Shown here: positions 1-64,000 of the stretch, piece after piece | How positions within the stretch are numbered: the first letter of the stretch is position 1 | How the letters are laid out: every line of letters starts with the position of its first letter | From: an uncultured archaeon | Lineage (GTDB): Archaea; Thermoproteota; Nitrososphaeria_A; Caldarchaeales; Calditenuaceae | Length of the DNA: 64,000 bases | Reading direction: 5' to 3' | Assembly (NCBI GenBank): GCA_938017985.1 | Contig: CALIKS010000035.1 | Span: forward strand, 7,146-71,145 | Notes under the pieces: model-generated | The model's database searches: none | What the model saw: only the letters and a program-made list of their open reading frames with translations | What the model was told of the DNA's origin: nothing | Position numbers and translations under genes: made by a program

Positions 1-264
1 CGCAACGATCTTCCATAGTCCAGGTCTTAGCTGCTCTGTCTTCACGTATTCCTGACCATTATTCTTAATGGATCTGGGAACCGTCTCAAGCGATGGAGGA
101 TTATCAATTATTATTTCTAGTAGCGACCCAGTCTCGATGGTTTTTAAGGCATTTGCAGAGAGGAGTTGCGGATATGGACAGGTATAACCCCTCAAGTCAA
201 GCTCGTATAGTTTTTCATCCCTCTTGCTAAGCAGTCCCTTCAGAGCTTCTAGCTCTCCTGACAC
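1..264 (-). CDS. TusA/SirA-like sulfur-carrier protein (3' end beyond window edge)
   Basis: Absent from the ORF track because it stays open to position 1. Minus-strand translation from GTG at 264 gives (M)SGELEALKGLLSKRDEKLYELDLRGYTCPYPQLLSANALKTIETGSLLEIIIDNPPSLETVPRSIKNNGQEYVK... It has the TusA-family Cys-Pro-x-Pro motif and lies divergent to a YeeE/YedE gene, its classical partner. Confidence 0.7.
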   Translation of the reverse strand, partial: MSGELEALKGLLSKRDEKLYELDLRGYTCPYPQLLSANALKTIETGSLLEIIIDNPPSLETVPRSIKNNGQEYVKTEQLRPGLWKIVA

Positions 265-412
265 CTCGGGGCAAGATATAGAGAATGGATAAATTTAAAA
301 ATTTTTAAATTACGCAAAAATGTCATCAAAGATTAAATATATAAACATCCGAATAATAAAAATGACGCGCAAGTAGTAATGGGGTGGTAAGGACCTAACT
401 AGACAAATATAC

Positions 413-1582
413 GTGTCTGCTTTTCTGATAGGCGTTGTCTCAGTTTTACTCAGCTACGGCATCTACATCTTCAGCGGTCAGGGAAGCATCTGGGGAATCA
501 CTACCGGAGAATCAAAGATAGGTGGATGGGTCTGGAGACAACTCGGAGCACAAATAGAGCAGTTAAAATACTTCCAGCAGTTCAAGCTAACACCACTACT
601 CGAAGACCCAACGCAACTAGTAGTAATCGCAATACTAATCGGAGGCCTTTCTGCCGCCCTCTTGAGCCGAAGCTACGCATTTAAGCACTTGCCTGGAAAA
701 TACATGCTCGTACAAGCAGTAATTGGTGGATTTCTTCTCGGATACGGTGCCAGGCTTGCCCTTGGATGCAACATTGGAAACTTCTTCTCAGCATGGGCTG
801 CAGGAGGAACACACGCAGTCATATTCACGGCCACGCTCTTGGCCGGCTCATTCATAGGCTTCAAGATAACAGAGAGAATATTCCTAAGAGGAGCCAAGCC
901 CTTCAAATTCAACTATGCACCAAGACAGAATACACAACTATTAACTGGAATCTTAGTATTGGCATTATCTTTGATATTCACCACCACTCTTAAACCAATC
1001 TCCGCTATCTGGTGGCTAGCTGGAATAGCATTCGGCGCACTGGGATGGATTTCAACAATCTGCTTTGCAACATGTTACAGAGACATAATCGCGCCTAAAT
1101 ATGCAAGCGGCATCATGGTCCGCGCCGTTGGAATCGCAATCTTAACCTACGGCTTCGGAATCTTCATACTACAGCTATTAGGAATTCCATTTAAGTTCGG
1201 AACGCCGCCGATTGGACAGCTTCAAGTAGCCCTAGGAGGAGTAATCTTCGGACTCGGAATAGGAATCTCAGGTACATGCATATTCAGCAGCGAGTGGAGA
1301 GCAGGCGGAGGCAGCATATACTCCATGATTGTCTTCGCATCAACAATTCTTCTGGGCATGCCTACGCTGGCATTTCACTATGACTGGTGGCTCACAATAC
1401 TTCCACAAGACCCCAGACCAATAACCCTCTACAGCTACGGACCAATATACGGATTTATCGCTCCACTAATTTTCTCACTCACACTGATTAGCTACGGCAT
1501 CTACGTCGACACATCCATGAGGAATACAATCTCCTCCATAATCACAAACAAGATACCCATAAGAATTCTCAGAAGAGGATAA
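413..1582 (+). CDS. yeeE: YeeE/YedE family sulfur-compound (thiosulfate) transporter
   Basis: 389-aa polytopic membrane protein. Two conserved Cys-containing half-helix motifs (LALGCNIGNFFSAWAAGG and GIGISGTCIFSSEW) are typical of the YeeE/YedE 'sulphur transport' family. GTG start. Paired with the TusA-like gene. Confidence 0.8.
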   Translation: MSAFLIGVVSVLLSYGIYIFSGQGSIWGITTGESKIGGWVWRQLGAQIEQLKYFQQFKLTPLLEDPTQLVVIAILIGGLSAALLSRSYAFKHLPGKYMLVQAVIGGFLLGYGARLALGCNIGNFFSAWAAGGTHAVIFTATLLAGSFIGFKITERIFLRGAKPFKFNYAPRQNTQLLTGILVLALSLIFTTTLKPISAIWWLAGIAFGALGWISTICFATCYRDIIAPKYASGIMVRAVGIAILTYGFGIFILQLLGIPFKFGTPPIGQLQVALGGVIFGLGIGISGTCIFSSEWRAGGGSIYSMIVFASTILLGMPTLAFHYDWWLTILPQDPRPITLYSYGPIYGFIAPLIFSLTLISYGIYVDTSMRNTISSIITNKIPIRILRRG

Positions 1583-1622
1583 AAACCAAATTCATACCAA
1601 TTTTTTATCAAGCCTAAAAAAG

Positions 1623-1772
1623 AAATAATTAATTATGTCAAAACAATTATAAAGATTCATAAACAATATATTATAGAGATGAACAATTCGCTCAACAATA
1701 CAAAAACAATAAAAATAAAACAAGAAGACAAAGTGTTAAGCAATTTTCATGATAAGCCTCCACCTGCTTAAC
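1623..1772 (-). repeat. Intergenic repeat copy A (hairpin plus promoter-like block), inverted relative to copy B at 47667-47843
   Basis: The reverse complement reads GTTAAGCAGGTG...ATGA...TTGCTTAACACTT (stem GTTAAGCA/TGCTTAAC, 1733-1772), then TTTATAATTGTTTTGACATAATTAATTATTT (1653-1623). Identical 12-, 13- and 14-mers are shared with copy B, and the second block matches 27/31. Confidence 0.8.
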
Positions 1773-1791
1773 AAAAAAATAAAGATAAAAC
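1773..1791 (-). terminator. Oligo-T tract directly after the BMP gene stop (putative archaeal terminator)
   Basis: The minus strand reads GTTTTATCTTTATTTTTTT immediately 3' of the stop codon at 1792-1794. Archaeal termination commonly uses T-runs. Confidence 0.4.
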
Positions 1792-3117
1792 CTACCTAGG
1801 AAGCGGAGTCTCAACATACTCTACGTGCCAATCCATCTCCCAAAGCATCTTCCGATCAGCACGCTGTCCAGGACCAATCCTCACATTCCCATCCTGATCC
1901 CTAATAGGCTCACCGAGATTACCCTCAGGCGAGAAAGGCTCAAACACCAACTCCTTCATCTCCTCATAACGCTGCTTAATCTCAAGCTGAGTCTCAGAAG
2001 GAATAGCCGGGTTCAGAGGCGCTAAATAAACAGTACCCTCAGGCTGACCAGCCCTACTCTCCTCGACAGGCATCCTCCACCTCCAGTCCATCATGTCGCC
2101 GATACGCGTCCAGATATCTACCGGCCTCCAACTGTTCGAGAGAATCATCCTGTAAAACTCAGCATAGATAGGAGCCCAATCAACAATCTGTCCAGTCAAA
2201 TGAGCATTAGGACCATACTCCCTCATATCGCTATAATGACTAAAACTCCAAACCCTCCTACCCTTCTTCGTCGTATACTCCTCAGCAACCTGCAAAACAG
2301 TCGGAGTATCCTCAGTATAGGCCAAAACATCAGCACCAGTCTCCTCAATCAAAGCAACAGCAGCATCCCTAGCCTTGGGCGGATCAACCCAAGAAAAGAT
2401 CCAGTTAACATACGCCTTAATATTCCTACCAGTCCTCCTACGATAAGAAACATTAGCACCAAGCACAAACGCATTAATATGCCTCACAACCTCAGGAATC
2501 GGAAAAGCACCAACATAACCAACAACACCACTCTGAGTAACAGCACCAGCAGCCAAACCATTCAGATAATAAAGCTGATAAAACTCAGCAAAAGCAGTAG
2601 AAAGATTCGGCGTCGTCCTGTCAGCACCAGGCGCAGCACCACTCCTATAACCAGAAATATGAACAAAATACTTATCAGGATTCTTCGCAGCAGCCTCAAC
2701 CATCGCATTCATAAAACCAAAACTACAAGCAACGATCAACTCAGCACCCTGAGCCAACAAAGTACTGATGGCGGCAGGAGCACCCTCATCCCTAACATTC
2801 TCGATGTAAGAACTCGACACTCCCGCAACCATCTTATCCGCACTCCGCCTACCATTGTCATGCGCATAAGACCAGCCATAATCCTTCGCAGGCCCAGGAT
2901 AGAAATAGCCAGCCTTAAGAGTCCTAGCCTTCTCGACAGTAACAGACGAGGTAACAACAGAAGTCGAAGTAACGGTAGGAACAGAAGAAACACCCGCATA
3001 ATAACCACCAACACCACCAATCAAACCAGCAGCGACTACGCCGCCTACCGCTGCACCCTTAGCGACGCCGAGAAACTCTCGTCTAGATACTTTCTTACTA
3101 ATCTGAGGTTTACTCAT
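1792..3117 (-). CDS. BMP/PnrA-family ABC substrate-binding protein (nucleoside/sugar type) with twin-arginine signal
   Basis: 441 aa. The N-terminus MSKPQISKKVSRREFLGVAKGAAVGGVVAAGLIGG is an SRRxFLG Tat motif plus h-region, followed by a Thr/Ser/Val linker and a BMP-like body. It lies divergent to the matching ATPase and two permeases. The coding strand is strongly G/T-ending in codon choice. Confidence 0.8.
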   Translation of the reverse strand: MSKPQISKKVSRREFLGVAKGAAVGGVVAAGLIGGVGGYYAGVSSVPTVTSTSVVTSSVTVEKARTLKAGYFYPGPAKDYGWSYAHDNGRRSADKMVAGVSSSYIENVRDEGAPAAISTLLAQGAELIVACSFGFMNAMVEAAAKNPDKYFVHISGYRSGAAPGADRTTPNLSTAFAEFYQLYYLNGLAAGAVTQSGVVGYVGAFPIPEVVRHINAFVLGANVSYRRRTGRNIKAYVNWIFSWVDPPKARDAAVALIEETGADVLAYTEDTPTVLQVAEEYTTKKGRRVWSFSHYSDMREYGPNAHLTGQIVDWAPIYAEFYRMILSNSWRPVDIWTRIGDMMDWRWRMPVEESRAGQPEGTVYLAPLNPAIPSETQLEIKQRYEEMKELVFEPFSPEGNLGEPIRDQDGNVRIGPGQRADRKMLWEMDWHVEYVETPLPR

Positions 3118-3237
3118 CTCGGCGATGAGTTGTCCAAGAACTTATTTATACTTAAGTTGCATCATCATGTAAAATTTCATGGACCAAAACCAAAAATAAA
3201 CGTAATATTGAAATACGGAGAAAGACAGGTCCAAGAC

Positions 3238-4776
3238 GTGGAAGATAACAAGAAAAAAGAAACACTCGTAGAGATGATAGGCATCGTCAAACGCTTCCCA
3301 GGAGTAATAGCAAACGACAACGTGGACTTCACACTTATGCCGGGAGAAGTACACGCATTACTCGGCGAGAACGGAGCAGGAAAGACCACACTCATGAACA
3401 TTTTGTATGGACTCTACCGTCCAGATGCAGGAATGATAAAAATCGAGGGAAAGACCGTGAGTATAAGCTCGCCGAGCAGGGCGATTAAACTAGGCATAGG
3501 CATGGTCCACCAGAACTTCAGACTAATTCCAACACATACGGTAGCCGAGAACGTCATACTTAACTCTCCAAACACTGGTTTCTTTATTAACTGGCAGAAA
3601 ATATACGATGAACTGAAGAAACAAATATCTAAGTATGGATGGAGAATAAATCCTGAAGCGAGAGTATGGCAGCTATCAGCAGGTGAAAAACAGCAAGTAG
3701 AAATCTTAAAGCTTCTCTACAGGGGGTCAAGGATACTTATCTTCGATGAACCTACGAGTGTCCTTACGCCTCAGGAGTCCAGAATGCTATTCACGACGAT
3801 GCGAAAGATGGCTGAGGAGGGGAAGGGCGTAGTTCTCATCACTCATAAGCTTGAGGAGGCACTAAGCGTCAGTGACAGAGTTACAGTGATGAGGAAAGGA
3901 AAAGTAGTCTTGGTTAAGTCAACGTCCATGACTACTCGAGAAGAATTAGCATTAGCCATGATTGGCAGACAAGAGATCACTCAGCTTCCAAGTCAAGGAA
4001 GCTCAAAGCCGAGCGTTCCTATTCTTTCTATAAGAAATCTTGTAGTTGAGGGTGATAAGGAAGAGATTGCGGTTAATGATGCGTCCTTTGATATTTACAA
4101 GGGAGAAATACTCGGAATAGCAGGAGTAAGTGGTAATGGACAAGTCGAACTTGCAGAAGCAATAGCACGGATAAGAAAGATTAAGTCAGGCAAAATTCTG
4201 CTTGAGGGGAGGGACGTATCCTCATACTCACCTCGACAGATGTATGAAAACGGCGTAGCCTACATTCCAGCAGAAGGGGCAAGGACAGGAGTTGTCTCTG
4301 ATTTAACAGTAATGGAAAACATGATTCTTAAGTGTTATCGATACCCACCTTATTCAGACAAACTTTTAATCAAGTGGAGGGAGGCAGCAAAGCTTGCGAA
4401 CATGCTAGTAGAGAAGTATCAGATAGTCGCTCCGAGCATCAATGCGAAGGTAAAGACGTTATCTGGTGGAAATGTACAGCGCTTAGTCCTAGCAAGGGAA
4501 CTTTTAGGAAATCCATTAACAAGTCCAAGGCTAATAATCGCTGTCTATCCGACAAGTGGGCTTGATATAGGCGCCGCCGAATATGTCAGGACTAACCTTA
4601 TAGAGATGCGAAATGAAGGGGCTGGAATACTGTTGATAAGTGAAGATCTCGATGAATTGCTAAGAATGAGTAATAGAATAGCGGTAATGTATGGTGGGAG
4701 AATAGTAGGAGTCTTCGAAGGCAGCCAAGCATCAAAGGAAGTGATAGGCATGCTAATGGCGAGGGGCGCAGGTTAA
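3238..4776 (+). CDS. ABC transporter ATP-binding protein, duplicated ATPase (BMP/simple-sugar type)
   Basis: Two Walker A sites (GENGAGKTT, GVSGNGQVE) and two signatures (LSAGEKQ, LSGGNVQ). The track ORF 2200-4776 is over-extended. The likely start is GTG 3238 (MEDNKKKETLVEMIGIVKRFPG) or ATG 3274. Confidence 0.85.
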   Translation: MEDNKKKETLVEMIGIVKRFPGVIANDNVDFTLMPGEVHALLGENGAGKTTLMNILYGLYRPDAGMIKIEGKTVSISSPSRAIKLGIGMVHQNFRLIPTHTVAENVILNSPNTGFFINWQKIYDELKKQISKYGWRINPEARVWQLSAGEKQQVEILKLLYRGSRILIFDEPTSVLTPQESRMLFTTMRKMAEEGKGVVLITHKLEEALSVSDRVTVMRKGKVVLVKSTSMTTREELALAMIGRQEITQLPSQGSSKPSVPILSIRNLVVEGDKEEIAVNDASFDIYKGEILGIAGVSGNGQVELAEAIARIRKIKSGKILLEGRDVSSYSPRQMYENGVAYIPAEGARTGVVSDLTVMENMILKCYRYPPYSDKLLIKWREAAKLANMLVEKYQIVAPSINAKVKTLSGGNVQRLVLARELLGNPLTSPRLIIAVYPTSGLDIGAAEYVRTNLIEMRNEGAGILLISEDLDELLRMSNRIAVMYGGRIVGVFEGSQASKEVIGMLMARGAG

Positions 4777-5889
4777 ATGTCAATTAAAATTAAGCTCTAT
4801 AAATATTACTTAGTTATTGAGAAACGCTATGAAGCTAGTATATTCTACAATGTATTAATAACTCTAATTGCCGTTGCAGCTTCATTCATTATAGCTGGGC
4901 TGATCTTCGAAATACTTGGATTCTCTTCTATTCAAATATACGGCATGATCGTAAATACTTTTACAAGTCTTGGACTCATGCATGAAACATTATTGAGAAG
5001 TACACCCCTTATTTTGGCAGCACTCGGATTGTCAATCGCTTTTAGAATGAATTTTTGGAATATCGGTGCTGAGGGACAACTATACATGGGGGCCTTTGCC
5101 ACCACTGGAGTAGTCCTACTCCATGTATATTATGGACTTATTCATCCTGAGTTTTTACTACTCGTAATGCTTATCGTTTCATTTATTGTAGGGTCTGCTT
5201 GGTGTCTCTTCCCAGCATTTCTCAAAACAAAATTGGGTGCAAATGAGATAATAACTACGCTTATGATGAATTATATTGCTATTCTTTTTGTTAATTATTT
5301 AATTTATGGACCTTGGCGAGACCCACAAGGCTATGGTTTTCCACTCTCAGTAAATTTCCCAGCTTATGCTAGACCTTCATTACCATTTATGAGTAGGGGG
5401 ATGCTTATGCTATTATGGTCGTTGATTACTGCGTCTCTTGTATTCTTCATGTTTAGGTATACTTTGCCGGGCTTCGAGATTAGGATTGTGGGAAGAAATC
5501 CAGAAGCTGCCAAGTATGCAGGATTAAACGTCTCTTCAACAATTATGTTAGGCTCCTTTCTAAGCGGTGGACTTTCGGGAATTGCCGGAATGATTACTGT
5601 TACAACGCTTATCGGTAGATTGACGCCTGACGTATCGCCTGGATATGGCTACATGGCAATTATCGTTGCTTACCTCGCTGGGCTAAATCCATTATTAATT
5701 ATTCCTGCCGGAATTCTTTTCGGCGGGTTATTAACTGCCGGCGACGCTATGCAGTATGCCTTGTCGATGCCCAAGACTGGAGCGCAGGTCCTTCAAGCAT
5801 TGATCTTTCTCTTTACTCTGCTTGGCGAATTCGTCAGGAGATACGGAATCTCTATTGTTAGGAGTGTGGATTCAAATGGTCGTAGCTGA
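4777..5889 (+). CDS. ABC transporter permease (BMP-system, YufP/NupP-like)
   Basis: 370-aa polytopic membrane protein. Its ATG abuts the ATPase stop (TAAATG), and it belongs to the branched-chain/sugar permease family. Confidence 0.8.
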   Translation: MSIKIKLYKYYLVIEKRYEASIFYNVLITLIAVAASFIIAGLIFEILGFSSIQIYGMIVNTFTSLGLMHETLLRSTPLILAALGLSIAFRMNFWNIGAEGQLYMGAFATTGVVLLHVYYGLIHPEFLLLVMLIVSFIVGSAWCLFPAFLKTKLGANEIITTLMMNYIAILFVNYLIYGPWRDPQGYGFPLSVNFPAYARPSLPFMSRGMLMLLWSLITASLVFFMFRYTLPGFEIRIVGRNPEAAKYAGLNVSSTIMLGSFLSGGLSGIAGMITVTTLIGRLTPDVSPGYGYMAIIVAYLAGLNPLLIIPAGILFGGLLTAGDAMQYALSMPKTGAQVLQALIFLFTLLGEFVRRYGISIVRSVDSNGRS

Positions 5890-6865
5890 GGCATCAACCA
5901 TAGAGGCAGCCATTACTGGCGCCGTCGCAGCTGGGACTATTTATCTACTGGCTGCGACGGGTGAGGTTCTTACTGAAAGGTCGGGAATTCTTAACCTTGG
6001 ACTTGAGGGCATAATGATGATGGGTGCTTCTGCATCATTCATCTTCACCTTATGTTTTAATCATTTAGCTGGTATTGTTGCATCCATGATCATAGGTGCG
6101 TTAATGGCCTTGCTTCTAGCCTTCTTTTCTGTCACTCTTAGGCTTAACCAAGTCGTTACGGGATTAGCATTAACAATGTTTGGTACGGGTTTAAGCGGAT
6201 TTATATGCGCACCTGAAGTAAGAAGTTCAATTGTCAGGACTATTAATCCAGCAGTACCTGAAGAGGTTGCTCTGTTGAATCAAGCCCCCCGGCTCCTAGA
6301 AGTTCCTATTCCAATTCTCAAAGACTTACCGATAGTTGGAAGAGCTTTCTTCACTCATAACCTAATTGTCTATGCTTCAATTATTTTCGCTGTCTCTATG
6401 TGGGTATTGCTCTTTAAGACTAAGTGGGGACTCAGCATACGGAGCGTTGGTGAGAATCCCGCTATGGCTGATGCCTTAGGCGTAAATGTATATAGAATTC
6501 GCTATCTATCAACAATGATTGGTGGAGCATTAGGCGGACTAGCCGGTGCATATATATTCCTCGGCTATCAGCCATTCTGGGTTGAGCAGATTACTCGTGG
6601 CAGAGGATTCATTGCCTTGGCGCTTGTAATCTTAGCTGCTTGGAGCCCATTAAGAGCCATATTGGTGGCATACCTATTCGGAGGGGTTGAGGCATTTCAA
6701 TACAGAGTCCCGCTACTTGGCCTAGGTGCCCAGACGCCACAATTTGTACTAATGCTTCCCTACGCGGTAACTATCCTAACACTCATTTTCTTATCATTCA
6801 GCAAGGTAAAGAGAAGAATAAGCGCACCAGCCGCCCTGGGTACGCCCTACACTAGAGAAGAATAA
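5876..6865 (+). CDS. ABC transporter permease (BMP-system, YufQ/NupQ-like)
   Basis: Second permease of the operon. I prefer the ATG at 5876 (MVVAEASTIEAAITG...), which overlaps the upstream stop by 14 nt, over the track start at 5822. Confidence 0.75.
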   Translation: MVVAEASTIEAAITGAVAAGTIYLLAATGEVLTERSGILNLGLEGIMMMGASASFIFTLCFNHLAGIVASMIIGALMALLLAFFSVTLRLNQVVTGLALTMFGTGLSGFICAPEVRSSIVRTINPAVPEEVALLNQAPRLLEVPIPILKDLPIVGRAFFTHNLIVYASIIFAVSMWVLLFKTKWGLSIRSVGENPAMADALGVNVYRIRYLSTMIGGALGGLAGAYIFLGYQPFWVEQITRGRGFIALALVILAAWSPLRAILVAYLFGGVEAFQYRVPLLGLGAQTPQFVLMLPYAVTILTLIFLSFSKVKRRISAPAALGTPYTREE

Positions 6866-6926
6866 ACTGACATTATTGGGGAAATTTATTAATTACTTAT
6901 TCACGCCTCATTTAGGGGAATAGCCT

Positions 6927-9353
6927 ATGTCTCAAGACAAAGAGCAAAAAATGATTATTTGGTTCGAAGAGCTGCAAAAAGAAGACATACCACTAGTCGG
7001 CGGAAAATGCGCAAATTTAGGCGAGATGATAAACGCAGGAATACCAGTACCGCCGGGCTTCGCCGTCACCGCCTACGCATACAAAAAATTTATAGAAGAG
7101 TCTGGAATCGCTGAAAAAATCTATGATATCTTGGACGAGACGATTAAGGATCCGAAAGACCCAAAGCAGTATGAGGAGGCTTCAAAGAAGATTAGATCGC
7201 TCATCGAATCAACGCCGATGCCTAAAAACATTGAAGATGAGATATTAAGGGCCTACAGAGAATTAAACAAAAGATTAGGATTAAAAGAAGTCTTCGTTGC
7301 GGTGAGATCTTCTGCAACTGCTGAGGACTTGCCTGGAGCATCATTCGCCGGCCAGCAGGATACTTATCTCAACATTAGGGGAGAGAAAGAACTCTTAGAC
7401 AGTGTCAGGAAATGTTGGTCGAGCCTATTCACTCCGAGAGCAATATTCTATAGGACAGAGAAAGGATTCAGACATGAGAGAGTATTGATAAGCGTCGCTA
7501 TACAGAAGATGGTTAACAGCAGGTCTGCGGGAGTAATGTTTACACTCCATCCCGTCACGGGTGACAGAAACAAAATAGTAGTAGAGTCTGTCTGGGGCCT
7601 GGGGGAAGCCATAGTCTCTGGAGCAGTGACGCCTGACCATTTCGAAGTTGATAAAACATCGTTAAAAATAATTGCTAAGAGCACAGCGAAAAAGACAGTC
7701 GAATACGTTAGAGATGCGAAGACTGGGAAGACCATTCATGTAGAGGTGCCGCCAGAGAGGCAAGAAGCGCCTAGTCTAACTGAAGAAGAGGTTATAGAAT
7801 TAGCAAGAATCGGAAAGAAAATCGAGGAGCATTATGGCGTCCCACAAGACATTGAGTTTGCAGTCGACAAAGAACTTACGTTCCCGAATAACATTTTCAT
7901 AGTTCAGTCGAGGCCTGAGACTGTCTGGAGCATGAAGGAAACCGTGTCTACTTCATCTTCATCAACCATAACTTCAGTCGCCGAGGCGAGAATTGTCCTT
8001 AAGGGTCTACCTGCGAGCCCAGGCATCTATTCTGGCAAGACTAGGATCGTCTTATCTCCTGAAGACGCGGCGAAGAAGATTCAGAAGGGAGATATCCTAG
8101 TTACTAAGATGACTAATCCTGATTGGGTTCCCTACATGCGTCTTGCCGGGGCAATTGTGACTGATGAGGGTGGAATGACCTGCCACGCAGCGATAGTTTC
8201 TAGGGAGCTAGGGATTCCATGCATCGTTGGATCAAAAGAAGCAACGAAACTACTAAGGGACGGCGAGACATACACAGTTGATGCTAGGTCAGGCGTCATA
8301 TATGAGGGGCTAATTGAGGAGCTTGTTAAGCCAGCTGAAAAAGCTGCACCTACGGCGGTTGCCGTAACACAGGCGCCAGTAATTACCGCGACCAAAATCT
8401 ATGTGAACATCAGTATACCTGACATTGCCGAGAAAGTCGCTAAGGAAACTCAGGCCGATGGTGTAGGTTTACTTAGAGCGGAGCACTTGATGCTTAGCGT
8501 CGGAAAACATCCGAGATTACTTATTGAGGAGGGCGGCGAGGAAAAGATGGTTCAAGCATTCGCTGAAGGCATTAGGATGGTTGCGCAGGCCTTTTATCCA
8601 AACCCAGTCGTGTATAGATTCTTGGACTTCAAGCCTGACGAATTCTTAGCCATGCCGGGAGGTGAGAAATACGAGAAGGAGGCGGGACACGTTGGGCCAA
8701 ACCCACTGATAGGCTACAGAGGAGCTTTCAGATACATCAAGGAGCCGGACATCTTTAGACTAGAGTGCAGGGCAATAAGAAAGGTTAGGGAAGAGTATGG
8801 ATTAAAGAATGTCTGGGTCATGGTGCCATTCGTAAGAAGAGTTGAAGAATTCATAGAAGCTAAAAAATTAATGGAAGAAGAAGGGCTAAGACAGGGCCCA
8901 GACTTCAAGGTCTGGATAATGGTCGAGGTGCCAAGCACAGTTCTACTTATCGATAAATTCATCGAGGCGGGAATAGATGGCGTCAGCTTTGGGACAAACG
9001 ACCTCACAATGCTGATACTTGGAATAGATAGAGATGATGCCGCAGTTCAAGAAATATATGACGAGAGAAACCTCGCAGTCAAGAGAGCTATAAGCCAAGT
9101 AATAAGAATGTGTAGAAGGCACGGCGTCACAACCAGCGTCTGTGGACAAGCACCATCAAACTATCCCGAGATCGTCGAGTTCCTGATAAGAGAAGGCGCG
9201 ACCAGCATATCAGTTAATCCAGACAAAGTAGTCGAGACAAGAAATCTAGTCGCATCACTCGAAAGAAAAATAATGCTGGATGAGCTCAGGTCCTTGAAAG
9301 AAAAGATAGACTCAATCAATCAAAGCAAACGAGAAAACACATTTGAGTGGTAG
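6927..9353 (+). CDS. ppsA: Phosphoenolpyruvate synthase (pyruvate, water dikinase)
   Basis: 808 aa with an ATP-grasp N-domain (FEELQKEDIPLVGGKCANLGEM), a phospho-His swivel domain (DEGGMTCHAAIVSRELGIPCIVG) and a PEP-utilising TIM-barrel C-domain. Confidence 0.92.
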   Translation: MSQDKEQKMIIWFEELQKEDIPLVGGKCANLGEMINAGIPVPPGFAVTAYAYKKFIEESGIAEKIYDILDETIKDPKDPKQYEEASKKIRSLIESTPMPKNIEDEILRAYRELNKRLGLKEVFVAVRSSATAEDLPGASFAGQQDTYLNIRGEKELLDSVRKCWSSLFTPRAIFYRTEKGFRHERVLISVAIQKMVNSRSAGVMFTLHPVTGDRNKIVVESVWGLGEAIVSGAVTPDHFEVDKTSLKIIAKSTAKKTVEYVRDAKTGKTIHVEVPPERQEAPSLTEEEVIELARIGKKIEEHYGVPQDIEFAVDKELTFPNNIFIVQSRPETVWSMKETVSTSSSSTITSVAEARIVLKGLPASPGIYSGKTRIVLSPEDAAKKIQKGDILVTKMTNPDWVPYMRLAGAIVTDEGGMTCHAAIVSRELGIPCIVGSKEATKLLRDGETYTVDARSGVIYEGLIEELVKPAEKAAPTAVAVTQAPVITATKIYVNISIPDIAEKVAKETQADGVGLLRAEHLMLSVGKHPRLLIEEGGEEKMVQAFAEGIRMVAQAFYPNPVVYRFLDFKPDEFLAMPGGEKYEKEAGHVGPNPLIGYRGAFRYIKEPDIFRLECRAIRKVREEYGLKNVWVMVPFVRRVEEFIEAKKLMEEEGLRQGPDFKVWIMVEVPSTVLLIDKFIEAGIDGVSFGTNDLTMLILGIDRDDAAVQEIYDERNLAVKRAISQVIRMCRRHGVTTSVCGQAPSNYPEIVEFLIREGATSISVNPDKVVETRNLVASLERKIMLDELRSLKEKIDSINQSKRENTFEW

Positions 9354-9460
9354 GAAGAAAGCTGAAAAATTTTTATAATGTTTTTCACATATTTTTTATC
9401 ATTATTGCATGTGTAGTTCTAAAAATTTATAGAGATTGAATGTCGTTATAAAGTAGGGAT

Positions 9461-9910
9461 TTGTCATCGATTCCAAGATTTTTCCGTACTGTTGCGGAGT
9501 TCATTGCGAATAATTATCCAGAAGCAAGTAAAATAGTGGAGATAGGCGTTGGAATGACACCATTCACTGCTATTTATCTTAAAGAGCTAATAAAAAATTT
9601 AGAAATCATCGTAATCGACAAAGACCAGAACATAATAAGTCACCTCAGAGATATGGGATTAAAAGCAGTTGTAGATGACGTTTATAATCCCAGAATCGAG
9701 ATATATAGGAACGCCGACTTGATATATTCGATTAGGCCTCCTTTCGAACTTTTTCCTTTTATTGAAGAGATAGGCGAGCTGGTTAAATGCGATGTCTTAA
9801 TTGTCCCACTACTTGAAGATGTATACTTGGCCAACATTAGTCCAAAGTGGAGAAAGATAGGCCTGCCTGCCGGCACGGTATGTCTACACAAGACCGTTCA
9901 AAAAACCTGA
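9461..9910 (+). CDS. UPF0146 family protein (methyltransferase-like fold)
   Basis: The pattern ...KIVEIGVGMTP...VIDKDQ...VVDDVYNPRIEIYRNADLIYSIRPPFEL... matches my memory of the archaeal UPF0146 family. TTG start. Confidence 0.6.
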   Translation: MSSIPRFFRTVAEFIANNYPEASKIVEIGVGMTPFTAIYLKELIKNLEIIVIDKDQNIISHLRDMGLKAVVDDVYNPRIEIYRNADLIYSIRPPFELFPFIEEIGELVKCDVLIVPLLEDVYLANISPKWRKIGLPAGTVCLHKTVQKT

Positions 9911-9971
9911 CTTGTCTTGTTTAAGCACTCGGTTAGTTAAAGCGTATATGTAGGCTGAAGATACTTGTTAT

Positions 9972-10415
9972 ATGCCTAAGAGACCAAGCAGACCGACTAG
10001 CAGGGCATATAGATTCAGAATCGGTTATGAAGGAGAATACTACCTCATGAAGAAGTTTACAGAAAAAAATAGGCCCGGATTCTACGCCGTGCGCACACCA
10101 GGCAGCGGTACTGGAAAAATGATTAAGCCGGATATTCTAGCCGTTGATGATGGAGAACTATACGCTATTGAAGTAAAGTCAACCAATCGCAGCTACATGT
10201 ACGTAAAGCCAGAGCAGCTTAGCCGCCTAGTAGAATTCGCAAAACTATTTGAAGTATGTTGTCCCAACTGCGGTCACAAATTTAATCCCCGCCCAATACT
10301 TGCTGTAAGATTTCTTGGAAAGAGATGGGTATTCGCGGAAGTTAAAGATCCCACAAAACCAATCTTAGTGAAGCTTTCATCCAGTGATGATGAAAAACAA
10401 AAGAATCACAAATGA
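9972..10415 (+). CDS. hjc: Holliday junction resolvase Hjc
   Basis: GYEGEYYLMKKF...AVRTPGSG...PDILAVDDGELYAIEVKST matches the Hjc E...D...E-x-K nuclease core. It carries an extra CCPNCG-containing insertion. Confidence 0.8.
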   Translation: MPKRPSRPTSRAYRFRIGYEGEYYLMKKFTEKNRPGFYAVRTPGSGTGKMIKPDILAVDDGELYAIEVKSTNRSYMYVKPEQLSRLVEFAKLFEVCCPNCGHKFNPRPILAVRFLGKRWVFAEVKDPTKPILVKLSSSDDEKQKNHK

Positions 10416-10540
10416 ATTCATTGCTCTTTTACTCATTTTAGTAATTCATTGTTGTTAGGTCCTGGTCTCTTTATTGTTCAATGGTTTCTGCTTAACTAAC
10501 CCTTATATATGACTGGGCAATACAAGTACTTAGAAAAGAA

Positions 10541-10843
10541 ATGGCAATCCAAGGTCTTGAGTGGATAATCGTCGCTGTCATAGTTTTGGTCTTCTTTCTG
10601 TGGGGTCCTGAAAAGCTGCCAAAACTTGCAAAGTCGCTAGGACAGGCAAAAAAAGAATTTGAGAAGGCTAGTAAAGAAGCAGAACAACAGATAACAAGCG
10701 TAACGACGGGAATAAATGAGGAGATTAAGAAACAAGAAGACCAGTTACTGGAAATTGCTAGGAGTCTTGGCCTATCAACTGAGGGCAAGACTCGAGAACA
10801 GATAGCTGATGAGATATCAGCGAGACTTAAGCAGAAGGTCTAA
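10541..10843 (+). CDS. tatA: Sec-independent translocase TatA/E
   Basis: MAIQGLEWIIVAVIVLVFFLWGPEKLPKLAKSLGQAKKEFEKA gives a TM helix, the hinge and an amphipathic helix. Confidence 0.85.
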   Translation: MAIQGLEWIIVAVIVLVFFLWGPEKLPKLAKSLGQAKKEFEKASKEAEQQITSVTTGINEEIKKQEDQLLEIARSLGLSTEGKTREQIADEISARLKQKV

Positions 10844-10847
10844 AAAT

Positions 10848-11093
10848 ATGTTAAGCCCAATAGAACTCATAGGGATTGTCATTTTAATAATTATTCTAAT
10901 TATTCTGCTGAAGCCTGATACATTAGTGAAGCTGGGAAGAGGGTTCGGAGAGCTAAGAAGAGAGATGAAGCGCGGAGAATCAATCGACGAAGAGACGCTG
11001 TCGATCGCTAATAAGCTTGGAATAAAGACAGAAGGTAAATCAAAAGAAGAAATACTAGAGGAAATTAATAGAAAGCTAAAAAGCCAAGGCTAA
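10848..11093 (+). CDS. tatA: TatA/E paralogue
   Basis: From ATG 10848: MLSPIELIGIVILIIILIILLKPDTLVKLGRGFGELRREMKRG. It shares a C-terminal motif with the first TatA (LGLSTEGKTREQIADEISARLK versus LGIKTEGKSKEEILEEINRKLK). Confidence 0.7.
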   Translation: MLSPIELIGIVILIIILIILLKPDTLVKLGRGFGELRREMKRGESIDEETLSIANKLGIKTEGKSKEEILEEINRKLKSQG

Positions 11094-11126
11094 TTTATTT
11101 TAAACTAGAAGTCGGCGGGACCATAA

Positions 11127-12008
11127 ATGCAAGAGCAGAAGGAGATGACTTTGTATGAGCACTTGATGGAGCTTAGAAATAGGCTTAAGATCGTCGCGAT
11201 ATTTTATATCGCATCACTTTTGTTTTGGCTAGTTTTTCCCAAGAATATATCACTAGGCGAGCTGGGCTCTATTATTTCTGGCGAATACATACCTATGATT
11301 ACGCTGGTATTAGAACACGCCGCAGGCATGTCGCAGGGATTAGTCAAACTAATTCCAGGTACATTAACGTCTCCTCTTGAGATCTATTTCATCGCCGCTG
11401 CACTCATGGCGTTAATCACTAGTATACCAGTCATAGGTTATGAGTTTTACATGTATGTCGACCCAGCTCTTTATCCTCATGAGAGGAGACTTATCTGGGG
11501 ATTCATGGCTGCTTTCTTGTCCTTATACGCTATTGGTGCATTTTTCAGCTACTTCTTTGTCGTTCCACTCATCGTGAGATTTATGGTGATCTTCGCACGC
11601 ATAATTGGTATACCTCCCGAACAGACGTTCATTAATGCGGGTGACTACTACATGCTTGTATTCTCAACTGTGGCCCTCATGGGGTTGCTATTTACCTCGC
11701 CTGCAATATTTGTCCTTCTCGTGAGGTTTGGATTAATAAGCACATCTACTTTTACGAAAAATAGATTATATATTTATGGAATATTATACTTGGTTATAGC
11801 CTTCATCACTCCTGATGGATGGCTAGTAGGAAACACAGTACTCTTCCTCCCATTAGTAATACTCCTAGAGGCATCCGTCATCGTAGCAAGACGTTTTGAG
11901 AAGGCTAGAGAATTAGGCAGCTATTCTGTTCCAAGATGTAAGTTCTGCGGAGCAGAAATACCTGAGGACCGCATATTCTGTCCTAAGTGTGGTCGGTCTC
12001 AAGAATAA
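11127..12008 (+). CDS. tatC: TatC translocase subunit with C-terminal zinc ribbon
   Basis: The N-terminus is TatC-like (LYEHLMELRNRLKIVAIFYI...) with 6 predicted TM segments. The last ~30 aa are VPRCKFCGAEIPEDRIFCPKCGRSQE (CxxC...CxxC). Confidence 0.85.
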   Translation: MQEQKEMTLYEHLMELRNRLKIVAIFYIASLLFWLVFPKNISLGELGSIISGEYIPMITLVLEHAAGMSQGLVKLIPGTLTSPLEIYFIAAALMALITSIPVIGYEFYMYVDPALYPHERRLIWGFMAAFLSLYAIGAFFSYFFVVPLIVRFMVIFARIIGIPPEQTFINAGDYYMLVFSTVALMGLLFTSPAIFVLLVRFGLISTSTFTKNRLYIYGILYLVIAFITPDGWLVGNTVLFLPLVILLEASVIVARRFEKARELGSYSVPRCKFCGAEIPEDRIFCPKCGRSQE

Positions 12009-12380
12009 TTAACTGAGAAGAGATTTAATTGTACCAGATATTCTTAAAACATCTATAGCTACCTTTTCATGATTAATGTATGTGACTAAACTTGTGCTGA
12101 ATAGGACGTATGGTAGGCCCTTCAGGCTGCACCTTAGAATAAAATAATCACGCTTATCCTTAAGTTGCCAAGTCTTCAGCGCAGATATCGCTCTTCCACT
12201 CCATCCATAGAATTCGCATAGCTTATTCATGATTGCTGTGTGGAGACTTGCTGCTGTTAAGCTGTCTGAAGTAGTTCTAACCCTACATAATATGTAGCGT
12301 TTCTTATCTCTCAATTCGCCACACACCTGAAGTATCAAGCATGCCCTCAAGCTTGGCTTTGTTTTGTCTAAGCGCCTCAA
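12009..12380 (-). CDS. rnp2: RNase P protein component 2 (Pop5)
   Basis: LRDKKRYILCRV... and ...DVLRISGTIKSL match Pop5 hallmarks (LRDKKRYI, VSGTIKRL). The start is uncertain (TTG 12380, GTG 12326 or TTG 12314). The 5' end overlaps the Rpp30 3' end. Confidence 0.8.
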   Translation of the reverse strand: MRRLDKTKPSLRACLILQVCGELRDKKRYILCRVRTTSDSLTAASLHTAIMNKLCEFYGWSGRAISALKTWQLKDKRDYFILRCSLKGLPYVLFSTSLVTYINHEKVAIDVLRISGTIKSLLS

Positions 12381-12984
12381 TTATCGCTCCAGAAACCGTC
12401 TCAATCGCCCTATCAGACCCAACACCCATAACAAAAAATACAGATGCAAGCTGTCTAGGACTCCTCATTTCAAAGCAATTAGTAGCACATGAAGAAACAA
12501 CTACGCGTATCCTATCCTTTTTTAAATGGGAAGAAAGCCTCAAAACTCTATAAAACGTCTCGTAGCCATACTTCAAGAGGTCAGAAAATGCCACCTCAAC
12601 AATGTTATTTGTAACTGACAGCATGTGACGGTCAACTAATGGAGCAGATGGATGACTCATCAACACAGTATCAACACGCATGTCTCTAAGGGCAGCCATG
12701 ACCACATCCCTCTCATTACTCTTTACAGAGATTAACTCATAACTCCAGCGATTCTTAGAAAGCTCGTCGTAAAGTTTCTCCTTTATGTTTACATTAATTG
12801 TTCTCCGCCTGTAGAGCTCTATTCCCAGCCTATCCGCTACTTCAGATGAGGCTTTTAATATCTCGTCATTTCCTTCTACGGCTACTGCCTTATATCCTAA
12901 TTCACCGGCCAGCTTAACCATCTCTACTGCATCACTTGTAGTTAATGGCATCAGCCAAGCATCTATGAAAAATCGTTTATTCAT
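12304..12984 (-). CDS. rnp3: RNase P protein component 3 (Rpp30)
   Basis: 226-aa PHP/TIM-barrel-like Rpp30 pattern (FIDAWLMP...ELGYKAVAVEG...) in the conserved Rpp30-Pop5 arrangement. Confidence 0.8.
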   Translation of the reverse strand: MNKRFFIDAWLMPLTTSDAVEMVKLAGELGYKAVAVEGNDEILKASSEVADRLGIELYRRRTINVNIKEKLYDELSKNRWSYELISVKSNERDVVMAALRDMRVDTVLMSHPSAPLVDRHMLSVTNNIVEVAFSDLLKYGYETFYRVLRLSSHLKKDRIRVVVSSCATNCFEMRSPRQLASVFFVMGVGSDRAIETVSGAIIEALRQNKAKLEGMLDTSGVWRIER

Positions 12985-13426
12985 TAATGCTCCGCTCAGC
13001 TAAAATTAATGGATTAATCATCGATATTATCTCAACTTTAACCGGGTCATTATCACTAGTCATTAATACTCCATGATACGCCATCTGTTTGTCTATTCTC
13101 GCATGTAGAGTATAGCGAGTCTTACTTTTTTCTGTTCTATCCTCAATGTATTTCTTGTCAAGCATTTTGATAATATTCATTGCTGCCCTTGCTGCTTCTT
13201 CACCACTCAATTCTATCTCTATTACGGACAATGGTTCTCCGAAGACCCCAGTTAGACGAGCAACTCTCACATCATGCATTCTATCCAAGTTGAGAACATT
13301 CTTCATGGCGATAACTACTTTTTCCTCAGACTCGGTTGCTGAGCATAACGCTCTTGCCCTCACTCCAATTTCATACATATCCTTACTATTAAGAAGTGAT
13401 AGGTATGATTTTAATGATTTCGTCAT
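12977..13426 (-). CDS. UPF0201 family predicted RNA-binding protein (exosome-superoperon associated)
   Basis: IGVRARALCSATESEEKVVIAMKNVL resembles the UPF0201/COG1931 N-terminal pattern. It is immediately upstream of Rpp30/Pop5, as in many archaea. Confidence 0.6.
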   Translation of the reverse strand: MTKSLKSYLSLLNSKDMYEIGVRARALCSATESEEKVVIAMKNVLNLDRMHDVRVARLTGVFGEPLSVIEIELSGEEAARAAMNIIKMLDKKYIEDRTEKSKTRYTLHARIDKQMAYHGVLMTSDNDPVKVEIISMINPLILAERSINE

Positions 13427-13436
13427 TGGCCTAAAA

Positions 13437-13964
13437 TTAGTACCATCTGTCCTTTAGACCTAGCAGATAAGCAGCCATGTTTGTTCCTATGTGTAAAAAG
13501 AATGTGAGAAGAAGTAAGAAGATTACTGTTGAAAAGTTAGCCCATGACTGAGGCCCCATAATTGTCCAAGTAATTATGAGGCTGAAAACTAGGAATCCAA
13601 GTTGGTCGAGAGGTGGAGCAGGCCTACCACGCATTAATCCAAGCCTACGCTTAATAAAGGAACCTAGAACGTCGCCCATTATTGCGCCGAGGGATAAAAG
13701 CATAAATTCCACCTGGCTCCGATAGAGTCCTTTCAATAACGATGAGATTATTACTCCCGACAGTGTTCCGGCAACTAGACCAGATAATAGGCCCTCCAGT
13801 GTTTTTCCATCTCCGAGTATTCTTCTACCATCAGTAAATAGTGCACCACAGTCTAGTGGATGAAGCTTCGTGAATAGTCTGGCAAATAATACAGGTGCTC
13901 CATTTGTTGCATATGCTGGAAAAATATAAGCGATAATCATGAGTAGATCGAGCAAGTCTTTCAA
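13437..13964 (-). CDS. carS: CDP-archaeol synthase
   Basis: FPAYATNGAPVL...GDGKTLEGLLSGL...GDVLGSFIKRRLG...PPLDQL matches the CarS (DUF46) family. 5 TM. Confidence 0.8.
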   Translation of the reverse strand: MKDLLDLLMIIAYIFPAYATNGAPVLFARLFTKLHPLDCGALFTDGRRILGDGKTLEGLLSGLVAGTLSGVIISSLLKGLYRSQVEFMLLSLGAIMGDVLGSFIKRRLGLMRGRPAPPLDQLGFLVFSLIITWTIMGPQSWANFSTVIFLLLLTFFLHIGTNMAAYLLGLKDRWY

Positions 13965-14062
13965 AACGTCTATATTACCGAGAGAAAAATAAATACCTTA
14001 ATTAATTCGAGAGTTTAGGAATGTTGAAAATCATAAATTATGCCTGTGAAGATATTGATTAG

Positions 14063-14830
14063 ATGTATAAAGCAGTCATACTTGACCTCGATGGAACAGT
14101 ATATGTCGGCTCGCAGCTAACTCCCGGTGCCAAGGAAGGAATAGAAACACTTAGGAGACTGGGATTTAAAATCATGTTCCTAACGAATAACTCAATGGTA
14201 TCCCGCAGAATGATTATCAAAAAACTAGAAGATATGAATATAGAGGTTAGAACTGAGGAAGTATTAAATTCTGGAGCTGCGTCAGCAATTTATCTTAAAA
14301 GAAAGATGAATAGAGCTAAAGTTTTCGTAGTAGGAGATATAGGACTTGTAGAAGAGCTGCTTCTGCATGGACATGAAATCGTGAATGATTATAGACAAGC
14401 CGAGGTAGTAGTAGTTGGCGGTGACAGGTATCTTACATATAATAAACTACTCGACGCTCATCGCGCAATTATTAGAGGCGCACTCTTCATAGCTACGAAT
14501 AGAGATCATGCACTGATGGTCGAAGATGGCCCGATACCCGGGGCTGGAGCTGTAGTCGCATTCCTAGAAACATCAACTCAAGTTAAGCCAATAGTAATTG
14601 GTAAGCCTGAAAAATATATCGCAGAGCTGGCATTAGAAATATTGGGTGTAGCGCCTCATGAAGCAGTAATGGTCGGTGACAATATCTCCACAGATTTTGA
14701 ACTTGCAAAAAAAGTAGGCATGAAGGGAGTATTGATTAAGACAGGATTGGCAAAGAATAATATTCCTGAAAAAGTACCATTCGTTAATAATCTTTCAGAA
14801 CTCGCGACATTATTAGTTAGAGAAGGGTAA
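14063..14830 (+). CDS. HAD-superfamily hydrolase, subfamily IIA (NagD-like sugar phosphatase)
   Basis: VILDLDGTVY (motif I), FLTNNS (motif II) and GKPE...VGDNISTD (motifs III/IV). Confidence 0.8.
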   Translation: MYKAVILDLDGTVYVGSQLTPGAKEGIETLRRLGFKIMFLTNNSMVSRRMIIKKLEDMNIEVRTEEVLNSGAASAIYLKRKMNRAKVFVVGDIGLVEELLLHGHEIVNDYRQAEVVVVGGDRYLTYNKLLDAHRAIIRGALFIATNRDHALMVEDGPIPGAGAVVAFLETSTQVKPIVIGKPEKYIAELALEILGVAPHEAVMVGDNISTDFELAKKVGMKGVLIKTGLAKNNIPEKVPFVNNLSELATLLVREG

Positions 14831-14837
14831 GAACCTT

Positions 14838-16715
14838 TTACATTTCTTTTAAGATTGGTAGACCTATAACATCCATTAGTCCTATCTGTGACTCGATGTA
14901 TGATTTAACCAGCGCTAGCCTAAACCCGGCCAACTCTCCTGAGACTATTACTGGGCAACTCTCATAAAAATCATTAAATCTCATTGCAAGTTGTCTTGAG
15001 TGGGTAACGAGCTTCTTAATCATCAGGGACTCCAAGGTTTCCTCAACTATTAATGGCAGGTGTGCAATAGCCCTGATCAATTCCTTTTCGCTAGCCTCAA
15101 GATTGTTGGGTGGGCGGGTATCGATTACTATCTTTGCGTTAGATGCTTTTTCCATAATTCTGTAAGCCCTCGCTACCGAGTATAAGATATATGGTCCTGT
15201 GTCGCCCTCTATTCTAGATGATTCTTCAATGTCGAATACTACCATCTTGTCTGTATCTGCCTTTAATAATGAGTATCTTAGAGAGGCGACAGCGATCGCT
15301 TCTGAAACATATTTTAATTTTTCTTCATCCCATTCGGGATGCCTTTTAACTGTCTCAGTCAAGGCTATCTCTCTCAATCTATCGAGTATTTCATCAACCT
15401 TGAAGTAGATTCCTTTGCGCCCACTCATGTGGACCTGTTTTGCATCAGTACCCATACCTAACAGTTTCGCAGAACGTGAACTAAGAGTTACTGGCTCGTA
15501 GGAAAAGTGGATGTATCTTCCAGGGTCTATACCCATCTTCGACAATGCATACTTAATTATCGCTTGGGGCCTCTTTTGTCTTGAATCGATGACGTTTATT
15601 ACAATTTTGGGATGCCCTTTCTCAAATTTTCTCTCACCGTTTAAATCAGTAATCAATATATCACTTCCATCCGGGTTCTTTCCCCACACCGAATATTTGA
15701 AATCTGTGGAAGACTCACCTAGTTTCCATATCGCGAATCCGATGTCTCTAGCAACATAAGTTGTCCCTCCATCACTCTTAACGAGCACCTCGTCTCCTTC
15801 CTTTGAGAGAACTTCATGACCAGATAGGTCTATGCACCAACATCCCTTCTTAGCTCCTTCATTAGCTAGATACAGCACTCCAGAATCCTTAAGTCTGCGA
15901 AATGCCTCGTCCCATAAATTAAAAGTAATTACATCACTTTCTCTGCAAAGAATATCATATCTAGCACCCAGCCTAGCACAGGTTTGCAACTGGTCTCTAA
16001 GAACTCTGTCTGCAATCGCCCTAGCTTTCCTAAATGCCTCCGAGCCATGCATCTCAATCTGTCTCGCTATTTCTCTACGTTTATTATCTATCTCAGGGTC
16101 TCTTTCTGCTCTTCTATTCACCTCTATGTAGACTATGTCTCCACAATATTCATCAAAACGCATACCGGGAGGTGGCTCTTCACTATATCCAAGCTCCAAG
16201 AAGCCTAGTAGAAGTTCAGCCATCTGTGCTCCACTATCATCAATATAGTTGAGAACTGTAACACTATGTCCTGTTTTGGAGTACAATCTAGCGAGGAGGT
16301 CGCCGATACAGACATTCCTAGCATGGCCTACGTGTAGTGCCTTATTTGGATTCACACTTGTATGTTCAATGAGGATGTGCTCTCCCTTCCCTACGTTACT
16401 AAATGCGTATTGCCTCCCATGTTCAAGTACTTCGTTAATAGTTAAACTGGCAAAAAAGGGCCAATTTACACGGAAATTAAGATATCCAGGCGGAGCTATC
16501 TCTACGGTGTCAATCAACCTTGACTTTTTTATTTTTGAAACTATTTTCTCTGCGATACTCATTGGATTCTCATTGGCCTTACTTGCCATCTCGAATGGTA
16601 GGGAGGAATATGCCTCACCGAATTCAGGAGACTTCGGAATACCAATCCTTGCTCCCGGATATCCGGCCTCCTCCAACAGTTTCTTCGCTTCCTCGAAGAC
16701 TCTTTTAATCGTCAA
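14838..16715 (-). CDS. argS: Arginine--tRNA ligase
   Basis: 625 aa with a class I HIGH-type motif (NPNKALHVGHARN) and the DALR anticodon-binding C-domain pattern. Confidence 0.92.
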   Translation of the reverse strand: MTIKRVFEEAKKLLEEAGYPGARIGIPKSPEFGEAYSSLPFEMASKANENPMSIAEKIVSKIKKSRLIDTVEIAPPGYLNFRVNWPFFASLTINEVLEHGRQYAFSNVGKGEHILIEHTSVNPNKALHVGHARNVCIGDLLARLYSKTGHSVTVLNYIDDSGAQMAELLLGFLELGYSEEPPPGMRFDEYCGDIVYIEVNRRAERDPEIDNKRREIARQIEMHGSEAFRKARAIADRVLRDQLQTCARLGARYDILCRESDVITFNLWDEAFRRLKDSGVLYLANEGAKKGCWCIDLSGHEVLSKEGDEVLVKSDGGTTYVARDIGFAIWKLGESSTDFKYSVWGKNPDGSDILITDLNGERKFEKGHPKIVINVIDSRQKRPQAIIKYALSKMGIDPGRYIHFSYEPVTLSSRSAKLLGMGTDAKQVHMSGRKGIYFKVDEILDRLREIALTETVKRHPEWDEEKLKYVSEAIAVASLRYSLLKADTDKMVVFDIEESSRIEGDTGPYILYSVARAYRIMEKASNAKIVIDTRPPNNLEASEKELIRAIAHLPLIVEETLESLMIKKLVTHSRQLAMRFNDFYESCPVIVSGELAGFRLALVKSYIESQIGLMDVIGLPILKEM

Positions 16716-16849
16716 GTGTTAATGCCCCCTCTAACACACCCTACCTAACTCAATTTCTTAAAGGCCTGATATAAACTAAGAGCGCCACCTCATGGCACCG
16801 CTTATAAAAAACATAATTTTAAAAATCGTCACTGTAATGTATTATGTAG

Positions 16850-18007
16850 ATGCCTACAAATCTCCCTGCCGAGGCAAAGGCAAAACTAGCGGAGTACCAG
16901 GCTGCAAAGACGATTGACGAGAAAATTAGGATACTGACTGAGGCTCTTAGCTTGATACCTGACCATAAGGGAACCGAGAAACTAAGGAGACAGCTGCGAA
17001 AGAGGCTAGCAGAACTTAGAAGAGAAGAAGAGGAAAGAAAAAGAAGAAGAACTGGAGGTACGAGTGCCTTCTCCGTAAAAAAGGAAGGATGGGCGCAAAT
17101 ATCTCTTATCGGTGCAGCAAACTCAGGAAAGTCAACCATCCTAAACTTGCTTACAGGTGCCTCTTCACCGGTGGCTGAGTATCCATTAACGACGCGTAGG
17201 CCATACTTGGGAATGATGATTTATGAAAACGCTGAGATACAGATAGTCGACCTGCCGTCCATACTTACATACGACCTAGAGGAGACTAGCTATGCCTCTA
17301 AATCAATTGGAATAGCGAGGAATAGCGACCTGATAGCTATAGTCATCGACCTCGTAAATAGACCTTCAGCTCAACTAGAACTCATTACAGAACTCTTAAA
17401 GACGCATGGAATCAGCATAGAGAAGAAAAGATGCGAAGTCATCGTAGAAAAGAAGGACAGCGGTGGATTAAGAATAATAACAATGGGAAAGACAAATTAC
17501 ACCTACGATGAGCTCAAACAACTATTAATAGACTTGGGATTTAAGTCTGCAGTAGTTAAAATAATAGGAGACTCAACGCTCGAAGAGGTACAAGAACAAC
17601 TAATAACAGAAAGTACGTATAAAAAAGCCATCGTAATCTTTAACAAGTCAGATATAGTCCCTAGGAACCAGATTAATGAACAAGTAAAACAGGCTGAGAA
17701 TATTGGACTGAAATACATCGTTACCTCCGCCAAATCAGAAGAGAGCAAATACATATTGATGAAGACTCTTTTTGAATCTTTAGAATTAATTAGGGTTTAT
17801 ACTCAGAAAGATGGGCATCCATCCCCTAAGCCGCTTCTCTTACCCAGAGGAACCACCGTTCAGGAATTAGCAGAGATCATACATAGAGACTTGGCGAGGA
17901 ATATGAAATATGCAAGAGTATGGGGCAAGTCTGTCAAGATTCAGGGAGGACGAGTAGGCCCAGATTTTATCCTAGAAGATGGCGACTTAGTAGAAATCAG
18001 GGATTAA
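16850..18007 (+). CDS. DRG/Rbg-type OBG-family GTPase with C-terminal TGS domain
   Basis: G1 motif GAANSGKST, a following YPLTT G2-type motif, a basic coiled N-terminus and a C-terminal TGS-like segment (IRVYTQKDG...GDLVEI). Confidence 0.8.
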   Translation: MPTNLPAEAKAKLAEYQAAKTIDEKIRILTEALSLIPDHKGTEKLRRQLRKRLAELRREEEERKRRRTGGTSAFSVKKEGWAQISLIGAANSGKSTILNLLTGASSPVAEYPLTTRRPYLGMMIYENAEIQIVDLPSILTYDLEETSYASKSIGIARNSDLIAIVIDLVNRPSAQLELITELLKTHGISIEKKRCEVIVEKKDSGGLRIITMGKTNYTYDELKQLLIDLGFKSAVVKIIGDSTLEEVQEQLITESTYKKAIVIFNKSDIVPRNQINEQVKQAENIGLKYIVTSAKSEESKYILMKTLFESLELIRVYTQKDGHPSPKPLLLPRGTTVQELAEIIHRDLARNMKYARVWGKSVKIQGGRVGPDFILEDGDLVEIRD

Positions 18008-18142
18008 TATGCTTATAAACAAGCTGAAGACTTCATTTTCTAAACATTAGTATTTTCACATTGTAAAATACAAAATTCTTTTGAAATGATGGTTAGTAAC
18101 GATACATTCATATTATGATTTATAATCTAATTTATTATAGAA

Positions 18143-19156
18143 ATGACTCTGAATATTGCTATCAACGGATTCGGTAGGATTGGACGTCTTTTCTTTAGAG
18201 CTGCCTATGAAAAAGGAAGAAACTTCGAGATAGTAGCAATAAACGACGTAACAGATGCAAAGACGCTTGCACATCTCTTAAAATACGATTCGACCCACGG
18301 TAGATTCAACCACGACGTTAAAGCTGAAGATGATTATATAATTGTTGATGGAAAAAGAATCAGAGTACTCAATCAGCCCGACCCCGCCCTACTGCCCTGG
18401 AGAGATTTAGACATTTATTTAGTGATCGAGTCTACTGGCAGATTCGTTGATAGAGAGGGAGCCTCCAAACATCTTAAAGCCGGGGCAAGAAAAGTAATAA
18501 TCACCGCCCCGGCTAAAGACCCTGACTTAACCGTAGTCATGGGTGTGAACCATAAGGATTATGATCCGGGAAAGCATCAAATTGTGTCTAGCGCTTCATG
18601 CACAACAAATGCTGTGGCTCCGGTCTCTAAAGTTCTCCATGAAAATTTTGGAATAAAGGCAGCACTCATAAATACAGCGCATGCATATACTAACGATCAA
18701 AGGATACTGGACCTTGTTCATAGAGACTTACGTCGAGCCAGGGCTGGAGCTATAAACATAATCCCAACCACGACTGGCGCCGCTAGGGCTGTGGAACTCG
18801 TATTGCCTGAGTTAAAAGGAAAGATGGATGGCCTAGCTATAAGGGTGCCTGTACCAAACGTTTCCCTAGTTGACGTCACCGTAATCCTCGAGAAAACAAC
18901 TACGCCGGCCGAGATTAATTCCAAGCTTAGAGAGGCATCTGAGGGCGAGCTCAAAGGAATCCTTGCCTATACAGAAGACCCAATCGTGTCCTCAGACGTT
19001 AATCATACGACATACTCGGCCATTGTTGACGGACTGTCCACCATGGTCGTTGAAGGAGTTCTGGCAAAAGTGTTAGCGTGGTACGATAATGAGTGGGCGT
19101 TCTCCTGTAGACTCTTAGACCTCACAGAATTAATGATCGAGAAAGCTGAAATATAG
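18143..19156 (+). CDS. gap: Glyceraldehyde-3-phosphate dehydrogenase, type I (bacterial/eukaryotic class)
   Basis: INGFGRIGR, SCTTN catalytic Cys and WYDNEW are all class I hallmarks, not those of archaeal class II GAPDH. Confidence 0.92.
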   Translation: MTLNIAINGFGRIGRLFFRAAYEKGRNFEIVAINDVTDAKTLAHLLKYDSTHGRFNHDVKAEDDYIIVDGKRIRVLNQPDPALLPWRDLDIYLVIESTGRFVDREGASKHLKAGARKVIITAPAKDPDLTVVMGVNHKDYDPGKHQIVSSASCTTNAVAPVSKVLHENFGIKAALINTAHAYTNDQRILDLVHRDLRRARAGAINIIPTTTGAARAVELVLPELKGKMDGLAIRVPVPNVSLVDVTVILEKTTTPAEINSKLREASEGELKGILAYTEDPIVSSDVNHTTYSAIVDGLSTMVVEGVLAKVLAWYDNEWAFSCRLLDLTELMIEKAEI

Positions 19157-19182
19157 CAATCAATAGATAATTATTAAGCGTC

Positions 19183-20421
19183 ATGAAGAATATCGACTTT
19201 AAAACACTTGATGACTTAGAAGCAGCTGGCAAGAGAATATTGGTAAGATGTGATTTTAACTCGCCTATTGACCCAGTCTCAAAATGCATTATTGATAATA
19301 CAAGAATAAAAATACATGCTGAGAGTACGATTAAAGAATTAATAGAGAAAAAAGCGAGAGTTGTCATAGTTGCTCATCAGGGAAGACCTGGAGATCCGGA
19401 CTTCACGACTATGAAGGAGCATGCTAAGATACTTTCAGACCTACTTGAATCTCCAGTAAGCTACATTGATGACATCGTAGGTGAGAAGGCACTTAATGCA
19501 ATTACTTCAATTAATAAAGGTGAAGTACTCGTTCTTGAGAATGTAAGGACGCTACCATATGAAATGAAGACTGGTAGGCCAGAGGAGCATGCAAAATCAG
19601 AACTTGTAAGCAAACTCGCCCCACTTTTCGACTGCTTCGTCAATGATGCATTTTCAGCGTCCCATAGGGCTCATGCATCAATTGTTGGATTCACAGCTGT
19701 TCTTCCGAGCTATGCAGGAAGAGTTATGGAGAGGGAGCTCAAAGCGCTCATTAAAGTTTCGACGAGCCCAGAGAAGCCCTGTGTATATGTTTTGGGAGGC
19801 GCAAAAGCTGATGATGCCTTAGCCATAACAAGGCACGTACTTGAGAAGGGCATAGCTGAGTATGTCTTAACGGGCGGCCTGGTTGCTCAGCTATATCTAT
19901 ATGCTCTCGGCTACGATTTAGGGCCAGTTAATACAAGATTTATTGAGGATCAAAAATTAGACCAATTTATATCAGAGATAAGGGACATTTTATCAAGATA
20001 CTACGAAGTGATAAGGCTCCCTAAAGATCTTGCAATTAATAAAGATGGCGTGAGAGCAGAGATATCGGTCAATGAGTTGCCTACAAGGTACCAAATAATG
20101 GACATTGGAACTAAGACTATTGAAGAGTATCGCGCGATACTTTCAGCCGCCCGATCCGTATTTATGAGCGGCCCAATGGGCGTATTTGAGAATAACCAAT
20201 TCGCGAAGGGTACTAGAGAAATTTTTTCTGCAGCTGCTGGAGAAAGCAGATTCACTCTGGCTGGTGGTGGACATACAGCAGCGGCAATCGAGAAATTCGG
20301 ACTTAAAGATAGGCTTAGCTACGTAAGTACGGCTGGTGGAGCATTGACTGAATACTTAATGGGCCGAAGCCTGCCGGGCGTCGAGGCACTGAAGGAGGCT
20401 GCTAGGAGAATGAATAAATAA
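19183..20421 (+). CDS. pgk: Phosphoglycerate kinase (archaeal type)
   Basis: 412 aa: ILVRCDFNSPID...DNTRI...VVIVAHQGRPG...GGGHT. Confidence 0.9.
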   Translation: MKNIDFKTLDDLEAAGKRILVRCDFNSPIDPVSKCIIDNTRIKIHAESTIKELIEKKARVVIVAHQGRPGDPDFTTMKEHAKILSDLLESPVSYIDDIVGEKALNAITSINKGEVLVLENVRTLPYEMKTGRPEEHAKSELVSKLAPLFDCFVNDAFSASHRAHASIVGFTAVLPSYAGRVMERELKALIKVSTSPEKPCVYVLGGAKADDALAITRHVLEKGIAEYVLTGGLVAQLYLYALGYDLGPVNTRFIEDQKLDQFISEIRDILSRYYEVIRLPKDLAINKDGVRAEISVNELPTRYQIMDIGTKTIEEYRAILSAARSVFMSGPMGVFENNQFAKGTREIFSAAAGESRFTLAGGGHTAAAIEKFGLKDRLSYVSTAGGALTEYLMGRSLPGVEALKEAARRMNK

Positions 20422-20494
20422 TCACTGTTCTTGAGCACTATTTTTGGACTTAACTTTAAAAACAACTGACAATAAAAATCTAAGGGGTGGTCAA

Positions 20495-20743
20495 TTGGCA
20501 TACCCAGAACTTGAGGCTATTCTTTTACTGGTCGTGATTATTTCTGGAATACTTTCAGTAGAGGCTCGTAGTCTCGTAAAGGCTGCTATATCTCTCTTTA
20601 TATTTACGTTTAGTATTGGATTGATATTCATACTTCTCGGAGCCTTTCATGTTGGACTATTTCAAATATTAGCATATTCCGGAGGCATAGTAGCATTGTT
20701 TATGCTCGTGATAATGCTTACAAGGAGGATTGAAGAAACGTGA
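20495..20743 (+). CDS. NuoJ/ND6-like membrane subunit, N-terminal half (MbhD-like)
   Basis: LGAFHVGLFQILAYSGGIVALFMLVIMLTRR resembles the NuoJ core (LGA.F....I.VYAGAIMVLF.FV.MM). I prefer TTG 20495, which follows the GGGGTGG RBS, over the track start at 20444. Confidence 0.6.
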   Translation: MAYPELEAILLLVVIISGILSVEARSLVKAAISLFIFTFSIGLIFILLGAFHVGLFQILAYSGGIVALFMLVIMLTRRIEET

Positions 20744-20997
20744 AGCTAAGCGAGGCTATAGGAACAGCTGCATCGATAGTCTTCGCAGCAACTGTAATGA
20801 TTCTTTTTGCTTCTAAACCGCCCCTATATGCATATTGGAACGAAAACCTTGGCAGAATTTCTAGCCTTAAAGCCGGCGACCTAGGATTAGTCATTAGCAA
20901 ACATATTTGGACCGAGCTTTTCCCCGCGCTCATTGGATTCTTAATGGTAATAATTGCATTGATACTTGGAGTCTCAGCACTCCTAAGGAGGGAATAG
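20740..20997 (+). CDS. NuoJ/ND6-like membrane subunit, C-terminal half (MbhE-like)
   Basis: GTG start overlaps the upstream stop (GTGA). The C-terminal TM segment ...WTELFPALIGFLMVIIALILGV resembles the NuoJ C-terminus. Confidence 0.5.
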   Translation: MKLSEAIGTAASIVFAATVMILFASKPPLYAYWNENLGRISSLKAGDLGLVISKHIWTELFPALIGFLMVIIALILGVSALLRRE

Positions 20998-21002
20998 ACA
21001 AA

Positions 21003-21317
21003 ATGGCTCTGTCACCTTTAATATACGTTCCAATATCAGCCTTTATCTTGTCGCTTGGAATATATACACTTGCAAGTAAACGAAACATTATAAAACAATT
21101 AATCGCCGTTGAAATTCTGATTAACGCTGCTCATCTAAACTTTGTAGTATTTGCAACTAGTAATCCAGCAGGCATAGATCCATACGCGTTGAGTCTTGTA
21201 ATAATCTCTATGGGAGTCGGAGCGTCAATAATTGCGGTCGGAATACTCTTGTTAATACACGTCTATAGAACCTACGGCACAATGGATCTCGAAGCCCTGA
21301 GAAAGCTTAGAAGATAA
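21003..21317 (+). CDS. NuoK/ND4L/MnhC-like membrane subunit
   Basis: From ATG 21003 (RBS AAGGAGGG upstream): ...LASKRNIIKQLIAVEILINAAHLNFVVFA matches the NuoK/MrpC signature (RN....L...E...NA.NLNFV). Confidence 0.7.
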   Translation: MALSPLIYVPISAFILSLGIYTLASKRNIIKQLIAVEILINAAHLNFVVFATSNPAGIDPYALSLVIISMGVGASIIAVGILLLIHVYRTYGTMDLEALRKLRR

Positions 21318-21330
21318 GGTATAATTGAAT

Positions 21331-21651
21331 TCAGCCACCCGCAATTGGTGGAAGTATAACTACAATATCACCATCATTTAAAACATGTTTCATAGCTAAC
21401 TCCGTGTTTAGTTTTTGCGCATTAATCGCAATTGTTATGTTGCTTCTTATTCTTCCTTCACTATCCAAAATATAGCTACGCATACGTTCACCATATTTTT
21501 CAATAATATAGTTGATTATGTTGCTTACAGTCGAACCTTCTTCAATCATGATGTATTCTGAATTTTTACCTGTAAGCTCCTTCAGATAAGCATAATATCT
21601 TGACTCGATCTTTATCAGTCTTTTTTTATTATCTTTGATTTCGAGACTCAT
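21331..21651 (-). CDS. moaD: MoaD/ThiS-family ubiquitin-like sulfur carrier (C-terminal GG)
   Basis: Ends ...DGDIVVILPPIAGG. The ATG at 21651 overlaps the MoaE stop (ATGA), so I prefer it to the track start at 21675. Confidence 0.75.
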   Translation of the reverse strand: MSLEIKDNKKRLIKIESRYYAYLKELTGKNSEYIMIEEGSTVSNIINYIIEKYGERMRSYILDSEGRIRSNITIAINAQKLNTELAMKHVLNDGDIVVILPPIAGG

Positions 21652-22121
21652 GTCTGATGATTTTCCACTACCCACTCATGTGTATTGTCTATATAGACTT
21701 CTTTCTTAAAGATTGCAGGCTCCTTTTTGTATCGTTCTATCGCTTCTTTCAACCCTTCTAGGACTGCGGTTCTTCTACGTCCAGAAGCTACTACAAGGAC
21801 GATAGGTTCGCCTGGATTAAAGCAACCCGTCAAGTGCCAGATTCCCATAAATGATAGACCATACTTGTCAGACAGTTCTCTGCAGATCTTTGATATCTCT
21901 AGATTGGCATTCTCCTCGTAAGCATCGATCTCGACTCGGCAGACTGTTCTACCGTCCCTGCTCGTGTTTCTTGCCACTCCAATATAAGTGGCCACTGCTC
22001 CATCCCTTCCTGTCGAATAAATCATATCAATTCTCCCTAGAACCTCTATTAGGTTAAGACTATCTTTTTTGTACACGCCGGGCTTTGGAAGAAAAAAAGA
22101 ACCATTTTCCAGATTACTCAT
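21648..22121 (-). CDS. moaE: Molybdopterin synthase catalytic subunit MoaE
   Basis: 157-aa MoaE-like pattern (...GAVATYIGVARN...VEIDAYEENA...PIVLVVASGRRR...PIFKKE) coupled to the MoaD gene. Confidence 0.8.
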   Translation of the reverse strand: MSNLENGSFFLPKPGVYKKDSLNLIEVLGRIDMIYSTGRDGAVATYIGVARNTSRDGRTVCRVEIDAYEENANLEISKICRELSDKYGLSFMGIWHLTGCFNPGEPIVLVVASGRRRTAVLEGLKEAIERYKKEPAIFKKEVYIDNTHEWVVENHQT

Positions 22122-23178
22122 CTCGTTTCACTTTTGACAACATGCTTATTCTTCCAGCCACATTTTTGGCAATGCTGCGGAATATTGTCGCTACCTCTGA
22201 CTCTGGATGCGAAATTATTACGGGGTCTCCCTCATCACTTCCTATCCTTATCTCTGGAATTAACGGTACCTCGCCCAAGAATGGCACACCTGCCTGACTT
22301 GCTGCTAATTTTCCACCACCTTTTCCAAAAATATATGCCTTCTCGCCGCATTTTTTACAAATATAATAGGACATGTTCTCGATTATGCCTAGTATGTTTA
22401 CTCCGAGTTTTTCAAACATTCTCAGCGCCTTCATCGCAATGACTACTGATACTGGCTGTGGAGTAGTAATAATTATTACGCCGGATAAAGGTATGCTCTG
22501 AGCCAATGTAAGTGATGCGTCACCAGTACCTGGGGGAAGATCAACTATTAGGTAGTCGAGTTCTCCCCAATTAATCTCGGTGAACATTTGTTTAACCGCG
22601 TTGGCTACCAGTGGGCCTCTCCAGATTACTGGCGTGTCGTCAGTAATCAACAGTCCTAAAGACATTACTTTAATCCCAAGCGGACCTACTGCAGGAAGAA
22701 TCTTATCACCAACCTGTTGGGGAAAACTAATGTCTTTTAAAAGCTTAGGAATAGTTGGACCATACATGTCTGCATCTAGGAGCCCAGTTTTTGCGCCTGA
22801 TTCTGCGAGGGCCAGGGCTAAGTTTAATGCAATAGATGATTTACCCACGCCTCCTTTACCGCTTGCGACTGCGATAACATTCTTTACTCCAGATAGGCTT
22901 ACTTGGTTCGTTAAAGTTCTCTTAGCTGATGAAACTCTAGCAGTAACCTTCATGTCTACGGACTTAACGCCCGGTATTGATTCTACTGCTTTTTTGACTT
23001 CTCTTGTAATTTGCTCATTGTAAGGACATGCAGGTGTAGTTAACTCCAGCGTAAATGAGACAATTCCATTACTAACCTTTAAGTCTTTTATCATGCCCAT
23101 AGTAACAACATCGACCCCTAGCTCTGGATCAATCACATTTCTTAATACTTTTACGACTGATTCTTCTGTTAACTTCAT
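22114..23178 (-). CDS. Mrp/NBP35/ApbC Fe-S cluster carrier ATPase with N-terminal DUF59
   Basis: DUF59 N-domain (VIDPELGVDVVTMGMI), deviant Walker A (ASGKGGVGKS) and a CxxC motif (YICKKCGEKAYIFG). Confidence 0.88.
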   Translation of the reverse strand: MKLTEESVVKVLRNVIDPELGVDVVTMGMIKDLKVSNGIVSFTLELTTPACPYNEQITREVKKAVESIPGVKSVDMKVTARVSSAKRTLTNQVSLSGVKNVIAVASGKGGVGKSSIALNLALALAESGAKTGLLDADMYGPTIPKLLKDISFPQQVGDKILPAVGPLGIKVMSLGLLITDDTPVIWRGPLVANAVKQMFTEINWGELDYLIVDLPPGTGDASLTLAQSIPLSGVIIITTPQPVSVVIAMKALRMFEKLGVNILGIIENMSYYICKKCGEKAYIFGKGGGKLAASQAGVPFLGEVPLIPEIRIGSDEGDPVIISHPESEVATIFRSIAKNVAGRISMLSKVKRDE

Positions 23179-23238
23179 CCATCATTAGGAGAATAGCTGA
23201 GCTAAAATATGTTTCTAAGTTACATTTCTAGCGATGAT

Positions 23239-23841
23239 TCATGTGCCATTCAATAGCTTGTGGGTCAGTAGTAAACCTACAATAGTCTTTGCATCTTGAA
23301 TTTTACGTTCCTCAATCATTTTTATGGCCTCGTCAAGTCCAAGACGGACAACCTTAATTTTCTCGTCAGGCTCAGTTTTCTGACCGACTAATCGGCCAAC
23401 CCTAGCTAAATAAATATTGATAACTTCATCGCTGTATCCAGGAGATGGATAAATAGTTGTTAAATAATCAAGCTTTGCACAGGAATACCCTGTCTCCTCC
23501 TCTAGTTCACGTATTGCACAATTTTCAGGGGCTTCGCCGGGCTTAAGAGTACCTGCTGGAATCTCAAAAAGCTGCGTTCTTGCCGCATGCCTGTACTGGC
23601 TGACAAGTATGACATTGCTATCATCAGTAAGGGGGACTATGGCTGAGGCGCCCGGATGCTCAACAATCTCTCTCACTACATTTCTATTGTTTATCTTTAC
23701 TGTATCTATTCTTAAATTGATGACTCGACCACGATATTGCTTTCTACTACTAATTACTTCCTCCATCGTTAAATCATAGTTCCACATCTTCCTCAAATAT
23801 GCATGTGTCATCTTTTTACGCATATATTTCTCATCATTCAA
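23239..23841 (-). CDS. NUDIX hydrolase (ADP-ribose pyrophosphatase-like)
   Basis: Nudix box GTLKPGEAPENCAIRELEEETGY. The start may be a later Met. Confidence 0.8.
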   Translation of the reverse strand: MNDEKYMRKKMTHAYLRKMWNYDLTMEEVISSRKQYRGRVINLRIDTVKINNRNVVREIVEHPGASAIVPLTDDSNVILVSQYRHAARTQLFEIPAGTLKPGEAPENCAIRELEEETGYSCAKLDYLTTIYPSPGYSDEVINIYLARVGRLVGQKTEPDEKIKVVRLGLDEAIKMIEERKIQDAKTIVGLLLTHKLLNGT

Positions 23842-23853
23842 ATTTTATTCAAT

Positions 23854-24405
23854 ATGGATGGCAATACATTCAGCGGCTATGTAGAGGGGCTGCAATTAAC
23901 TAAACTTGGAAAAGCCATATCATTGAAAATTAAGCTTATCACTCCTGGTGGAAAAAGGATTGAGTTATTTATTCATAATCCACCTGACTGGCTAAAGATA
24001 GGAAAAGCCATAAGTGGAACTTACAATATAGTCGAGACGAATTACGGGACCAAATTCATAGTAGATAATATTGTTGAGAACACAGATCTGCGTCCAGCAA
24101 TGATTAATGAGCTGCTTGTAGAAAAAATTTTAGGCATAGGGGAAAGTACAGTAGTGGTTGAGGGAAGATATCAAGATGGCAGATTTTTCAGCCATACATT
24201 AAGAGACATAAAATTATTAGAATTCATACATAAACTTCCAATGCAATTTCTAGGGTTATTCATCGAGAAAGACTCACTACAAGTCTTAATAACAATATTA
24301 ACCAAGAACGAATTTGCTATCGTATCAAGAGCAAGCGAACTCTCCTCCCTACTTTCAAAGATATCTTCAGAGGAGCCAGAGAAAAAATTTCTTAATGGAG
24401 AGTAA
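23854..24405 (+). CDS. Hypothetical protein
   Basis: I prefer ATG 23854 (MDGNTFSGYVEGLQLTKLGK...), since the track start at 23803 overlaps the NUDIX gene. I recognise no family. The N-terminal half is beta-rich (possibly OB-like). Confidence 0.5.
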   Translation: MDGNTFSGYVEGLQLTKLGKAISLKIKLITPGGKRIELFIHNPPDWLKIGKAISGTYNIVETNYGTKFIVDNIVENTDLRPAMINELLVEKILGIGESTVVVEGRYQDGRFFSHTLRDIKLLEFIHKLPMQFLGLFIEKDSLQVLITILTKNEFAIVSRASELSSLLSKISSEEPEKKFLNGE

Positions 24406-24493
24406 CATGTATCAAATTTAAGTAAATTGAAATGTATCTCATTCTGTGAATAGAAGAGTCGGGCGAGACGGCATATTTATTTAGGTTTGAGAT

Positions 24494-25483
24494 TCATGCA
24501 TGGTCAGGACGTGCTGGTCTTAGCCTCAGGTCGGAGAAACATATGCTACATACTCTATGATTGCTCGAGATTCTCTTTGAATAGCTAATTGGTGCTCTAC
24601 AGACTGGACACTTTAGTCCTGGACGGAATTCATAAAGCCGAGCCCCACACGAGCTGCAAATATTAGAGCCAACCTGCATAACTGCGCCGCATTTATGACA
24701 AAATACCTCATTGGACCTGCTTATCACTTCGACTATTATTATTGGAGAATACTTTAATTTCTGAGGGGAGTCTACTCTATGATGAGTTACCTCTTTCTTC
24801 TCAAAATACGACGAGAGCTCTATCGAGGGTTTAGCTGTCCTCTCAGCATTAGAAAGCTCCATGGCCAGAAGCTTCTCTAACTCATCTATTTCTTCTCTTT
24901 CCGGCTTTTTTACCGCTATGTCTATCTTAAGGATGAACGAGCTATAGCTCATTGCTATTAATGAAGCTGCGAGAAAGATCAGCGAATAGGATGCTAAGGT
25001 GTTTAGAGGCTGTATTAAAAAGGCATTAGAGGATTCCAGCACTATTGCCTGATAGACTATTATTAAAATAGTAAGTAAGCCTAAGGCTCCTAGGTATGCA
25101 GACCGTATGTTGAAGAGACGTGCATAGGATATATAGCCTACAATTTCAGCAACGCTATAAACAGCCCAAAGAGAAATGATAATTATCAGCAAATTGTATT
25201 GGCTTAATGGTAATACAGTGACTTTAAAGAAAACATCCAAGAGGTAAAGTATTATGATTAATGAGATTAAGCCACCAAAGATAGATAAAAGAATAGACAA
25301 TGCCGTGAAGTACGCGTGTTTTGTATGAAAACCTATCCTGCGCCAGAAAACACTTCTGAGCCCTATACTGACTGGATATATAAACGTAACAATCGGATAA
25401 TTAAGCAATCGATTAAAAAGAATAAAAAATAGGAGTAGCAGGGAAGCAGCATAGCCGATTGCTCCTAGTAGGCCAATACGCAT
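24494..25483 (-). CDS. Membrane protein with C-terminal double zinc ribbon (uncharacterised)
   Basis: ~6 N-terminal TM helices, a charged linker, then CHKCGAVMQVGSNICSSCG and CPVCRAPISY...VCSICF. Confidence 0.6.
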   Translation of the reverse strand: MRIGLLGAIGYAASLLLLFFILFNRLLNYPIVTFIYPVSIGLRSVFWRRIGFHTKHAYFTALSILLSIFGGLISLIIILYLLDVFFKVTVLPLSQYNLLIIIISLWAVYSVAEIVGYISYARLFNIRSAYLGALGLLTILIIVYQAIVLESSNAFLIQPLNTLASYSLIFLAASLIAMSYSSFILKIDIAVKKPEREEIDELEKLLAMELSNAERTAKPSIELSSYFEKKEVTHHRVDSPQKLKYSPIIIVEVISRSNEVFCHKCGAVMQVGSNICSSCGARLYEFRPGLKCPVCRAPISYSKRISSNHRVCSICFSDLRLRPARPDHA

Positions 25484-25594
25484 TTCTAGTCTCAGTATTG
25501 CTTTAGGAGTTTTTAACTATTTTTGGTCCAAAAATAGCTTTATAATTAGTTAGCCCTAGGAAATGCTATAATATCGCCATTGCGTTTATTTAAT

Positions 25595-27226
25595 ATGCCA
25601 AAATACATCTTCGTCACAGGAGGCGTCGTCTCGTCTGTAGGTAAAGGAACCGTAGCTGCATCAATCGGGAAAATATTGGTCTCAAAGGGGTACAAAGTTG
25701 ATTTCTTAAAGATTGACCCCTACGTAAACGTCGATGCTGGTACTCTAAATCCATATTCTCATGGTGAGGTCTTCGTAACTGATGATGGGGGCGAGACGGA
25801 CCTTGACCTAGGATGGTACGAGAGATTCTTAGACATTCCTATGAGCAAGATGAATAACATTACTACTGGACAAGTATATCTAGAAGTACTAAAAAGAGAG
25901 AGAGCCGGCGACTATCTAGGACAATGCGTACAAGTCATACCTCATATAACTGATGAAATAAAGCGACGAATAAAATTGATTGGGTCGAGAAGAGGAGCGG
26001 ACATAGTCATAGTTGAAATTGGTGGTACTGCTGGTGACATTGAAGGACTGCCATTTTACGAAGCAGCTCGACAAATGAAGCTAGAAGAATCCACTCTTTT
26101 CATCCATGTTGCACTAGTAATCTATCTTAAACCTACAGCTGAATTTAAGACAAAGGCACTTCAGCACAGTGTAAATGAGCTGAGAAGAATAGGTATACAG
26201 CCAGACATAGTCGTTGCGAGAAGTGACAGAATGATAGACGAAGCTACACGCGCAAAGATAGCGCTATTCAGCACACTGCCAAAAGAAGCAGTTTTCTGCT
26301 CATATGATACTGACGTTATTTATGAGGTTCCATTAATGCTAGAGAGGCAGGGCATTGGTGAATATATTGAACGTTTACTTGGACTTCCTAACCTACCCTC
26401 ACATCTCGACGAGTGGCAACAAATAGTAAATTCTTTCAGGGTGAAGAATCCAGTCGTCAGAATAGCCGTATGTGGAAAATATACAAGCCTCACGGACTCC
26501 TATGTAAGTATCAAGGAGGCATTACTTCACGCAGCAGCCTATCAAAACGTAAAGCTTGAAATAAAATGGATTGAGACAAGCGAACTAGAAAACAATTTAG
26601 CGATGATCGAGCAGTTAGACACTGTCGATGGAATATTAGTCCCAGGTGGGTTTGGAAAAAGAGGAGCAGAGGGAAAGCTAAAAGTAATAGAATATGCTCG
26701 AACAAGGAGGAAACCTTTTCTTGGAATATGCTTTGGCATGCAATTAGCAATCGTTGAGTTTGCACGAAACGTCCTAAATCTGAAAGATGCAAATAGTACG
26801 GAAATTGATCCTACGACGCCACATCCAGTAATTTATTTAATGCCTGAGCAGGAGGAGATTATCGATAAAGGCGGCACAATGAGGCTAGGAGCGTTGCCAA
26901 TACGTATTAAAGGAGGAACAATGGCCCATGCCTTGTATGGTAATAACATTATTTCTCAGAGACATCGACATAGGTACGAAGTAAATCCAAGATATTGGGA
27001 GAGTCTTCAAAAAAACGGACTGATAATTTCGGGGACATCGCCAGACGGGATAAGAATCGAGATAATAGAGTTGAAGGAACATCCTTACTTTATTGCAACT
27101 CAATTCCACCCGGAGTTCAAATCAAGGCCTGGAAAACCAGACCCTGTATTTCTTGGATTAATACGAGCATCTATAGAGGCAGCTAAAATCAAAGATGAAG
27201 AAAGTGTCAAAAGAATAACAGCATAA
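25595..27226 (+). CDS. pyrG: CTP synthase
   Basis: [18 protein letters not shown]... with a GATase C-domain ([15 protein letters not shown]). I prefer ATG 25595 to TTG 25580. Confidence 0.93.
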
Positions 27227-27227
27227 A

Positions 27228-27953
27228 ATGAAGCTGATAGATGCTCATTGCCACTTTCATGCATATCAAGAAGAAGAATGTCGAAAATTCAAATATATAA
27301 CAATTGTAGCTGTATCAGATGACTACAAATCATCGATAAAAACATGCGAACTCTCTAAAAAATTTAAAAATATTAATCCATTCATCGGCATTCATCCATG
27401 GAATATTAATAACTTAGTTGACGAAGAACTCAGGCTTCTAAAGGAATTTCTAGAAAACCAGAGATGCATTGCTGGAATCGGAGAAGTAGGACTAGATTTT
27501 AAGTTCTCTAAAGCACCAATATATCTTCAACTGAAGATCTATGAGAAGTTTTGCAAAATTGCTGCTGAGAAAAATCTGCCGTTGAACGTTCATTCATATT
27601 CAGCTTGGAAAGAAGCAATGATATATGCAACTCGAAACGATGTCCCATCAGTATTATTTCATTGGTACAATGGTCCAGAAGGATTGTTAAAAGAAATTAA
27701 GGATAATGGATACTTCATCAGTATTAATCCAGCCTGTGCTATTCAATCTAAACACAGAAATATAGTAGAAAAAGCAAGTGAGGACATTATCTTAACAGAA
27801 AGCGACGGCCCATATGTTTACAGGAATATTCATCTCAATTCTTCCAAAATCATACAAATATTAGAAATAATTTCGAAAGTTAAAAAAATCTCACTTGAGG
27901 ATGCCTCACAAATCGTGGCTACTAACTATGATAGATATATGATGCGCCTCTGA
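27228..27953 (+). CDS. TatD-family metal-dependent hydrolase
   Basis: MKLIDAHCHFH (HxH), GEVGLDF, HSY... and ESDGPY motifs. Confidence 0.8.
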   Translation: MKLIDAHCHFHAYQEEECRKFKYITIVAVSDDYKSSIKTCELSKKFKNINPFIGIHPWNINNLVDEELRLLKEFLENQRCIAGIGEVGLDFKFSKAPIYLQLKIYEKFCKIAAEKNLPLNVHSYSAWKEAMIYATRNDVPSVLFHWYNGPEGLLKEIKDNGYFISINPACAIQSKHRNIVEKASEDIILTESDGPYVYRNIHLNSSKIIQILEIISKVKKISLEDASQIVATNYDRYMMRL

Positions 27954-28026
27954 GATCTTCGTCAATGATTCATCACATCTAAGTCAAAATATATAAAGTA
28001 ATAACTTCATTTAATTAAAGAAAAAA

Positions 28027-29076
28027 ATGGTTAGAGATAGTCTTACTAGTAGTGATGAATTTTTAAGAGATCAATTGCATTCTATTGAGATAAAAGAACG
28101 CAAAGTGTCTGATATCTTAGAAGCTATGAGTCTTACTGGATTTCAGGGGAGAAAACTTGGCGAAGCACTTGATGTTTGGATTAAAGCACTAAGGGATGAA
28201 GACATAGTGATAATGATGGGTTATGCTGGAAGCTTAAGCACGACAGGGCAGTGGCGTATAATTAAATGGCTAATAGAGAATAGATACATTGACGTACTCG
28301 TCTCTACTGGTGCTAACATTACTGAAGACCTAATAGAAGCAATGGGTTACAAATATTGGAGAGGCAGCCCATACATCAATGATGTTGAACTTAGAAAAAA
28401 AAGGATCTACAGGTTTTACGATGTTTATGTAAAAGAAAATGATTACATATCTATGGAAAAAATGATTGCAGAATTTATGCTGACTCTCGATAACAAAAAA
28501 ATTTTTACTACTCCTGAGCTACTTTACTTGTTTGGCAAGTGGCTTAGTGAAAAAGGTATTGATGGGATAGTTACAGCGGCTAGCAAGCACGGCGTTCCAG
28601 TATTTTGCCCAGCCATTGTAGATAGTGGCTTTGGAGTAGCGTATATTCACAATATACATAATAATAAAGAATTCAGATTGCTCGTAGACCAGTTTAAGGA
28701 CTACGAACTTCTTTTGCGAATTAAATTGCAGTCTAAGAACAGTGCAGCCATATTTGTGGGTGGGGGAGTGCCAAAGGACTTTATTCAACTTTCAGCCGTA
28801 GCAACTGATATCTTGCTTTCTGATAATTTCTATGAGTGTAGACCTCATAAATATGCAATCCAGATAACTACAGATAGTCCACATTGGGGTGGACTGTCAG
28901 GCGCAACGCTAGAAGAAGGAATAAGCTGGGGAAAAGAGTCAAAAGAAGGGATGAATGTTCAATGTTTCTGCGACGCCACAATAGCATTACCTCTCTTAGC
29001 ACATTCGTTACTTGAACGTATCAAAAGTCCAAGGAAAGGCCCAGACCTTTCATGGATATTTAGCTCGGTAAAGTAA
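28027..29076 (+). CDS. Deoxyhypusine synthase family protein (paralogue 1, 349 aa)
   Basis: GYAGSLSTTGQWRIIKWLIENRYIDVLVSTGANITEDL, PAIVDSGFG and GGLSGATLEEGISWGK are DHS hallmarks, including the Lys of SWGK. Confidence 0.8.
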   Translation: MVRDSLTSSDEFLRDQLHSIEIKERKVSDILEAMSLTGFQGRKLGEALDVWIKALRDEDIVIMMGYAGSLSTTGQWRIIKWLIENRYIDVLVSTGANITEDLIEAMGYKYWRGSPYINDVELRKKRIYRFYDVYVKENDYISMEKMIAEFMLTLDNKKIFTTPELLYLFGKWLSEKGIDGIVTAASKHGVPVFCPAIVDSGFGVAYIHNIHNNKEFRLLVDQFKDYELLLRIKLQSKNSAAIFVGGGVPKDFIQLSAVATDILLSDNFYECRPHKYAIQITTDSPHWGGLSGATLEEGISWGKESKEGMNVQCFCDATIALPLLAHSLLERIKSPRKGPDLSWIFSSVK

Positions 29077-29084
29077 TCTCTTAA

Positions 29085-30011
29085 TTATTTCATGGATTTA
29101 AGCAGAGCAGAGTAGAGAAATGGCAGAATGATTGTTACGTCCGCATTAACAAAAACATGCTTAGCAGTACTCGATAGTTTTTTCCAAGAGACTGCCTCTC
29201 TTGGCCTAGCTCCGCTTAGGCTTCCATCGTATTCAGTCGCTGTTGAGATATAGACGGCGTATTCTAGTCCTTCTCCACTGAACTGCCCCCACCATAATGT
29301 ATGGTGCTTAGATATTCCACCACCGATTATTAATGCTCCGGAAACTTTTGCCTTCCAGAGATTATCACTCAACAATGCCTCGTCTTTCATAAGATCAAAG
29401 CAAAATCTTCGTGTCTGGCTGTTAAGCCATACGTGAAATCCAACCGCACCATCAATGATGCCTGGGACAATTACCGGAATCTTTTCTTTCCAACACCAGT
29501 AAAGAAAAGAATCTTCATTACCTATATGTTCACCCAGCATCCAGCAAAATTCATGCGTCGAGACGCGGTCAATATCTTTTATTTTTTTCATTAATTCTCT
29601 AATCTCTTTCTCGATTATCTCGCCATAGCTAGTATTCTTAATCAAGACGTTTCCAAGTCTATGTATTCCGCGACGTCGAAGCTCGTAGTCATCAATATCG
29701 AAGCTTCCAGCCTCGTAATTCGCCCTGCTTCTAGCTAGGTCGTGGTCAAGCGAGGCGCAGGTTGTTATTATTAGGTCAAAAAGATGCCTTCTAGCCATGT
29801 CTGTGAATATTCCACGCAGTCCCGTAGCCATTAAGTTGCCAGTGAATGACAGTATCTTTAGGCATTTAGGATTACTTAACATTTCAACTAGTATATCCTT
29901 CGATAATGCAAGGTTTACTCCCATGAAGCCTCCTGACTTGCGCATCATTTCGAAAATTGCATTAATATCCGTGTCTCTATTGATTTTTATATCGCATACA
30001 TGTTCGCTCAT
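29085..30011 (-). CDS. dys: Deoxyhypusine synthase (paralogue 2, 308 aa)
   Basis: SFTGNLMATGLRGIFTDM...LIITTCASLDHDL, PGIIDGAVG and GSLSGARPREAVSWKK. The length and motifs are those of archaeal DHS. Confidence 0.8.
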   Translation of the reverse strand: MSEHVCDIKINRDTDINAIFEMMRKSGGFMGVNLALSKDILVEMLSNPKCLKILSFTGNLMATGLRGIFTDMARRHLFDLIITTCASLDHDLARSRANYEAGSFDIDDYELRRRGIHRLGNVLIKNTSYGEIIEKEIRELMKKIKDIDRVSTHEFCWMLGEHIGNEDSFLYWCWKEKIPVIVPGIIDGAVGFHVWLNSQTRRFCFDLMKDEALLSDNLWKAKVSGALIIGGGISKHHTLWWGQFSGEGLEYAVYISTATEYDGSLSGARPREAVSWKKLSSTAKHVFVNADVTIILPFLYSALLKSMK

Positions 30012-30061
30012 ATCTTTTTCATTATTAATCTGTTCTTTTAGTCGATAAATACTCTATCGTA

Positions 30062-31072
30062 TTAGTAGCTCCTGACTATTTTTAGCCAATCCCTAGCTCT
30101 AACCTCTAATCCAAATCTTTCTTCACGTCTCTTCATGTAAATGATAGGAGATATAAGGAGACCGAAGTCTCGTAATAGGCTAAAATTTCCGCTAAACTTT
30201 TTCTTGATAAAGATGAATAATTTGTAGAATATATCAAAGTTTTTCAATACTTCTTCAGGATACTTTTCTAGACTGCTATTATTGATGTTTCTGGCAAGTA
30301 TTTCTGCGCATTGCATGCTTGGAATAATTCCCTCCCCTAGGATAGGATAGACTGTACCTATACATTCACCAAGCCCCGCTATATTTCCGTTTATTATAGG
30401 TGTTGATAAGTGGGGAGGAGTAATTCTAACCGGTCTACCGGTCTTCATGAGTATTTCTCCTCGATACTTCCGCAAAAAATCATTCAGATACTGTTCATGA
30501 TTCTTATAATAGTCGCCAGCACCTACATGGTATATACCATTACCTAATGGGAAAAACCATAAGTATCCAGATAATTTATTGATGGGCCGAATGTAGAAAT
30601 CATCGAATGGAGGGTCCTTATACTTGACTCTATACTCTACCGTCGAAATAAAGTAGTCCTTCATTATCTTTGGTAGAATTGATCTGCTAAATCCCGTAGC
30701 ATCCACAACGACTTCATAATTATTTTTGGGCGGGCTAATGATTTTTGAGCCATAATTCACATTGATATCTCGATGCATATCTAAGATGAATCTTAGTTTA
30801 TCAAATGTGCATAAACCTTTTAACTTGACTTCAAGCATCTCGTCCTTAACTTGGACATACATTCTCTTACCTACATGGTATACATAGTCATCAAAGTTTA
30901 GTCCTATTCTTTTAGCTAATCGTCGCAGCTCATTAATGCTAGTTCCCCACGCACATATAGGAAAAAATTTATCACGCTCCTGACGTTCAAAGACTACTAC
31001 GTCATGATTATTTTTAAGTAATTGTGCGAGATAAGATCCTGATACTCCGCCACCTATCACTGCCACATTCAT
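30062..31072 (-). CDS. FAD-dependent oxidoreductase, geranylgeranyl-reductase-like
   Basis: N-terminal Rossmann motif MNVAVIGGGVSGSYLA. The 336-aa length and pattern resemble short GGR-family proteins. Confidence 0.6.
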   Translation of the reverse strand: MNVAVIGGGVSGSYLAQLLKNNHDVVVFERQERDKFFPICAWGTSINELRRLAKRIGLNFDDYVYHVGKRMYVQVKDEMLEVKLKGLCTFDKLRFILDMHRDINVNYGSKIISPPKNNYEVVVDATGFSRSILPKIMKDYFISTVEYRVKYKDPPFDDFYIRPINKLSGYLWFFPLGNGIYHVGAGDYYKNHEQYLNDFLRKYRGEILMKTGRPVRITPPHLSTPIINGNIAGLGECIGTVYPILGEGIIPSMQCAEILARNINNSSLEKYPEEVLKNFDIFYKLFIFIKKKFSGNFSLLRDFGLLISPIIYMKRREERFGLEVRARDWLKIVRSY

Positions 31073-31125
31073 AACGCATTCTCCTATGCTTAATCAATCA
31101 TTTCCAAAATTTATTTCTAATTATG

Positions 31126-31806
31126 CTATGGCTCTATCACTGTCCCAGCTTCACCGAACAGAATGGCACGTCTAATATTCTCCACGTTTCTTCCATTCAC
31201 AAAGTATAATTTCGTTTTAGACCTCTCAAGCATGCTAAGTCCTACAGAATCTATTAATTGGTACTCGCCTGCTCGATGAGAAGTAGACCCAAGCATCCTC
31301 CATAATTCAGAATAAGTCAATCGAGGAATTAGCTTAGCATTTGGATTTGTCTTTGGGTCCGAGTCATAAACACCTTCTACGTCTGTCACGACGATCAGTC
31401 TATGTGCATTAATCGCTTGGGCGCAAAGAGAGGCGACTGCAAAAGTTGATTGTCCTGGCCAGAAGCCCCCCACGACTGCCAAGTTGCTTGATGTTAATGC
31501 TTCTCTAAGCTCAGCAATATTTTCAGGAACGCTCGGATACGCAATATTCTTAAGCGCCTCGATGAACAGCTTTGCATGTATCCTCGTAACCTGTATTGCT
31601 ATTTCATCGCATAAGGTCTCGTCGGCTCCAAGAATTCTTGCTGCTTCTATGAATTTCCTAGCACCTTTTCCACCGCCTACGACTATTACCCATTTCTCAG
31701 TAAAAGTAAAGGATTGCTTAATTATCTCAGCGATGTCTCTTATGACCTTATGGTCTAGTTCTTCTTCATGGAAGAGGTGTCCCCCTATCTTCAACACCAA
31801 AGACAT
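31126..31806 (-). CDS. pyrH: Uridylate (UMP) kinase, archaeal type
   Basis: VLKIGGHLF...VVGGGKGARKFI...TDVEGVYDSDP follows the amino-acid-kinase fold pattern of archaeal PyrH. Confidence 0.85.
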   Translation of the reverse strand: MSLVLKIGGHLFHEEELDHKVIRDIAEIIKQSFTFTEKWVIVVGGGKGARKFIEAARILGADETLCDEIAIQVTRIHAKLFIEALKNIAYPSVPENIAELREALTSSNLAVVGGFWPGQSTFAVASLCAQAINAHRLIVVTDVEGVYDSDPKTNPNAKLIPRLTYSELWRMLGSTSHRAGEYQLIDSVGLSMLERSKTKLYFVNGRNVENIRRAILFGEAGTVIEP

Positions 31807-31966
31807 ACATAATTATTAAACAAGGGAGTGAATTATAACTTAATCTAATTCGCTAATGCTGAGTCAGACTTATTAAATAGTACTAAGAAATGAATAATAG
31901 CGGCTGAAATAATGAAAACAAAGAATACTAGTCTATATAGTTGCTAGTTTTGAGGGTGACATAAGC

Positions 31967-33232
31967 ATGAAGCACGATTCTGTAACATTGTACAAATTTA
32001 AACGTATGATTGAAGAGTTAGAAAAGAAAGAAGGCCGAGGGACAGAATTAGTCAGTATCTATGTGCCTCCTGGCAGAAGAATAGATGAAGTAATTGCCTA
32101 CCTTAGGCAGGAATATGCTACGGCTTCGAACATTAAGTCAAAATCAACTCGAAAAAACGTTATGGACGCGATTGAAAGCGCTATACAACGCTTAAAACTG
32201 TTTAACGATGCTGGTGAGAACGGCTTAATCGTCTTTAGCGGAGCGATACCTCAAAATGGGCCAGGCACCGAGAAGATAGAAGTTTATCACATTATTCCGC
32301 CGATGCCTATCAATATTTTCCTGTATAGATGCGATAGCAAGTTTCATCTAGAGCCCCTTAAAAACCTTGTCAAAGAAAAAGAAATTTATGGCATATTAGT
32401 AATTGATAATGAAGAGGCCGCAGTAGCTGTCCTTAAAGGACGAGCAATAGCTGAGATACAGACATTTACGTCTGGCGTGCCGGGAAAACACCGGGCTGGT
32501 GGACAGTCAGCCCGAAGATTTGAGAGACTCAGAGACCAGGCATTAAATGATTACTATAAGAGAGTTGCAGAACATGCAAACGAGATGTTTTTAAAATATC
32601 ACGATATAAAGGCTGTAATAATTGCTGGTCCAGGACCAACGAAAGAAGTCTTCAGTAAAGGAGACCTGTTACATTATACTCTTCGAGACAAGATTCATGT
32701 TGTAGATACTTCATACTCTGGCGAAGAAGGCGTAAGGGAAGCAATAGATAAGGCGTCTGACCAGTTAAGGGAGTTAAGATTGGTAGAGGAAAGAAGATTA
32801 ATTGAAAAGATTATTTGGATGGCGTCATCTAGTGGAGGAGTCATTTATGGCGAAAAGCAGGTAAGGGAGGCACTGAGGAATAAACAACTTGCTCTACTAG
32901 TTATAAGCGAAGATCTTGATAAATATGAGGTTGAACTAAAATGTAGCTCGTGTGGATATAGCGAGAAACTCACTCTAACAAGCGAGGAGCTAGTATCGAA
33001 GCTCCCTCAAAGGCTTGCTGAGAAGTGTCCAAACTGTGGAGTGACGACGCTGAGCAAAATCTCTGAAGAATTCTTAATAGATGTATTGATTAAAGAGGCT
33101 GAGGATACTAATACACAAGTTGAACTTATTTCATCTTCTCATGAGTCCGGCGAGATGTTTAAAAAAGCCTTTATGGGTATAATTGGTATTCTTAAAGGCC
33201 ACCAACAAGCACTCCAATCAATACCTACCTAA
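31967..33232 (+). CDS. prf1: Peptide chain release factor aRF1
   Basis: NIKS (TASNIKSKSTRKN) and GGQ (HRAGGQSARRF) motifs. GGTGA Shine-Dalgarno lies 7 nt upstream of the ATG. The C-domain has a CxxC...CxxC mini-domain. Confidence 0.93.
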   Translation: MKHDSVTLYKFKRMIEELEKKEGRGTELVSIYVPPGRRIDEVIAYLRQEYATASNIKSKSTRKNVMDAIESAIQRLKLFNDAGENGLIVFSGAIPQNGPGTEKIEVYHIIPPMPINIFLYRCDSKFHLEPLKNLVKEKEIYGILVIDNEEAAVAVLKGRAIAEIQTFTSGVPGKHRAGGQSARRFERLRDQALNDYYKRVAEHANEMFLKYHDIKAVIIAGPGPTKEVFSKGDLLHYTLRDKIHVVDTSYSGEEGVREAIDKASDQLRELRLVEERRLIEKIIWMASSSGGVIYGEKQVREALRNKQLALLVISEDLDKYEVELKCSSCGYSEKLTLTSEELVSKLPQRLAEKCPNCGVTTLSKISEEFLIDVLIKEAEDTNTQVELISSSHESGEMFKKAFMGIIGILKGHQQALQSIPT

Positions 33233-33239
33233 AATCAAA

Positions 33240-33818
33240 ATGCATTTTATAGAGATGCCCAGCCACGCTCCTTATGGTCCAGCTGAGGATACTTGGCTAC
33301 TCGAAGATGCTTTGAAAAATTTGCGTCAAGTAGTCCGTTCAGTTGAAGTGGGATGTGGAACCGGCTACATCACAAAGATACTCTCAGAAAAATCGCTAGA
33401 GGTAATAGCTATCGAGAAAGATGCCCAATCTGCCTACGAAGCTGAGAAAAACCTCAAAAACAATCTATATAACATACACATCGTAGTCGCTGACGGTTTT
33501 GACCCCATCCGGACATCCGCTGAAATTGACTTAATAGTTTCTAACCCACCATACCTACCACTTGATGAGGCATTTTATGACATGGCTATACATGGTGGGC
33601 CGACTGGAGTAGAGGTTACAGAAATGATAGTTAAACAAGCCTTACCATACCTTCAGAGAAAAGGTGAACTATTCATAATCTCTTCATCTCTCGGAAATCA
33701 GAAAAAATTATTTGAAACAATTTCTTCGCTTAGACTTAAGGTAGAAATAATTTCAACTAAAAGATTCTTCTTCGAAGAGTTATCTTGCTTAAAGATCTTT
33801 TATTCACCACATGAATGA
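33240..33818 (+). CDS. HemK/Mtq2-type N5-glutamine methyltransferase
   Basis: SAM motif VEVGCGTGYI and catalytic VSNPPYLP. I prefer ATG 33240 to the track start at 33183, which overlaps aRF1. Confidence 0.75.
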   Translation: MHFIEMPSHAPYGPAEDTWLLEDALKNLRQVVRSVEVGCGTGYITKILSEKSLEVIAIEKDAQSAYEAEKNLKNNLYNIHIVVADGFDPIRTSAEIDLIVSNPPYLPLDEAFYDMAIHGGPTGVEVTEMIVKQALPYLQRKGELFIISSSLGNQKKLFETISSLRLKVEIISTKRFFFEELSCLKIFYSPHE

Positions 33819-33858
33819 AATAATACTCCATACTGGATTTATTTGATGTCACATTCGT

Positions 33859-34236
33859 CTAACGTGTTTTAAATATGAGCCACCCATTCTTAAACTTCAC
33901 AAGTACATACTCACCATTCATCTTAGAACCGTTGAATCGAAACTTCATATGGTGCTCACTCTCCTCTATTACTTCATAGGTTCCCTTATCCCATATCGTC
34001 ATTTCTCCTGCACCGTAGCCATCCTCTATTTTTCCCTCAAAGCTCAGCCACACGAGACTGTGGTTAGACTGTTTTACTCCGAACCTTTTAGTACCCACGT
34101 TGAGGGGAATCTCCTTCCTGAATGCCCAGTCCATGAGAACTCCGTCTTTTTCAAGCCTTAAGTCATAATGCAGACCAGCCCTCTTTGCCTTATGCTCATG
34201 AACTACAAATCTGTACTTTTCACGAGTCATCTTCAT
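33859..34236 (-). CDS. Stand-alone LigD-type 3'-phosphoesterase (PE) domain protein
   Basis: FVVHEHKAKRAGLHYDLRLEKDGVLMDWAFRKEIP...YGAGEMTIWDKGTY...GEYVLVKF matches the LigD PE domain pattern (FV.Q.H.A.RLHYD.RLE..GVL.SWAVPKGP...). Confidence 0.75.
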   Translation of the reverse strand: MKMTREKYRFVVHEHKAKRAGLHYDLRLEKDGVLMDWAFRKEIPLNVGTKRFGVKQSNHSLVWLSFEGKIEDGYGAGEMTIWDKGTYEVIEESEHHMKFRFNGSKMNGEYVLVKFKNGWLIFKTR

Positions 34237-34423
34237 TTAGCCAAGATGGAATTAAATGACGGCACGTTAAATGATTTATCCCTGACTTATTTAGGTACTT
34301 GGAGACTTAATGATGCTAAACTTCATGATGATTAAGAAGATAACTAAATTTTTAGCGATGTTTCTAAATCTTACTAAAATCAAAGAAAATTTTATTAACA
34401 GACAAGAATAACTGAGTAGACAG

Positions 34424-34527
34424 GGGCCCGTAGCTCAGCCTGGCTGGAGCGCTCGGCTGATAACCGAGAAACAATAGTCAGTGCTATTGTTCGGGAGAGG
34501 TCGCCGGTTCGAATCCGGCCGGGCCCA
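34424..34527 (+). tRNA. tRNA-Ile (anticodon GAU) with a ~29-nt non-canonical intron 3' of the anticodon stem
   Basis: Hand fold: acceptor GGGCCCG/CGGGCCC, D-arm GCTC-AGCCTGGCTG-GAGC, anticodon arm CTCGG-CTGATAA-CCGAG, insert 34469-34497 (contains hairpin AACAATAG-TCAGTG-CTATTGTT), variable AGGTC, T-arm GCCGG-TTCGAAT-CCGGC, discriminator A. No encoded CCA. Confidence 0.85.
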
Positions 34528-34579
34528 CAGCTCATTGAAAATATATTTAAAAGCCTCTTTGTTCGTGGTTTATATCGCT

Positions 34580-35725
34580 ATGTCTCGTCCTTCTATGAGT
34601 GTTAGGGCCGCTGTTCTGCGGCAGGCGGGACTGCCGAGGCCTTATACAGATTCTAAGCCCCTTAGCGTTGAGTATGTTAATCTTGAGAGGCCTGGTCCCG
34701 GTGAAGCGCTTGTTAAGATTGTTTCGGCTGGGCTGTGCCATTCTGACTTGGCGGCAATTGAGGGTGTTAGGCGTTTTCCTCTTCCTGTCGTTCTCGGCCA
34801 TGAGGCTGCTGGTATCGTTAGCGAGGTGGGTGAGGGAGTCACTTCTGCGAAGGTGGGCGACCATGTGGTCTTGTCATTCGTGGCATCCTGTGGAAGATGT
34901 ATATATTGTCAGTCAGGCAGACCCGCTCTCTGTGACCCGGGAAGACAGGCGAATAGAAATGCAACGTTGATTAATGGAGCTAAGAAATTCTCAAAAAATG
35001 GAATAGTCATTGGGCATCACTTAGGAGTCAGTGCATTCTCTGAATATACTGTAGTTTCAGAGAAATCACTCATACAGCTGCCCAGAGAGCTGCCTTTGGA
35101 GAAAGCAGCGTTGTTTGGATGCGCAGTAACGACTGGGTTCGGAGCAGTTATGAATACTGCTCGCGTAAGGCCAGGCTCGTCAGTAGCGGTATTTGGGTGT
35201 GGAGGAGTTGGACTTAACATAATTCAGGCATCTAGAATAGCTGGAGCAGCTACGATAATTGCTGTGGATGTCCTTGACGATAAGTTGGAGCTTGCAAGCA
35301 GGCTTGGAGCCACGCACATAGTTAATTCAAAGAAGAGCGACCCAGTCGATGAGGTTAAAAAAATTACTGGCGGGCTCGGTGTTGATTATGCTTTTGAAGC
35401 AGTTGGAATTACGGGAGTGATGGAGCAGGCCTTCAGGAGCACAAAGAAGCAAGGCCTAACAGTCTGTTTGGGCATGACGTCGCCCGAGTCCAGAATCGTT
35501 ATTCCATCCACTCTTTTGATTGATGAGGAGCGTCAGTTGGTAGGCTCTTTTATGGGGTCCGCCGTGCCCGTTAGGGATATACCAACACTGGTTAATCTAT
35601 ATCTTCAAGGAAGAATAAACCTAGACTATATAATTTCAAGATACATCTCGCTTGACGATATTAATGAGGCCGTAGAAAAACTGGCGACAGGTGAGGCGGT
35701 GCGTCAAATTATAAAATTTAAATGA
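34580..35725 (+). CDS. Zinc-dependent alcohol dehydrogenase (class III-like MDR)
   Basis: GLCHSDL, GHEAAGIV, the structural-Zn loop CGRCIYCQSG and NAD motif GCGGVG. I prefer the start at ATG 34580, since the track start at 34481 lies inside the tRNA. Confidence 0.88.
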   Translation: MSRPSMSVRAAVLRQAGLPRPYTDSKPLSVEYVNLERPGPGEALVKIVSAGLCHSDLAAIEGVRRFPLPVVLGHEAAGIVSEVGEGVTSAKVGDHVVLSFVASCGRCIYCQSGRPALCDPGRQANRNATLINGAKKFSKNGIVIGHHLGVSAFSEYTVVSEKSLIQLPRELPLEKAALFGCAVTTGFGAVMNTARVRPGSSVAVFGCGGVGLNIIQASRIAGAATIIAVDVLDDKLELASRLGATHIVNSKKSDPVDEVKKITGGLGVDYAFEAVGITGVMEQAFRSTKKQGLTVCLGMTSPESRIVIPSTLLIDEERQLVGSFMGSAVPVRDIPTLVNLYLQGRINLDYIISRYISLDDINEAVEKLATGEAVRQIIKFK

Positions 35726-35743
35726 CTTCTAGTAGATTAAGAA

Positions 35744-36823
35744 TTGCTCTTTATAATCTATACGACCGGTAGATGCAACCTATCATGTAGCTACTGTGGC
35801 GGTAGTTTTCCTCCTAAAGTTGTGTCTTGGCGAGTAAGATATAATCTCCAATCACTTCGCCGTTTAATTACTGACGACGACGTCGTGGCCTTTTATGGTG
35901 GAGAGCCCCTACTCAACGTGAATTTCATAAAAAAGGTGATAGATGCTTTGGGTAATCATAATAGATATGTCTTACAGACTAATGGAATTCTTCTTGATAA
36001 AGTCCCACCAGAGATACTCCATGCATTCGATACGATTCTTGTCTCTATTGATGGAGTTGAGTGGATCACCGATAAGTATAGGGGACGAGGTGTCTATGAA
36101 CGCGTCGTAAAAAATGTGCGTAAGATTCTCTCAATGGGTTATAGTGGCGACATAGTTGCTCGGATGACTATCAATGAAGATTCAGACATTTATAGAGATG
36201 TTCGACACCTCATAGATCTCGGAATTTTCAGCCATGTACACTGGCAGCTCAACCTAGTCTGGACTGAGAGAAATTCATGGAAGGATCTTTCATGCTGTAT
36301 TAACAATAATTATGCTCCAGGACTCCGCTCCCTATTGGAAGAATGGATAAGTGAGTTAAAAACTGGAAATGTACTGGGCATAGCTCCGTTCCAGGGTGTC
36401 GTTAAAAGACTTCTCGGAATTGATAATCAAGCCCCACCATGCGGATCTGGTGTAGATTCCTTTACAATTCTCCCTGATGGTAGAATTATTAGTTGTCCAA
36501 TAGCCGTCTCAGAGAAATGGGCGAGGATAGGTCTAATAGGAGAAATAGAGAGGTCGGAGCTACAGCATACATATGTTAAGATTGACGAGCCATGCGTCAG
36601 TTGTAGCTATTACCAAGTCTGTGGCGGCAGATGTCTCTACACGCATATCGAGAGACTATGGGGCGAGGAAGGATTCAGAACTATATGTACTACCTCTAAA
36701 CTATTAATCAACCTCATTACTGAAAGAATATCAGATATAAAGAATATGATAAGTAATGGCATTGTTTCTCTAGACGATGTTATCTACCCCAAATATAATA
36801 ACACGGTAGAGATTATTCCATAA
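35744..36823 (+). CDS. Radical SAM enzyme with C-terminal SPASM domain
   Basis: CNLSCSYC (CxxxCxxC) at residues 11-18 and C-terminal Cys clusters (PPCGSG...SCPIA...CVSCSYYQVCGGRCLY). It resembles the archaeal AF0577-type putative peptide-modifying family (from memory). TTG start. Confidence 0.75.
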   Translation: MLFIIYTTGRCNLSCSYCGGSFPPKVVSWRVRYNLQSLRRLITDDDVVAFYGGEPLLNVNFIKKVIDALGNHNRYVLQTNGILLDKVPPEILHAFDTILVSIDGVEWITDKYRGRGVYERVVKNVRKILSMGYSGDIVARMTINEDSDIYRDVRHLIDLGIFSHVHWQLNLVWTERNSWKDLSCCINNNYAPGLRSLLEEWISELKTGNVLGIAPFQGVVKRLLGIDNQAPPCGSGVDSFTILPDGRIISCPIAVSEKWARIGLIGEIERSELQHTYVKIDEPCVSCSYYQVCGGRCLYTHIERLWGEEGFRTICTTSKLLINLITERISDIKNMISNGIVSLDDVIYPKYNNTVEIIP

Positions 36824-36848
36824 TATCTGTTGAGGATTAGAATTAGAG

Positions 36849-37748
36849 ATGCACGGAGATCCGAAACGATACAACGCTTGGCGTCCCAGACTTATAGGAA
36901 TATCCGCGCTCCTTATGACTTCAATAATGTGGGGCTCATCATTCCCTGCGATAAAATTTACAGTATCAATCATTGACGAAGCAACATATACTTGGATGAG
37001 AGGAGCTATATCGCTTTTAGGACTTTTCCCTTATTTCGTTCATCAATTATCAAAAAATAAAATTAAGAAAAGAGAAATTTTAGGAGGCTTAGCTGCTGGG
37101 GTATCGTTCATTCTAGGGATTTGGCTTCAGGGCTGGGGAACCAAATTCACGACCGCGTCCAACTCTGCTTTCATTACCGGACTATTCATCGTCTTCGTCC
37201 ACATCTATGATGCGTCTGTAAACAAGAATTATTCTCCGAGAACCGTAGCATCACTCATAGCAGCTGTTGCGGGAATATACTTCTTGACAAAGCCGAGTGG
37301 AGGAGTAGGTATTGGTGAGATGCTTGTTCTTATTGGTGCGGTGTTTTGGGCCGCTCAAGTATTGATAGTTGATAAGTTCAGCGACACTAATCCTATAATA
37401 TTTACGTTCTATGAAGTTATACCCTCAGTATTCTTTATCCCAATAAGCCTAATGAATAAGAACTTTTCGATAAGTAATACATTAAACGTTTTGCCAGCCA
37501 TTATTTATCTCGGATTGGTGTCTACCAACATAGCTTTTATTTTACAGGTTTATGGACAGAGGTGGCTCGGTCCATTTGAGTCCTCATTAATCATGCTCTT
37601 TGAGCCAATATTCGCAGCAATTTTTGCTGCAATCCTATTAGGAGAAAGATTTACTCTTACTTGGTTATTAGGCTCAATGCTCATACTGATTGGAATGTTT
37701 GTAGCAATTTCGAGGGCAAAGCTAAAAATAAATAAAAGTTCTAATTAA
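36849..37748 (+). CDS. EamA/DMT-superfamily transporter
   Basis: 299 aa, ~10 TM, with the two-EamA-repeat architecture. Confidence 0.75.
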   Translation: MHGDPKRYNAWRPRLIGISALLMTSIMWGSSFPAIKFTVSIIDEATYTWMRGAISLLGLFPYFVHQLSKNKIKKREILGGLAAGVSFILGIWLQGWGTKFTTASNSAFITGLFIVFVHIYDASVNKNYSPRTVASLIAAVAGIYFLTKPSGGVGIGEMLVLIGAVFWAAQVLIVDKFSDTNPIIFTFYEVIPSVFFIPISLMNKNFSISNTLNVLPAIIYLGLVSTNIAFILQVYGQRWLGPFESSLIMLFEPIFAAIFAAILLGERFTLTWLLGSMLILIGMFVAISRAKLKINKSSN

Positions 37749-37791
37749 CAAAAATTTTATAATCAATGCTAGATATATATAATTCAGCAGA

Positions 37792-38925
37792 ATGTATTCG
37801 CAAAATTCTAAATGCAAAATATGCGGTACATCTGTACTGGTAAGTAAAAGTATTGGCGTTTGTATAGAGTGTTTCAGAAAAAATAGGAGTGAAGAAATAC
37901 TCGAAGAGGCGTTAAGGACGCATAAAAAATTTAGGAAGATGTATGGACTTCCAGCTACTCCCCCGAGAAGCAAAAATGGAATATTATGCAAGATCTGCTC
38001 AAACAACTGTTCCATGGGTGAAGGAGAAGCTGGATATTGCGGGCTTAGGAGAAACGTAGGTGGAAAGCTCGAATCGAAAATAGATAATGAGACTGCATTG
38101 CTACATTATTACTTAGACCCACATGTTACTAATTGTTGTGCTGCTTGGTTCTGCCCAGCGGGAACAGGTAAATGGTATCCCAAATATTCTGTACGTGAGG
38201 GGCCTGAGCATGGATACTATAACCTCGCAATCTTCTTCTATGGATGTAATTTTGACTGTCTATTCTGCCAGAACTATAGTCACAAGGAGCTAAAGAATGC
38301 TGAAAATATAAAGTATTCTGAACTTGTTGACATTACAATTAAGAATTCTTCGATAACGTGTTGGTGCTTCTTCGGTGGCTCTCCTGAGCCACAGCTACCA
38401 TTTGCAATTAAAGCAGCCAATAGCGTACTTCAGGCAAAACGTCCGGAGAGGATTCTCAGAATCTGTTTCGAGTGGAACGGTTGCGGTAATCCACACCTAG
38501 TAATGAGGGCTGCTGAGCTCGCCTATCAGTCTGGAGGAAACATAAAATTTGACCTAAAATGCTGGGACGAGGACCTAAGCATCGCATTAAGCGGAGTATC
38601 CAATAAACAGGCATTTAAAAATTTTGAAAAGATTGCAAAGAGGTTTCCAATAGAAAAGGATCATCCACCCACGATTTGTGCGACTACGCTCTTAGTTCCT
38701 GGCTACGTAGATGAGGTGGAGGTAAGCGCTATCGCTGACTTTATCGCATCTATTGATCCAGAGATACCATACAGCCTACTAGTCTTTCATCCAGAGTTCG
38801 CGATGTATGACTTGCCAGTCACTCCCTTAAAGCAAGCTCGTGAGTGCTATATGGCTGCGAAAAAGCGGCTAAAAAATGTGTGGCTAGGCAATATTCATCT
38901 ATTATCCTCAGATTTTCTATACTAA
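37792..38925 (+). CDS. Radical SAM protein, PflA/AmmeMemoRadiSam-activase-like, with N-terminal Cys-rich region
   Basis: GCNFDCLFCQN (CxxxCxxC). Upstream are CKICGTS...CIECF and CKICSNNCSMGEGEAGYCGLRRN, which resemble the activase-type N-terminus. Confidence 0.7.
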   Translation: MYSQNSKCKICGTSVLVSKSIGVCIECFRKNRSEEILEEALRTHKKFRKMYGLPATPPRSKNGILCKICSNNCSMGEGEAGYCGLRRNVGGKLESKIDNETALLHYYLDPHVTNCCAAWFCPAGTGKWYPKYSVREGPEHGYYNLAIFFYGCNFDCLFCQNYSHKELKNAENIKYSELVDITIKNSSITCWCFFGGSPEPQLPFAIKAANSVLQAKRPERILRICFEWNGCGNPHLVMRAAELAYQSGGNIKFDLKCWDEDLSIALSGVSNKQAFKNFEKIAKRFPIEKDHPPTICATTLLVPGYVDEVEVSAIADFIASIDPEIPYSLLVFHPEFAMYDLPVTPLKQARECYMAAKKRLKNVWLGNIHLLSSDFLY

Positions 38926-39033
38926 ACCTCTTATCCTATGTGCCATAATCATTAAAGACTCTCAAGTCATGGCTAGATAAGAAACGTTAACATATAACTT
39001 GCCCCGTCCTATATTGAATGAAGGAATAGAGGC

Positions 39034-40362
39034 TTGGTAAGTCTCGGAGAAGCATTGAGGAGCGCGATATCAAAATTCATGGGCGCTCCTACAGCTGATA
39101 GGCAGGCCATAGAGGAGCTGATTAGAGGTATTCAGAGAGCCCTATTGCTCTCGGATGTCAACGTTGAGCTTGTCAAAAAGATCTCCGACTCGGTTAAGAA
39201 GAGAGCGGAGGAGGCTAAACCGCCACCTGGAATATCGAGAAAAGACCAAATTGTGAAGATAGTCTATGAAGAACTAATAGGGCTGCTTGGTGGGACTGCA
39301 AAGAAATTCGAATTAAGGAAGAAGCCATATGTCTTAATGGTCGTCGGAATCCAAGGCTCTGGAAAAACCACTACCATCGCTAAGATTGCTTATTACTTAT
39401 TCCGTAATGGTTATAGGCCTGGAGTTGTATGCGCGGATACGTATAGGCCCGCTGCTTATGAACAGCTTGTCCAATTAATTGGGAATACCGGCATACCTAT
39501 CTATGGCGAGCCAAACAGTGGAGATGCGGTCTCGATTACGCTGAGGGGAGTTGAAGAAATAAAAAAGAAGGGATGCGACATAGTCATCATCGACACGGCG
39601 GGCAGGCACAGAGACCAAGAATCACTCATGAAAGAGATGGCCGAGCTACAAGAAAAAATTAGACCAGACGAGGTAGCCCTTGTGATAGATGGAACAATTG
39701 GACAGCAGGCAAAAACTCAGGCTGAGGCTTTCAATAAGACTGCAAAGATTGGATGGATAATAATAACAAAGATGGATACCTCGGCAAGGGGTGGAGGCGC
39801 CCTTTCAGCCGTAGTAGCTACTGGCGCACCTATCTATTTTATCGGCACTGGCGAAAAATTAGGAGACATAGAGCCGTTTGACCCGAAACGATACATTGCT
39901 CGACTTCTCGGAATTCCTGACATTGAGGGACTGATTGAAAGAGTAAGAATGGCCGAGATAAGCGTCACAGAGGAAGAGGCGGAAAAAATACTCTCCGGAA
40001 AATTCACGTTGATGGATATGGTAAAACAGATTAGAGAGCTGAGAAAGACGGGGCCGTTGGGAAAACTAGTCAAGATGTTACCCATACCTGGATTAGGCAA
40101 TCTTCCAGACGAGGAGCTGAACAAGATGGAGGAGCAGGCGAAAAAATGGGAGGCAGCCGTATACTCCATGACTCCAGAAGAGAGAGAAGACCCGGGCATA
40201 ATTGACTCCTCAAGAGCTAGGAGAATTGCTAGAGGCGCCGGAATAGCTGAGAAAGATGTTAAACAACTCGTGAAGCAGTACCAAGAGGCTAGAAAAATGA
40301 TGAGAAGCATCAAGAGGGCCCAGCATAGAGTCCCGAAAGAGCTATTCATGAAGAAGAGGTGA
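39034..40362 (+). CDS. srp54: Signal recognition particle protein SRP54
   Basis: N/G domains ([19 protein letters not shown]) and a Met-rich M domain. TTG start. Confidence 0.93.
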
Positions 40363-40372
40363 TTCATGGATA

Positions 40373-41716
40373 TTGGAGTCAATTGCTGAGAAGGCATTCA
40401 AGATACTTACTAAATATCCCCTATGTAGCAGGTGTCTAGGAAGACTATTTGCAGGACTCGGCAGTGGAATTGGAAATAAACTGAGGGGAGAGAGTCTAAA
40501 GTCATTGCTAACCATGCAGGCAGACGCATCTATCCGTATGGGAGATAACTCTGCATATGAAATCATTAGGGTCTTGGCTACTAGTGGTTGGGGACCTGCA
40601 TCTCAATTAGCCTCAGCACTAAGAATACCATTTGAAGAAAAAAATTGTCTAATATGCATGAACAAATTCACAGATGAAAATATAGAAATATTAGCTAAGA
40701 AAGTTGCAGAAGCAGCTAAAGAATACGAGTTTAGGTCATTTCTAGTAGGTGCAAAAGTGCCAAGCTATGTAAAAATGCTCGAGGAATATATTTATTCCGA
40801 ATATTCATTACCATTTGCAGAAAGCATTAAGAAAGACATAGATAGAGAGGTAGGGAAAAAATTAGAGGAACTCTTAGGACGCGAAGTCGATTTTAACAAT
40901 CCAGAGATGAGGATTATAGTCGATATATTTACTGGAAACGTGGAGATTAAACCATCGCCATTATTAATAAGGGGCTACTATCTGAAACATGAGGTAGGCA
41001 TACCGCAGACTCCATGGCTATGTAGGAAATGCTGGGGAGCCGGGTGTCCTAAATGCAACTATAAAGGCAGGGATTATGACTATTCAGTTTCAGAATTCAT
41101 CGGGCTACCAGCTGTAAAACTAAGCGGAGCAATTAGTTACGAGTTCCATGCCGCTGGACGAGAGGACTTAGATGCGTATGTAAAGGGTGAGGGCAGACCA
41201 TTCATAGTCGAGTTAAAAGAGCCTAAACGACGCATGATAGATTTTAAGGAATACTCAGACCTAGTCGCTGAATATTCCGGGGGTAAAATCGAGGTTAAGG
41301 AACTCAAATACGCATCTAGGTCAGATGTGCGGTTATTAAAGACATATCTAGAAAAAGCAAAAAAGAAATATCTAGTCATCGTTACATTTGAGTCTAGTAT
41401 TAATGACGAATCTATAAGGAACTTAGAGAACTACTTTACTGATAGGATAATCGACCAGCGGACACCTCTCAGAGTGCTTTCTAGGAGGGCAGACAAGATT
41501 AGGAAAAAACGTATATATAAATTATCCGCTAAAAAAATCGATGATTTTACACTATCGCTGGAAATGCTTACAGATGCCGGCCTGTATGTTAAAGAGCTCA
41601 TACATGGAGACTCGGGAAGAACGCGGCCATCAATTAGTGAATTTTTAGGCATAGCGCCAAAGAATATAAAATTAATCATCCTAGAAGTGGTTGAAGGAAA
41701 AATGCAGCAGTCTTAA
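40373..41716 (+). CDS. pus10: tRNA pseudouridine(54/55) synthase Pus10
   Basis: N-terminal Zn-ribbon/THUMP region (CSRCLGRLFA..., CLICM, CRKCWGAGCPKC) and a C-terminal catalytic domain (GREDLD..., ELIHGD). Confidence 0.88.
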   Translation: MESIAEKAFKILTKYPLCSRCLGRLFAGLGSGIGNKLRGESLKSLLTMQADASIRMGDNSAYEIIRVLATSGWGPASQLASALRIPFEEKNCLICMNKFTDENIEILAKKVAEAAKEYEFRSFLVGAKVPSYVKMLEEYIYSEYSLPFAESIKKDIDREVGKKLEELLGREVDFNNPEMRIIVDIFTGNVEIKPSPLLIRGYYLKHEVGIPQTPWLCRKCWGAGCPKCNYKGRDYDYSVSEFIGLPAVKLSGAISYEFHAAGREDLDAYVKGEGRPFIVELKEPKRRMIDFKEYSDLVAEYSGGKIEVKELKYASRSDVRLLKTYLEKAKKKYLVIVTFESSINDESIRNLENYFTDRIIDQRTPLRVLSRRADKIRKKRIYKLSAKKIDDFTLSLEMLTDAGLYVKELIHGDSGRTRPSISEFLGIAPKNIKLIILEVVEGKMQQS

Positions 41717-41829
41717 ACGTCATCCCTTCAGGTCTAAGAACCCGTAATATATAAGAAAAGCAAGTCCTCAATCAAAACATATATGTGAGCAATATAGCTT
41801 TATTCATAGCTAACTAAGGTGAATAAGAG

Positions 41830-42126
41830 CTGACTCGACATAGTGGTTTCAGGGCTAGGTGTAGAGCTCTACTTACTAGGCATCTTGGAGAAAGAGCTGG
41901 GCCTAGGCCAGAGGTCTACTTACGTGAAATACCAATAGGCAGCAAAGTATCAATCAATATTGACCCGACAACTCATAAAGGCTCACCCCATAGACGTTAT
42001 CACGGAAAAATAGGCGAGATAGTAGAGAAACGTGGACGTGGATATATAGTCGCAGTTACAGTTGGTTCAAAGAAAAAACTACTCTCCCTATTGCCAGAAC
42101 ACTTGGAGTTATTAGTTCAAAGGTGA
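41830..42126 (+). CDS. rpl21e: 50S ribosomal protein L21e (no canonical start; putative CTG initiation)
   Basis: Not in the ORF track. The frame translates (L/M)TRHSGFRARCRALLTRHLGERAGPRPEVYLREIPIGSKVSINIDPTTHKGSPHRRYHGKIGEIVEKRGRGYIVAVTVGSKKKLLSLLPEHLELLVQR*. The L21e hallmarks are present. In-frame TAA at 41824 precludes an upstream start. GGTGA SD at 41818-41822. Confidence 0.8.
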   Translation: MTRHSGFRARCRALLTRHLGERAGPRPEVYLREIPIGSKVSINIDPTTHKGSPHRRYHGKIGEIVEKRGRGYIVAVTVGSKKKLLSLLPEHLELLVQR

Positions 42127-42132
42127 AAAATA

Positions 42133-42501
42133 ATGGTAAAGAAAATTATTTCGTCAACACCAATAAGTATACCCGAGGTTAAAGAATTATTATCCAATAA
42201 GATGCGAGAGCTAACGCCGCTTCAATCAAGAGTCTATAACTATGCGGCAAACTTTTCTAAGATTTCTCCGGAAGCGGCCAAAAAACTAATTCATGAATTG
42301 ACTGAAAAACATGGACTACAGCGAGATGAGGCATGTCAGATAGTAAATATCTGTCCTACGACTATCGAAGAACTCAGAACTATACTTTCAGGATATAAAA
42401 GACTAGTTTCAACCATTTTATTTTCTGATGAAAAATTAAACGACATTCTCCAATTGGTTAAACAATATTTAGCAATGGAGGCAAAATTAGAGGACATTTA
42501 A
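42133..42501 (+). CDS. rpoF: DNA-directed RNA polymerase subunit Rpo4 (RpoF)
   Basis: 122-aa Rpo4/F pattern (ISIPEVKELL...LTPLQSRVYNYA...CQIVNICPTTIEELRTIL) in the conserved L21e-RpoF-DUF655-KsgA order. Confidence 0.85.
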   Translation: MVKKIISSTPISIPEVKELLSNKMRELTPLQSRVYNYAANFSKISPEAAKKLIHELTEKHGLQRDEACQIVNICPTTIEELRTILSGYKRLVSTILFSDEKLNDILQLVKQYLAMEAKLEDI

Positions 42502-42524
42502 TATATAATAAGTGTCGTCGAGCT

Positions 42525-43112
42525 ATGGAACGCGCTAAACAAAAACTATACGAAGATGAGGCATACATACTAGATATTATACAGCAAAGACCGGGGACTA
42601 AACAATCCTATTTCGAGAAAAATATGCAGACAGCTCAAATGCTCGGTTCAGAATACTTTACACTACTTGAAGCCCTAGTAAACCAATCACTAGGACTTAA
42701 ACCAGGAATGAAGACATACATCGGTAAAGACGTCCCGAGAGATATGATAAGAATTGTGAAGAGAATAACCTATAAAGATCTCACAGAGAATGCTAGGTAC
42801 GAGCTTGAAAAAATTATAGACATTATAGTTCATGAAAAAGAATCAAAATTCATTGAGTTTATAAATACGTGTAGTTCTCTTACACCTCGTCTACACGCTC
42901 TTGAAACAATACCAGGAATAGGGAAAAAATTAATGCAAAAAATAATAGAAGAAAGAGAAAGACAACCATTCGTGAATTACGAAGACATTAAAAATAGAGT
43001 AGGAATCCCAGACATAGAGAAGGCCCTAGCGAAGAGAATCTTCATAGAGCTCACAGATCCAAACAATAGGCATTGGCTTTTTGTCAGGTTCCCAACCCAA
43101 GGTTCATACTAA
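42525..43112 (+). CDS. DUF655-family RNA-binding protein (S1/OB plus HhH)
   Basis: EDEAYILDI... and the C-terminal HhH (LETIPGIGKKLMQKIIEER) follow the COG1491 pattern and conserved neighbourhood. Confidence 0.75.
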   Translation: MERAKQKLYEDEAYILDIIQQRPGTKQSYFEKNMQTAQMLGSEYFTLLEALVNQSLGLKPGMKTYIGKDVPRDMIRIVKRITYKDLTENARYELEKIIDIIVHEKESKFIEFINTCSSLTPRLHALETIPGIGKKLMQKIIEERERQPFVNYEDIKNRVGIPDIEKALAKRIFIELTDPNNRHWLFVRFPTQGSY

Positions 43113-43879
43113 TGAGGTACATGACAAAGTTAGGTAAACACTTCATGAAAGATGAAACAATCCTTAACAAATTAGTTGAATTAGGAGAAATCAAGCCGCA
43201 AGACATCATACTAGAGCCAGGATGCGGCGACGGTAAATTAACCGAAAAACTAGCAAAATTTGGCTGCACGGTCATTGCAATCGATATTGATAAAGAATTA
43301 ATACTTAAAGCGTCAAAAAAATTATCAAGTTGTAGTAATGTTAAATTTTTAACCGGCGACCTTCTCAAGATCAAACCTACAGGTTTTAATAAAGTAATAG
43401 GAAATCCTCCATACTATTTATCCTCACGTCTAATACAGTGGCTAATCACGGGTCCGATGCCAGAATTAATTATCCTAACGCTTCAACGAGAGTTCGCCGA
43501 GAAACTTTGCGCAACGCCAGGTGAAGATAATTACGTTTACATAACAGTACTTTCACAGCTTTTTTACGATATTAAAATTGATGGAATAGTACCTAGCCGG
43601 GCCTTCTACCCACCGCCAAGGGTATCTTCCAGAATAGTAATTATGAGAAGATATTCGTCAATACAAAAAGAGTTACTTAATCATATATGGATACTCCGCA
43701 CACTCTTCACAAAGAAAAGACATTTATTATCAAGAGAACTTAAAAAAATAGGAATAGACACACCGACGCATTTATTAGGCAAGAGAATTTATGAAATTGC
43801 TGTTAAAGACTATTATGATCTGCTACACAGCCTTACACCTAAATATTTAGACAATACTTATATTGCGCATAAAAGTTAG
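43112..43879 (+). CDS. ksgA: 16S rRNA (adenine-N6,N6)-dimethyltransferase KsgA/Dim1
   Basis: LEPGCGDGKLT (SAM) and IGNPPYYLSS. The ATG at 43112 overlaps the upstream TAA (TAATG). The track start at 43073 is unlikely. Confidence 0.88.
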   Translation: MRYMTKLGKHFMKDETILNKLVELGEIKPQDIILEPGCGDGKLTEKLAKFGCTVIAIDIDKELILKASKKLSSCSNVKFLTGDLLKIKPTGFNKVIGNPPYYLSSRLIQWLITGPMPELIILTLQREFAEKLCATPGEDNYVYITVLSQLFYDIKIDGIVPSRAFYPPPRVSSRIVIMRRYSSIQKELLNHIWILRTLFTKKRHLLSRELKKIGIDTPTHLLGKRIYEIAVKDYYDLLHSLTPKYLDNTYIAHKS

Positions 43880-43890
43880 CTAGACAAGAA

Positions 43891-44430
43891 ATGCATGCAA
43901 AAAACTACAGAAAAATAGAGAGGCCATATACACGACAAGAATTCATTCATGGAGCTCCACAGCCAAGACTTGCAAAATATGACTATGGGACTTGGAGAGA
44001 TAGCTATGAATATGAGCTCTCATTGATAGCCGAGACGGATTGCCAAATAAGGGACATAGCCCTAGAATCTGCCAGAGTAACTGCTGGTAAGATGCTTACC
44101 GAAAAATTAGGTGAAAACTTCTACCTCACCATAAAAGTTCACCCACATCATGTCCTCAGGGAAAACAAAATGATCTTTGGAGCCCATGCAGACAGACTCC
44201 AAGAAGGAATGAGCAGGGCGTTTGGCAGACCCATTGGAAGAGCCGCACAAGTCGAGGCTGGAACAAAAGTAATAACTGTAATGGTATTAAGAGACGGTAT
44301 TGAGGCCGCGCGTGAGGCTTTGAAGACTGCTGCAAAGAAATTACCGAAGGGCTATAGAATTGAGGTTATGCCCTTAAAAAAAGAATTAATCAGTAGCAGT
44401 GAAGTAGCAGGTAATTCGTCAGCAGCCTAA
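43891..44430 (+). CDS. rpl10e: 50S ribosomal protein L10e (uL16)
   Basis: RPYTRQEFIHGAPQPRLAKYDYG... is the typical L10e N-terminus. 179 aa. Confidence 0.9.
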   Translation: MHAKNYRKIERPYTRQEFIHGAPQPRLAKYDYGTWRDSYEYELSLIAETDCQIRDIALESARVTAGKMLTEKLGENFYLTIKVHPHHVLRENKMIFGAHADRLQEGMSRAFGRPIGRAAQVEAGTKVITVMVLRDGIEAAREALKTAAKKLPKGYRIEVMPLKKELISSSEVAGNSSAA

Positions 44431-45336
44431 CAATTTACATAATAAAGCAGCTGAAGTATGCATCCTATTCTCTGCCTGATTAATGATTATTGAAGATGGT
44501 CCGTCTGCTACTCTTTCCTCGACCTCTTCTCCCCTCTTCATAGGCATGCAATGCATAAACTTTACATCTGGTTTCGCTAGCCGCATCAGTGTTTCCGTTA
44601 CTTGGTACCGGGGAATAAAGACCTTAAGCTTTATTTCTCTCTCTAATTCTTGTCCCATCGATACAAAAACATCTGTATAGATGAAGTCAGCATCTCTTAC
44701 TGCTACTTCCGGATCATTTGTAAATTCTACTTTTGCCCCAGATAGTTTAGCCCATGAAAATGCCTGAGCCTTAATAGTCTCATCTACTTCATAGCCTCTA
44801 GGCGATGCTACCGAGATATCGACTCCGACTAATGCGCATATCTGTACAAGCGAGTTGCAGACGTTATTGCCGTCTCCTATGTATGCCACCTTTAAACGTT
44901 CTTTATCTCCGCCGTACTCCATCATGGTCATCAGGTCTGCGAGGGCTTGGCATGGATGATGTTTATCAGTAAGTGCATTGATGACAGGTACTGAACTATG
45001 ATTAGCCAATTCCACAATTGTCGAGTGACTAACTACTCTTGCAACTATTGCGTCGACGTATCTGGATAGTACTCTTGCGGTGTCTTTTATTGGTTCTCCT
45101 CTTGAAAGTTGTAGTTCGGTTGATGGTAGGAAGATTGTTTCTCCGCCGAGTTTGTAGATGGCTGAGGTGAATGAGACTCTTGTTCTTGTTGATGGTTTCT
45201 CGAATATTAGTGCTATTATTTTTCCTTTTAGTGCGTTGCTTGGGTAACTGTCTCTCTTGAATTTGAGTGCCAACTTGATGATCTCTAGGACTTCTTCCTT
45301 CTTCATGTTTGAGAATTCTATGAAGTTTTTTTCCAT
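44419..45336 (-). CDS. argF: Ornithine carbamoyltransferase
   Basis: STRTRVSF, HPCQALADL and HCMP motifs. 305 aa. Codon style switches abruptly near 45,060. Confidence 0.9.
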   Translation of the reverse strand: MEKNFIEFSNMKKEEVLEIIKLALKFKRDSYPSNALKGKIIALIFEKPSTRTRVSFTSAIYKLGGETIFLPSTELQLSRGEPIKDTARVLSRYVDAIVARVVSHSTIVELANHSSVPVINALTDKHHPCQALADLMTMMEYGGDKERLKVAYIGDGNNVCNSLVQICALVGVDISVASPRGYEVDETIKAQAFSWAKLSGAKVEFTNDPEVAVRDADFIYTDVFVSMGQELEREIKLKVFIPRYQVTETLMRLAKPDVKFMHCMPMKRGEEVEERVADGPSSIIINQAENRMHTSAALLCKLLGC

Positions 45337-45445
45337 GATTATCGTTTTACTGTCATTTATTGGTCGTATTTATTTCTTAGTCCTTCGATTTGGCTATGCT
45401 GTAAACCTTTACATTTGACTATGTTATCTGTGTTTGGTATCCGTC

Positions 45446-47191
45446 ATGTCGGAGTTTGAGATACGTGGGGCTAGGCTTTCGAGCGATGTGTTGAGGGTGC
45501 TCGGAGCTATCTCTGCTCCTGAGAGGGTTAGGATTCTTTTTATGCTTGAAGGTGGTGGGTTGGGTTATTCTGAGCTTATGAGGGCTGTCGGTATGGTTAG
45601 GCGGAGGGATGTCGGTAGATTTTCTTATCATCTTAGGAGGCTGCTTGAGGCTGGGCTCGTCGAGGTTGATAGGGAGTCTAAGCTTTATAGGCTTAGTGGG
45701 CTTGGTGTCTCGGTCGTTGAGTTGCTTAAGAATCTTTCTCTGAGGGTTGATCTTGGCGGCGTTGTATTTGTGCGGAGGAGTTTTTCTCTTGTTGAGCCGT
45801 TTGATAAGCTTAGGATTGTTGATTCTTTGGTGGCTGAGGCTGGTGTTCCTGCGAGGGTTGCTGGTAGGATTGCGAGTAGGGTTGAGAATGCTTTAGTTGG
45901 GCTGGGTCTCAGTACTGTTGATTCGAGTGTTATTCGTTGTCTTGTTGGTTATGAGCTTTTGAGTCGGGGTCTTGGTGGTTATTTTTTGAGGTATTTCTTG
46001 GTTGGTCCTAGCATGTATGAGGTTTCTCAGGCGGTTAGGAGGGGGCTTGGGAGTGGTGATTCTCTGCTTGTTGAGGAGACGATTGTGAGTGATGTTTTGG
46101 GTCGTTATGTGTTTAGGAGGGTTTTGCCGAGGGAGCTTGTTGAGTGTTGTTATGACGGATTGGTTGAGCTTTATCGTCCTGATTCTTGGATTAATGCTTT
46201 TTTGGGTTTTGGGTTGTTGTCTGAGTCTCGGAGTGTTGGTATTGATGAGTTGTTTTCTGCGTTGTTGCGTTTTAGGATGGTTAGGGATGAGGTGGTCGTT
46301 GCTGGTCAGTCTGTTTCTTGGAATGTTGTTGATAGGCTTGTTGAGTTGTTGAGGGGGGTTCGTTTTGGTTCTGCTGGACTATATGTTTGTTCTCGTGCTG
46401 ATTTGCTTAGTGGTAGGTTGGGGATGTTGGAGGGGCTTGTGGCTCGTGAGGACTTGATGTGTTCTTATTCGTTGCTGGATGGTTATGTGAGTCTCTCTCG
46501 GCTCGCTGATGGGTTGGTGCTTTTTAATTCGTTTGGTAGGCTTGGTGTCGGCGGGTCTTCTAGAGTCGTTGTGGGTGGGCTGTTCGGTGTTAATGTTGGA
46601 GGCATATTTCTTAGGAGTGAGGGCCGCGTGAATCTTGTCTTGTCTAGGCTTGGTGAGTTGTTGCGGCATGTTCTTCAGGCAGTTATGCGGAGGCATGGCT
46701 TCTTGGACAGGTTGCATCGAGAGTTGGGTGGTGTGCCTTGTTATTATTTTGTGGCTCCTGTCGGTCTTAGGGAGGTCTTAGGCGTGGTGGGTTCTGGTGG
46801 GTCGTCGAGCGAGGCGTCGAGGTTTCTTAGGGATGTTCTGTCTGTTTTTAGGGATGTTCTGTCTGGTTCTTCTGGGAAGAGGTTGAAGATTGTGACGGCT
46901 TCTGTGTGGCCTAGTGTTGTCTCTGAGAGTCTCTTTAAGCGTGATGTTGCGTCTCTTGGTTCTCAAGTTGTTTCGAGGGTTTTGGGGGGTGTTGGTGGAT
47001 ATTCTAACTGCTTGTTTGATTTTTCGTGTCCTGGCCTCGAGGAGACCATCCATGAGGTTGCTGGTTATTTTGACGCTGGGCTTGTTGTTCCTGTTGATCT
47101 TTCATTGGCTGGGGCTCGTGAGTCTCTTGGTAGGCTCTACGAGATGCTTGGTCTGGCTGATAATTTAGTCTTGAGGCTTAGGCGGTCTTAG
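45446..47191 (+). CDS. ArsR-type wHTH + ATP-cone + degenerate NrdD-like domain protein (uncharacterised architecture)
   Basis: wHTH: VLRVLGAISAPERVRILFMLEGGGLGYSELMRAV...FSYHLRRLLEAGLVEVDRESKLYRLS. ATP-cone: VFVRRSFSLVEPFDKLRIVDSLVAEAGVPARVAGRIASRVENAL...SSVIRCLVGYELLSRG. The segment VLPRELVECCYDGLVELYRPDSW parallels NrdD LLPRDVVQAHERGDIHYHDLDYS. Start is ATG 45446 or TTG 45434. Caveat: the region is so A-poor that all six frames are open. Confidence 0.65.
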   Translation: MSEFEIRGARLSSDVLRVLGAISAPERVRILFMLEGGGLGYSELMRAVGMVRRRDVGRFSYHLRRLLEAGLVEVDRESKLYRLSGLGVSVVELLKNLSLRVDLGGVVFVRRSFSLVEPFDKLRIVDSLVAEAGVPARVAGRIASRVENALVGLGLSTVDSSVIRCLVGYELLSRGLGGYFLRYFLVGPSMYEVSQAVRRGLGSGDSLLVEETIVSDVLGRYVFRRVLPRELVECCYDGLVELYRPDSWINAFLGFGLLSESRSVGIDELFSALLRFRMVRDEVVVAGQSVSWNVVDRLVELLRGVRFGSAGLYVCSRADLLSGRLGMLEGLVAREDLMCSYSLLDGYVSLSRLADGLVLFNSFGRLGVGGSSRVVVGGLFGVNVGGIFLRSEGRVNLVLSRLGELLRHVLQAVMRRHGFLDRLHRELGGVPCYYFVAPVGLREVLGVVGSGGSSSEASRFLRDVLSVFRDVLSGSSGKRLKIVTASVWPSVVSESLFKRDVASLGSQVVSRVLGGVGGYSNCLFDFSCPGLEETIHEVAGYFDAGLVVPVDLSLAGARESLGRLYEMLGLADNLVLRLRRS

Positions 47192-47197
47192 CTCCTT

Positions 47198-47599
47198 CTA
47201 CTGCCTTGACGTTTTTAGGGCTAGGATGGCTTTTGCGAGGTCTCCTTCTGCCTCGATGAGTGCTGCCTTTGCTTGTTCTTCGGTTACGCCTGCCTGCATT
47301 GCTACGATTGTTATGTCTTCTGGCGATGGCTCGTATGTTGTTGGCTTGGCTTCTATTTGCTGTGTTTCTTCTGTTTCTTCGCCGCCGATTATCTGGTAGA
47401 CTTTTCCTGCTGCTGTGTCTAGCGTGATGATGCTTGGATTGTTTATTCTTATTATTTTGTCGGTGAGTGTTATTGTGACTTCTTTTGCGGTTCCGAGTTC
47501 TTTCATCGAGACGCCTAGGCTGCTCATCATTCGGTCCTGCATTCTTCTTAGGTCTCTCGGTCCTAGACGTAGCGTTTTCTTCAATTGTTTTGACACCAT
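47198..47599 (-). CDS. nac: Nascent polypeptide-associated complex protein (NAC alpha homologue) with UBA domain
   Basis: NAC domain (MSSLGVSMKELGTAKEVTITLTDKIIRINNPSIITLD...YQIIG) and C-terminal UBA (EDITIVAMQAGVTEEQAKAALIEAEGDLAKAIL). Confidence 0.88.
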   Translation of the reverse strand: MVSKQLKKTLRLGPRDLRRMQDRMMSSLGVSMKELGTAKEVTITLTDKIIRINNPSIITLDTAAGKVYQIIGGEETEETQQIEAKPTTYEPSPEDITIVAMQAGVTEEQAKAALIEAEGDLAKAILALKTSRQ

Positions 47600-47666
47600 T
47601 CTTATTCTTGTCGGGGTATGCTTTATCTGTTTTGCTAATTGTGATGGAAATTTACTAGTAGGTGGT

Positions 47667-47843
47667 GGTGTTAAGCAGGTGATTTTTTATGATTTTTGCT
47701 TAACACTTAGTTCTCTTTCTATTTGGTTTTTCTGGGTATTGCTGCGCCTTAGTGGATTTGTAGCCTCTGCTATTTTTTGACTTCATTCCTACCTAGTAAT
47801 CTGTATTACATTTTTATATTGATTTTGAGATAATTAATTATTT
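47667..47843 (+). repeat. Intergenic repeat copy B (10-bp-stem hairpin plus TATA/promoter-like block)
   Basis: GTGTTAAGCA-ggtgattttttatgatttt-TGCTTAACAC (47667-47705), then TTTATATTGATTTTGAGATAATTAATTATTT (47813-47843). It is homologous to the inverted copy at 1623-1772. Confidence 0.8.
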
Positions 47844-47933
47844 GTTTCTCATTTGTCGTATGTCTGTGTATTTCACGGTATAGGTTATATTTATAAGGTA
47901 TTTTTTTCAGACTTTGTTTTTAGGGGCTCATAT

Positions 47934-49193
47934 TTGACGAGTATTTCTGACCTGAAGGTTATAATTCCTGTTGGTGGTGAGGCGAAACGTCTCAAGCCCC
48001 TTACTGCAGAGGTCTCGAAGGCGCTTGTAAGGTTCATGAACATGCCTCTTGTCGAGCATGCTATGGTCAAGCTTGCATGTCAAGGAGTTAGAGAATTTAT
48101 TTTTGGGGTTAAGGGCTATGTTAACTATAAGAGCCTCTATGATTATTTCCAAGAGGGTGAGGGCTTCTCGTCTAAGCATAATCTGAGTCATAATGTGCGT
48201 ATTTTTTATCAGCCCAACATTGACGATTTAGGCAGTGCAGACTCGGTGAGGTTGAATTTAGAGTATTATGATATTAATGATTACTTAATGGTTATTCAGG
48301 GCGATAATGTATTTGACATTGACCTTAGCGATGCGTTCTCTTTTCATGTCGAGAAGGGTGCGCTTATGACTATTGCTCTTACTCGTGTCTTGGATGTCGA
48401 GAGGTATGGCATAGCAGAAATGGATGAAGACATGAGGATTCGTAGGTTTATCGAGAAGCCGAGGAGGGGAGAGACCTCATCAAGCCTCGCAAATACTGGA
48501 ATATACATTATCTCTCCAGAGATTCGTAAAATTCTTTCAGGAGAAAAAGTGTCGAGGATTATGAGCGAGAGGAGGAGACTTGACTTTGGAATGGATTTAA
48601 TACCAATGCTCGTTGAAGAAGGATATCCTATCTATGGATATCCACTGCGGGCCGAGTGGTACGACGTCGGTACGCCCGAGACATACCTAGAATCAATGAT
48701 AAAGCTGCTTAAGAGTAGTAACGCATCCAAGTATCTAGGCGATACAGTGGACTCGTCCAGTAAACTATGGATTCAGACACATGACTCGGAGGATAATAAG
48801 AATAGGGAATCACTCATCAAGAAGATTAGGGACGGTAAAATAAGAATCGAGGGAGCAGCGCTCATAGGTAGACACTGCCAAATAGGCGACAATGTCGTAA
48901 TAAAGGATTCATGCATTGATAACTTCTCTATCATTCTCGACGATGCAGTAGTTGAGAGGTCAGCGATACTTGACAGGGTAATCATTGGCAAAGCGGCTCA
49001 GATACGTGATAGCATAGTCTCGAGACACGTAAAAATATTATCTTCCAGAAACAATCCCACGATGGTTGGAGATATCAGCGTCATCGGCGACGACGTCTGG
49101 GTTAGTGAGGGATGTGCAATAGTCGGGACAAAGATTTATCCACATCTACATATTCCTCCGAATAGTCGTCTCGTGAATGAGACGATTACGTGA
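47934..49193 (+). CDS. Sugar-phosphate nucleotidyltransferase with C-terminal left-handed beta-helix domain
   Basis: KVIIPVGGEAKRLKPLT (GxGxRL-type motif) with hexapeptide-repeat-like C-terminal segments. I prefer TTG 47934, because the track start at 47853 adds 27 non-conserved residues. Confidence 0.75.
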   Translation: MTSISDLKVIIPVGGEAKRLKPLTAEVSKALVRFMNMPLVEHAMVKLACQGVREFIFGVKGYVNYKSLYDYFQEGEGFSSKHNLSHNVRIFYQPNIDDLGSADSVRLNLEYYDINDYLMVIQGDNVFDIDLSDAFSFHVEKGALMTIALTRVLDVERYGIAEMDEDMRIRRFIEKPRRGETSSSLANTGIYIISPEIRKILSGEKVSRIMSERRRLDFGMDLIPMLVEEGYPIYGYPLRAEWYDVGTPETYLESMIKLLKSSNASKYLGDTVDSSSKLWIQTHDSEDNKNRESLIKKIRDGKIRIEGAALIGRHCQIGDNVVIKDSCIDNFSIILDDAVVERSAILDRVIIGKAAQIRDSIVSRHVKILSSRNNPTMVGDISVIGDDVWVSEGCAIVGTKIYPHLHIPPNSRLVNETIT

Positions 49194-49252
49194 ATAATCG
49201 CTACTTGTTCTGCATAGACTAGAATAAATATGGGGAAGGTATAGCTATATTT

Positions 49253-49651
49253 GTGGCATCATTCCAGAATAGGCGCAATACTGTCAAGGCGAGGCAGCCT
49301 ACACCCCCGAGACCAAGGCAAAAAACAAACATTATTGAGCGTGTCGAGAGATACGAGTTTGTTGATGGCTACGGAGAAATCATTAGAAAGGCCAGGGAGA
49401 GGCTCGGCCTTACGAGGGAGGAGCTTGGGGCACTAATACAGGACAAGGCATCAGTCATCAAGAAGATAGAGAACGAGGAGCTCAAGCCTACGATAGAACT
49501 TGCAAAAAAGATTGAGAAGGCATTGAAGGTAAAGATTCTTGTCGAGGTATCTGAAGAGGTTGAGGAGCTCTTTAAACCCCAGTATCCTAAATCCAAGCCT
49601 TCAGGACTAACATTAGGCGACCTGTTTAAGCATCAAGAATCAGAGAAATAA
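49253..49651 (+). CDS. mbf1: MBF1-type HTH (XRE family) protein lacking the N-terminal zinc ribbon
   Basis: GEIIRKARERLGLTREELGALIQDKASVIKKIENEELKPTIELAKKIEKAL is the MBF1 cro/C1 HTH. The N-terminus is basic/Pro-rich with no Cys. GTG start ~25 nt after an A/T box. Confidence 0.75.
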   Translation: MASFQNRRNTVKARQPTPPRPRQKTNIIERVERYEFVDGYGEIIRKARERLGLTREELGALIQDKASVIKKIENEELKPTIELAKKIEKALKVKILVEVSEEVEELFKPQYPKSKPSGLTLGDLFKHQESEK

Positions 49652-49689
49652 TGGTTTAAAATCAGCTAGACATATTTGAGAATGAAAAG

Positions 49690-50961
49690 GTGGGAGGGAC
49701 GAGGGGCAGGGTAGCCATCGTTCACAGGGCGCTTCCATGGGAAGAGCCAAACCTAGACGAGCTTGAAGAATTATGCAGCACGGCGGGCTACGAGGTTGTC
49801 TATAGACTATTCCAGAGACGCTACCCACACCCCGAGTATAACATCGGCCCATCCAAGCTATCAGAGCTTAAACAGGCAGTCAGAAAGCTCGGAATAACGA
49901 AGGTCATATTCGAGAACGAGCTCAGACCGCTGCAGGAATACAACTTGGCAAAGGAACTCTCCGTCGAGATAATGACTAGGCTCAGACTCATACTCGAGAT
50001 ATTCACCCAGCACGCGTCAAACCTCGAGGCAAAGCTTCAGATAAAGCTCGCAGAACTAAAATACGAACTACCGAGGGCGAAGGAGAAGGTCAAGCTAGCC
50101 AAACGTGGAGAGCAGCCGGGTTTCCACGGCCTAGGAGCCTACGAGGCAGACGTCTACTACGAGGAGATCAATAGAAGGATACATAAACTATCCGGGAAGC
50201 TAGAGGAGATAAAGAAGAAGAAGCTGAGGGCAAATATTCAGAGAAGAGTTGAGGGAATACCGATAATCTCGCTCGCAGGCTACACAAACGCTGGAAAATC
50301 CACGCTATTCAACGCAATCACGGGCTACGAGGTTGATGTCTCGCCGCAAATGTTCACGACGCTCTCGACGAAGAGAAGAATAGCACGGATAGATGGGAAG
50401 CCTGCATACATCTCCGACACAGTCGGATTCATCAGGAACGTCCCAACCCTACTCATCTCGTCATTCATGTCGACCCTTATGGAGATAGCTGAGGCGGACC
50501 TAATACTCCTCGTCCTAGACGTCTCCGAGCCGCCTGAGAACGTGCTGAATAAACTAGAAGCCTCACTCAGCATCCTGAGACAGATAGGCGTCACCAGCAC
50601 ACCCATAATACTCGTACTAAACAAGATAGACATCGCTTCACTCCAGAACATCGAGGAAGTCAAGGAGAAGATAGGCCAGAGCTACCCGACAATAGCCATC
50701 TCGGCGAAGAATAAAGAAAATATCGATGGGCTGCATCTCTTGGTCTCCCACTACCTGAACAGCTACGTCGCCTTCAGGGCAAGCCTCACACTAAGCGAGG
50801 AGGCAGAGAGACTAGTAAGGCAGACATACCTCAAGGGAAGAATAATCAACCTCCAGTACATGGACAACAAGATCATGATAGAGGCAGAGGCACCAATAGT
50901 AGTCGCAGAAAAAATAAAGAAGTTCTCAGAGCCAGAAGAATTCATAATAGTCAAGAGATGA
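49690..50961 (+). CDS. hflX: GTPase HflX
   Basis: HflX N-domain, G-domain (GYTNAGKSTLFN, DTVGFI, NKID). GTG start. Confidence 0.88.
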   Translation: MGGTRGRVAIVHRALPWEEPNLDELEELCSTAGYEVVYRLFQRRYPHPEYNIGPSKLSELKQAVRKLGITKVIFENELRPLQEYNLAKELSVEIMTRLRLILEIFTQHASNLEAKLQIKLAELKYELPRAKEKVKLAKRGEQPGFHGLGAYEADVYYEEINRRIHKLSGKLEEIKKKKLRANIQRRVEGIPIISLAGYTNAGKSTLFNAITGYEVDVSPQMFTTLSTKRRIARIDGKPAYISDTVGFIRNVPTLLISSFMSTLMEIAEADLILLVLDVSEPPENVLNKLEASLSILRQIGVTSTPIILVLNKIDIASLQNIEEVKEKIGQSYPTIAISAKNKENIDGLHLLVSHYLNSYVAFRASLTLSEEAERLVRQTYLKGRIINLQYMDNKIMIEAEAPIVVAEKIKKFSEPEEFIIVKR

Positions 50962-51111
50962 CTAAATCAAGAGCCCAAGATAGATTAGGAGCGATAACTC
51001 GACCAAGAGCAAGACCAGTAGCAGGATTATGCCAGGACTGAGACGCCTCATCCAGCTCTGCCTCACATTCACAAAAAGAAGGCCTACTGCCCAAGATAAT
51101 AGTATTATGGG

Positions 51112-51238
51112 TCTAGAATTTAGAAGAATCTCGTTGAATAATTTCTAAAATATTCTAGAAATACTGCTTTGGCTTAAGATTCCTAGAATTTCCTTGGATT
51201 TTCCTAAATTTTCCTCTGCGTGGGCTAGAGATATATAT
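51112..51238 (+). promoter_or_regulatory. Repeat-rich putative operator/promoter region
   Basis: Three (T/C)CTAGAA cores (51112, 51154, 51182). Three helically phased A(A/T)TTTCC repeats end at 51193, 51204 and 51214. An ATATATAT box at 51231-51238 lies ~25 nt before the GTG at 51262. Confidence 0.45.
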
Positions 51239-51261
51239 CGCTGAGGGCATTGATATGATTT

Positions 51262-51426
51262 GTGGCGGTATTCAGGAAGGAGGACCTCTACTGGGAAAGG
51301 CTCAGGGGACCATCGCTAATAATGCCATCAGACATCGAGCACCTAGTACGCGAAGTACAGCTACTAAAGGCCGAGGTACAGAAGATAAAAAAGGCACTGG
51401 AGGAGAGAGGCATCAAGATAGACTAG
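51262..51426 (+). CDS. Small (54-aa) coiled-coil protein, unannotated frame
   Basis: GTG 51262: (M)AVFRKEDLYWERLRGPSLIMPSDIEHLVREVQLLKAEVQKIKKALEERGIKID*. It has an amphipathic heptad-like C-half and looks leaderless from the upstream TATA box. The competing track ORF 51255-51449 is low-complexity. Confidence 0.45.
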   Translation: MAVFRKEDLYWERLRGPSLIMPSDIEHLVREVQLLKAEVQKIKKALEERGIKID

Positions 51427-51973
51427 GCAGGTCTCTGAAGAGTGTCTGAATAAGCGGCCTAAGCATCCTCGCGACCAACAGAGTCCTCTCGAGGTCAGTC
51501 CTGCAGTGATTAATGATTAGTCTCCTGCGACTCCTACTACCCGAGAGATACTCGGAGTAGAGCCTAGGAACGTCTATGCCCCCGTATTCCTCCTCATGCC
51601 TAATTCCTAGGAACCTGCATACTGACTGGAGGCTGTTCGAGCTGAGCCTAAGATGATTCCTCGAGACCTCCATCATGTCTATGTGCCTAGCCTCGAATAG
51701 TGGCGATGAGTCGACCCTAAGCCTCACGCATCTACTGACCATGAAGGGGACGTCGAATCCCAGTCCTCCCCAAGTGAAGTAGATGTTTACGCCGCGGAAA
51801 AACTCCATGAATTCCCTCAGAACCAGTTTCTCAGCGCTCGGGTTCTTGACGAAGTATATCTTCATCCTCCCATTGTAGAAGTCTGCCAGGCCTATGCATA
51901 CGACTTGGCCGGAGTCCGCGTGGAGACTATTTGTCTCGATGTCCAGCACGTATACACTGGGCCTCAGGCTCAA
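51413..51973 (-). CDS. RNase H-fold 3'-5' exonuclease-like protein (YprB/PolB-exo-like)
   Basis: VYVLDIETNSL (DxE), ...FTWGGLGFDVPF... and HCRTDLERT follow the DEDD-type exonuclease pattern. Confidence 0.65.
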   Translation of the reverse strand: MSLRPSVYVLDIETNSLHADSGQVVCIGLADFYNGRMKIYFVKNPSAEKLVLREFMEFFRGVNIYFTWGGLGFDVPFMVSRCVRLRVDSSPLFEARHIDMMEVSRNHLRLSSNSLQSVCRFLGIRHEEEYGGIDVPRLYSEYLSGSRSRRRLIINHCRTDLERTLLVARMLRPLIQTLFRDLPSLS

Positions 51974-52043
51974 CTCAGAGACAATAATTACTCGAGGTAA
52001 TTATCCTTTAATTCATGCCTCGAATAACACCTTATCTTCAGAT

Positions 52044-52505
52044 ATGCTAGTTAATATAATGGTGCGGCGATTAGTGATATTCGTGTCTGGACCAGACGAG
52101 TCTGAGCTTGACCGGATAATCCAGAGAAAGATGCGCGAGCTCATGAGGAGGGACGAGGAGCAGATAAAATCCATGGAATTTCCCTCAGAGCCCGTCGAGG
52201 TAACTGATGAAGACTTTGAAGAATTCATTTCTCGCTATCCATTGATAGTCGTCGATTTCTGGGCTGAGTGGTGCATGCCTTGCAGATTCTTGGCGCCGGT
52301 AGTGAAGGAATTGGCGGGGGAGCTGAGGGGAAAAGTCGTCTTCGGGAAGCTGAACGTCGATCAAAATCCAGTCACTTCGGCGAGGTTCGGCGTGATGAGT
52401 ATTCCAACGTTGATACTCTTCAAGAATGGCAGGCCGGTTGACGGTATAGTCGGGGCCGTCTCGAAGTCTAAGCTGAAGTCATTAATAATGAGGCACCTCT
52501 CTTAA
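52044..52505 (+). CDS. trxA: Thioredoxin (WCMPC active site) with charged N-terminal extension
   Basis: VVDFWAEWCMPCRFLAPV...MSIPTLILFKNG. The start must lie after the minus-strand gene end (ATG 52044 or 52059). Confidence 0.8.
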   Translation: MLVNIMVRRLVIFVSGPDESELDRIIQRKMRELMRRDEEQIKSMEFPSEPVEVTDEDFEEFISRYPLIVVDFWAEWCMPCRFLAPVVKELAGELRGKVVFGKLNVDQNPVTSARFGVMSIPTLILFKNGRPVDGIVGAVSKSKLKSLIMRHLS

Positions 52506-52579
52506 GATTCTTAGGATTTAAGACATTCCTTAATGTTTAAAGCCGAGATTGATGATTAATTAATTGTTGGCTGATTAGT

Positions 52580-53512
52580 TTGTTGATATCTCCGCCGATA
52601 AGTCTAGCCGACTACTTAAGTGAGCGAAGAAAGGAGCTGGATTCTTGGTTCCTCAAGAAGACTAGTGAATGCGTTGATGGTACTCTTGTAAGGGAGGTAA
52701 TCAAGGGTGGTAAGAGGCTTAGGCCCCTCTTACTAATGCTGGTCTTTGACGCTCTCGGCGGAGAGGATAGGGAGTCCGCACTCGACGTCGCGTATGCACT
52801 TGAATTAGCCCACAACGCTAGCTTGGTTCATGACGACATAATTGATTGGGACTTTTATAGACGGGGAAGACCGGCGCTGTGGAGACAAATCGGGATAGGA
52901 AGAGCAATAATTCAGGGCCACAGAGTCATAAACACTGCGTTCCGAACCGTCCTCGAGAAGGGAGTAGAGATTACGAGGCTTTTCCTAGAGGCGTGGGAGA
53001 ACGCATCATTAGGAGTGTTAGAGGAAATTTTCTCCTCGACGCCTCCGGCCAAGATGCTTTACCTAAGGATTATTCAGGAGAAGACAGCGTCTCTCTTCGC
53101 TGCTGGAGCGGAGTCTGCAGCCGTCCTTGCAGGCTGTGACGAAGAGACGAGGAAACTTGCGAGGAGATATGGCCTACTTGTAGGAACTCTCTATCAATTG
53201 GTTGACGATTACGTAGACCTTAGTCGCAATAAGGGACTGGTGAAGGTTGTCCTGCGTCTCAGGAATATTGATGAGCTCGTCAGGAAGGGATACATGGCAC
53301 TCAAGGCGGGTAGACTATTAAGTTTCTTAGAAATTGTCCGGCAGTCGAGGAAGTTTCACTCCTACATCGCTGAGATTATCCATGAGTGTTATGACGAGAT
53401 AGATAAAGTGACTAGTGAGATAAAAGTAAGAGAGGAGTTTAGACCACTTCTTAAAGAGTTCCCGAGATTCTGTGTCAATGAGATGCTTAAGGAGATTAAA
53501 TCAACAGCATAA
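52580..53512 (+). CDS. Polyprenyl (geranylgeranyl) diphosphate synthase
   Basis: FARM LVHDDIIDWD and SARM LVDDYVDL. TTG start. Confidence 0.85.
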   Translation: MLISPPISLADYLSERRKELDSWFLKKTSECVDGTLVREVIKGGKRLRPLLLMLVFDALGGEDRESALDVAYALELAHNASLVHDDIIDWDFYRRGRPALWRQIGIGRAIIQGHRVINTAFRTVLEKGVEITRLFLEAWENASLGVLEEIFSSTPPAKMLYLRIIQEKTASLFAAGAESAAVLAGCDEETRKLARRYGLLVGTLYQLVDDYVDLSRNKGLVKVVLRLRNIDELVRKGYMALKAGRLLSFLEIVRQSRKFHSYIAEIIHECYDEIDKVTSEIKVREEFRPLLKEFPRFCVNEMLKEIKSTA

Positions 53513-53562
53513 TTCAAAGTATATTATAATCAGTGTTTATGTAGTTTAAGCAGTGACGGGGC

Positions 53563-55143
53563 ATGGCTATCGATGGATTGATAGAGATAGCAACAGCTCT
53601 ATCTTTTTCGTGGCTGAGGCTCGGTGTTGCTCTGCTATTATCGATAGCCATGTCCCTACTGGTCGGCATTCCCGCTGGACTGAGCAGGACAGTAGAGCGC
53701 ATAGTACTGCCCATACTTGACGTGCTTCAGAGCGTCCCGATACTTGGATTCTTCCCAATCGCCGTCTACTTCTTTATCGCTCTAAACCCGGTCTTGGGAC
53801 CTGAGCTAGCCTCCATATTTCTAATCTTCACATCCACGTATTGGAACATGGCGTTCAGTGTCTACGAAGCTGTCAGAGCCATTCCTTCCGAGCTGACCGA
53901 CATTTCCCGCATAATTGACCTGAGTCTATCGAGGAGGCTCAGTAAAATAATTATTCCCGCCGCTCTTCCTAGGATTGTCTCCCAGCTACCCCCTTCGATT
54001 GCCAATGGACTCTACTTCCTGACCGCCAGCGAGATTATCTCTTTCGGAGAGAGGCAGATAAGCGTCATAGGTGTAGGATCAATAATATCTAAATACGTAA
54101 GCAGTGGCGATGCTTCAGGCCTAATTATATCGGTCATAGCCCTGTCGCTGAGCATTGCGCTTGTATTCACTTTGATTATTAATCCATTGATTGCGTGGTC
54201 TGATAAGTATAAGTTTGAGACAGTGGTGGCGCCTGGCAGGCCCTCTGCAATGGTTAGGATAGAGCCATTCAGAAGAATACTCACCACTCTTAAGACACGT
54301 ATTCCCCCGATCAGTATTCATGTCCAATTCCCTAGCACCTTCGTATACGTAAGCCACATGGCAAGACACGTTCAGCGCTTCATACTGATAGTTGCCATCA
54401 GTACTGCCACAATAATTGTGTTGACGCTCTCGACGAGCTACATCACCGACGTGCCCAAGATTATCATCAATGTTTATTCAGTGATTGGTGATTTGGGCTT
54501 CATGGTTATTTTCAGCTCAGTGATCATGTCTTTTGGAAGAATCTTTGCCGCCATCATACTTTCACTTTCATGGTCCCTACCCGTCGCATACTTCATTGCC
54601 AAGAACGAGAGGGCCAGGACATCTTTCCTACCACTGATACAGGTAATCGCCTCTATACCCGCACCAATATTCTTCCCATTGATAGCAGACGCATTTCTCT
54701 CAACAAGTGGCTACGCTGAGCTGGGATCGATCTTACTGATAGTCCTTGGAACTCAATGGTACGTATTTTACTCCATTCTGGGCGGGTTTCTAAGGATTCC
54801 AAACGAGTACCGCGAGCTTTCACTGAGCTATAGACTTAGCCGGCTGAAGGAGCTCTTCATGATATTCATTCCCTTCGCGATGCCATCACTAGTCACTGGA
54901 TTGATAACCGCTACTGGAGGTGCTTGGAACACCTTGGTGATTGCTGAGCGCCTCGTGCTGGGAGACCTAGTCTTCGAGACATCCATGCCTGGTCTTGGAA
55001 AACTACTCTCCCAGTTCACAGAGCTGGGCTCCATATATGGCATAGCGGTCATAGTTTTCTTGATGACGATTATCGTTGTCGCATTTAACAGATTCGTCTG
55101 GCGTCCACTCTACGACTGGGCCACGAAGATGGTGAGGTCATAG
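53563..55143 (+). CDS. ABC transporter permease, fused double-domain (NitT/TauT family)
   Basis: 526 aa containing two tandem BPD-transport-type permease modules (...LQSVPILGFFP... and ...IASIPAPIFFPL...). Confidence 0.75.
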   Translation: MAIDGLIEIATALSFSWLRLGVALLLSIAMSLLVGIPAGLSRTVERIVLPILDVLQSVPILGFFPIAVYFFIALNPVLGPELASIFLIFTSTYWNMAFSVYEAVRAIPSELTDISRIIDLSLSRRLSKIIIPAALPRIVSQLPPSIANGLYFLTASEIISFGERQISVIGVGSIISKYVSSGDASGLIISVIALSLSIALVFTLIINPLIAWSDKYKFETVVAPGRPSAMVRIEPFRRILTTLKTRIPPISIHVQFPSTFVYVSHMARHVQRFILIVAISTATIIVLTLSTSYITDVPKIIINVYSVIGDLGFMVIFSSVIMSFGRIFAAIILSLSWSLPVAYFIAKNERARTSFLPLIQVIASIPAPIFFPLIADAFLSTSGYAELGSILLIVLGTQWYVFYSILGGFLRIPNEYRELSLSYRLSRLKELFMIFIPFAMPSLVTGLITATGGAWNTLVIAERLVLGDLVFETSMPGLGKLLSQFTELGSIYGIAVIVFLMTIIVVAFNRFVWRPLYDWATKMVRS

Positions 55144-55911
55144 ATGAGCAACAAAGAGCCGATACTCAGCCTGATAGACGTCAAGTTTGAGCACAAGCTG
55201 AGGTCAGGCAGGACATTACCAATATTCAACAACATCAACCTATCAGTCCACTACACAGAGTTCCTGGGAATCGTTGGGCCGAGCGGATGCGGAAAGACAA
55301 CGCTCCTCAGGATAATGGCGGGCCTTGTGAGGCCGACCTCCGGCAGAGTAATCTTCAGAGGCGAGGAACTAACCGAGCCTAATCCTAGAATCTCATTGAT
55401 GTATCAGAACCCAACGCTGATTCCATGGCTCTCAATCTGGGACAACGTTTACCTCGCAATCTCGTCGAGGAAGGAAATGTCAGAGATAGAGAAGAGAGAG
55501 AAGACCTCTCTCTTCATCGACCTCGTGGGCCTAAGCGGCTACGAGTCAGCCTACCCGGCGGAGCTGAGCGGAGGAATGAAGCAGAGAGTCGCACTGGCGA
55601 GGGCGCTCGTCACTAGTCCGGACCTGCTCCTCCTCGACGAGCCCTTCAGCAACCTTGACCCCCTGACCGCAATAAACTTGATCAGAGAAGTCGAAAACAT
55701 GTGGCTTGACGCCAGCCTGCCCCCGGCATCTATCGTCATGGTCTCGCACAGCATAGAAGAAGTAGTCCAGCTCGCAGACAGAGTACTAGTACTTAAGGGA
55801 AGGCCGGCGGAAATAATAGCAGAGTTAAGGGTAGAGCTAGAGAGGCCGAGGAACAGGAAGTCTGACGAGTTTTACCGATACGTAGACGAGATATTTACCC
55901 TTGTGAGCTGA
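55144..55911 (+). CDS. ABC transporter ATP-binding protein (NitT/TauT family)
   Basis: Walker A GPSGCGKTT, signature LSGGMKQR, Walker B LLLLDEP. The ATG abuts the permease stop. Confidence 0.88.
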   Translation: MSNKEPILSLIDVKFEHKLRSGRTLPIFNNINLSVHYTEFLGIVGPSGCGKTTLLRIMAGLVRPTSGRVIFRGEELTEPNPRISLMYQNPTLIPWLSIWDNVYLAISSRKEMSEIEKREKTSLFIDLVGLSGYESAYPAELSGGMKQRVALARALVTSPDLLLLDEPFSNLDPLTAINLIREVENMWLDASLPPASIVMVSHSIEEVVQLADRVLVLKGRPAEIIAELRVELERPRNRKSDEFYRYVDEIFTLVS

Positions 55912-56416
55912 CCGCGTGAGGCCTCGTCCTCTTCCGCTTCAGCTTAAACGCCCTAGACTCTCCGTCATACTCAAGCCATCCAGTCATGACGAGCCAGTCA
56001 ATGATGTATGTCCTGAGCCTCTCGAGCCGCTCCTCGTCAGACTCGCATAGCTTTACGGCGTTGTTTATCTCCTCGACCGTAACCGGCCCGCCACTCGAGG
56101 CGACGTAGCTGATAATCGACTTGAAAGGCTCAACCTTATCGACTATCTCGCTCAGCATCTTTATCTTGCCCGCGGAGAGCCTCCTCGAGAATCCAATCCC
56201 ACTCTGAGTAATGTGGACGTCGCCGTCATCAACTTTGACTAGACCAAGCGACTCGGCCGCCTCTAGGACTCTCAGCAGCTGTCCAAGCTCCATTCCAACC
56301 TCCTTCGACAGCATCGGTAAGTCGACCCTACCCCTGTAGAGACTCACAACCTCTAATAGGCCGGCAACCATTCCGGGAGTAACGTCTAATGGGCATTTAG
56401 GCCCGTCTTGACTCAA
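55895..56416 (-). CDS. Stand-alone 'AAA-associated C-terminal' (PF09821-like) wHTH domain protein
   Basis: MVAGLLEVVSLYRGRVDLPMLSKEVGMELGQLLRVLEAAESLGLVKVDDGDVHITQSG resembles the domain normally fused to the C-terminus of NitT/TauT ATPases (family recalled from memory). Confidence 0.55.
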   Translation of the reverse strand: MSQDGPKCPLDVTPGMVAGLLEVVSLYRGRVDLPMLSKEVGMELGQLLRVLEAAESLGLVKVDDGDVHITQSGIGFSRRLSAGKIKMLSEIVDKVEPFKSIISYVASSGGPVTVEEINNAVKLCESDEERLERLRTYIIDWLVMTGWLEYDGESRAFKLKRKRTRPHAVSSQG

Positions 56417-56475
56417 CTCTCACTTAATCTAAGCCTCTCTCCTATATTAACTTGGTATATAAATCCGTGAAGAAA

Positions 56476-57633
56476 CTATTTATACATCCTTAATATTCTG
56501 CCGACGACCTCGTCGACCCCGCCTAGCATCTCTGCCTGTTCTGAGTATTTTTTCAGGACTCCTTCATCGAGCGATTCGAGAGCCCTCATTACTGCATTCC
56601 TGACCGTCTCAGGGCTCAGCGACTCCTCCCTGACTATGACTGCTGCGTTCCTCCTCAAGAGGCTCTGCGCGTTAGACTCCTGCTCGGAGTGCCTCGGAAT
56701 CGGCACCACTATGAGCCTGCAGCCATAGGCAAGGGCCTTTGTCAGGAGCGACTGGCCAGCCCTGGTCAAGACGACGTCAGCCGCGGCGAGAAGCCTGTAC
56801 TCATCCTCAAACCAGTCGAGGACCCAGTGCCTATCAGTCCTGACGGAGACTGTGCCAGCCGGCCTGCCACGAGTAAAGACTACCTGTAGGTCTCTTAGCG
56901 CCGGCAATGCTTGCATCAGCCTGTCTGCGATTCTCTCCCTCTCAAGCCTAGGCCCAGTTGCCTGCATCAGTACTAGGGGCTCGTCGGGATTGAAGCCCAA
57001 TTCTTCCTTGAGCATGGTCCTAGAGGCATAGTCCCTGGGACGCCTACTCATTACTGGCCCGACGTAAACAGTCCTTCGAGCAACGTCTTCAGGAAGCCTG
57101 AGGTTTTCCTCAGAGACGGTCAGGGGCGGTGGATAATCAGCAATCATTATCTCGTCGCTCAGCGACCATACGTGTCCAACGATGCTTGAGGCGGCCTCAG
57201 CGACTTCTGCAAGCCTACGCCACCTCTCACTCCTGACGAGGATGTAGAACTGGTTTAGGAGAAGAGCGACTGGGATTCCAAGAAGCTTCGCGGCAAGGAC
57301 AGTAGTAGCCCTGGTGTCTGAAAAAGCGGCGAGAGCCTCAGCCTCATCCATAATCCTAATCTCTATAAGCGTCTGTGCCATGACCCTTAAGGGTAGAAAT
57401 ACATTTTTGAGGATTGTCCCCCTGAAGCTGAAGGCTCCGTCTGGCCCAAGTCCATAACCAACTGATGGAATCTTATTAATCCTGAATCCATGTCGAGTAA
57501 AATACTCGACCGCGTCTCCATAAGTCGAGATTGAGAGCTCGCATCCCCTCGATAGCAGCTTCTCAGCGATTACCATGCTGCGTGAGGCATGCCCAAGCCC
57601 GATGCCGCATACTCCCATGTGTATCCTACGCAT
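56476..57633 (-). CDS. Glycosyltransferase, GT1/GT28 (MurG/UGT-like) family
   Basis: N-terminal GIGLGHASRS loop and GT-B two-domain layout. 385 aa. Confidence 0.7.
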   Translation of the reverse strand: MRRIHMGVCGIGLGHASRSMVIAEKLLSRGCELSISTYGDAVEYFTRHGFRINKIPSVGYGLGPDGAFSFRGTILKNVFLPLRVMAQTLIEIRIMDEAEALAAFSDTRATTVLAAKLLGIPVALLLNQFYILVRSERWRRLAEVAEAASSIVGHVWSLSDEIMIADYPPPLTVSEENLRLPEDVARRTVYVGPVMSRRPRDYASRTMLKEELGFNPDEPLVLMQATGPRLERERIADRLMQALPALRDLQVVFTRGRPAGTVSVRTDRHWVLDWFEDEYRLLAAADVVLTRAGQSLLTKALAYGCRLIVVPIPRHSEQESNAQSLLRRNAAVIVREESLSPETVRNAVMRALESLDEGVLKKYSEQAEMLGGVDEVVGRILRMYK

Positions 57634-57651
57634 GTCTATTCCTAGTCCTGA

Positions 57652-58287
57652 TTAGCAGGTTCTTCGACGAAGCGACCTGAGGTCTATCCTGACGACTTGG
57701 CCGTTCGGCTCCTTCTCCGCGAATATCTCTGCTGAGAAGCGCTTAATCACGGCCTGGCCTGTGAGCCAGTATGTGGACGGTAGACCTGCCTTGAAGCACA
57801 GGTTCGTCAAGAACTCCTCGGCGTCCCAGCCGTACTCTACTGGAACTTGGGGGAGCAGTAGTCCTGAGCCGAGCCTAGACTCGATTATGAGTCCGTCTCT
57901 TCCTATCTCGATCATGCTTGGCAGCGTTTTCCTATCCTTTACTGGTATCTCTTCTGGAAACGTCAGCACGCTCACTTCGACTACTATCCTGTCCAGCTCT
58001 TCTCTCTCTAGCGGCATGAATCTCGGGTCGCCGAAGGCCGCGCTTATCGCCGCGTCTATTACCTGTTCTAGGAAGTCCTTCACTGGGTATGGATAGCCTA
58101 TGCATCCCCTTAGCTCGAGCTCTGGATAAGTATTGAGCGTGACGAATACTCCTCTCCTAAGTGTTCTAAGCCTATCTGGCGCAGAGCTAGGTATCCCGAA
58201 GCTTTCTCTCATGACTCTAGAAGTGATTGCTTCTCTCGCCAGCTTGACTAGGAATTCTCCCTCTCCGTCGCTTATTGTTTCGGCCAC
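57652..58287 (-). CDS. AMMECR1 domain protein
   Basis: ...GVFVTL...LRGCIGYP...DPRF.PL...SLL.PQV... are the AMMECR1 hallmarks. Confidence 0.85.
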   Translation of the reverse strand: MAETISDGEGEFLVKLAREAITSRVMRESFGIPSSAPDRLRTLRRGVFVTLNTYPELELRGCIGYPYPVKDFLEQVIDAAISAAFGDPRFMPLEREELDRIVVEVSVLTFPEEIPVKDRKTLPSMIEIGRDGLIIESRLGSGLLLPQVPVEYGWDAEEFLTNLCFKAGLPSTYWLTGQAVIKRFSAEIFAEKEPNGQVVRIDLRSLRRRTC

Positions 58288-58331
58288 GGATATAGTCTCC
58301 TCGTGGACTTTAATATGTTTATACTCCTTGT

Positions 58332-58799
58332 CTAATACGTCTCTCGAATCCTATTAGCGGTGAGGTATGCACGCCTAATCGTCCTCAATATGTTTCTCCA
58401 GTGACTACCAATCCAGAATCTTTGTCCACAAGACGTACATCTCCATATGCCTTTTAACTCTTGGCGGAGAGCACCGTTGCAGATTGAGCATCTCGTTATC
58501 CTTGGTTTTAAGAACTCTTCGAGCGGGATGTTGAGTTCTCTTGAGACGTATGCAGCGACCTCGGCGAGGGTTGCTTCAACGTCTTGGTGATGAAGAAGGC
58601 ATGACCTAAGTCCCTTGTTTAGGGCGGCGCGGTGAAGCTCTACGTCAGACGTAATTATTATTCTTCCAGAGCTCGATGCATTATCTATTAGGTCTTCGTC
58701 GCTTCCCTCCCAGTACTCCGAGTCGTATCCAAGAATTCTTAGCCATCTGCAGAGGTTTCCATGCATTGAGTCGACGATGAATAATGGACCGCTACTCAC
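58332..58799 (-). CDS. Mut7-C (DUF82) PIN-like RNase domain protein with zinc ribbon
   Basis: FIVDSMHGNLCRWLRILGYD...IITSD...CSICNG...WRCTSCGQRFWIGSHW. Confidence 0.8.
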   Translation of the reverse strand: MSSGPLFIVDSMHGNLCRWLRILGYDSEYWEGSDEDLIDNASSSGRIIITSDVELHRAALNKGLRSCLLHHQDVEATLAEVAAYVSRELNIPLEEFLKPRITRCSICNGALRQELKGIWRCTSCGQRFWIGSHWRNILRTIRRAYLTANRIRETY

Positions 58800-59364
58800 T
58801 CCTCTTCGCTAGCTCTAGTCTGCAGTCTTCGCATAAGTATTGTTCGTCAACCCGGAGGAGCATGTCGCTCCACTCTCCACAAGAGTCGCAGTATCCCTCC
58901 ATGAATTGTTCAGAGCCTATGGAGCTCGTCCCCTTCAGCCTCATCTGTTCCTTAACAATCTCCAATATGTCTGGAGTAACTTTCAGGATGTCCTTTACGC
59001 TGATTATTCCGTGGACCTCGTCCTTATAGGTCACGACGAGTCGGCTTATCCCTATTCTGTTCATCCTCCTCAATGCCTCCTCGATGGTTTCGTCTGGACT
59101 CGCAGTTATTAGGGGAGTAGACATTATCTCGGAGACCTTGACGTCGCTGGGCTTCTTATCCAGCGCGACTACCTTTTCTATCAGGTCCCTCTTAGTCACT
59201 ATGCCTACTGGTTTTCCATTCTTTTTTACGACTATCCCGCTGATCTTATACTTCGCCATTAGTTCTGCGACTTCTTTAGCCGTATCGTCTACGTTGACCT
59301 CAATAACCGGGCTACTCATCACGTCTCTAACCATCACTTCGTCGCTTAGGAACCTCTTCTTCAA
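58792..59364 (-). CDS. CBS-domain pair protein with C-terminal zinc ribbon
   Basis: Two CBS repeats (VRDVMSSPVIEV..., VSEIMSTPLITA...) followed by CDSCGEWSD...LCEDC. Confidence 0.8.
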   Translation of the reverse strand: MKKRFLSDEVMVRDVMSSPVIEVNVDDTAKEVAELMAKYKISGIVVKKNGKPVGIVTKRDLIEKVVALDKKPSDVKVSEIMSTPLITASPDETIEEALRRMNRIGISRLVVTYKDEVHGIISVKDILKVTPDILEIVKEQMRLKGTSSIGSEQFMEGYCDSCGEWSDMLLRVDEQYLCEDCRLELAKRSE

Positions 59365-59454
59365 CCGGGTCTCCAGTTAACGATAACCACTCCAGTTAAA
59401 TAAGTTTATCCCCATCATGTCGCCTACTAAGTAGTCCCTAGATGTCTCGGCTAA

Positions 59455-61344
59455 TCACTTTGCAACTTGTCCCTTACCGAAAGGGATGAGCGACTTAAAT
59501 TCCTCGACCTCTTCTCTGCTCAACTCTATTCCAAGCCTTTCTTTCACAGTCTCTACAAATGTCCTTGCGATTTCTTCGCCACTCTTATTTCCCGGAATGA
59601 GGGATAGATATGTCTTAGCCGCTGAGGAGACCCATCTCTCATGCCCAACTATGAGGCGCCTAGGCTCCTCACTGAGCCCTATGCATAGTCTTAGAGATAC
59701 TTGGAAGTATGTCTTAGGAGGCTTAACTATGAATGAGCCTCTTGGAAGATAAGTTCCAGGCGGTGGAGAAAAACTAACTTGTTCGGATGGAACCATGTAG
59801 ACAGAAACCGCCGAGAGTCCTTCTCTCCACGCCCTGCTGTAAGCCGCACAGAAGGTAGCCGCCTCTTCAAGCTCTTCTTGAGCAGCGTCTCTGCCTCCTT
59901 TCAGTATGACTACTGGCGAGCCCTTGACCTCGGCGTGGAAGACCATGTCCCTATCCTCAAGATGCTTTTTTAGAAGCTTGATGTTTGTCGCCGCGTCTTT
60001 ACCAGCAACTACGAGTCTGCCTCCGGAGGTATAGCTCCATCTATAATTCTCATACCACTCCTTCTTCCTCGAGGCCTTGACGCTTGGAGTAACGATGAGC
60101 GTTGCCTTCTGAGACTTGACCTCCTCGAGCTTCCTACCTATCTCCTCGATCTCTGCCTTAATGTTCTCGATGCCCTTCCTCATCATCTTTGCATCGTTAA
60201 AGAGTGAAGAGGCCTGCCTCGAGGCAGGCTCCCTTATCAATAGCTTAATGAACTCCTCACCAATCTTGACCATGAATGTACCCTCATCCCAGTCAATATT
60301 GGTAACATTGCTGCTAGAGCCTCCTGCAAGCACGCTCAGCCTCGCCTCCTCAATGACTGACAAGTTGTTAAATATCGTCTCGGCGAGCCTCCTCTTCTTC
60401 TCAGACTCAGACTCAAGCTTGGATACTAATTGTCTCTTATCGAGTAGTTCCTTCTCAAGCCTCTCCGCCTCTTTCTCAGCCAAGTCTTGGCTGATGGATG
60501 GCAGAGACTCGTAGGACTTCCAGACCGCCTCGTTAAACGACCCTACCTCCTCAGACCTAAATCCTAATTCTTCAAGGCTCTTAAGAATAAAGGGCGCCGG
60601 GACGGCTAAGTCATCGCCAGCATAGATACGGGGACTAGTCCTACCCAAGTCGTCCATTAATGACTTCAAGGCTGACAGGACCTTCTCTAACAAGTCATCA
60701 ACACATGACGAGACCCTGAGCGACGAAGCAACTCCCGCCCTTACAAGGACCTCATCAGAATATTTTGGACCTAGGCCAAGGTCTCTAGCCAAGGCGAGAC
60801 CAATCTTAACATTTCCATCAACACTACACAAGATATCCCTAGCCACTTCTGGGTCAATTATCGTCTTCCTCGGCTCTGGAGGCGAGTACTGCTTCCCAAC
60901 CATGCCAGACGGATGGGAGGCCTTTACGATGCCCTTGGCATCCATGAGGACTATGTGGCCACCCGGGAAGAGCTCGACTACTAGGCTGAAGATTGGCTCC
61001 CTCAGCCCAAACACCATACTTATGATTCTCTCACCCTCAACTGGGCGGGCATCCTTGAAGTAGAGCCCCTTGAGAAACTCTCTCAGACTTCTCGCGAATT
61101 CGTCGAGCTCGCCGTGGGCCTCATAGACACCCTCGACGAGGAAGAGACACTTGTTTGGAACAATCCTCAGGTCTCGCCGCCCCTCTTCAGATGTAAATCT
61201 AATCAGGTAGGACGCGTCAGGCATCCTGTAGACATTTGCGACCCTGCTGTTCCTTATCTTTTCAGCTATCTCAGCGCTCAGTATGCCTATTTCTAGGCTG
61301 CTGAGCTCTGCCCGTCTCATCCATGGTGATAAGCCCCTCGCCAA
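59455..61344 (-). CDS. NFACT-family protein (FbpA/Rqc2 homologue; NFACT-N + coiled coil + NFACT-R/DUF814)
   Basis: 629 aa. The N-terminal NFACT-N pattern, central coiled coil and ...MVFHAEVKGSPVVILKGG (DUF814) are typical of the archaeal ribosome-quality-control homologue. Confidence 0.8.
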   Translation of the reverse strand: MARGLSPWMRRAELSSLEIGILSAEIAEKIRNSRVANVYRMPDASYLIRFTSEEGRRDLRIVPNKCLFLVEGVYEAHGELDEFARSLREFLKGLYFKDARPVEGERIISMVFGLREPIFSLVVELFPGGHIVLMDAKGIVKASHPSGMVGKQYSPPEPRKTIIDPEVARDILCSVDGNVKIGLALARDLGLGPKYSDEVLVRAGVASSLRVSSCVDDLLEKVLSALKSLMDDLGRTSPRIYAGDDLAVPAPFILKSLEELGFRSEEVGSFNEAVWKSYESLPSISQDLAEKEAERLEKELLDKRQLVSKLESESEKKRRLAETIFNNLSVIEEARLSVLAGGSSSNVTNIDWDEGTFMVKIGEEFIKLLIREPASRQASSLFNDAKMMRKGIENIKAEIEEIGRKLEEVKSQKATLIVTPSVKASRKKEWYENYRWSYTSGGRLVVAGKDAATNIKLLKKHLEDRDMVFHAEVKGSPVVILKGGRDAAQEELEEAATFCAAYSRAWREGLSAVSVYMVPSEQVSFSPPPGTYLPRGSFIVKPPKTYFQVSLRLCIGLSEEPRRLIVGHERWVSSAAKTYLSLIPGNKSGEEIARTFVETVKERLGIELSREEVEEFKSLIPFGKGQVAK

Positions 61345-61392
61345 GCCTGACCTTCCATTTTCCTATTAATCATCGCTCCATATATATCGCCA

Positions 61393-62127
61393 ATGATGAA
61401 TACCCAACTGGGCGTCAGCCCTATGCAGATATACGTCGGGACATCGGGCTGGCTCTACGACTGGAACATTGGCAGGAGCCTAGAATGGTACGTAAAGAAC
61501 AGCGGACTAAACTCAATAGAGCTGAACATGTCCTTCTACAGGTATCCAACTAGAAAGACCGTAGAGATATGGGCAGAGAAGGGAAAAACACTGAGATGGA
61601 GCATCAAGGCCAGCAGACTAATAACACATGTCTATCGATTCGGAGAAAAAGCAGAGACAGCGTGGAATAGGTTCAAGGAACTGTTCAGCCCAATCGAGGA
61701 GAAAATTGACTATTACCTATTCCAGCTCCCACCATCCATGACCCCGAGACACGTATCAAGAATAGAGAGATTCATCTTAAAGACTGAGCTAGGCAGCAGA
61801 CTCGCATTGGAGTGGAGAAGCCCAGAGTGGTTCAGAGAAGAATGGATAAGATGGGCGATAGACCTCGGAATAACACCCGTAAGCATAGATGCACCTGAAC
61901 TTCCAAGAACAATCTTCAAGTCAGGCCAGGCGGTATACTTAAGAATGCATGGAAGATACGCATGGTACAGCCACGACTACACTGATGAAGAACTAAAAGA
62001 GGTAGCTGAATCAATCGTCAAGAACTCGCCAGGCAAGGTCCACGTCTACTTCAACAACAACCACGCAATGCTTAGAAACGCGCGTAGAATGCTTAAAATC
62101 CTTATAGAAGAAGCGTCAGCTCTTTGA
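61393..62127 (+). CDS. DUF72 family protein
   Basis: YVGTSGWLYDWN..., SFYRYP, YLFQLPPS, RMHGR...YSHDYTDEEL are the DUF72 signature blocks. Confidence 0.85.
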   Translation: MMNTQLGVSPMQIYVGTSGWLYDWNIGRSLEWYVKNSGLNSIELNMSFYRYPTRKTVEIWAEKGKTLRWSIKASRLITHVYRFGEKAETAWNRFKELFSPIEEKIDYYLFQLPPSMTPRHVSRIERFILKTELGSRLALEWRSPEWFREEWIRWAIDLGITPVSIDAPELPRTIFKSGQAVYLRMHGRYAWYSHDYTDEELKEVAESIVKNSPGKVHVYFNNNHAMLRNARRMLKILIEEASAL

Positions 62128-62220
62128 GGACTCTTTCTCGAAGCATTTGCCGCAGAGCCTCTTCCCCCTCCAGAGCCTCAGGTCCTCTACCTTCCTTCCA
62201 CAGACCTCGCACCTAGGCAT
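62116..62220 (-). CDS. Small (34-aa) zinc-ribbon protein, unannotated
   Basis: Minus-strand ATG 62220: MPRCEVCGRKVEDLRLWRGKRLCGKCFEKESSKS* (CxxC-15-CxxC). It overlaps the DUF72 3' end by 12 nt and is below the ORF-track size cut-off. Confidence 0.45.
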   Translation of the reverse strand: MPRCEVCGRKVEDLRLWRGKRLCGKCFEKESSKS

Positions 62221-62343
62221 CCCACACTCCTCAAAAAAATATTAAAAATCATCGAGATTTAAGCTTAGACATGTTTAACTGGTCAGAATACTATTCTTTT
62301 GAAGATGCTTAACGTTTTTTAAGAATATTTATGAAGTATATGA

Positions 62344-62901
62344 GTGATTGACTTGAACTTAGTTAGGACTTTTCTTGAGTCCGCGAAGCGTAACTATGCG
62401 GACGTCTCACTCATGCATGGATACAATGAAGCTGCGAAGAAAATAGCAGAGATAGCATCGGATAACAGGGTCTCAAGCATAGCTCTCTCTAGGCTGCCTG
62501 ACAAATTACTCGAAAATCTGAGGAATGAACTAGCAGGAGTAAAGACGATCTACAACCTTGATAATTATCGACTCGAGGATGCCTCTAAGTTTGCTGAGAG
62601 CGCCGAGATGGGCGTCGTACTGGCTGACGCGGGCCTCGCCGAGATCGGCGTAATCATCATTATGAATAGCTATTCTGCCAGGCTTGCCACAACTCTTCCG
62701 AGACGACTCGCCGCAGTTCTGCCGGCAAGCAATATTCTAGCGACTTATGATGATTTGGCTGACTACTTCTCAAAAAGGTACGGCGAGGCTGGCGCTGCTT
62801 TCATGATAGCTGGCCCAAGCGGCACCTCTGACATCGAGCTTACCTTCGTCAAAGGCGTGCATGGCCCGGGTGATGCACACTTTATCGTCGTGGAGGAATG
62901 A
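62344..62901 (+). CDS. lutC: LUD-domain protein LutC-like
   Basis: 185-aa LUD pattern (...GVVLADAGLAEIGVIIIMNS...LP...). GTG start. Directly upstream of a LutB-like gene. Confidence 0.7.
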   Translation: MIDLNLVRTFLESAKRNYADVSLMHGYNEAAKKIAEIASDNRVSSIALSRLPDKLLENLRNELAGVKTIYNLDNYRLEDASKFAESAEMGVVLADAGLAEIGVIIIMNSYSARLATTLPRRLAAVLPASNILATYDDLADYFSKRYGEAGAAFMIAGPSGTSDIELTFVKGVHGPGDAHFIVVEE

Positions 62902-62905
62902 TAAG

Positions 62906-64000
62906 ATGAGTGACCTAAGGAAACTAGTGGCTGATGCACTCAAGAACAGTGAGAGGATAAACACGCTGTGGAGCAGCCTCCAGTCGATGCTTGATTCTAG
63001 GCAAGTCGCGATGGCTGAGCTTAGCCAAGATGCTTTGCAACGGCTAACCGAGACGAGACAATACACCGCTGTAAACCTTGAGCATCTATTAGAGATGACG
63101 GTGAGAAAAGTCAAGGAGGCTGGTGGTAATGTATACGTAGCAAGGACGGTGGAAGATGCTAGGGAATACATCGTCAGCATAGCCAAGAAGAAAGGCGTAA
63201 GACTAGTAGTCAAGTCAAAGTCCATGACTAGCGAGGAGATCGAGCTCAACAAGGGTCTCGAAGAGATTGGCATCGAAGTAGTCGAGACCGACCTCGGAGA
63301 ATACATAGTGCAGCTCGCTGGTCAGAGGCCATCACATATCATTGCCCCTGCAGTACACTTAAACAGGACAGAGATAGCAAAGATATTCTCCGAGAAGCTT
63401 GGAGTAGAAGTTATGCCCGACCCAACCGCAATCACGAAGGCTGCCCAGAAAACATTGAGAGAGAAATTTCTCTCAGCAGATATGGGTATAACAGGCGCCA
63501 ACATAGTGGTGGCAGAGGCCGGCGCGGCGCTTATCGTGACAAACGAGGGAAACGGAAGATTTGTGACGACTTTTCCAAGAATGCTGATAACGATTGCTGG
63601 AGTCGAGAAGATCGTGAAGAGCTGGACGGATGCAGTCAATATCCTCAGGGTTCTTGCGAGAAGCGCGACTGGTAAGCAGACATCGGTCTACGTCTCAATT
63701 TTTGGCCCAAAGAGATTCAGCATTCAGGGCGGAGAAGACTCGGAGTTCCACCTAGTACTGCTGGACAATGGGAGAATCAATGCGATGAGGAATCCATGGC
63801 TATCAGAAACTTTGAGATGTATAAGATGCTCAGCATGCTTCAATGTCTGCCCAACGTATAGAGTCGTTGGTGGACATGTCTTTGGAGACATCTATACCGG
63901 ACCGATAGGCGTGCTATGGACCGCCGTGACGAGAAGCATCGAGAGGGCGGCAGAGATCTCTCAGCTATGCGTCTCATGTGGACTCTGCAAGGAGACTTGT
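62906..64000 (+). CDS. lutB: LutB-like iron-sulfur protein (LUD domain + 2x 4Fe-4S motifs), 3' end beyond window
   Basis: Not in the ORF track because it is open to the window end. MSDLRKLVADALKNSERINTLW...GANIVVAEAGAALIVTNEGNGR...CIRCSACFNVCPTY...CVSCGLCKETC. Confidence 0.8.
   Translation, partial: MSDLRKLVADALKNSERINTLWSSLQSMLDSRQVAMAELSQDALQRLTETRQYTAVNLEHLLEMTVRKVKEAGGNVYVARTVEDAREYIVSIAKKKGVRLVVKSKSMTSEEIELNKGLEEIGIEVVETDLGEYIVQLAGQRPSHIIAPAVHLNRTEIAKIFSEKLGVEVMPDPTAITKAAQKTLREKFLSADMGITGANIVVAEAGAALIVTNEGNGRFVTTFPRMLITIAGVEKIVKSWTDAVNILRVLARSATGKQTSVYVSIFGPKRFSIQGGEDSEFHLVLLDNGRINAMRNPWLSETLRCIRCSACFNVCPTYRVVGGHVFGDIYTGPIGVLWTAVTRSIERAAEISQLCVSCGLCKETC

What the first reader, a model, noticed from the sequence alone, without database searches (positions are those of the whole stretch)
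45060..48400. ~3.3-kb island in which the + strand is extremely G+T-rich regardless of coding strand
Seen:
- From ~45,060 to ~48,400 the + strand is depleted in A and C. Hand counts give 45601-45660 = A9 C10 G22 T19, and 46201-46260 = A5 C5 G21 T29.
- The + strand gene 45446-47191 uses almost only G/T-ending codons (GTT, GGT, CTT, TCT, AGG, GAG).
- The minus-strand sequences inside the island (nac, and the first ~90 codons of argF) are correspondingly A/C-rich on their own coding strand.
- Stop codons and their complements all need A on this strand, so all six frames are open. Track ORFs 46089-46352, 46379-46717, 46778-47053, 46914-47168 and 47415-47780 reflect this.
- The bias fades through the 5' half of the 47934-49193 gene. 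By 49.3-51 kb the + strand genes are A/C-rich and T-poor.
- Weaker alternation of A/C-ending and G/T-ending codon patches is visible by eye elsewhere, for example inside ppsA.

Inference: this is a regional, strand-specific mutational pressure equivalent to C>T plus A>G on the + strand, which is the deamination spectrum of exposed single-stranded DNA. It does not look like codon selection, because it ignores gene orientation and gene borders. Possible sources are persistent unidirectional transcription or R-loops, replication asymmetry combined with recombination between strains carrying opposite orientations, or an assembly chimera.
Basis: partly seen in the sequence, partly recalled or inferred. 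Interest (0 to 1): 0.7.

Follow-up and report, generated by a model that had tools for sequence, protein, structure and literature searches.

The report
Conserved strand-skew island in hot-spring archaeon
A 3.4-kb stretch of this uncultured hot-spring archaeon's chromosome has had one DNA strand stripped of A and C at neutral sites, whichever way the genes point. Related species have held this state at the same locus over long evolutionary time, and it sits next to a small repeated control element that also marks a second, mirror-image island.

Summary
Window 45034-~48460 has a + strand (G+T-A-C)/N of +0.39, which is z=9 against other windows. At four-fold degenerate sites the + strand is A .03, C .08, G .25, T .63, and this holds in + and - genes alike.

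It is not an artefact, a recent hypermutation or replication skew:
- An independent assembly matches the window.
- Four or more species-level relatives carry the same island at the same syntenic place.
- Their neutral sites have turned over as much as in the flanks, yet they keep the same composition.
- One subclade is losing the island.
- An outgroup with the same gene order has none.

Purines fall from .50 to .28, so C>T plus A>G is not enough; changes towards T by transversion are also needed.

New findings:
- A mirror-polarity island lies at <=413-~3420.
- Both islands hold one copy of a ~175-230-nt cassette: the nac TATA box, a GTTAAGCA/TGCTTAAC palindrome, and a TATA plus ATAATTAATTAT operator.
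- The cassette has the same orientation relative to the T/G-rich strand in both.
- Cassette integrity tracks island strength across about 12 loci.

Best reading: a locus-fixed, strand-asymmetric mutation pressure linked to the cassette and probably coupled to transcription. Its polarity and the sharp edge inside argF are unexplained.

The parts
45034..48460 (+). Island 1, in which the + strand is T/G-rich. There is a plateau at neutral sites from 45034 to ~47930 and a weaker fading tail to ~48460.
   Evidence: The maximum-scoring segment is 45075-47982, and the argF third-position change point is at 45034.
44419..45336 (-). argF (ornithine carbamoyltransferase). Only codons 1-~100 (45034-45336) lie in the island, and the protein motifs are intact.
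   Evidence: Pfam PF02729 and PF00185. Keto fraction at third positions is .88 inside the island and .52 outside. The edge falls at codon ~100-107 in L083 and L085-87 as well.
45337..45445 (.). Divergent argF/wHTH promoter region. It holds the conserved GGATTTATTT box (45366) and a CCTTAACATTAAG-like box (45406-45419).
   Evidence: Alignment of 6 species. Composition is T .49, A .17.
45446..47191 (+). Core gene encoding a winged-helix (ArsR/DUF7347) domain, an ATP-cone and a degenerate NrdD-like domain. It evolves fast, is rich in G, V, F and R, and is poor in K, T, I and N.
   Evidence: Pfam. Distant homologues carry PF03477 and PF13597. dN/dS is 0.21-0.40.
47198..47599 (-). nac (nascent polypeptide-associated complex). 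Its coding strand is extremely A/C-rich, with a four-fold keto skew of -0.75.
47615..47843 (+). Cassette copy 1.
- Box A, GGTATGCTTTATCTGTT (47615-47631), is the nac TATA box read on the - strand.
- Palindrome GTTAAGCA-N19-TGCTTAAC lies at 47670-47704.
- A T-run cluster follows.
- TATA TTTATATT lies at 47813-47820.
- Palindromic operator ATAATTAATTAT lies at 47830-47841.
47934..49193 (+). NTP-transferase / hexapeptide gene. Its first ~170 codons carry the fading tail of the island.
   Evidence: In L083 the tail reaches codon ~300.
413..3420 (-). Island 2, with mirror polarity: the - strand is T/G-rich. It covers the Sulf_transp gene 413-1582(+), the Bmp/PnrA-type binding-protein gene 1792-3117(-) and the first ~60 codons of the ABC ATPase (from ~3223). 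It may run off the window start.
   Evidence: Bmp four-fold sites on the + strand are A.68 C.19 G.09 T.05.
1623..1797 (-). Cassette copy 2. Box A overlaps the Bmp stop codon, the palindrome lies at 1772-1735, and the TATA and ATAATTAATTAT operator lie at 1636-1625. The order along the T/G-rich strand is the same as in copy 1.
   Evidence: (pairs I1 and I2).

Best explanation
The island is the equilibrium product of a locus-fixed, strand-asymmetric mutation pressure. On one strand A and C are continually replaced by G and, above all, T. The equivalent description is that the complementary strand is repeatedly refilled with A and C.

The pressure acts on every site. Conserved proteins (argF, nac) resist it at replacement sites. 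The less constrained wHTH/ATP-cone/NrdD-like gene has been dragged to a G/V/F/R-rich protein.

I infer that the pressure emanates from the ~175-230-nt cassette, which holds two divergent promoters and a palindrome and sits in both islands in the same orientation relative to the skew. I also infer that it is coupled to transcription through the region.

Two polarities are possible, and I cannot separate them.

(a) Classical. The T/G-rich strand is the non-template strand of dominant transcription that runs wHTH -> cassette -> ntp in island 1 and Bmp -> cassette in island 2. This strand is left unpaired or unrepaired at high temperature. It then accumulates A>G, A>T and C>T, as in vertebrate and bacterial transcription-associated asymmetry.

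(b) Inverted. The strong nac-type promoter of the cassette fires into the plateau, and the T/G-rich strand is its template.

Shown: the composition, its orientation independence, its maintenance at equilibrium, its loss in one subclade, its absence in the outgroup, and the link to the cassette. Inferred: that the pressure is mutational, that the cassette is causal, and that transcription is involved.
For: **1. Neutral-site signature.** It is identical in + and - genes and in three species: A.02-.03 C.09-.10 G.24-.29 T.59-.64. Noncoding DNA is skewed too.

**2. Active maintenance.** Residual identity at four-fold sites between the window, L082 and L083 is .15-.24 in the island and .02-.27 in the flanks.

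**3. Lineage variation.**
- The L085/L087 subclade is decaying. On the + strand it shows G>A 79 and T>C 67 against A>G 9 and C>T 22. Recent SNPs show the same pattern.
- The syntenic outgroup L093 has none.

**4. Signs of a mutational rather than a selective origin.**
- The plateau is uniform.
- There is no context dependence.
- Amino-acid composition shifts in complementary directions in wHTH and nac.
- dN/dS is raised to .21-.40.
- SNP density is 1.2-1.7 times that of the flanks. Selection for a preferred state would give about 0.5 times. A model in which the other strand is merely protected would give 0.1-0.3 times.

**5. The cassette.**
- It is the best inverted-repeat pair in the 64 kb.
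- Its 21-mer occurs exactly twice, against 0.03 expected.
- Its order along the T/G-rich strand is the same in both islands, and the plateau lies on the box-A side in both.
- It is intact in the strong-island genomes, degenerate or truncated in the decaying ones, and absent in L093.
- It is absent at Bmp in L094, L095 and L218-L221, and none of these has an island there.
- Copy 2 shares a 12-mer with the window's own copy 1 that L082 and L083 lack. It therefore arose inside this lineage, after which Bmp went from the ordinary -0.15 to -0.32 to +0.82.

**6. Sign and spectrum.** They match known transcription-associated asymmetry, in which the non-template strand gains T and G, with A>G, A>T and C>T in excess (PMC2927911).

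**7. Other observations.**
- The skew steps down where eight T5+ runs cluster, at 47683-47917.
- The + strand carries 48 G3+ runs and no C3+ runs.
Against: - No single sign rule fits both cassette promoters. Box A fires into the plateau with the A/C-rich strand as RNA sense. P2 fires away from it with the T/G-rich strand as RNA sense. Yet both sides have the same polarity.
- The sharp edge at 45034 lies inside argF, about 400 bp upstream of the wHTH start. No conserved TATA box and no T-run is found there.
- For polarity (a):
  - A T7 run at 45326 and nine T5-T6 runs should terminate archaeal transcription.
  - The housekeeping gene nac would have to be out-transcribed by its antisense.
  - Bmp's own transcription gives no skew in four relatives that lack the cassette.
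- For polarity (b):
  - The sign is opposite to every characterised case.
  - argF transcription must continue past the point where the skew stops.
- In another Caldarchaeales genome (L096/L097), skew blocks end in the middle of genes and differ between two genes of one operon. No such cassette is found there.
- There are no expression data.
- The link between cassette and island rests on about 3-4 independent phylogenetic contrasts.
Confidence: 0.45

Rival explanations
1. One strand is exposed as single-stranded DNA by a process other than transcription. The cassette palindrome could act in three ways:
- as a polar barrier to replication forks;
- as a nick or strand-displacement site;
- as a local, R-loop-primed initiation site.

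The T/G-rich strand would then repeatedly be the unpaired strand, either as lagging-strand template or as displaced strand. Its complement would be resynthesised on a heat-damaged template. This resembles the heavy strand of animal mitochondrial DNA.
For: - The skew ignores genes and operons, and it ends in the middle of genes.
- The polarity is the same on both sides of the cassette, as expected for something passing through in one direction.
- Orientation-independent four-fold skew is the mitochondrial signature (own knowledge).
- The A-rich complement fits insertion of A opposite damaged bases.
- In L096 the sign flips from - to + at ~2650, as at a bidirectional start.
Against: - No origin features, no cdc6/orc1 gene and no HUH nuclease gene are seen in the region, although not every gene of the window was annotated.
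- No mirror skew is seen left of 45034, so this is not a bidirectional origin.
- The sharp edge lies 2.6 kb from the palindrome, not at it.
- C should be more depleted than A if simple hydrolytic chemistry ruled, yet A is the rarest base (the chemistry is own knowledge).
- No episomal or viral copy of the segment was found.
Confidence: 0.2
2. Selection acts on strand composition itself. Candidate targets are:
- an A/C-rich, unstructured - sense RNA;
- a zone free of TATA-like sequences, terminators and stop codons;
- a GT-rich strand preferred by a binding or recombination protein.

The proteins have had to accommodate this.
For: - The feature is conserved in place for a very long time.
- - sense RNA is nearly unstructured, at -13 against -31 kcal/mol per 150 nt.
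- TATA-like hexamers are three times rarer in the island.
- T5+ runs are absent from the Bmp sense strand, 0 against 3.1 expected.
Against: - It would need effective selection at about a thousand individual neutral sites, holding A at 3%, uniformly across four unrelated genes and the spacers.
- SNP density is higher than in the flanks, not lower.
- The state was lost without any visible gene loss in the L085/L087 subclade.
- It damages the wHTH protein, whose dN/dS is raised and whose composition is extreme.
Confidence: 0.12
3. A single or recent hypermutation event caused it: a DNA deaminase, chemical damage to imported single-stranded DNA, or a patch from a diversity-generating element.
For: - The patch is of kilobase scale and is confined to one strand.
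- The left edge is sharp.
- Blocks in L096 form a patchwork.
Against: - Neutral sites have turned over about as much as in the flanks, yet three lineages keep the same composition.
- The proteins are still under purifying selection.
- There is no sequence-context signature.
- The edge is conserved among species.
Confidence: 0.02
4. An ordinary cause explains it: replication skew of a replichore, an inverted segment, a horizontally acquired island with foreign codon usage, or an assembly or sequencing artefact.
For: - Keto skew is the classical sign of the bacterial leading strand (own knowledge).
- Contigs of one metagenome break inside the island.
Against: - The skew returns to baseline on both sides, and the baseline replication component is about 0.03.
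- Gene order and orientation are conserved, including in the island-free outgroup.
- The genes are housekeeping genes, and one of them (argF) is only partly inside.
- An independent Logan assembly differs by 2 of 11796 bases.
- The island is seen in JGI, NCBI, ENA and Logan data from different samples.
Confidence: 0.03

Closest known systems
Transcription-associated strand asymmetry of mammalian and vertebrate genes, and C deamination on the non-transcribed strand in E. coli (PMC2927911)
   Same: - The non-template strand gains T and G.
- A>G, A>T and C>T exceed their complements.
- There is a step at the 5' end, a plateau, and decay beyond the 3' end.
- The state is an equilibrium, not an event.
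   Different: - The amplitude is at least about 10 times larger. TA skew is ~0.9 and GC skew ~0.5 at neutral sites, against about 0.06-0.1 or less for GC skew in that paper.
- It is confined to a few loci rather than seen in all genes.
- It covers genes of both orientations.
- It starts ~400 bp upstream of the only sense gene.
- The rest of this genome shows the opposite, weak coding-strand sign.
Heavy/light strand asymmetry of animal mitochondrial DNA (own knowledge)
   Same: - One strand is G+T-rich at four-fold sites, regardless of gene orientation.
- It is attributed to damage to the strand that spends time unpaired.
- Protein composition is dragged along.
   Different: - Here the feature is a 3.4-kb patch of a chromosome.
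- A, not C, is the most depleted base.
- T, not G, takes the gain.
- No replication origin is known here.
GC-skewed, R-loop-forming promoter-proximal regions and immunoglobulin switch / hypermutation zones (own knowledge; mentioned in PMC2927911)
   Same: - G clusters lie on one strand only, 48 against 0.
- The zone is of kilobase scale and is tied to a promoter element.
- A>G, A>T and A>C are biased to the non-transcribed strand in somatic hypermutation.
   Different: - No deaminase hotspot context is seen.
- The state is heritable and at equilibrium, not somatic.
- The would-be RNA is U-rich, which disfavours stable hybrids.
Replication-associated GC/TA skew of bacterial chromosomes (PMC3269012, PMC12999951: titles and abstracts)
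   Same: G>C and T>A on one strand, visible at third codon positions.
   Different: - It is local, not replichore-wide.
- It returns to baseline on both sides.
- Archaeal genomes, including this window, show little such skew.
NrdR-type regulation of nucleotide metabolism through an ATP-cone (own knowledge). This bears on the core gene only.
   Same: The core protein joins a DNA-binding domain to an ATP-cone. The shared palindromes sit at genes for a nucleoside-type binding protein and a nucleotidyl transferase.
   Different: - It has a winged-helix domain instead of a zinc ribbon, and it carries a degenerate NrdD body.
- No binding has been shown.
- The link to the skew is speculative.

Membership tests
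Replication-associated strand skew | The skew extends along a replichore and changes sign only at the origin or terminus. | tested here: not met
   The feature is a 3.4-kb bump that returns to baseline on both sides. The strand component of the baseline is about 0.03.
Replication-associated strand skew | Inverted segments carry the opposite sign. | tested here: not met
   Gene order and orientation are identical in all relatives and in the island-free outgroup.
Transcription-associated mutational asymmetry | There is an excess of T and G on one strand at neutral sites, with A-depleting and C-depleting changes. | tested here: met
   Four-fold sites are A.03 C.08 G.25 T.63. Compare PMC2927911.
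Transcription-associated mutational asymmetry | The borders coincide with a transcription unit, and the T/G-rich strand is its non-template strand. | tested here: inconclusive
   - It fits wHTH, Bmp and the 5' part of ntp.
- It is contradicted by nac, the 5' part of argF and Sulf_transp.
- No promoter motif is found at 45034.
- No RNA data are available.
Transcription-associated mutational asymmetry | The strength scales with the transcription level. | not testable with these tools
   This needs strand-specific metatranscriptomes.
Mitochondrial-type asymmetry from single-strand exposure | The four-fold skew is independent of gene orientation. | tested here: met
Mitochondrial-type asymmetry from single-strand exposure | A gradient follows the time spent single-stranded, counted from a defined origin. 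| tested here: inconclusive
   One edge is a step and the other side fades, but no origin is known.
Enzymatic or episodic hypermutation (deaminase, DGR, RIP-like) | Sequence-context preference, and a recent state that is not at equilibrium. | tested here: not met
   There is no dependence on the 5' or 3' neighbour. Neutral sites have turned over while the composition is kept.
Horizontally acquired genomic island | Foreign gene content or mobility genes, and absence from relatives. | tested here: not met
   The genes are housekeeping genes, synteny is conserved, and argF is only partly inside.
Translational codon-usage selection | The bias follows the coding strand and respects gene borders. 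| tested here: not met
   The sign is opposite on the coding strands of neighbouring genes, there is a step in the middle of a gene, and noncoding DNA is skewed.
Assembly or sequencing artefact | The feature is not reproducible in independent assemblies or samples. | tested here: not met

The most novel reading that the evidence does not exclude
A portable cis-element of about 200 nt (two divergent promoters plus a palindrome) acts as an orientation-dependent local 'mutator'. Wherever it sits, it imposes a strand-specific mutation regime on several kilobases of flanking chromosome.

Its duplication to a new site, downstream of Bmp, created a second island within this lineage. Its decay in a sister subclade is letting the first island relax.
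Probability: 0.3. Interest if true: 0.9.

Novelty: new variant of a known kind. Interest (0 to 1): 0.75.

Why it matters
- **Strength of the effect.** If the reading holds, a local strand-asymmetric mutation regime can be strong enough to fix the composition of neutral sites, with A at 3%. It can also remodel a protein: G and V double, K and T fall about 8-fold, and identity is 60% where neighbouring proteins keep about 80%. It persists at one locus across speciation.
- **A testable handle.** The regime appears tied to a small sequence element that can be moved. That offers a way to study how transcription, R-loops or fork stalling shape mutation in hyperthermophilic archaea, for which I found no such local islands described in the paper searches made here.
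- **Practical consequences.**
  - All six frames are open in such islands, so gene callers err. The 858-aa ORF 2200-4776 is partly spurious, and nac is replaced by an antisense ORF in one contig.
  - Assemblies break inside them.
  - Pfam misses domains in the remodelled protein.
  - Phylogenies and composition-based binning of these segments will be biased.

Tried and rejected
- **Structure prediction.** The AlphaFold model of the core protein had a mean pLDDT of 45 and was unusable, so no fold search was run.
- **GTDB genome scan with argF.** The best hit had 63% identity and no close relative turned up.
- **Episomal or viral copy.**
  - Searches of viral contigs with the protein, and of plasmids and phages with the DNA, found nothing.
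  - A viral-contig scan with the bare palindrome gave only unspecific hits.
- **Promoter or terminator at the sharp edge.** I found no conserved TATA box, no T-run, and no motif shared among four block edges.
- **T-run avoidance in the wHTH gene.** There is none: 7 observed against 7.4 expected.
- **'Core gene always lies on the T/G-rich strand'.** A block in L096 is made only of genes on the A/C-rich strand.
- **'Sharp 5' edge and fading 3' tail' as a general rule.** It holds for the two window islands. It does not clearly hold for the L096 patchwork.
- **Cassette-like repeats in L096.** None were found.
- **Rfam.** There is no RNA family in either island.
- **Look-up of a protein encoded in L095.** I got round this through a homologue search.
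- **Literature.** I found no description of such local islands in archaea.

Full report

Yes. Both hand counts are exact. Region 45060-48400 is A518 C506 G980 T1337, so (G+T-A-C)/N = +0.387. The whole window gives -0.01. No other 3341-nt window exceeds +0.063, and z = 9.2.

- ribosomal L10e, 43891-44430(+);
- argF/OTCase, 44419-45336(-);
- a 581-aa winged-helix gene, 45446-47191(+);
- nac, 47198-47599(-);
- an NTP-transferase, 47934-49193(+).

The five 'track ORFs' exist, and they reflect the lack of stop codons in all six frames.

**2. What exactly is skewed?**

I built a gene list and looked only at four-fold degenerate sites.

| Set of sites, read on the + strand | A | C | G | T | n |
|---|---|---|---|---|---|
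| + genes in the island | .03 | .10 | .24 | .63 | 331 |
| - genes in the island | .03 | .07 | .27 | .64 | 105 |
| Baseline | .28-.35 | .18-.22 | .16-.22 | .27-.32 | |

- The two intergenic stretches are also T .49, A .17-.19.
- The pressure therefore acts on DNA strands, not on codons.
- Purines drop from .50 to .27-.30. A and C are not simply turned into G and T by transitions; there is a strong net flow to T.
- The residual A and C show no dependence on their 5' or 3' neighbour.

**3. Borders**

- At third codon positions the left border is a step inside argF at 45034. The 2-logL interval is 45031-45055, and the keto fraction goes from .52 to .88.
- The plateau runs at about .75-.9 through the first 100 codons of argF, the wHTH gene and nac.
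- The skew then steps down after the spacer, where eight T5+ runs cluster at 47683-47917. It fades within the first ~170 codons of the NTP-transferase gene.

**4. Artefact or recent event?**

*Not an artefact*
- An independent Logan assembly (ERR9287632) equals window 43541-55336 except for 2 bases.
- The wHTH protein has ten relatives of 59-65% identity, all with the same odd composition.
- I fetched their contigs from NCBI, JGI, ENA and Logan. All have the gene order L10e-argF-wHTH-nac.
- All show the same bump, with a peak of +0.35 to +0.64. The argF edge falls at codon ~100-107 in several of them.

*Not a relic*
- Between the window, L082 and L083, four-fold sites retain only .15-.24 of their identity signal in the island. 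The flanks retain .02-.27.
- All three species nevertheless sit at A.02-.03 C.09-.10 G.24-.29 T.59-.64.
- The state is therefore actively maintained in each lineage.

*Variation among lineages*
- In the L085/L087 subclade the island is weaker.
- Polarised substitutions show it decaying. On the + strand there are G>A 79 and T>C 67, against A>G 9 and C>T 22. Recent SNPs show the same.
- A more distant relative (L093, GC 59%) has the same gene order and no island.
- About 150 distant homologues of the protein have ordinary composition.

**5. The core gene**

- Distant homologues carry a wHTH domain, an ATP-cone and an anaerobic ribonucleotide reductase (NrdD) domain. The window protein is a shortened, degenerate member of that family.
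- It is a real gene: dN/dS is 0.21-0.40, and there are almost no indels.
- It evolves faster than its neighbours. G, V and F are about doubled, and K, T and I are reduced 4-8-fold.
- nac is pushed the opposite way.

**6. Mutation or selection?**

- SNP density between near-identical genomes is 1.2-1.7 times higher in the island than in the flanks.
- Long-term turnover is similar inside and outside the island.
- A regime in which the other strand is merely protected would give 0.1-0.3 times the flank rate. Selection for T/G would give about 0.5 times. Raised forward rates would give about 1.5-2 times.
- The data favour raised forward rates, though the relaxed constraint on the wHTH gene contributes to them.
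- The remaining evidence also points to mutation pressure:
  - the plateau is uniform;
  - the complementary drag on proteins is costly;
  - one subclade lost the state without visible consequence.

**7. A second island and a shared element**

*The second island*
- At neutral sites the window holds a second island of mirror polarity from <=413 to ~3420.
- The Bmp/PnrA-type gene 1792-3117(-) has + strand four-fold composition A.68 C.19 G.09 T.05.
- The convergent Sulf_transp gene 413-1582(+) has A.50 C.27 G.07 T.16.

*The cassette*
- The best inverted-repeat pair of the whole 64 kb joins the two islands. It is a cassette of ~175-230 nt with 71% identity.
- The cassette contains:
  - box A, which is the TATA box of nac read on the other strand and lies 25 nt from the nac ATG;
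  - the palindrome GTTAAGCA-N19-22-TGCTTAAC;
  - a T-rich stretch;
  - a consensus TATA (TTTATATT or TTTATAAT);
  - the palindrome ATAATTAATTAT.
- A 21-mer from it occurs exactly twice, against 0.03 expected.
- Read along the T/G-rich strand, the order is the same in both islands. The plateau lies on the box-A side in both.

*Cassette and island across loci*
- The cassette is intact in the strong-island genomes.
- It is degenerate in L087 and truncated in L085/86, which are the decaying ones.
- It is absent in L093.
- It is absent next to Bmp in L094, L095 and L218-L221. There Bmp has the ordinary polarity.

*Origin of copy 2*
- Copy 2 shares a 12-mer with the window's own copy 1 that L082 and L083 lack.
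- It therefore arose inside this lineage.
- This looks like a natural transplantation experiment. It is the main reason to think the cassette is causal.

**8. Mechanism**

The sign and spectrum equal the known transcription-associated asymmetry. There the non-template strand gains T and G, and A>G, A>T and C>T are in excess (PMC2927911). The amplitude here is at least about ten-fold larger.

The shape is also the shape of such skews: a step, a plateau, and a step-down at a terminator-like T-run cluster.

I therefore favour a pressure that is linked to the cassette and coupled to transcription. The fit is imperfect, for these reasons:
- The two cassette promoters diverge, yet both sides have the same polarity.
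- The sharp edge lies inside argF, with no promoter or terminator motif.
- The + strand contains T5-T7 runs.
- Bmp's own transcription gives no skew in relatives that lack the cassette.

The inverted reading is that the nac-type promoter fires into the plateau, with the T/G-rich strand as its template. It explains the transplantation result and the position of the plateau. It has the 'wrong' sign, and it cannot explain why the skew stops inside argF. I rate the two polarities as roughly equal.

Processes other than transcription that pass through in one direction remain possible. Examples are a polar fork barrier at the palindrome and nick-primed strand displacement.

**9. Generality**

- Another Caldarchaeales genome (L095-L097) shows a patchwork of blocks of 0.9-3.9 kb of either sign in a glycosylation cluster.
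- These blocks end in the middle of genes. They differ between two genes of one operon.
- Their polarity is conserved between two species, but their amplitude differs.
- No cassette of this kind is found there.
- Local strand-skew domains therefore seem common in this group. The cassette link is so far shown only for the window's lineage.

**10. Verdict**

- The kind of phenomenon, strand-asymmetric mutation, is known. I have not found the following described:
  - this amplitude;
  - this locality;
  - this persistence;
  - the association with a movable element.
- The organism is an uncultured member of the Nitrososphaerota close to the Aigarchaeota/Caldarchaeales. I infer this from the source names of homologues.

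Noticed in passing
window 413-3420: There is a second skew island of mirror polarity, with the - strand T/G-rich at four-fold sites. The real gene there is Bmp/PnrA 1792-3117(-). The first ~340 codons of the 858-aa ORF 2200-4776(+) are a spurious antisense reading frame, and the ABC ATPase starts near 3223.
   Followed up: yes
window 47615-47843 and 1623-1797: A shared cassette occurs exactly twice in the window. The half-sites CTTAAC/GTTAAG also occur in the wHTH promoter box (45406-45419; CCTTAACATTAAG in relatives), and CTTAAG lies just upstream of the Bmp TATA box (3151-3156). This suggests one regulator, possibly the wHTH/ATP-cone protein itself, acting on a small nucleotide-related regulon.
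   Followed up: partly
window 34424-34527: Rfam finds an intron-containing tRNA (58.9 bits) that ARAGORN misses. It overlaps the listed start of ORF 34481-35725 (a zinc alcohol dehydrogenase), so that ORF probably starts further downstream.
   Followed up: no
window 50000-51500: The 3' half of the HflX-type GTPase gene is unusually A/C-rich at four-fold sites on the + strand (-0.40 to -0.56, against a baseline of -0.15). The same trend appears in relatives. This may be a weak block of opposite sign just beyond the island.
   Followed up: partly
L091/L092 (Ga0105162), L089, L084, L085/L086: The islands cause assembly and annotation problems. Two contigs of one metagenome break inside the wHTH gene. 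In L084 the gene caller replaced nac by an antisense ORF. In L085/L086 argF is called 16 codons short.
   Followed up: partly
L096 and L097, from position ~10936 onward: Two assemblies of different species-level genomes (GCA_041641295.1 and GCA_009889515.1; their epimerases are 91% identical) give identical per-gene statistics from ~10.9 kb to the end of the locus. This suggests a recently exchanged segment next to a diverged one inside a glycosylation cluster.
   Followed up: no
L096 1748-2590 versus 820-1761: Two overlapping genes of one ABC-transporter operon differ sharply in four-fold skew, -0.70 against -0.20. The sign flips to + within about 100 bp at ~2650, next to a TATA-like TTTAATATA.
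   Followed up: partly
L083 171-1055: A LAGLIDADG-type homing endonuclease gene lies upstream of the ribosomal and RNA polymerase subunit genes in one relative. It is absent from the window.
   Followed up: no
window 36858-36893 and 39880-39915: A 36-nt direct repeat with 75% identity, spaced 3022 nt apart. It may be a chance match.
   Followed up: no

What the first reader, a model, noticed from the sequence alone, without database searches (positions are those of the whole stretch)
45446..47191. wHTH + ATP-cone + degenerate NrdD-like body: candidate archaeal nucleotide-sensing regulator (functional analogue of bacterial NrdR)
Seen in sequence:
- Residues ~15-100 (numbered from the track start) look like an ArsR/SmtB winged helix (VLRVLGAISAPERVRILFMLEGGGLGYSELMRAV...FSYHLRRLLEAGLVEVDRESKLYRLSG).
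- Residues ~110-190 fit the ATP-cone pattern closely (VFVRRSFSLVEPFDKLRIVDSLVAEAGVPARVAGRIASRVENALVGLGLSTVDSSVIRCLVGYELLSRGLGGYFLRY).
- About 40 residues later, VLPRELVECCYDGLVELYRPDSW lines up with my recollection of E. coli NrdD LLPRDVVQAHERGDIHYHDLDYS. The His/Asp positions are replaced.
- The protein ends ~200 aa short of a full NrdD, with no glycyl-radical motif (RVCGY) and no C-terminal Cys cluster.

Established: the ATP-cone is the ATP/dATP-sensing module of ribonucleotide reductases and of bacterial NrdR (Zn-ribbon + ATP-cone repressor).

Inference: the product may be a DNA-binding protein whose activity is gated by nucleotide binding, built by fusing a wHTH to an RNR N-terminus and an inactivated RNR core. 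I know of no characterised member with this architecture.
Basis: partly seen in the sequence, partly recalled or inferred. Interest (0 to 1): 0.75.

Follow-up and report, generated by a model that had tools for sequence, protein, structure and literature searches.

The report
Dead ribonucleotide reductase turned DNA-binding sensor
This archaeal gene encodes a catalytically dead copy of the anaerobic ribonucleotide reductase that keeps the enzyme's ATP/dATP-sensing domain and has gained a DNA-binding domain, so it is probably a previously undescribed nucleotide-sensing gene regulator.

Summary
Window 45446-47191 (+) is a real, intact gene (581 aa). It has a significant ArsR-type winged helix (Pfam DUF7347/HTH_5), an ATP-cone, and a truncated class III ribonucleotide reductase (NrdD) barrel. 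The barrel lacks the thiyl-radical Cys, the NxN flap, the Zn ribbon and the glycyl-radical domain.

The ATP-cone and NrdD parts are below threshold for this protein alone. They are established by profile searches, by a confident AlphaFold model whose best PDB matches are all NrdD, and by alignment.

The gene is under purifying selection (dN/dS 0.2-0.4; about 0.8 and 1.7 in shifted frames). It is syntenic and intact in about 45 thermophilic Nitrososphaerota/Aigarchaeota genomes.

It belongs to a large uncharacterised family. At least 84 of the best 150 cluster representatives carry the wHTH and none has a glycyl motif. The longer Bathyarchaeia members sit directly upstream of a genuine nrdD in 32 of 62 loci, and near nrdJ in 2.

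That supports a nucleotide-sensing regulator of dNTP supply, analogous to NrdR. DNA binding, ligand and targets remain inferred. No RNR gene or operator was found in this window.

Separately, the gene lies at the centre of an unexplained 3-kb strand-asymmetric G+T island.

The parts
45446..47191 (+). Gene X: 581-aa protein plus stop codon. An in-frame TTG at 45434 would give 585 aa; residue numbers used here count from 45434.
   Evidence: ORF list. Orthologues begin at the ATG. The identical 581-aa protein is in the public collection. dN/dS 0.22-0.42 in this frame only.
45500..45724 (+). N-terminal ArsR-type winged helix-turn-helix (residues 23-97), without the ArsR/SmtB metal-site cysteines.
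   Evidence: Pfam DUF7347 E 1e-7 and HTH_5 E 2e-6, both above their cut-offs. PDB matches NmtR, YgaV and ArsR. pLDDT 81-91. Most constrained domain, dN/dS 0.18.
45761..46003 (+). ATP-cone (residues about 110-190). It has a V113-R114-R115 hairpin and E121-P-F-D-K-L-R127-I. Y183 and R186 lie in the last helix.
   Evidence: Profile hits to NrdD cones. Pfam ATP-cone in orthologues. bb-a-a-b-a-a topology in the model. 32% identity to the cone of a canonical NrdD. dN/dS 0.20.
46010..46219 (+). Post-cone helices (residues 193-262), including VLPRELVECCYDGLVELYRPDSW. In NrdD this segment carries the dimer-interface effector site and the NxN flap; the flap is deleted here.
   Evidence: Alignment with canonical NrdD. 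Role of the NxN flap from PMC11226230.
46220..47188 (+). Degenerate NrdD alpha/beta barrel (residues 263-585). It ends at the last barrel strand, with no Zn ribbon and no glycyl-radical domain.
   Evidence: hhalign probability 91.6%. Foldseek top hits all NrdD. Alignment. No CxxC or R-x-x-G-Y motif.
46523..46546 (+). Relic of the finger loop, FNSFGRLG (residues 364-371). It aligns with canonical NSMGCRTRL / SQCCR but has no cysteine.
   Evidence: Alignments.
45337..45445 (.). Divergent argF-X intergenic region. Two blocks are conserved among close orthologues: GTATTTATTTCTTAG (45366-45380), a likely TATA region for argF, and AAACCTTTACATTT (45403-45416), a likely BRE/TATA for X. No conserved operator palindrome was found.
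   Evidence: Alignment of seven orthologous upstream regions. Wider comparison.
44950..48150 (.). Strand-asymmetric G+T island on the + strand, centred on gene X. It spans the 5' end of argF, X, the convergent NAC gene (47198-47599, -) and both intergenic regions.
   Evidence: Present in close orthologous loci, absent in distant ones.

Best explanation
**What it is.** Gene X encodes a pseudoenzyme-derived transcription factor. A duplicate of the anaerobic (class III) ribonucleotide reductase gene nrdD gained an N-terminal ArsR-type winged helix. It lost everything needed for radical chemistry: the glycyl-radical domain, the Zn ribbon, the finger-loop cysteine and the NxN flap. It kept the ATP-cone and the barrel as a scaffold.

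**How it most likely works.** The protein forms a dimer through the NrdD-like core. ATP or dATP binds the ATP-cone, and possibly dNTPs bind the relic effector site. This changes the oligomeric state or domain arrangement, and with it the ability of the two winged helices to bind an operator. Transcription of dNTP-supply genes is thereby coupled to nucleotide pools. This is the job NrdR does in bacteria.

**Shown:** domain architecture, loss of catalytic elements, purifying selection, wide vertical conservation, and adjacency of long-form relatives to nrdD/nrdJ.

**Inferred:** DNA binding, the ligand, dimerisation, the sign of regulation, and the targets in this organism.
For: **Architecture**
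- wHTH above the Pfam thresholds.
- ATP-cone and NrdD homology from profiles.
- AlphaFold model with pLDDT 83.4; its best PDB matches are all NrdD.

**Loss of catalysis**
- Catalytic Cys, NLPR motif, NxN flap, Zn ribbon and glycyl motif are absent.

**A functional gene**
- Frame-specific dN/dS 0.22-0.42.
- About 50 intact orthologous ORFs.
- Conserved synteny with NAC in about 40 loci.

**Which parts matter**
- The wHTH (dN/dS 0.18) and ATP-cone (0.20) are more constrained than the barrel (0.31-0.34).

**Link to RNR**
- Of 62 long-form loci with enough downstream sequence, 32 have a genuine nrdD immediately downstream on the same strand; 24 of 25 complete copies keep the glycyl motif. Two more have nrdJ nearby.
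- NCBIfam confirms the NrdD and NrdJ assignments.
- None of 84 + 78 wHTH-bearing homologues has a glycyl motif.
- NrdR is rare in archaea (PMC9110341).
Against: - This protein alone gives no significant ATP-cone or NRDD Pfam hit, and a clade-only cone profile finds no PDB cone. Its cone could therefore have lost nucleotide binding: only one basic residue (R186) survives in the last helix, where the wider family has two.
- In this lineage and all short-form lineages the gene is not next to any RNR gene. No RNR gene occurs in the 64-kb window.
- No conserved operator-like palindrome was found upstream of X.
- Adjacency to nrdD in Bathyarchaeia may partly be a leftover of tandem duplication rather than evidence of regulation.
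- The barrel is evolving about 2-3 times faster than neighbouring proteins.
Confidence: 0.6

Rival explanations
1. A regulator of carbamoyl-phosphate, arginine or pyrimidine metabolism rather than of RNR. The wHTH would act on the divergent argF promoter here, and on pyrB/pyrI/pyrH in relatives, using the ATP-cone to read purine nucleotide status.
For: - argF (confirmed ornithine carbamoyltransferase) is divergently transcribed about 110 nt upstream of X. This holds in the window's clade and in Terraquivivens, Pelearchaeum, Caldarchaeum and others.
- Long forms lacking an adjacent nrdD are flanked by pyrB, pyrI or pyrH in 13 of 62 loci.
Against: - The upstream neighbour is not conserved. It is Spt5-L11-L1, IF-2B or a solute-binding protein in other lineages.
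- pyrB/pyrI lie beyond nrdD in the commonest long-form arrangement, so they may simply belong to an old conserved neighbourhood.
- No operator was identified in the argF-X spacer.
Confidence: 0.15
2. A non-catalytic RNR-like subunit acting protein-to-protein. It would pair with an active RNR or another partner through the conserved NrdD dimer interface and modulate it allosterically. The wHTH would serve as a protein-interaction or localisation module rather than an operator reader.
For: - The gene sits in tandem with genuine nrdD in Bathyarchaeia.
- The ATP-cone plus post-cone helices are conserved with canonical NrdD.
- Dead paralogues often regulate their active relatives (general knowledge).
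Against: - The wHTH is the most constrained domain and matches DNA-binding ArsR-family models above threshold.
- Short-form lineages have no adjacent nrdD.
- The barrel surface evolves fast.
Confidence: 0.12
3. A decaying nrdD pseudogene or non-coding stretch whose long ORF is kept open only because the strand is depleted in A, which every stop codon contains.
For: - The coding strand is 12.9% A, and third positions are 3.4% A.
- Other frames of both strands also have few stops: 16 in frame +1 and 5 in one minus-strand frame.
- The protein evolves faster than its neighbours.
Against: - dN/dS is 0.22-0.42 in frame 0, against 0.73-0.94 and 1.6-1.9 in the shifted frames.
- There are no frameshifts or stops in about 50 orthologues. 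These include lineages with ordinary composition, where A-depletion cannot keep the frame open.
- The fold prediction is confident.
- Constraint is domain-specific.
Confidence: 0.02
4. An enzyme with some new, non-radical activity on nucleotides, using the remaining barrel.
For: - The barrel fold is retained and still under purifying selection.
- Some long forms keep the finger-loop Cys.
Against: - In X the finger-loop Cys, the NLPR motif and the NxN flap are gone, and these positions vary even among close orthologues.
- The barrel is the least constrained part.
Confidence: 0.03

Closest known systems
NrdR (bacterial repressor of ribonucleotide reductase operons)
   Same: Both join a DNA-binding module to an ATP-cone that reads ATP/dATP. 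Both are often encoded beside RNR genes; for the present family this holds for its long-form members. The proposed logic is the same: nucleotide-dependent oligomerisation gates DNA binding (PMC9110341).
   Different: - NrdR uses an N-terminal Zn ribbon. X uses an ArsR-type winged helix.
- NrdR is about 150-170 aa with nothing after the cone. X carries about 390 aa of dead NrdD core.
- X's cone descends from NrdD itself.
- No NrdR-box-like operator was found.
- The two arose independently.
Class III ribonucleotide reductase NrdD with ATP-cone (e.g. Prevotella copri 8P28, S. thermophilus 9D3X, T. maritima 4COI)
   Same: They are homologous over the ATP-cone, the post-cone helices and the alpha/beta barrel. 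X probably arose by duplication of nrdD, since long forms lie in tandem with it.
   Different: X has no glycyl-radical domain, Zn ribbon, thiyl-radical Cys, NxN flap or NLPR motif. It has an added wHTH. It cannot be an RNR.
ArsR/SmtB family and Pfam DUF7347 winged-helix proteins
   Same: The N-terminal 100 residues match these models above threshold and match solved ArsR-family structures.
   Different: ArsR/SmtB proteins are about 100-120-aa metal sensors with Cys/His metal sites. X has no such cysteines in the helix-3 region (sequence), and its sensor is a separate nucleotide-binding domain.
Enzyme-fold sensor domains fused to a winged helix (MocR/GabR with an aminotransferase fold; ROK repressors such as NagC/Mlc with a sugar-kinase fold). 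This comparison rests on my own knowledge.
   Same: The design principle is the same: a whole enzyme fold, catalytically disabled or demoted, is kept as the ligand-sensing and dimerisation module of a wHTH regulator.
   Different: The enzyme fold is different (RNR barrel plus ATP-cone). The ligand class is different (nucleotides). The taxonomic range is different (TACK archaea). No member has been characterised.

Membership tests
Class III ribonucleotide reductase (NrdD) | RNR-type alpha/beta barrel homologous to NrdD | tested here: met
   hhalign probability 91.6%, E 8e-7. Family profile against PDB NrdD E 6.7e-12. Foldseek top 22 hits are NrdD, probability 1.00, TM up to 0.5.
Class III ribonucleotide reductase (NrdD) | C-terminal glycyl-radical domain with the R-x-x-G-Y motif | tested here: not met
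   The protein ends at the last barrel strand and has no such motif. The motif is also absent in 0/84 and 0/78 wHTH-bearing relatives.
Class III ribonucleotide reductase (NrdD) | Thiyl-radical cysteine on the finger loop | tested here: not met
   Canonical NSMGCRTRL / SQCCR aligns with X FNSFGRLG, which has no Cys.
Class III ribonucleotide reductase (NrdD) | C-terminal Cys4 Zn ribbon | tested here: not met
   No CxxC in the last 150 residues. Long-form relatives keep it.
Class III ribonucleotide reductase (NrdD) | Partner activase NrdG encoded in the genome | not testable with these tools
   Only 64 kb of this genome is available.
ATP-cone domain (PF03477) | Significant match to the family model | tested here: inconclusive
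   No hit for X itself. Best E 0.0059 in 3 of 7 clade members. Syntenic orthologues pass the threshold, e.g. P0014 at 38 bits. The clade profile hits NrdD cones at E about 1e-10 to 1e-13.
ATP-cone domain (PF03477) | beta-hairpin plus four-helix topology, with a basic pair in the hairpin and the E-x-F-x-x-x-K/R-I motif | tested here: met
   E112-115, E119-122, H125-136, H140-157, E161-163, H164-177, H181-187 in the model. V113-R114-R115 and E121-P-F-D-K-L-R127-I are nearly invariant. Compare Lys7/Arg8 of PcNrdD (PMC11226230).
ATP-cone domain (PF03477) | Binds ATP/dATP | not testable with these tools
   Needs biochemistry. One of the two basic residues of the last helix seen in the wider family is lost in X's clade.
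NrdR | N-terminal Zn-ribbon DNA-binding domain | tested here: not met
   The N-terminus is a winged helix. No CxxC pairs are present.
NrdR | ATP-cone directly following the DNA-binding domain, in a protein of about 150-170 aa | tested here: not met
   The cone does follow the DNA-binding domain, but the protein is 581 aa with a further NrdD-like body.
NrdR | Binds paired NrdR boxes upstream of nrd operons | not testable with these tools
   There is no RNR gene in the window. No conserved palindrome lies upstream of X.
ArsR/SmtB metalloregulators | Winged helix-turn-helix of the HTH_5 type | tested here: met
   HTH_5 28 bits (cut-off 22). NCBIfam HTH_metalloreg scores 30.2 bits, below its cut-off of 55.
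ArsR/SmtB metalloregulators | Metal-binding Cys/His sites, in a small single-domain dimer | tested here: not met
   There are no cysteines in the wHTH (sequence). The protein has several domains. The NCBIfam subfamily cut-off is not reached.

The most novel reading that the evidence does not exclude
The whole allosteric apparatus of an RNR has been converted into the sensor of a transcription factor. That apparatus is the ATP-cone activity site plus the dimer-interface specificity site. One protein would then read both the overall dATP/ATP ratio and the balance among dNTPs, and translate it into gene expression. This would be the missing archaeal counterpart of NrdR, evolved from the enzyme it controls. 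In this lineage, the gene has in addition been driven to 74% G+T by a self-reinforcing process, for example an R-loop that exposes the coding strand to deamination.
Probability: 0.2. Interest if true: 0.85.

Novelty: new variant of a known kind. Interest (0 to 1): 0.7.

Why it matters
How archaea control transcription of ribonucleotide reductase and dNTP supply is largely unknown, because the bacterial master regulator NrdR is rare in archaea (PMC9110341). This family offers a concrete, testable candidate. It is widespread in Bathyarchaeia and thermophilic Nitrososphaeria, sits beside nrdD or nrdJ in many genomes, and is built from the enzyme's own nucleotide-sensing domain.

It is also a clean example of an enzyme duplicate becoming a regulator. 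Intermediate stages are still extant: long forms with a Zn ribbon, some still with the finger-loop Cys, and short forms without either.

On the practical side, many members are annotated as 'anaerobic ribonucleoside-triphosphate reductase' although they cannot be one. This inflates inferences of anaerobic dNTP synthesis in metagenome-assembled genomes.

Tried and rejected
- **Direct Pfam/NCBIfam scans of X for ATP-cone and NRDD:** no hits. I had to go through profiles instead.
- **Profiles against PDB sequences:** the X-clade-only full profile gave only ArsR hits. The cone-only profile gave nothing relevant.
- **AlphaFold with the shallow 11-sequence alignment:** pLDDT 48.9, unusable beyond the wHTH. 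Adding distant short forms fixed this.
- **Operator search upstream of X:** close orthologues share only promoter-like A/T-rich blocks. Short palindromes overlapping the TATA region differ between lineages (GTAAA-CC-TTTAC here, CTTAA-CA-TTAAG in relatives) and are not conserved. I do not claim an operator.
- **The conserved element upstream of nrdH-like/nrdD in Bathyarchaeia loci:** it occurs once per locus and is not repeated upstream of the wHTH gene, so there is no evidence for autoregulation.
- **Search of the window and all flanks for other ATP-cone or RNR genes:** none near short forms.
- **Oligo-T runs in X as premature terminators:** 7 runs of T5 or longer, equal to the codon-shuffle expectation of 6.8. 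No signal.
- **Rfam on 44800-48200:** no RNA family.
- **Literature searches for the architecture or for DUF7347:** nothing found. The library lacks most subscription papers, so prior mention elsewhere (for example in arCOG annotations) cannot be excluded.
- **Upstream neighbours as a clue to targets:** they vary between lineages.
Full report
**1. The observation**

On the + strand an open frame runs from a TTG at 45434, or an ATG at 45446, to the stop at 47191. Orthologues begin at the position of the ATG. An identical 581-aa protein exists in the public collection. Residues below are numbered from 45434.

Pfam finds DUF7347 (32.5 bits, cut-off 27.6) and HTH_5 (28 bits, cut-off 22) at residues 23-97. 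ArsR-family structures (NmtR, YgaV, ArsR) are the only PDB sequence matches. The winged helix is therefore confirmed directly.

The ATP-cone and NrdD claims are not confirmed by a direct scan:
- No Pfam or NCBIfam hit on this protein.
- Only 3 of 7 clade members touch the ATP-cone model, best E 0.0059.
- A clade-only profile of the cone finds no cone in the PDB.

**2. Homology established through relatives**

Eleven orthologue clusters of about 580 aa, 55-65% identical, come from Nitrososphaerota metagenome-assembled genomes.

I built a profile of this clade with the wHTH removed and scored it against 1.84 billion representatives. It found 569 proteins at E <= 1e-3. They fall into three groups:
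- **Short forms**, 545-603 aa.
- **Long forms**, 700-780 aa.
- **Canonical NrdDs**, matched over the cone plus the following about 65 residues at E 1e-10 to 1e-13.

Pfam on these hits gives:
- DUF7347 + ATP-cone + NRDD for the short forms. For example, P0014 has ATP-cone E 2.4e-9 and NRDD E 2.8e-15.
- The same three domains for the long forms. For example, P0041 matches NRDD positions 9-562 of 562 at E 1e-67.
- ATP-cone + NRDD for canonical enzymes. For example, P0108 has NRDD E 5e-152.

Further support for the NrdD-like body:
- hhalign of X's own body (residues 195-585) against the bodies of long forms gives probability 91.6%, E 8e-7, over 190 columns.
- A profile of short forms hits solved NrdDs: 9D3X at E 6.7e-12 and 4COI at E 3.9e-5.
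- A verified NrdD finds X by plain phmmer in the small local set, E 1.8e-6.

**3. Structure**

With 11 close sequences AlphaFold failed (pLDDT 48.9). With 22 sequences including distant short forms it gave pLDDT 83.4 and pTM 0.72.

The model shows a wHTH, then strand-strand-helix-helix-strand-helix-helix at residues 112-187 (the ATP-cone topology), then an alpha/beta body.

In Foldseek against the PDB, the first 22 hits are all class III RNRs: S. thermophilus 9D3X at 2e-10, P. copri 8P2C, and T. maritima 4CON with TM 0.50. Class I R1 proteins follow.

**4. What is kept and what is lost**

Multiple alignments show the following.
VLPRELVECCYDGLVELYRPDSW sits opposite canonical LLPQHLVAAHFNGAIHIHDADYF.
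- **The NxN flap.** This flap links the cone to the active site in PcNrdD (PMC11226230). It is deleted in all wHTH forms.
- **The finger loop.** Canonical NSMGCRTRL / SQCCR is FNSFGRLG in X, with no thiyl-radical Cys.
- **The NLPR motif.** It is VNVGG in X.
- **The C-terminus.** The protein stops at the last barrel strand. It has no Zn ribbon and no glycyl-radical motif.

The cone keeps V113-R114-R115 (equivalent to Lys7/Arg8 of PcNrdD), E121-P-F-D-K-L-R127-I, Y183 and R186. The mapping of the last-helix residues is approximate. The wider family has a second basic residue there that X's clade has lost.

Among the best 150 representatives, 84 carry the wHTH. Of these, 47 keep the Zn ribbon and none has a glycyl motif. 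The same holds for 78 complete long forms from metagenomes. A few long forms still have the finger-loop Cys. The family therefore preserves stages of decay.

**5. A functional gene, not an artefact of A-depletion**

The coding strand is 12.9% A and 13.4% C, and third positions are 3.4% A and 8.2% C. Open frames are therefore cheap here.

Evidence that this frame is nevertheless coding:
- Nei-Gojobori dN/dS among six orthologues is 0.22-0.42 in frame. It is 0.73-0.94 and 1.6-1.9 in the two shifted frames.
- About 50 orthologous ORFs are intact, including lineages with ordinary composition.
- Constraint is domain-specific. dN/dS is 0.18 for the wHTH, 0.20 for the ATP-cone and 0.31-0.34 for the body.

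The protein evolves 2-3 times faster than its neighbours: dN is 0.17-0.33, against 0.06-0.19.

**6. Distribution and context**

A scan of one genome per species found 43 loci. Almost all are in thermophilic Nitrososphaeria/'Aigarchaeota': Terraquivivens, Wolframiiraptor, Geocrenenecus, Pelearchaeum, Benthortus and Caldarchaeum.

In about 40 loci the gene is followed by a convergent NAC gene and then HflX. A divergent argF lies upstream in a subset, including this window. NCBIfam confirms argF as ornithine carbamoyltransferase. Elsewhere the upstream neighbour is Spt5-L11-L1, IF-2B or a solute-binding protein. The gene is thus a vertically inherited core gene embedded among housekeeping genes. 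Its neighbours do not reveal a target.

The long forms are from Bathyarchaeia. They are annotated 'anaerobic ribonucleoside-triphosphate reductase', 'helix-turn-helix domain-containing' or 'hypothetical'.

A metagenome scan returned 80 long-form loci out of more than 585 matches. Of 62 loci with usable downstream sequence:
- 32 have a canonical nrdD immediately downstream on the same strand, and 24 of 25 complete copies carry the glycyl motif.
- 2 have nrdJ nearby.
- 13 have pyrB or pyrI next.
- NCBIfam confirms NrdD (TIGR02487, 488 bits), NrdJ, PyrB and PyrH.

In one group a small NrdH/glutaredoxin-like ORF lies between the wHTH gene and nrdD. It is preceded by a strongly conserved A/T-rich element, TTAGAATAAAcaATTTAAAATTTTGTAT.

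**7. Interpretation**

The simplest history is as follows:
1. nrdD duplicated in tandem.
2. The upstream copy gained a wHTH and lost radical chemistry (the long forms).
3. In Nitrososphaeria it lost its C-terminal domains and its RNR neighbour (the short forms, including X).

The best-supported function is a nucleotide-responsive DNA-binding regulator of dNTP supply, analogous to NrdR. Three observations support this: the DNA-binding and nucleotide-binding modules are the most constrained parts, the family sits next to RNR genes, and NrdR is rare in archaea (PMC9110341).

DNA binding, ligand, oligomerisation and regulon are inferred, not shown. The rivals are:
- a regulator of argF or pyrimidine genes;
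- a protein-to-protein modulator of RNR;
- a new enzyme;
- a pseudogene, which I consider rejected.

**8. Comparison with known systems and novelty**

X is homologous to NrdD but fails four of its defining features, so it is not an RNR. It works like NrdR on paper, but it has a different DNA-binding domain, a different size and an independent origin. Its wHTH is ArsR-like without metal sites.

I found no paper describing the architecture. The library is incomplete, so this is absence of evidence only. I classify it as a new variant of a known kind: a wHTH regulator with an enzyme-derived sensor, and ATP-cone-based nucleotide sensing.

**9. The unexplained G+T island**

- The + strand from about 44950 to 48150 is the only extreme G+T stretch in the window. 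The maximum is 0.78, against a mean of 0.495 and sd of 0.06.
- The profile is bell-shaped. It rises inside the 5' end of argF, peaks mid-X at 0.79-0.83, and decays through the convergent NAC gene and its promoter.
- NAC shows the mirror-image bias, with third-position T at 1.5%. The asymmetry therefore belongs to the DNA region, not to a gene orientation.
- Close orthologous loci share the island. Distant ones at the same syntenic position do not.
- Synonymous divergence in X is 3-4 times lower than in neighbours.
- The pattern matches + strand-specific A-to-G and C-to-T pressure, that is, deamination of a displaced strand. Nothing here tests that.

Noticed in passing
window 44950-48150: A 3.2-kb strand-asymmetric G+T island on the + strand, centred on gene X (peak 0.78-0.83). 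It is bell-shaped and independent of gene orientation. Close orthologous loci share it; distant ones do not. It resembles the signature of A-to-G plus C-to-T pressure on one strand. The cause is unknown.
   Followed up: partly
window 47198-47599 (-), NAC gene: Third codon positions are 1.5% T and 53% A, the most extreme in the window and the mirror image of gene X. Synonymous divergence is also reduced, at dS 0.57-1.16.
   Followed up: partly
window 1351-3129: A region of opposite skew: + strand G+T is below 0.36. It coincides with a minus-strand gene for a BMP-family-like lipoprotein (1792-3117), whose coding strand is about 65% G+T. A long, low-complexity + strand ORF (2200-4776) overlaps it in part and looks spurious over that part.
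   Followed up: no
window 1-50000 versus 50000-64000: G+C rises from about 0.36-0.46 in the first 50 kb to 0.47-0.535 in the last 14 kb. Third-position usage changes with it, and several genes there have T3 of 7-10%. This may be a compositional domain boundary or an acquired segment.
   Followed up: no
L076, L078, L080, L085, L092, L097, L101, L110 (e.g. L076 2763-2790): In Bathyarchaeia-type loci, a conserved A/T-rich element lies about 100-330 nt past the wHTH gene (about 100 nt in most loci). Its sequence is TTAGAATAAAcaATTTAAAATTTTGTAT, with the imperfect palindrome ATTTAAAATTTTGTAT. It sits upstream of a small CxxC glutaredoxin/NrdH-like ORF and nrdD, once per locus. It is a candidate promoter/operator of the nrd operon.
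   Followed up: partly
proteins P0052, P0054, P0060 (one search list): A second set of ATP-cone + NrdD-like proteins of about 610-630 aa. They have no wHTH, no Zn ribbon, no glycyl motif and no finger-loop Cys, and carry a different N-terminal extension of about 65 aa. This may be another non-catalytic NrdD lineage.
   Followed up: no
L067 1171-3513, L077 7965-10295: Some long wHTH forms still have a Cys at the finger-loop position (ATGCRF) although they lack the glycyl motif. They may be intermediates in the loss of catalysis.
   Followed up: no
L002 171-1055: A LAGLIDADG homing-endonuclease-like ORF lies a few kb upstream of the orthologous locus in one related contig. It is not present in the window's equivalent region.
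   Followed up: no

Follow-up and report, generated by a model that had tools for sequence, protein, structure and literature searches.

The REP/BIME elements of enterobacteria and pseudomonads are short imperfect palindromes with an internal asymmetry, lying strictly between genes, past their 3' ends and often between convergent ones, in a defined orientation, and being conserved in sequence more than mere pairing would demand. The intergenic module dealt with here—an inverted repeat followed at some distance by a TATA-like block and a palindromic box—is like them in all these features, but it occurs in about 12 copies instead of hundreds, is archaeal, possesses the box as a second, A/T-rich palindrome and is not accompanied by a RAYT/Y1 transposase gene. 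Concerning the skew islands adjoining the module, i.e. zones rich in G+T on one strand, we know of no report of a kilobase-scale one-strand skew in the genes flanking REPs.

Polar cis sites are represented also by Chi, acting with RecBCD/AddAB, and by resection hot spots (PMC7615360); the module as read below would share with them a site-sense strand that is 3'-ended and single-stranded on the 5' side for kilobases, a distal end without sequence definition and deamination-type changes peaking off the break. The footprint of the module is, however, one-sided and not a mirror image, and it is saturating at silent sites, whereas Chi, again unlike the module, is an octamer that recurs about every 5 kb. 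To our knowledge, no Chi-like system is known in archaea.

The islands themselves resemble the R-loop-prone, GC-skewed promoters and terminators of eukaryotes, where the non-template strand of a transcription unit ending at a pause or terminator element has an excess of G+T and G-rich RNA favours hybrids. As a transcriptional asymmetry they would nevertheless be unusual, since they overrun the borders of units into divergent genes, are far stronger than any asymmetry reported and concern about 15 units only. A single-stranded strand turning G+T-rich by deamination of A and C is exemplified by the heavy strand of vertebrate mitochondrial DNA, in which the OL stem-loop—like the module, a hairpin on the exposed strand—marks a possible start of complementary-strand synthesis; the mitochondrial skew is, however, genome-wide and tied to a defined replication mode, while the islands cover about 2 kb each at a dozen chromosomal sites and lack a defined point of start. 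Finally, in the oriT of conjugative elements (inverted repeat plus nic), an inverted repeat lies, as in the module, beside the start of a directional single-strand transaction, and the DNA-uptake sequences of Neisseria form inverted pairs after genes, doubling as terminators; the module differs from both in copy number and is unrelated to them in sequence. In the literature searched, no description has been found of kilobase-scale, saturating, element-linked strand islands in archaea.

The module in the window and its anatomy

The window, i.e. the whole 64-kb stretch of DNA analysed, corresponds to positions 7146-71145 of contig C35 in a 72-contig, 1.63-Mb assembly of an uncultured archaeon (G000). 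It has been compared with assemblies G001 and G002, the three being fragmented metagenome bins that represent three species of one genus; the sister species G002 is the MAG Nitrososphaerota archaeon JZ-1_201705_bins_35. Two copies of the module, A and B, are present in the window as the sequence-only reading had described them, with coordinates correct to within 1-2 nt. The features are as follows:

1392..3076, minus strand: skew island A, G+T-rich, keto skew 0.31, containing the BMP gene from about codon 15 on, copy A and the 3' end of the YeeE-like gene
1623..1653, minus strand: TATA-like block and box of copy A, core ATAATTAATTAT at 1636-1625
1733..1773, minus strand: inverted repeat of copy A, arms at 1773-1765 and 1742-1733
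45048..48410, plus strand: skew island B, G+T-rich, keto skew 0.39, containing the first ~100 codons of a minus-strand carbamoyltransferase-like gene (named by eye from the sequence), the wHTH/NrdD-like gene (45434-47191), the NAC gene (47198-47599, minus strand), copy B and the 5' end of an NTP-transferase gene
47668..47706, plus strand: inverted repeat (hairpin) of copy B, arms GTGTTAAGCA (47668-47677) and TGCTTAACAC (47697-47706), T-rich 19-nt interior
47707..47812, plus strand: spacer of copy B, T/G-rich, poorly conserved
47813..47843, plus strand: TATA-like block and palindromic box of copy B, sequence TTTATATTGATTTTGAGATAATTAATTATTT, core ATAATTAATTAT at 47830-47841

Pairwise alignment of the two copies reveals shared blocks and little else, the exact blocks being 12-14 nt long. 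The hairpin of copy A begins 18 nt past the TAG stop (1794-1792) of a gene for a BMP-family binding protein, and some 40 nt lie between its box and the point where the convergent YeeE-like gene (413-1582) ends. In copy B, the second block TTTATATTGATTTTGAGATAATTAATTATTT starts 104 nt past the hairpin string quoted in the sequence-only reading; its hairpin folds as DNA with -7.9 kcal/mol (z -7.3) and its spacer is identical at 0.65 of positions to the orthologous spacer in G002, the paralogous background being 0.56.

An alignment of the copies bears out the description of the unit as a hairpin with a TATA/BRE-like block as a fair account of its anatomy. The inverted repeat is asymmetric, consisting of TGTTAAGCA, 19-22 nt that contain a run of 4-9 T, and TGCTTAACA; between the arms there are 4-6 variable nt, (G/A)ATTTT, a short loop and GAAAAT, and the right arm may be extended to TGCTTAACA(C). 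This right arm, TGCTTAACA, is unchanged in 22 of 22 copies, and the left arm varies by C>T or A>G only. The covariation of the stem that the sequence-only reading had proposed to look for is missing: there are no compensatory changes in the 22 hairpins, none of the 14 pairs being altered on both sides, six of them never vary, and the one-sided changes are C>T or A>G, which yield wobbles. Folded as DNA, the hairpins reach -5.6 to -8 kcal/mol at 37 °C, a stability that is marginal for a hot-spring organism. With the invariant right arm, the lack of compensatory changes and the marginal fold taken together, the hairpin is read here as a sequence-specific, probably protein-bound site rather than as a self-sufficient structure.

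The spacer is 76-147 nt long and drifts nearly freely, being no more conserved between orthologous copies (identity 0.52-0.75) than between unrelated, paralogous ones (0.56). The distal blocks are a short TCATC and a TATAAT-like block, the latter followed after about 10 nt by (C)TGAcATAATTAATTAttT; the far end of the module is thus formed by the TATA-like block and the palindrome ATAATTAATTAT, mostly adjoining the end of a convergent gene. The only conserved parts are the arms and the box, and these retain A and C within zones nearly devoid of silent A and C; such retention against a saturating bias points to selection acting on both of them. The module is best read as a sequence-specific DNA site that is probably bound by a protein.

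Copies in the genus and their position relative to genes

The sequence-only reading had supposed a dispersed element and had suggested counting its copies in the genome and in relatives; what emerges is a family of copies, occupying orthologous sites in the sister species. BLAST and pattern searches of the G000 genome revealed no fewer than 12 hairpins, the box accompanying 11. Besides A and B, they are found on contigs C1, C4 (two), C15, C17, C20, C38, C42, C43 and C53, and there is one box module without a hairpin (C43:27312). The pattern GTTAAGCA-N12-26-TGCTTAAC occurs nine times in G000, nine times in G002 and twice in G001, as compared with just one of 57 other genomes searched from the same family and order, and the reversed control pattern gave no occurrence; the match is thus far beyond chance. 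With a stricter pattern, repeated matches among 185,579 species genomes scanned (one genome per species) were confined to G002, and a scan of metagenomes returned G002-like contigs plus chance copies in unrelated DNA. Outside the genus, both scans yielded for the hairpin only such chance copies, without box or skew. The module is restricted to one genus of hot-spring archaea.

At least nine module loci are orthologous in G002 or G001. Copies B, C17, C20, C53, C1 and C42 correspond to loci L025, L029, L028, L023, L024 and L022, respectively; the first C4 copy (C4a) corresponds to locus L031 of G001, C38 to the rpl2 loci of both G001 and G002, and A to a site on contig C5 of G002. Copies A and B are, in other words, members of a genus-specific, vertically inherited intergenic module.

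Concerning the neighbouring genes, the hairpin starts 2-31 nt past a same-strand stop codon or 3-17 nt past a tRNA 3' end in 9-10 of the 12 copies, and in the genus as a whole no fewer than 11 of 18 copies have a convergent gene whose 3' end comes to within 10-100 nt of the box. A same-strand gene follows the module in only 3-5 of the 18, among them the C1 copy, with its box 36 nt upstream of the ATG. The runs of 4-9 T inside the repeat, the further T-runs after it and the position just past stops would suit an archaeal intrinsic terminator; the extragenic imperfect palindrome in fixed orientation past gene 3' ends is equally that of REP/BIME elements. Gene order across the module is mostly kept in the sister species, so that nothing indicates a rearrangement hot spot.

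Identities considered for the module

Several identities offered for the element found no support. A small structured RNA gene, lying between the promoter-like block and the hairpin in either direction, was suggested by the distance of about 100-190 nt between the two. It now appears very improbable, because the Rfam 15 covariance-model scan of the window at the gathering score found only a tRNA (34424-34527), no compensatory pair exists in 22 copies, the spacer is unconstrained in both sequence and length (76-147 nt) and the folds of the whole unit as RNA are weak on both strands (z -2.4 and -1.8).

The notion of a MITE-like remnant fared no better. The copies have only short motifs in common, full-length similarity failing at a paralogous spacer identity of 0.56, i.e. 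about background; at least nine loci are orthologous between the species; the inverted repeat is confined to the left end, the right end being an unrelated A/T palindrome and not a terminal repeat; and no duplicated flanks were seen in an alignment of 21 copies. The module is not a recently mobile MITE. An element of the REP/BIME type with RAYT, or one derived from IS200/IS605, likewise gained no support, as the Y1 HUH transposase or TnpB it requires was not found: Y1 transposase (PF01797) had no match in G000, G001 and G002, in searches that recovered their positive controls, and TnpB (PF07282) had none in G000 or G002, the genomes being 83-93% complete. Reverse transcriptase (PF00078) was detected solely on the small contig C10 of G000 and neither in G002 nor in G001, though both have islands; this, together with a BLAST of the genome that showed no second copy of the island genes, speaks against retro-homing and a diversity-generating retroelement. 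A replication origin with Orc1/Cdc6-linked ORB repeats, including one between A and B, is not supported either, orc1 being on contig C43, away from copies A and B, and the skew being one-signed and not antisymmetric at the module.

The opposite orientation of copies A and B had further led to the idea that they are recombination substrates flipping the intervening 46 kb. This is hardly credible: the longest exact block common to them measures 14 nt, and G002 is collinear: on its contig C5, the BMP gene lies at 11.0-12.3 kb (minus strand) and the copy-B hairpin at 56.4 kb (plus strand), with spacing and relative orientation kept.

Nature of the skew and the genes affected

The strand running from the hairpin to the box has been stripped of nearly all synonymous A and C, whatever the orientation of the genes. 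Third positions in island genes contain about 0-3% A and 4-9% C regardless of gene orientation, as illustrated by the wHTH gene of island B (A.03, C.08) and the BMP gene of island A (A.03, C.09, G.34, T.54), the G+T at third positions of the outgroup BMP genes being.39 in G005 and.47 in G003. The minus-strand NAC gene in island B has, on its own strand, T.01 and G.19 at third positions, and the 5' ends of divergent neighbours carry the same complementary bias, which means that the skew tracks the DNA strand and not the gene. The excess of G over C in the islands is about twofold.

In the ribosomal operon, third positions of rpl4, rpl23 and rpl2 contain A 0-.05 and C 0-.11 (rpl2: A.01, C.06, G.36, T.57), and rpl23 of G002 has neither A nor C there, whereas the composition of rpl3, the gene that directly precedes rpl4 on that strand, is normal (A.26, C.20, G.24, T.30). 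In first and second positions and in amino-acid identity to outgroups, the skewed genes match rpl3, i.e. the skew is nearly all at third positions, and the protein sequences of island genes are conserved. In 16 outgroup genomes, the orthologous operon is throughout without hairpin and without skew; the outgroup BMP gene lacks the skew, too. Changes polarised with 14-16 outgroup genomes amount to 0.23-0.28 per site for C>T vs 0.01-0.03 for T>C and to 0.10 for A>G vs 0.01-0.05 for G>A, this asymmetry being missing in rpl3. Since G000 and G002 differ by about 20% in their proteins, yet both are saturated, the bias must be ongoing or actively maintained.

Link between the module and the islands

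The keto skew, (G+T)-(A+C) in 600-nt windows, has a genome-wide standard deviation of 0.073, and only 0.8% of the windows exceed 0.3 in absolute value. G000 contains about 25 islands, totalling 29 kb. Eight of the 12 copies of the module occupy the downstream shoulder of an island of 1.3-3.4 kb that is G+T-rich on the hairpin's own strand; an upstream skew of at least 0.25 accompanies these 8 of 12 copies as compared with 0.52% of random oriented positions (P = 2.5e-16). The co-localisation with skew islands, which the sequence-only reading had itself named as a test, is hereby confirmed, and its observation that the copies read in the strand of their island that is rich in G+T is true genome-wide, the orientation being fixed: the module is always at the 3' side of the island and never at the 5' side. 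Four more large islands abut contig ends on the side where the module would be expected.

In a meta-profile aligned on the hairpin and oriented from there towards the box, 8 of the 11 profiled copies (8 of 12 with the later-found C42 counted) show a skew of +0.3 to +0.56, with the far edge at about -1300 to -3000, the near edge at about -180 to +740 and a flat profile outside. The peak is near -1400, in the form of a hump 1.2-1.8 kb away, and the skew is weaker beside the hairpin; it extends over 1.3-3.4 kb on the hairpin's 5' side and 0.1-0.7 kb past it, in the case of copy A even weakly through the whole convergent gene. A like profile was obtained at 7 of 9 copies in G002 and at 2 of 2 in G001, and chance copies of the inverted repeat in unrelated metagenome contigs exhibit no skew. 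As for the remaining four hairpins of G000, three (C1, C4b and C43) are preceded by an island on the same strand at a distance of a further 1.6-3 kb, across genes of normal composition; the fourth, C42, lacks an island, and its left arm is broken. At this C42/L022 locus, the species with an intact hairpin displays a skew of.25 in the proximal 1 kb vs 0-.12 in the one with the broken left arm.

A search for a motif shared by the 5' edges of 15 islands gave nothing above random, the module being thus the sole conserved cis feature found. These edges fall within genes, e.g. about 14 codons into the BMP gene; at 3-4 loci the island extends upstream for 240-660 nt beyond the first sense gene, into a gene transcribed divergently from it, and at loci A and C38 the skew sets in no more than about 50 nt from where the first gene starts. 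One island, C1:41201-42600, terminates at a convergent junction without a hairpin.

It should be pointed out that the skewed zones are wider in distribution than the hairpin. In G001, with few intact hairpins and a much weaker skew overall, the hairpin and box have degenerated at loci A and B, and the MTAP and rpl2 loci have kept them intact, but third-position G+T is.72-.80 at all four, so that no per-locus dependence on the hairpin is visible there. A pattern requiring G or T as the third base of 30 consecutive codons matches 17 times in G001, 298 times in G000 and 836 times in G002. Such NNK stretches are frequent in numerous other genera of the order in which this hairpin is lacking, and one family has none. 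In G021, a member of another genus, no shared element was found at the island ends of contig C2. The same genome has one mirror-image pair of islands within a large methyltransferase-like gene.

Origin of the skew

A>G together with C>T on a single strand is the mark of DNA that is often single-stranded, as known for the mitochondrial heavy strand, for non-template strands and for resected DNA. As our first choice, held tentatively and with somewhat less than even confidence, the module may be the fixed polar anchor of a recurrent, resection-like process that leaves the hairpin-sense strand single-stranded. The process would begin at the module or close by with a nick or one-ended break, followed by resection of the complementary strand in the 5'->3' direction, going upstream in a Chi-, oriT- or hot-spot-like manner and exposing the hairpin-sense strand; A and C of that strand would deaminate at hot-spring temperature to give A>G and C>T, purifying selection would confine the accumulation to silent sites, and the distal edge of the island would be the reach of the process, which fits the missing motif at the 5' edges. 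At human meiotic breaks, it is the forward strand that is single-stranded on the left side, and D-loop-distal DNA gains more deamination (PMC7615360); by analogy, the geometry of the footprint—sense strand exposed on the 5' side, a hump 1.2-1.8 kb off and a weak effect at the site—looks like human meiotic resection. Leftward transcription from the box and a leftward replication fork starting at the module are both excluded by the sign of the skew, as either would expose the other strand. What favours resection is that no conserved cis feature other than the module was found, that the edges ignore gene borders and orientation, that rpl3 is spared, that the peak lies off the site and that, at C42/L022, the proximal skew is stronger in the species whose hairpin is intact. 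Against it stand the three hairpins with islands further upstream, the behaviour of G001, the skew running on past the hairpin, the NNK-type stretches in many hairpin-less genera together with the lack of a shared end element in G021, and the mostly conserved gene order, without sign of a rearrangement hot spot.

A close second to resection, possible though rather doubtful, is a transcriptional origin, according to which the repeat with its T-run terminates the sense unit, the box is the next promoter, and R-loops or heavy transcription expose the non-template strand, which deaminates; the resulting G-rich RNA would stabilise further R-loops. The hairpins following stops or tRNA 3' ends tightly and in sense orientation (9-10 of 12 copies, with runs of 4-9 T), the sign of the skew being that expected of the non-template strand, G at about twice C and the onset of skew near the first gene's start at loci A and C38 all agree with this; the skew beyond the hairpin could be read-through, and both the islands without hairpins and the hairpins without an adjoining island, as well as the independence of the G001 skew from hairpin integrity, are in line with it. 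It is less compatible with the 3-4 islands that start within a divergent gene, the unaffected rpl3 directly upstream of rpl4, the antisense NAC gene inside island B and the lack of a common promoter-like motif at the 5' edges; an invariant arm without covariation would also be unusual for a generic terminator stem, and only about 12 genomic units have the module. The gapped loci C1, C4b and C43 are explained by neither resection nor R-loops. That the module is a passenger, i.e. a selfish or neutral element inserting or surviving best where an unrelated process often makes the strand single-stranded, seems unlikely to us. The hairpin-less NNK stretches of the order, the G001 islands and the strand-specific insertion of bacterial elements that act on single-stranded hairpins (IS200/IS605 and REP/RAYT) would speak for it, but neither a Y1 transposase gene nor a TnpB gene was found in G000 and G002, the copies are orthologous between species with motifs instead of full length conserved, the arms and box withstand the saturating bias, indicating selection, and the module is only ever at the island's 3' side. 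An ordinary operator or promoter site of a small regulon, with the nearness to islands being secondary, is more improbable still: two invariant half-sites resembling the site of a dimeric DNA-binding protein, the lone box at C43:27312 in the same TCATC/TATAAT context and the C1 box, placed before its ATG as the TATA box of a leaderless mRNA would be, would suit it, yet in at least 11 of 18 copies the flanking genes converge on the module, leaving no gene downstream for it to regulate, and the oriented skew (P = 2.5e-16) is left unexplained.

Returning to resection, a wider version of it, which we put forward as a conjecture, is that the module could be a programmed polar site for single-strand DNA transactions of the Chi, oriT or hot-spot kind, exposing about 2 kb at a dozen sites, the footprints in other genera being lineage-specific versions of it.

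Implications

As the islands show, local mutation pressure can lower A and C at silent sites of ribosomal-protein genes to about 0%, and such saturation of silent sites matters for analyses of codon usage, dN/dS and horizontal transfer. Gene calling is affected, too, because the A+C-rich strand of the islands, having no stop codons, yields long spurious ORFs. A simple pattern test, K at every third base, can serve for detecting these zones in other genomes.

If the module does anchor a strand-specific DNA process, it would be the first such cis signal recognised in archaea, found from sequence alone. In the case of a programmed site, the activity would be readable from its saturating A>G/C>T footprint in essential genes. 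As an anchor of such a process, the module would offer a handle on the recombination, repair or R-loop biology of uncultured hot-spring archaea, with the invariant arms available as protein bait.

Skew beyond the module and its possible reach into protein composition

The two copies of the module in the window, i.e. a hairpin with a T-run followed by a spacer, a TATA-like block and a palindromic box, accompany skew islands, the kb-scale zones rich in G+T on the strand of the hairpin. The features of the window concerned here are as follows:

413-1582 (+), YeeE-like sulphur-transport gene
1623-1773 (-), module copy A
1392-3076 (-), island A, with the gene of a BMP-family binding protein
2200-4776 (+), 858-aa open reading frame
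45048-48410 (+), island B
45434-47191 (+), wHTH (ArsR/DUF7347) gene of island B

The YeeE-like gene is convergent with copy A and lies downstream of it. Over its full length, 72% of its third positions are A+C (.67 and.75 in the sister species G002 and G001, respectively), and its third-position G+T of.28 is about 3 SD below the genome mean for long ORFs (.49, SD.07); island A thus continues weakly beyond the module. Concerning island B, the wHTH protein, sharing only 63% identity with its sister-species counterpart, has, as judged by eye, a very high content of V, L, G, S and R, and therefore the skew may reach protein composition too. The G001 orthologue is broken by ~100 N between duplicated flanks (locus L033 from contig C16, about 6870-6970 of the reverse complement); this run reflects a gap in the assembly or masked sequence, not a genuine insertion.

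Modules, boxes and island ends in the source genome

Four islands of the source genome reach contig ends, each on the side expected for the module, where the repeat may break the assembly:

C15:83451-85050
C35:1-800
C55:1-650
C30:7351-8200

Two modules are immediately preceded at their 5' side by tRNA genes (C15, about 80465-80540; C20, about 19350-19424), with both tRNA genes inside skew islands, the gap between the tRNA 3' end and the hairpin being 3 nt and 17 nt, respectively. A lone TCATC / TATAAT / GAGACATAATTAATTATTT block, with neither hairpin nor skew, is found at C43:27295-27380 (-), so the box can exist independently of the hairpin. The genome also contains a reverse-transcriptase domain (PF00078, E = 1.4e-44; C10:1036-1659, -), which is part of an open frame (436 aa) carried by a small contig; the two sister species lack it.

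Skewed stretches in other genera and gene calling

Runs of 30 consecutive codons with G or T as the third base, estimated by chance at less than about one per genome, occur frequently in many of the order's genera that lack the hairpin (e.g. G021, G024, G030, G054 and G005), with none in one family (f2) among the relatives' genomes scanned. G021 shows a mirror-image skew at C2:205900-211400 (loci L084-L085), which lies within a methyltransferase-like gene (1236 aa) and continues past it: 2.3 kb on the left are G+T-rich and 2.3 kb on the right A+C-rich, and between them is an A/T-rich centre of 0.8 kb with normal composition.

Stop codons are nearly absent from the A+C-rich strand of an island, as seen in the window (2200-4776, +) and, similarly, on other contigs (e.g. 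C4:42805-38807), which gives long spurious N-terminal extensions or antisense ORFs in mechanical ORF lists. The 858-aa frame is one example, its first ~300 residues being antisense to the BMP gene. Skew islands may be mis-annotated by gene callers.
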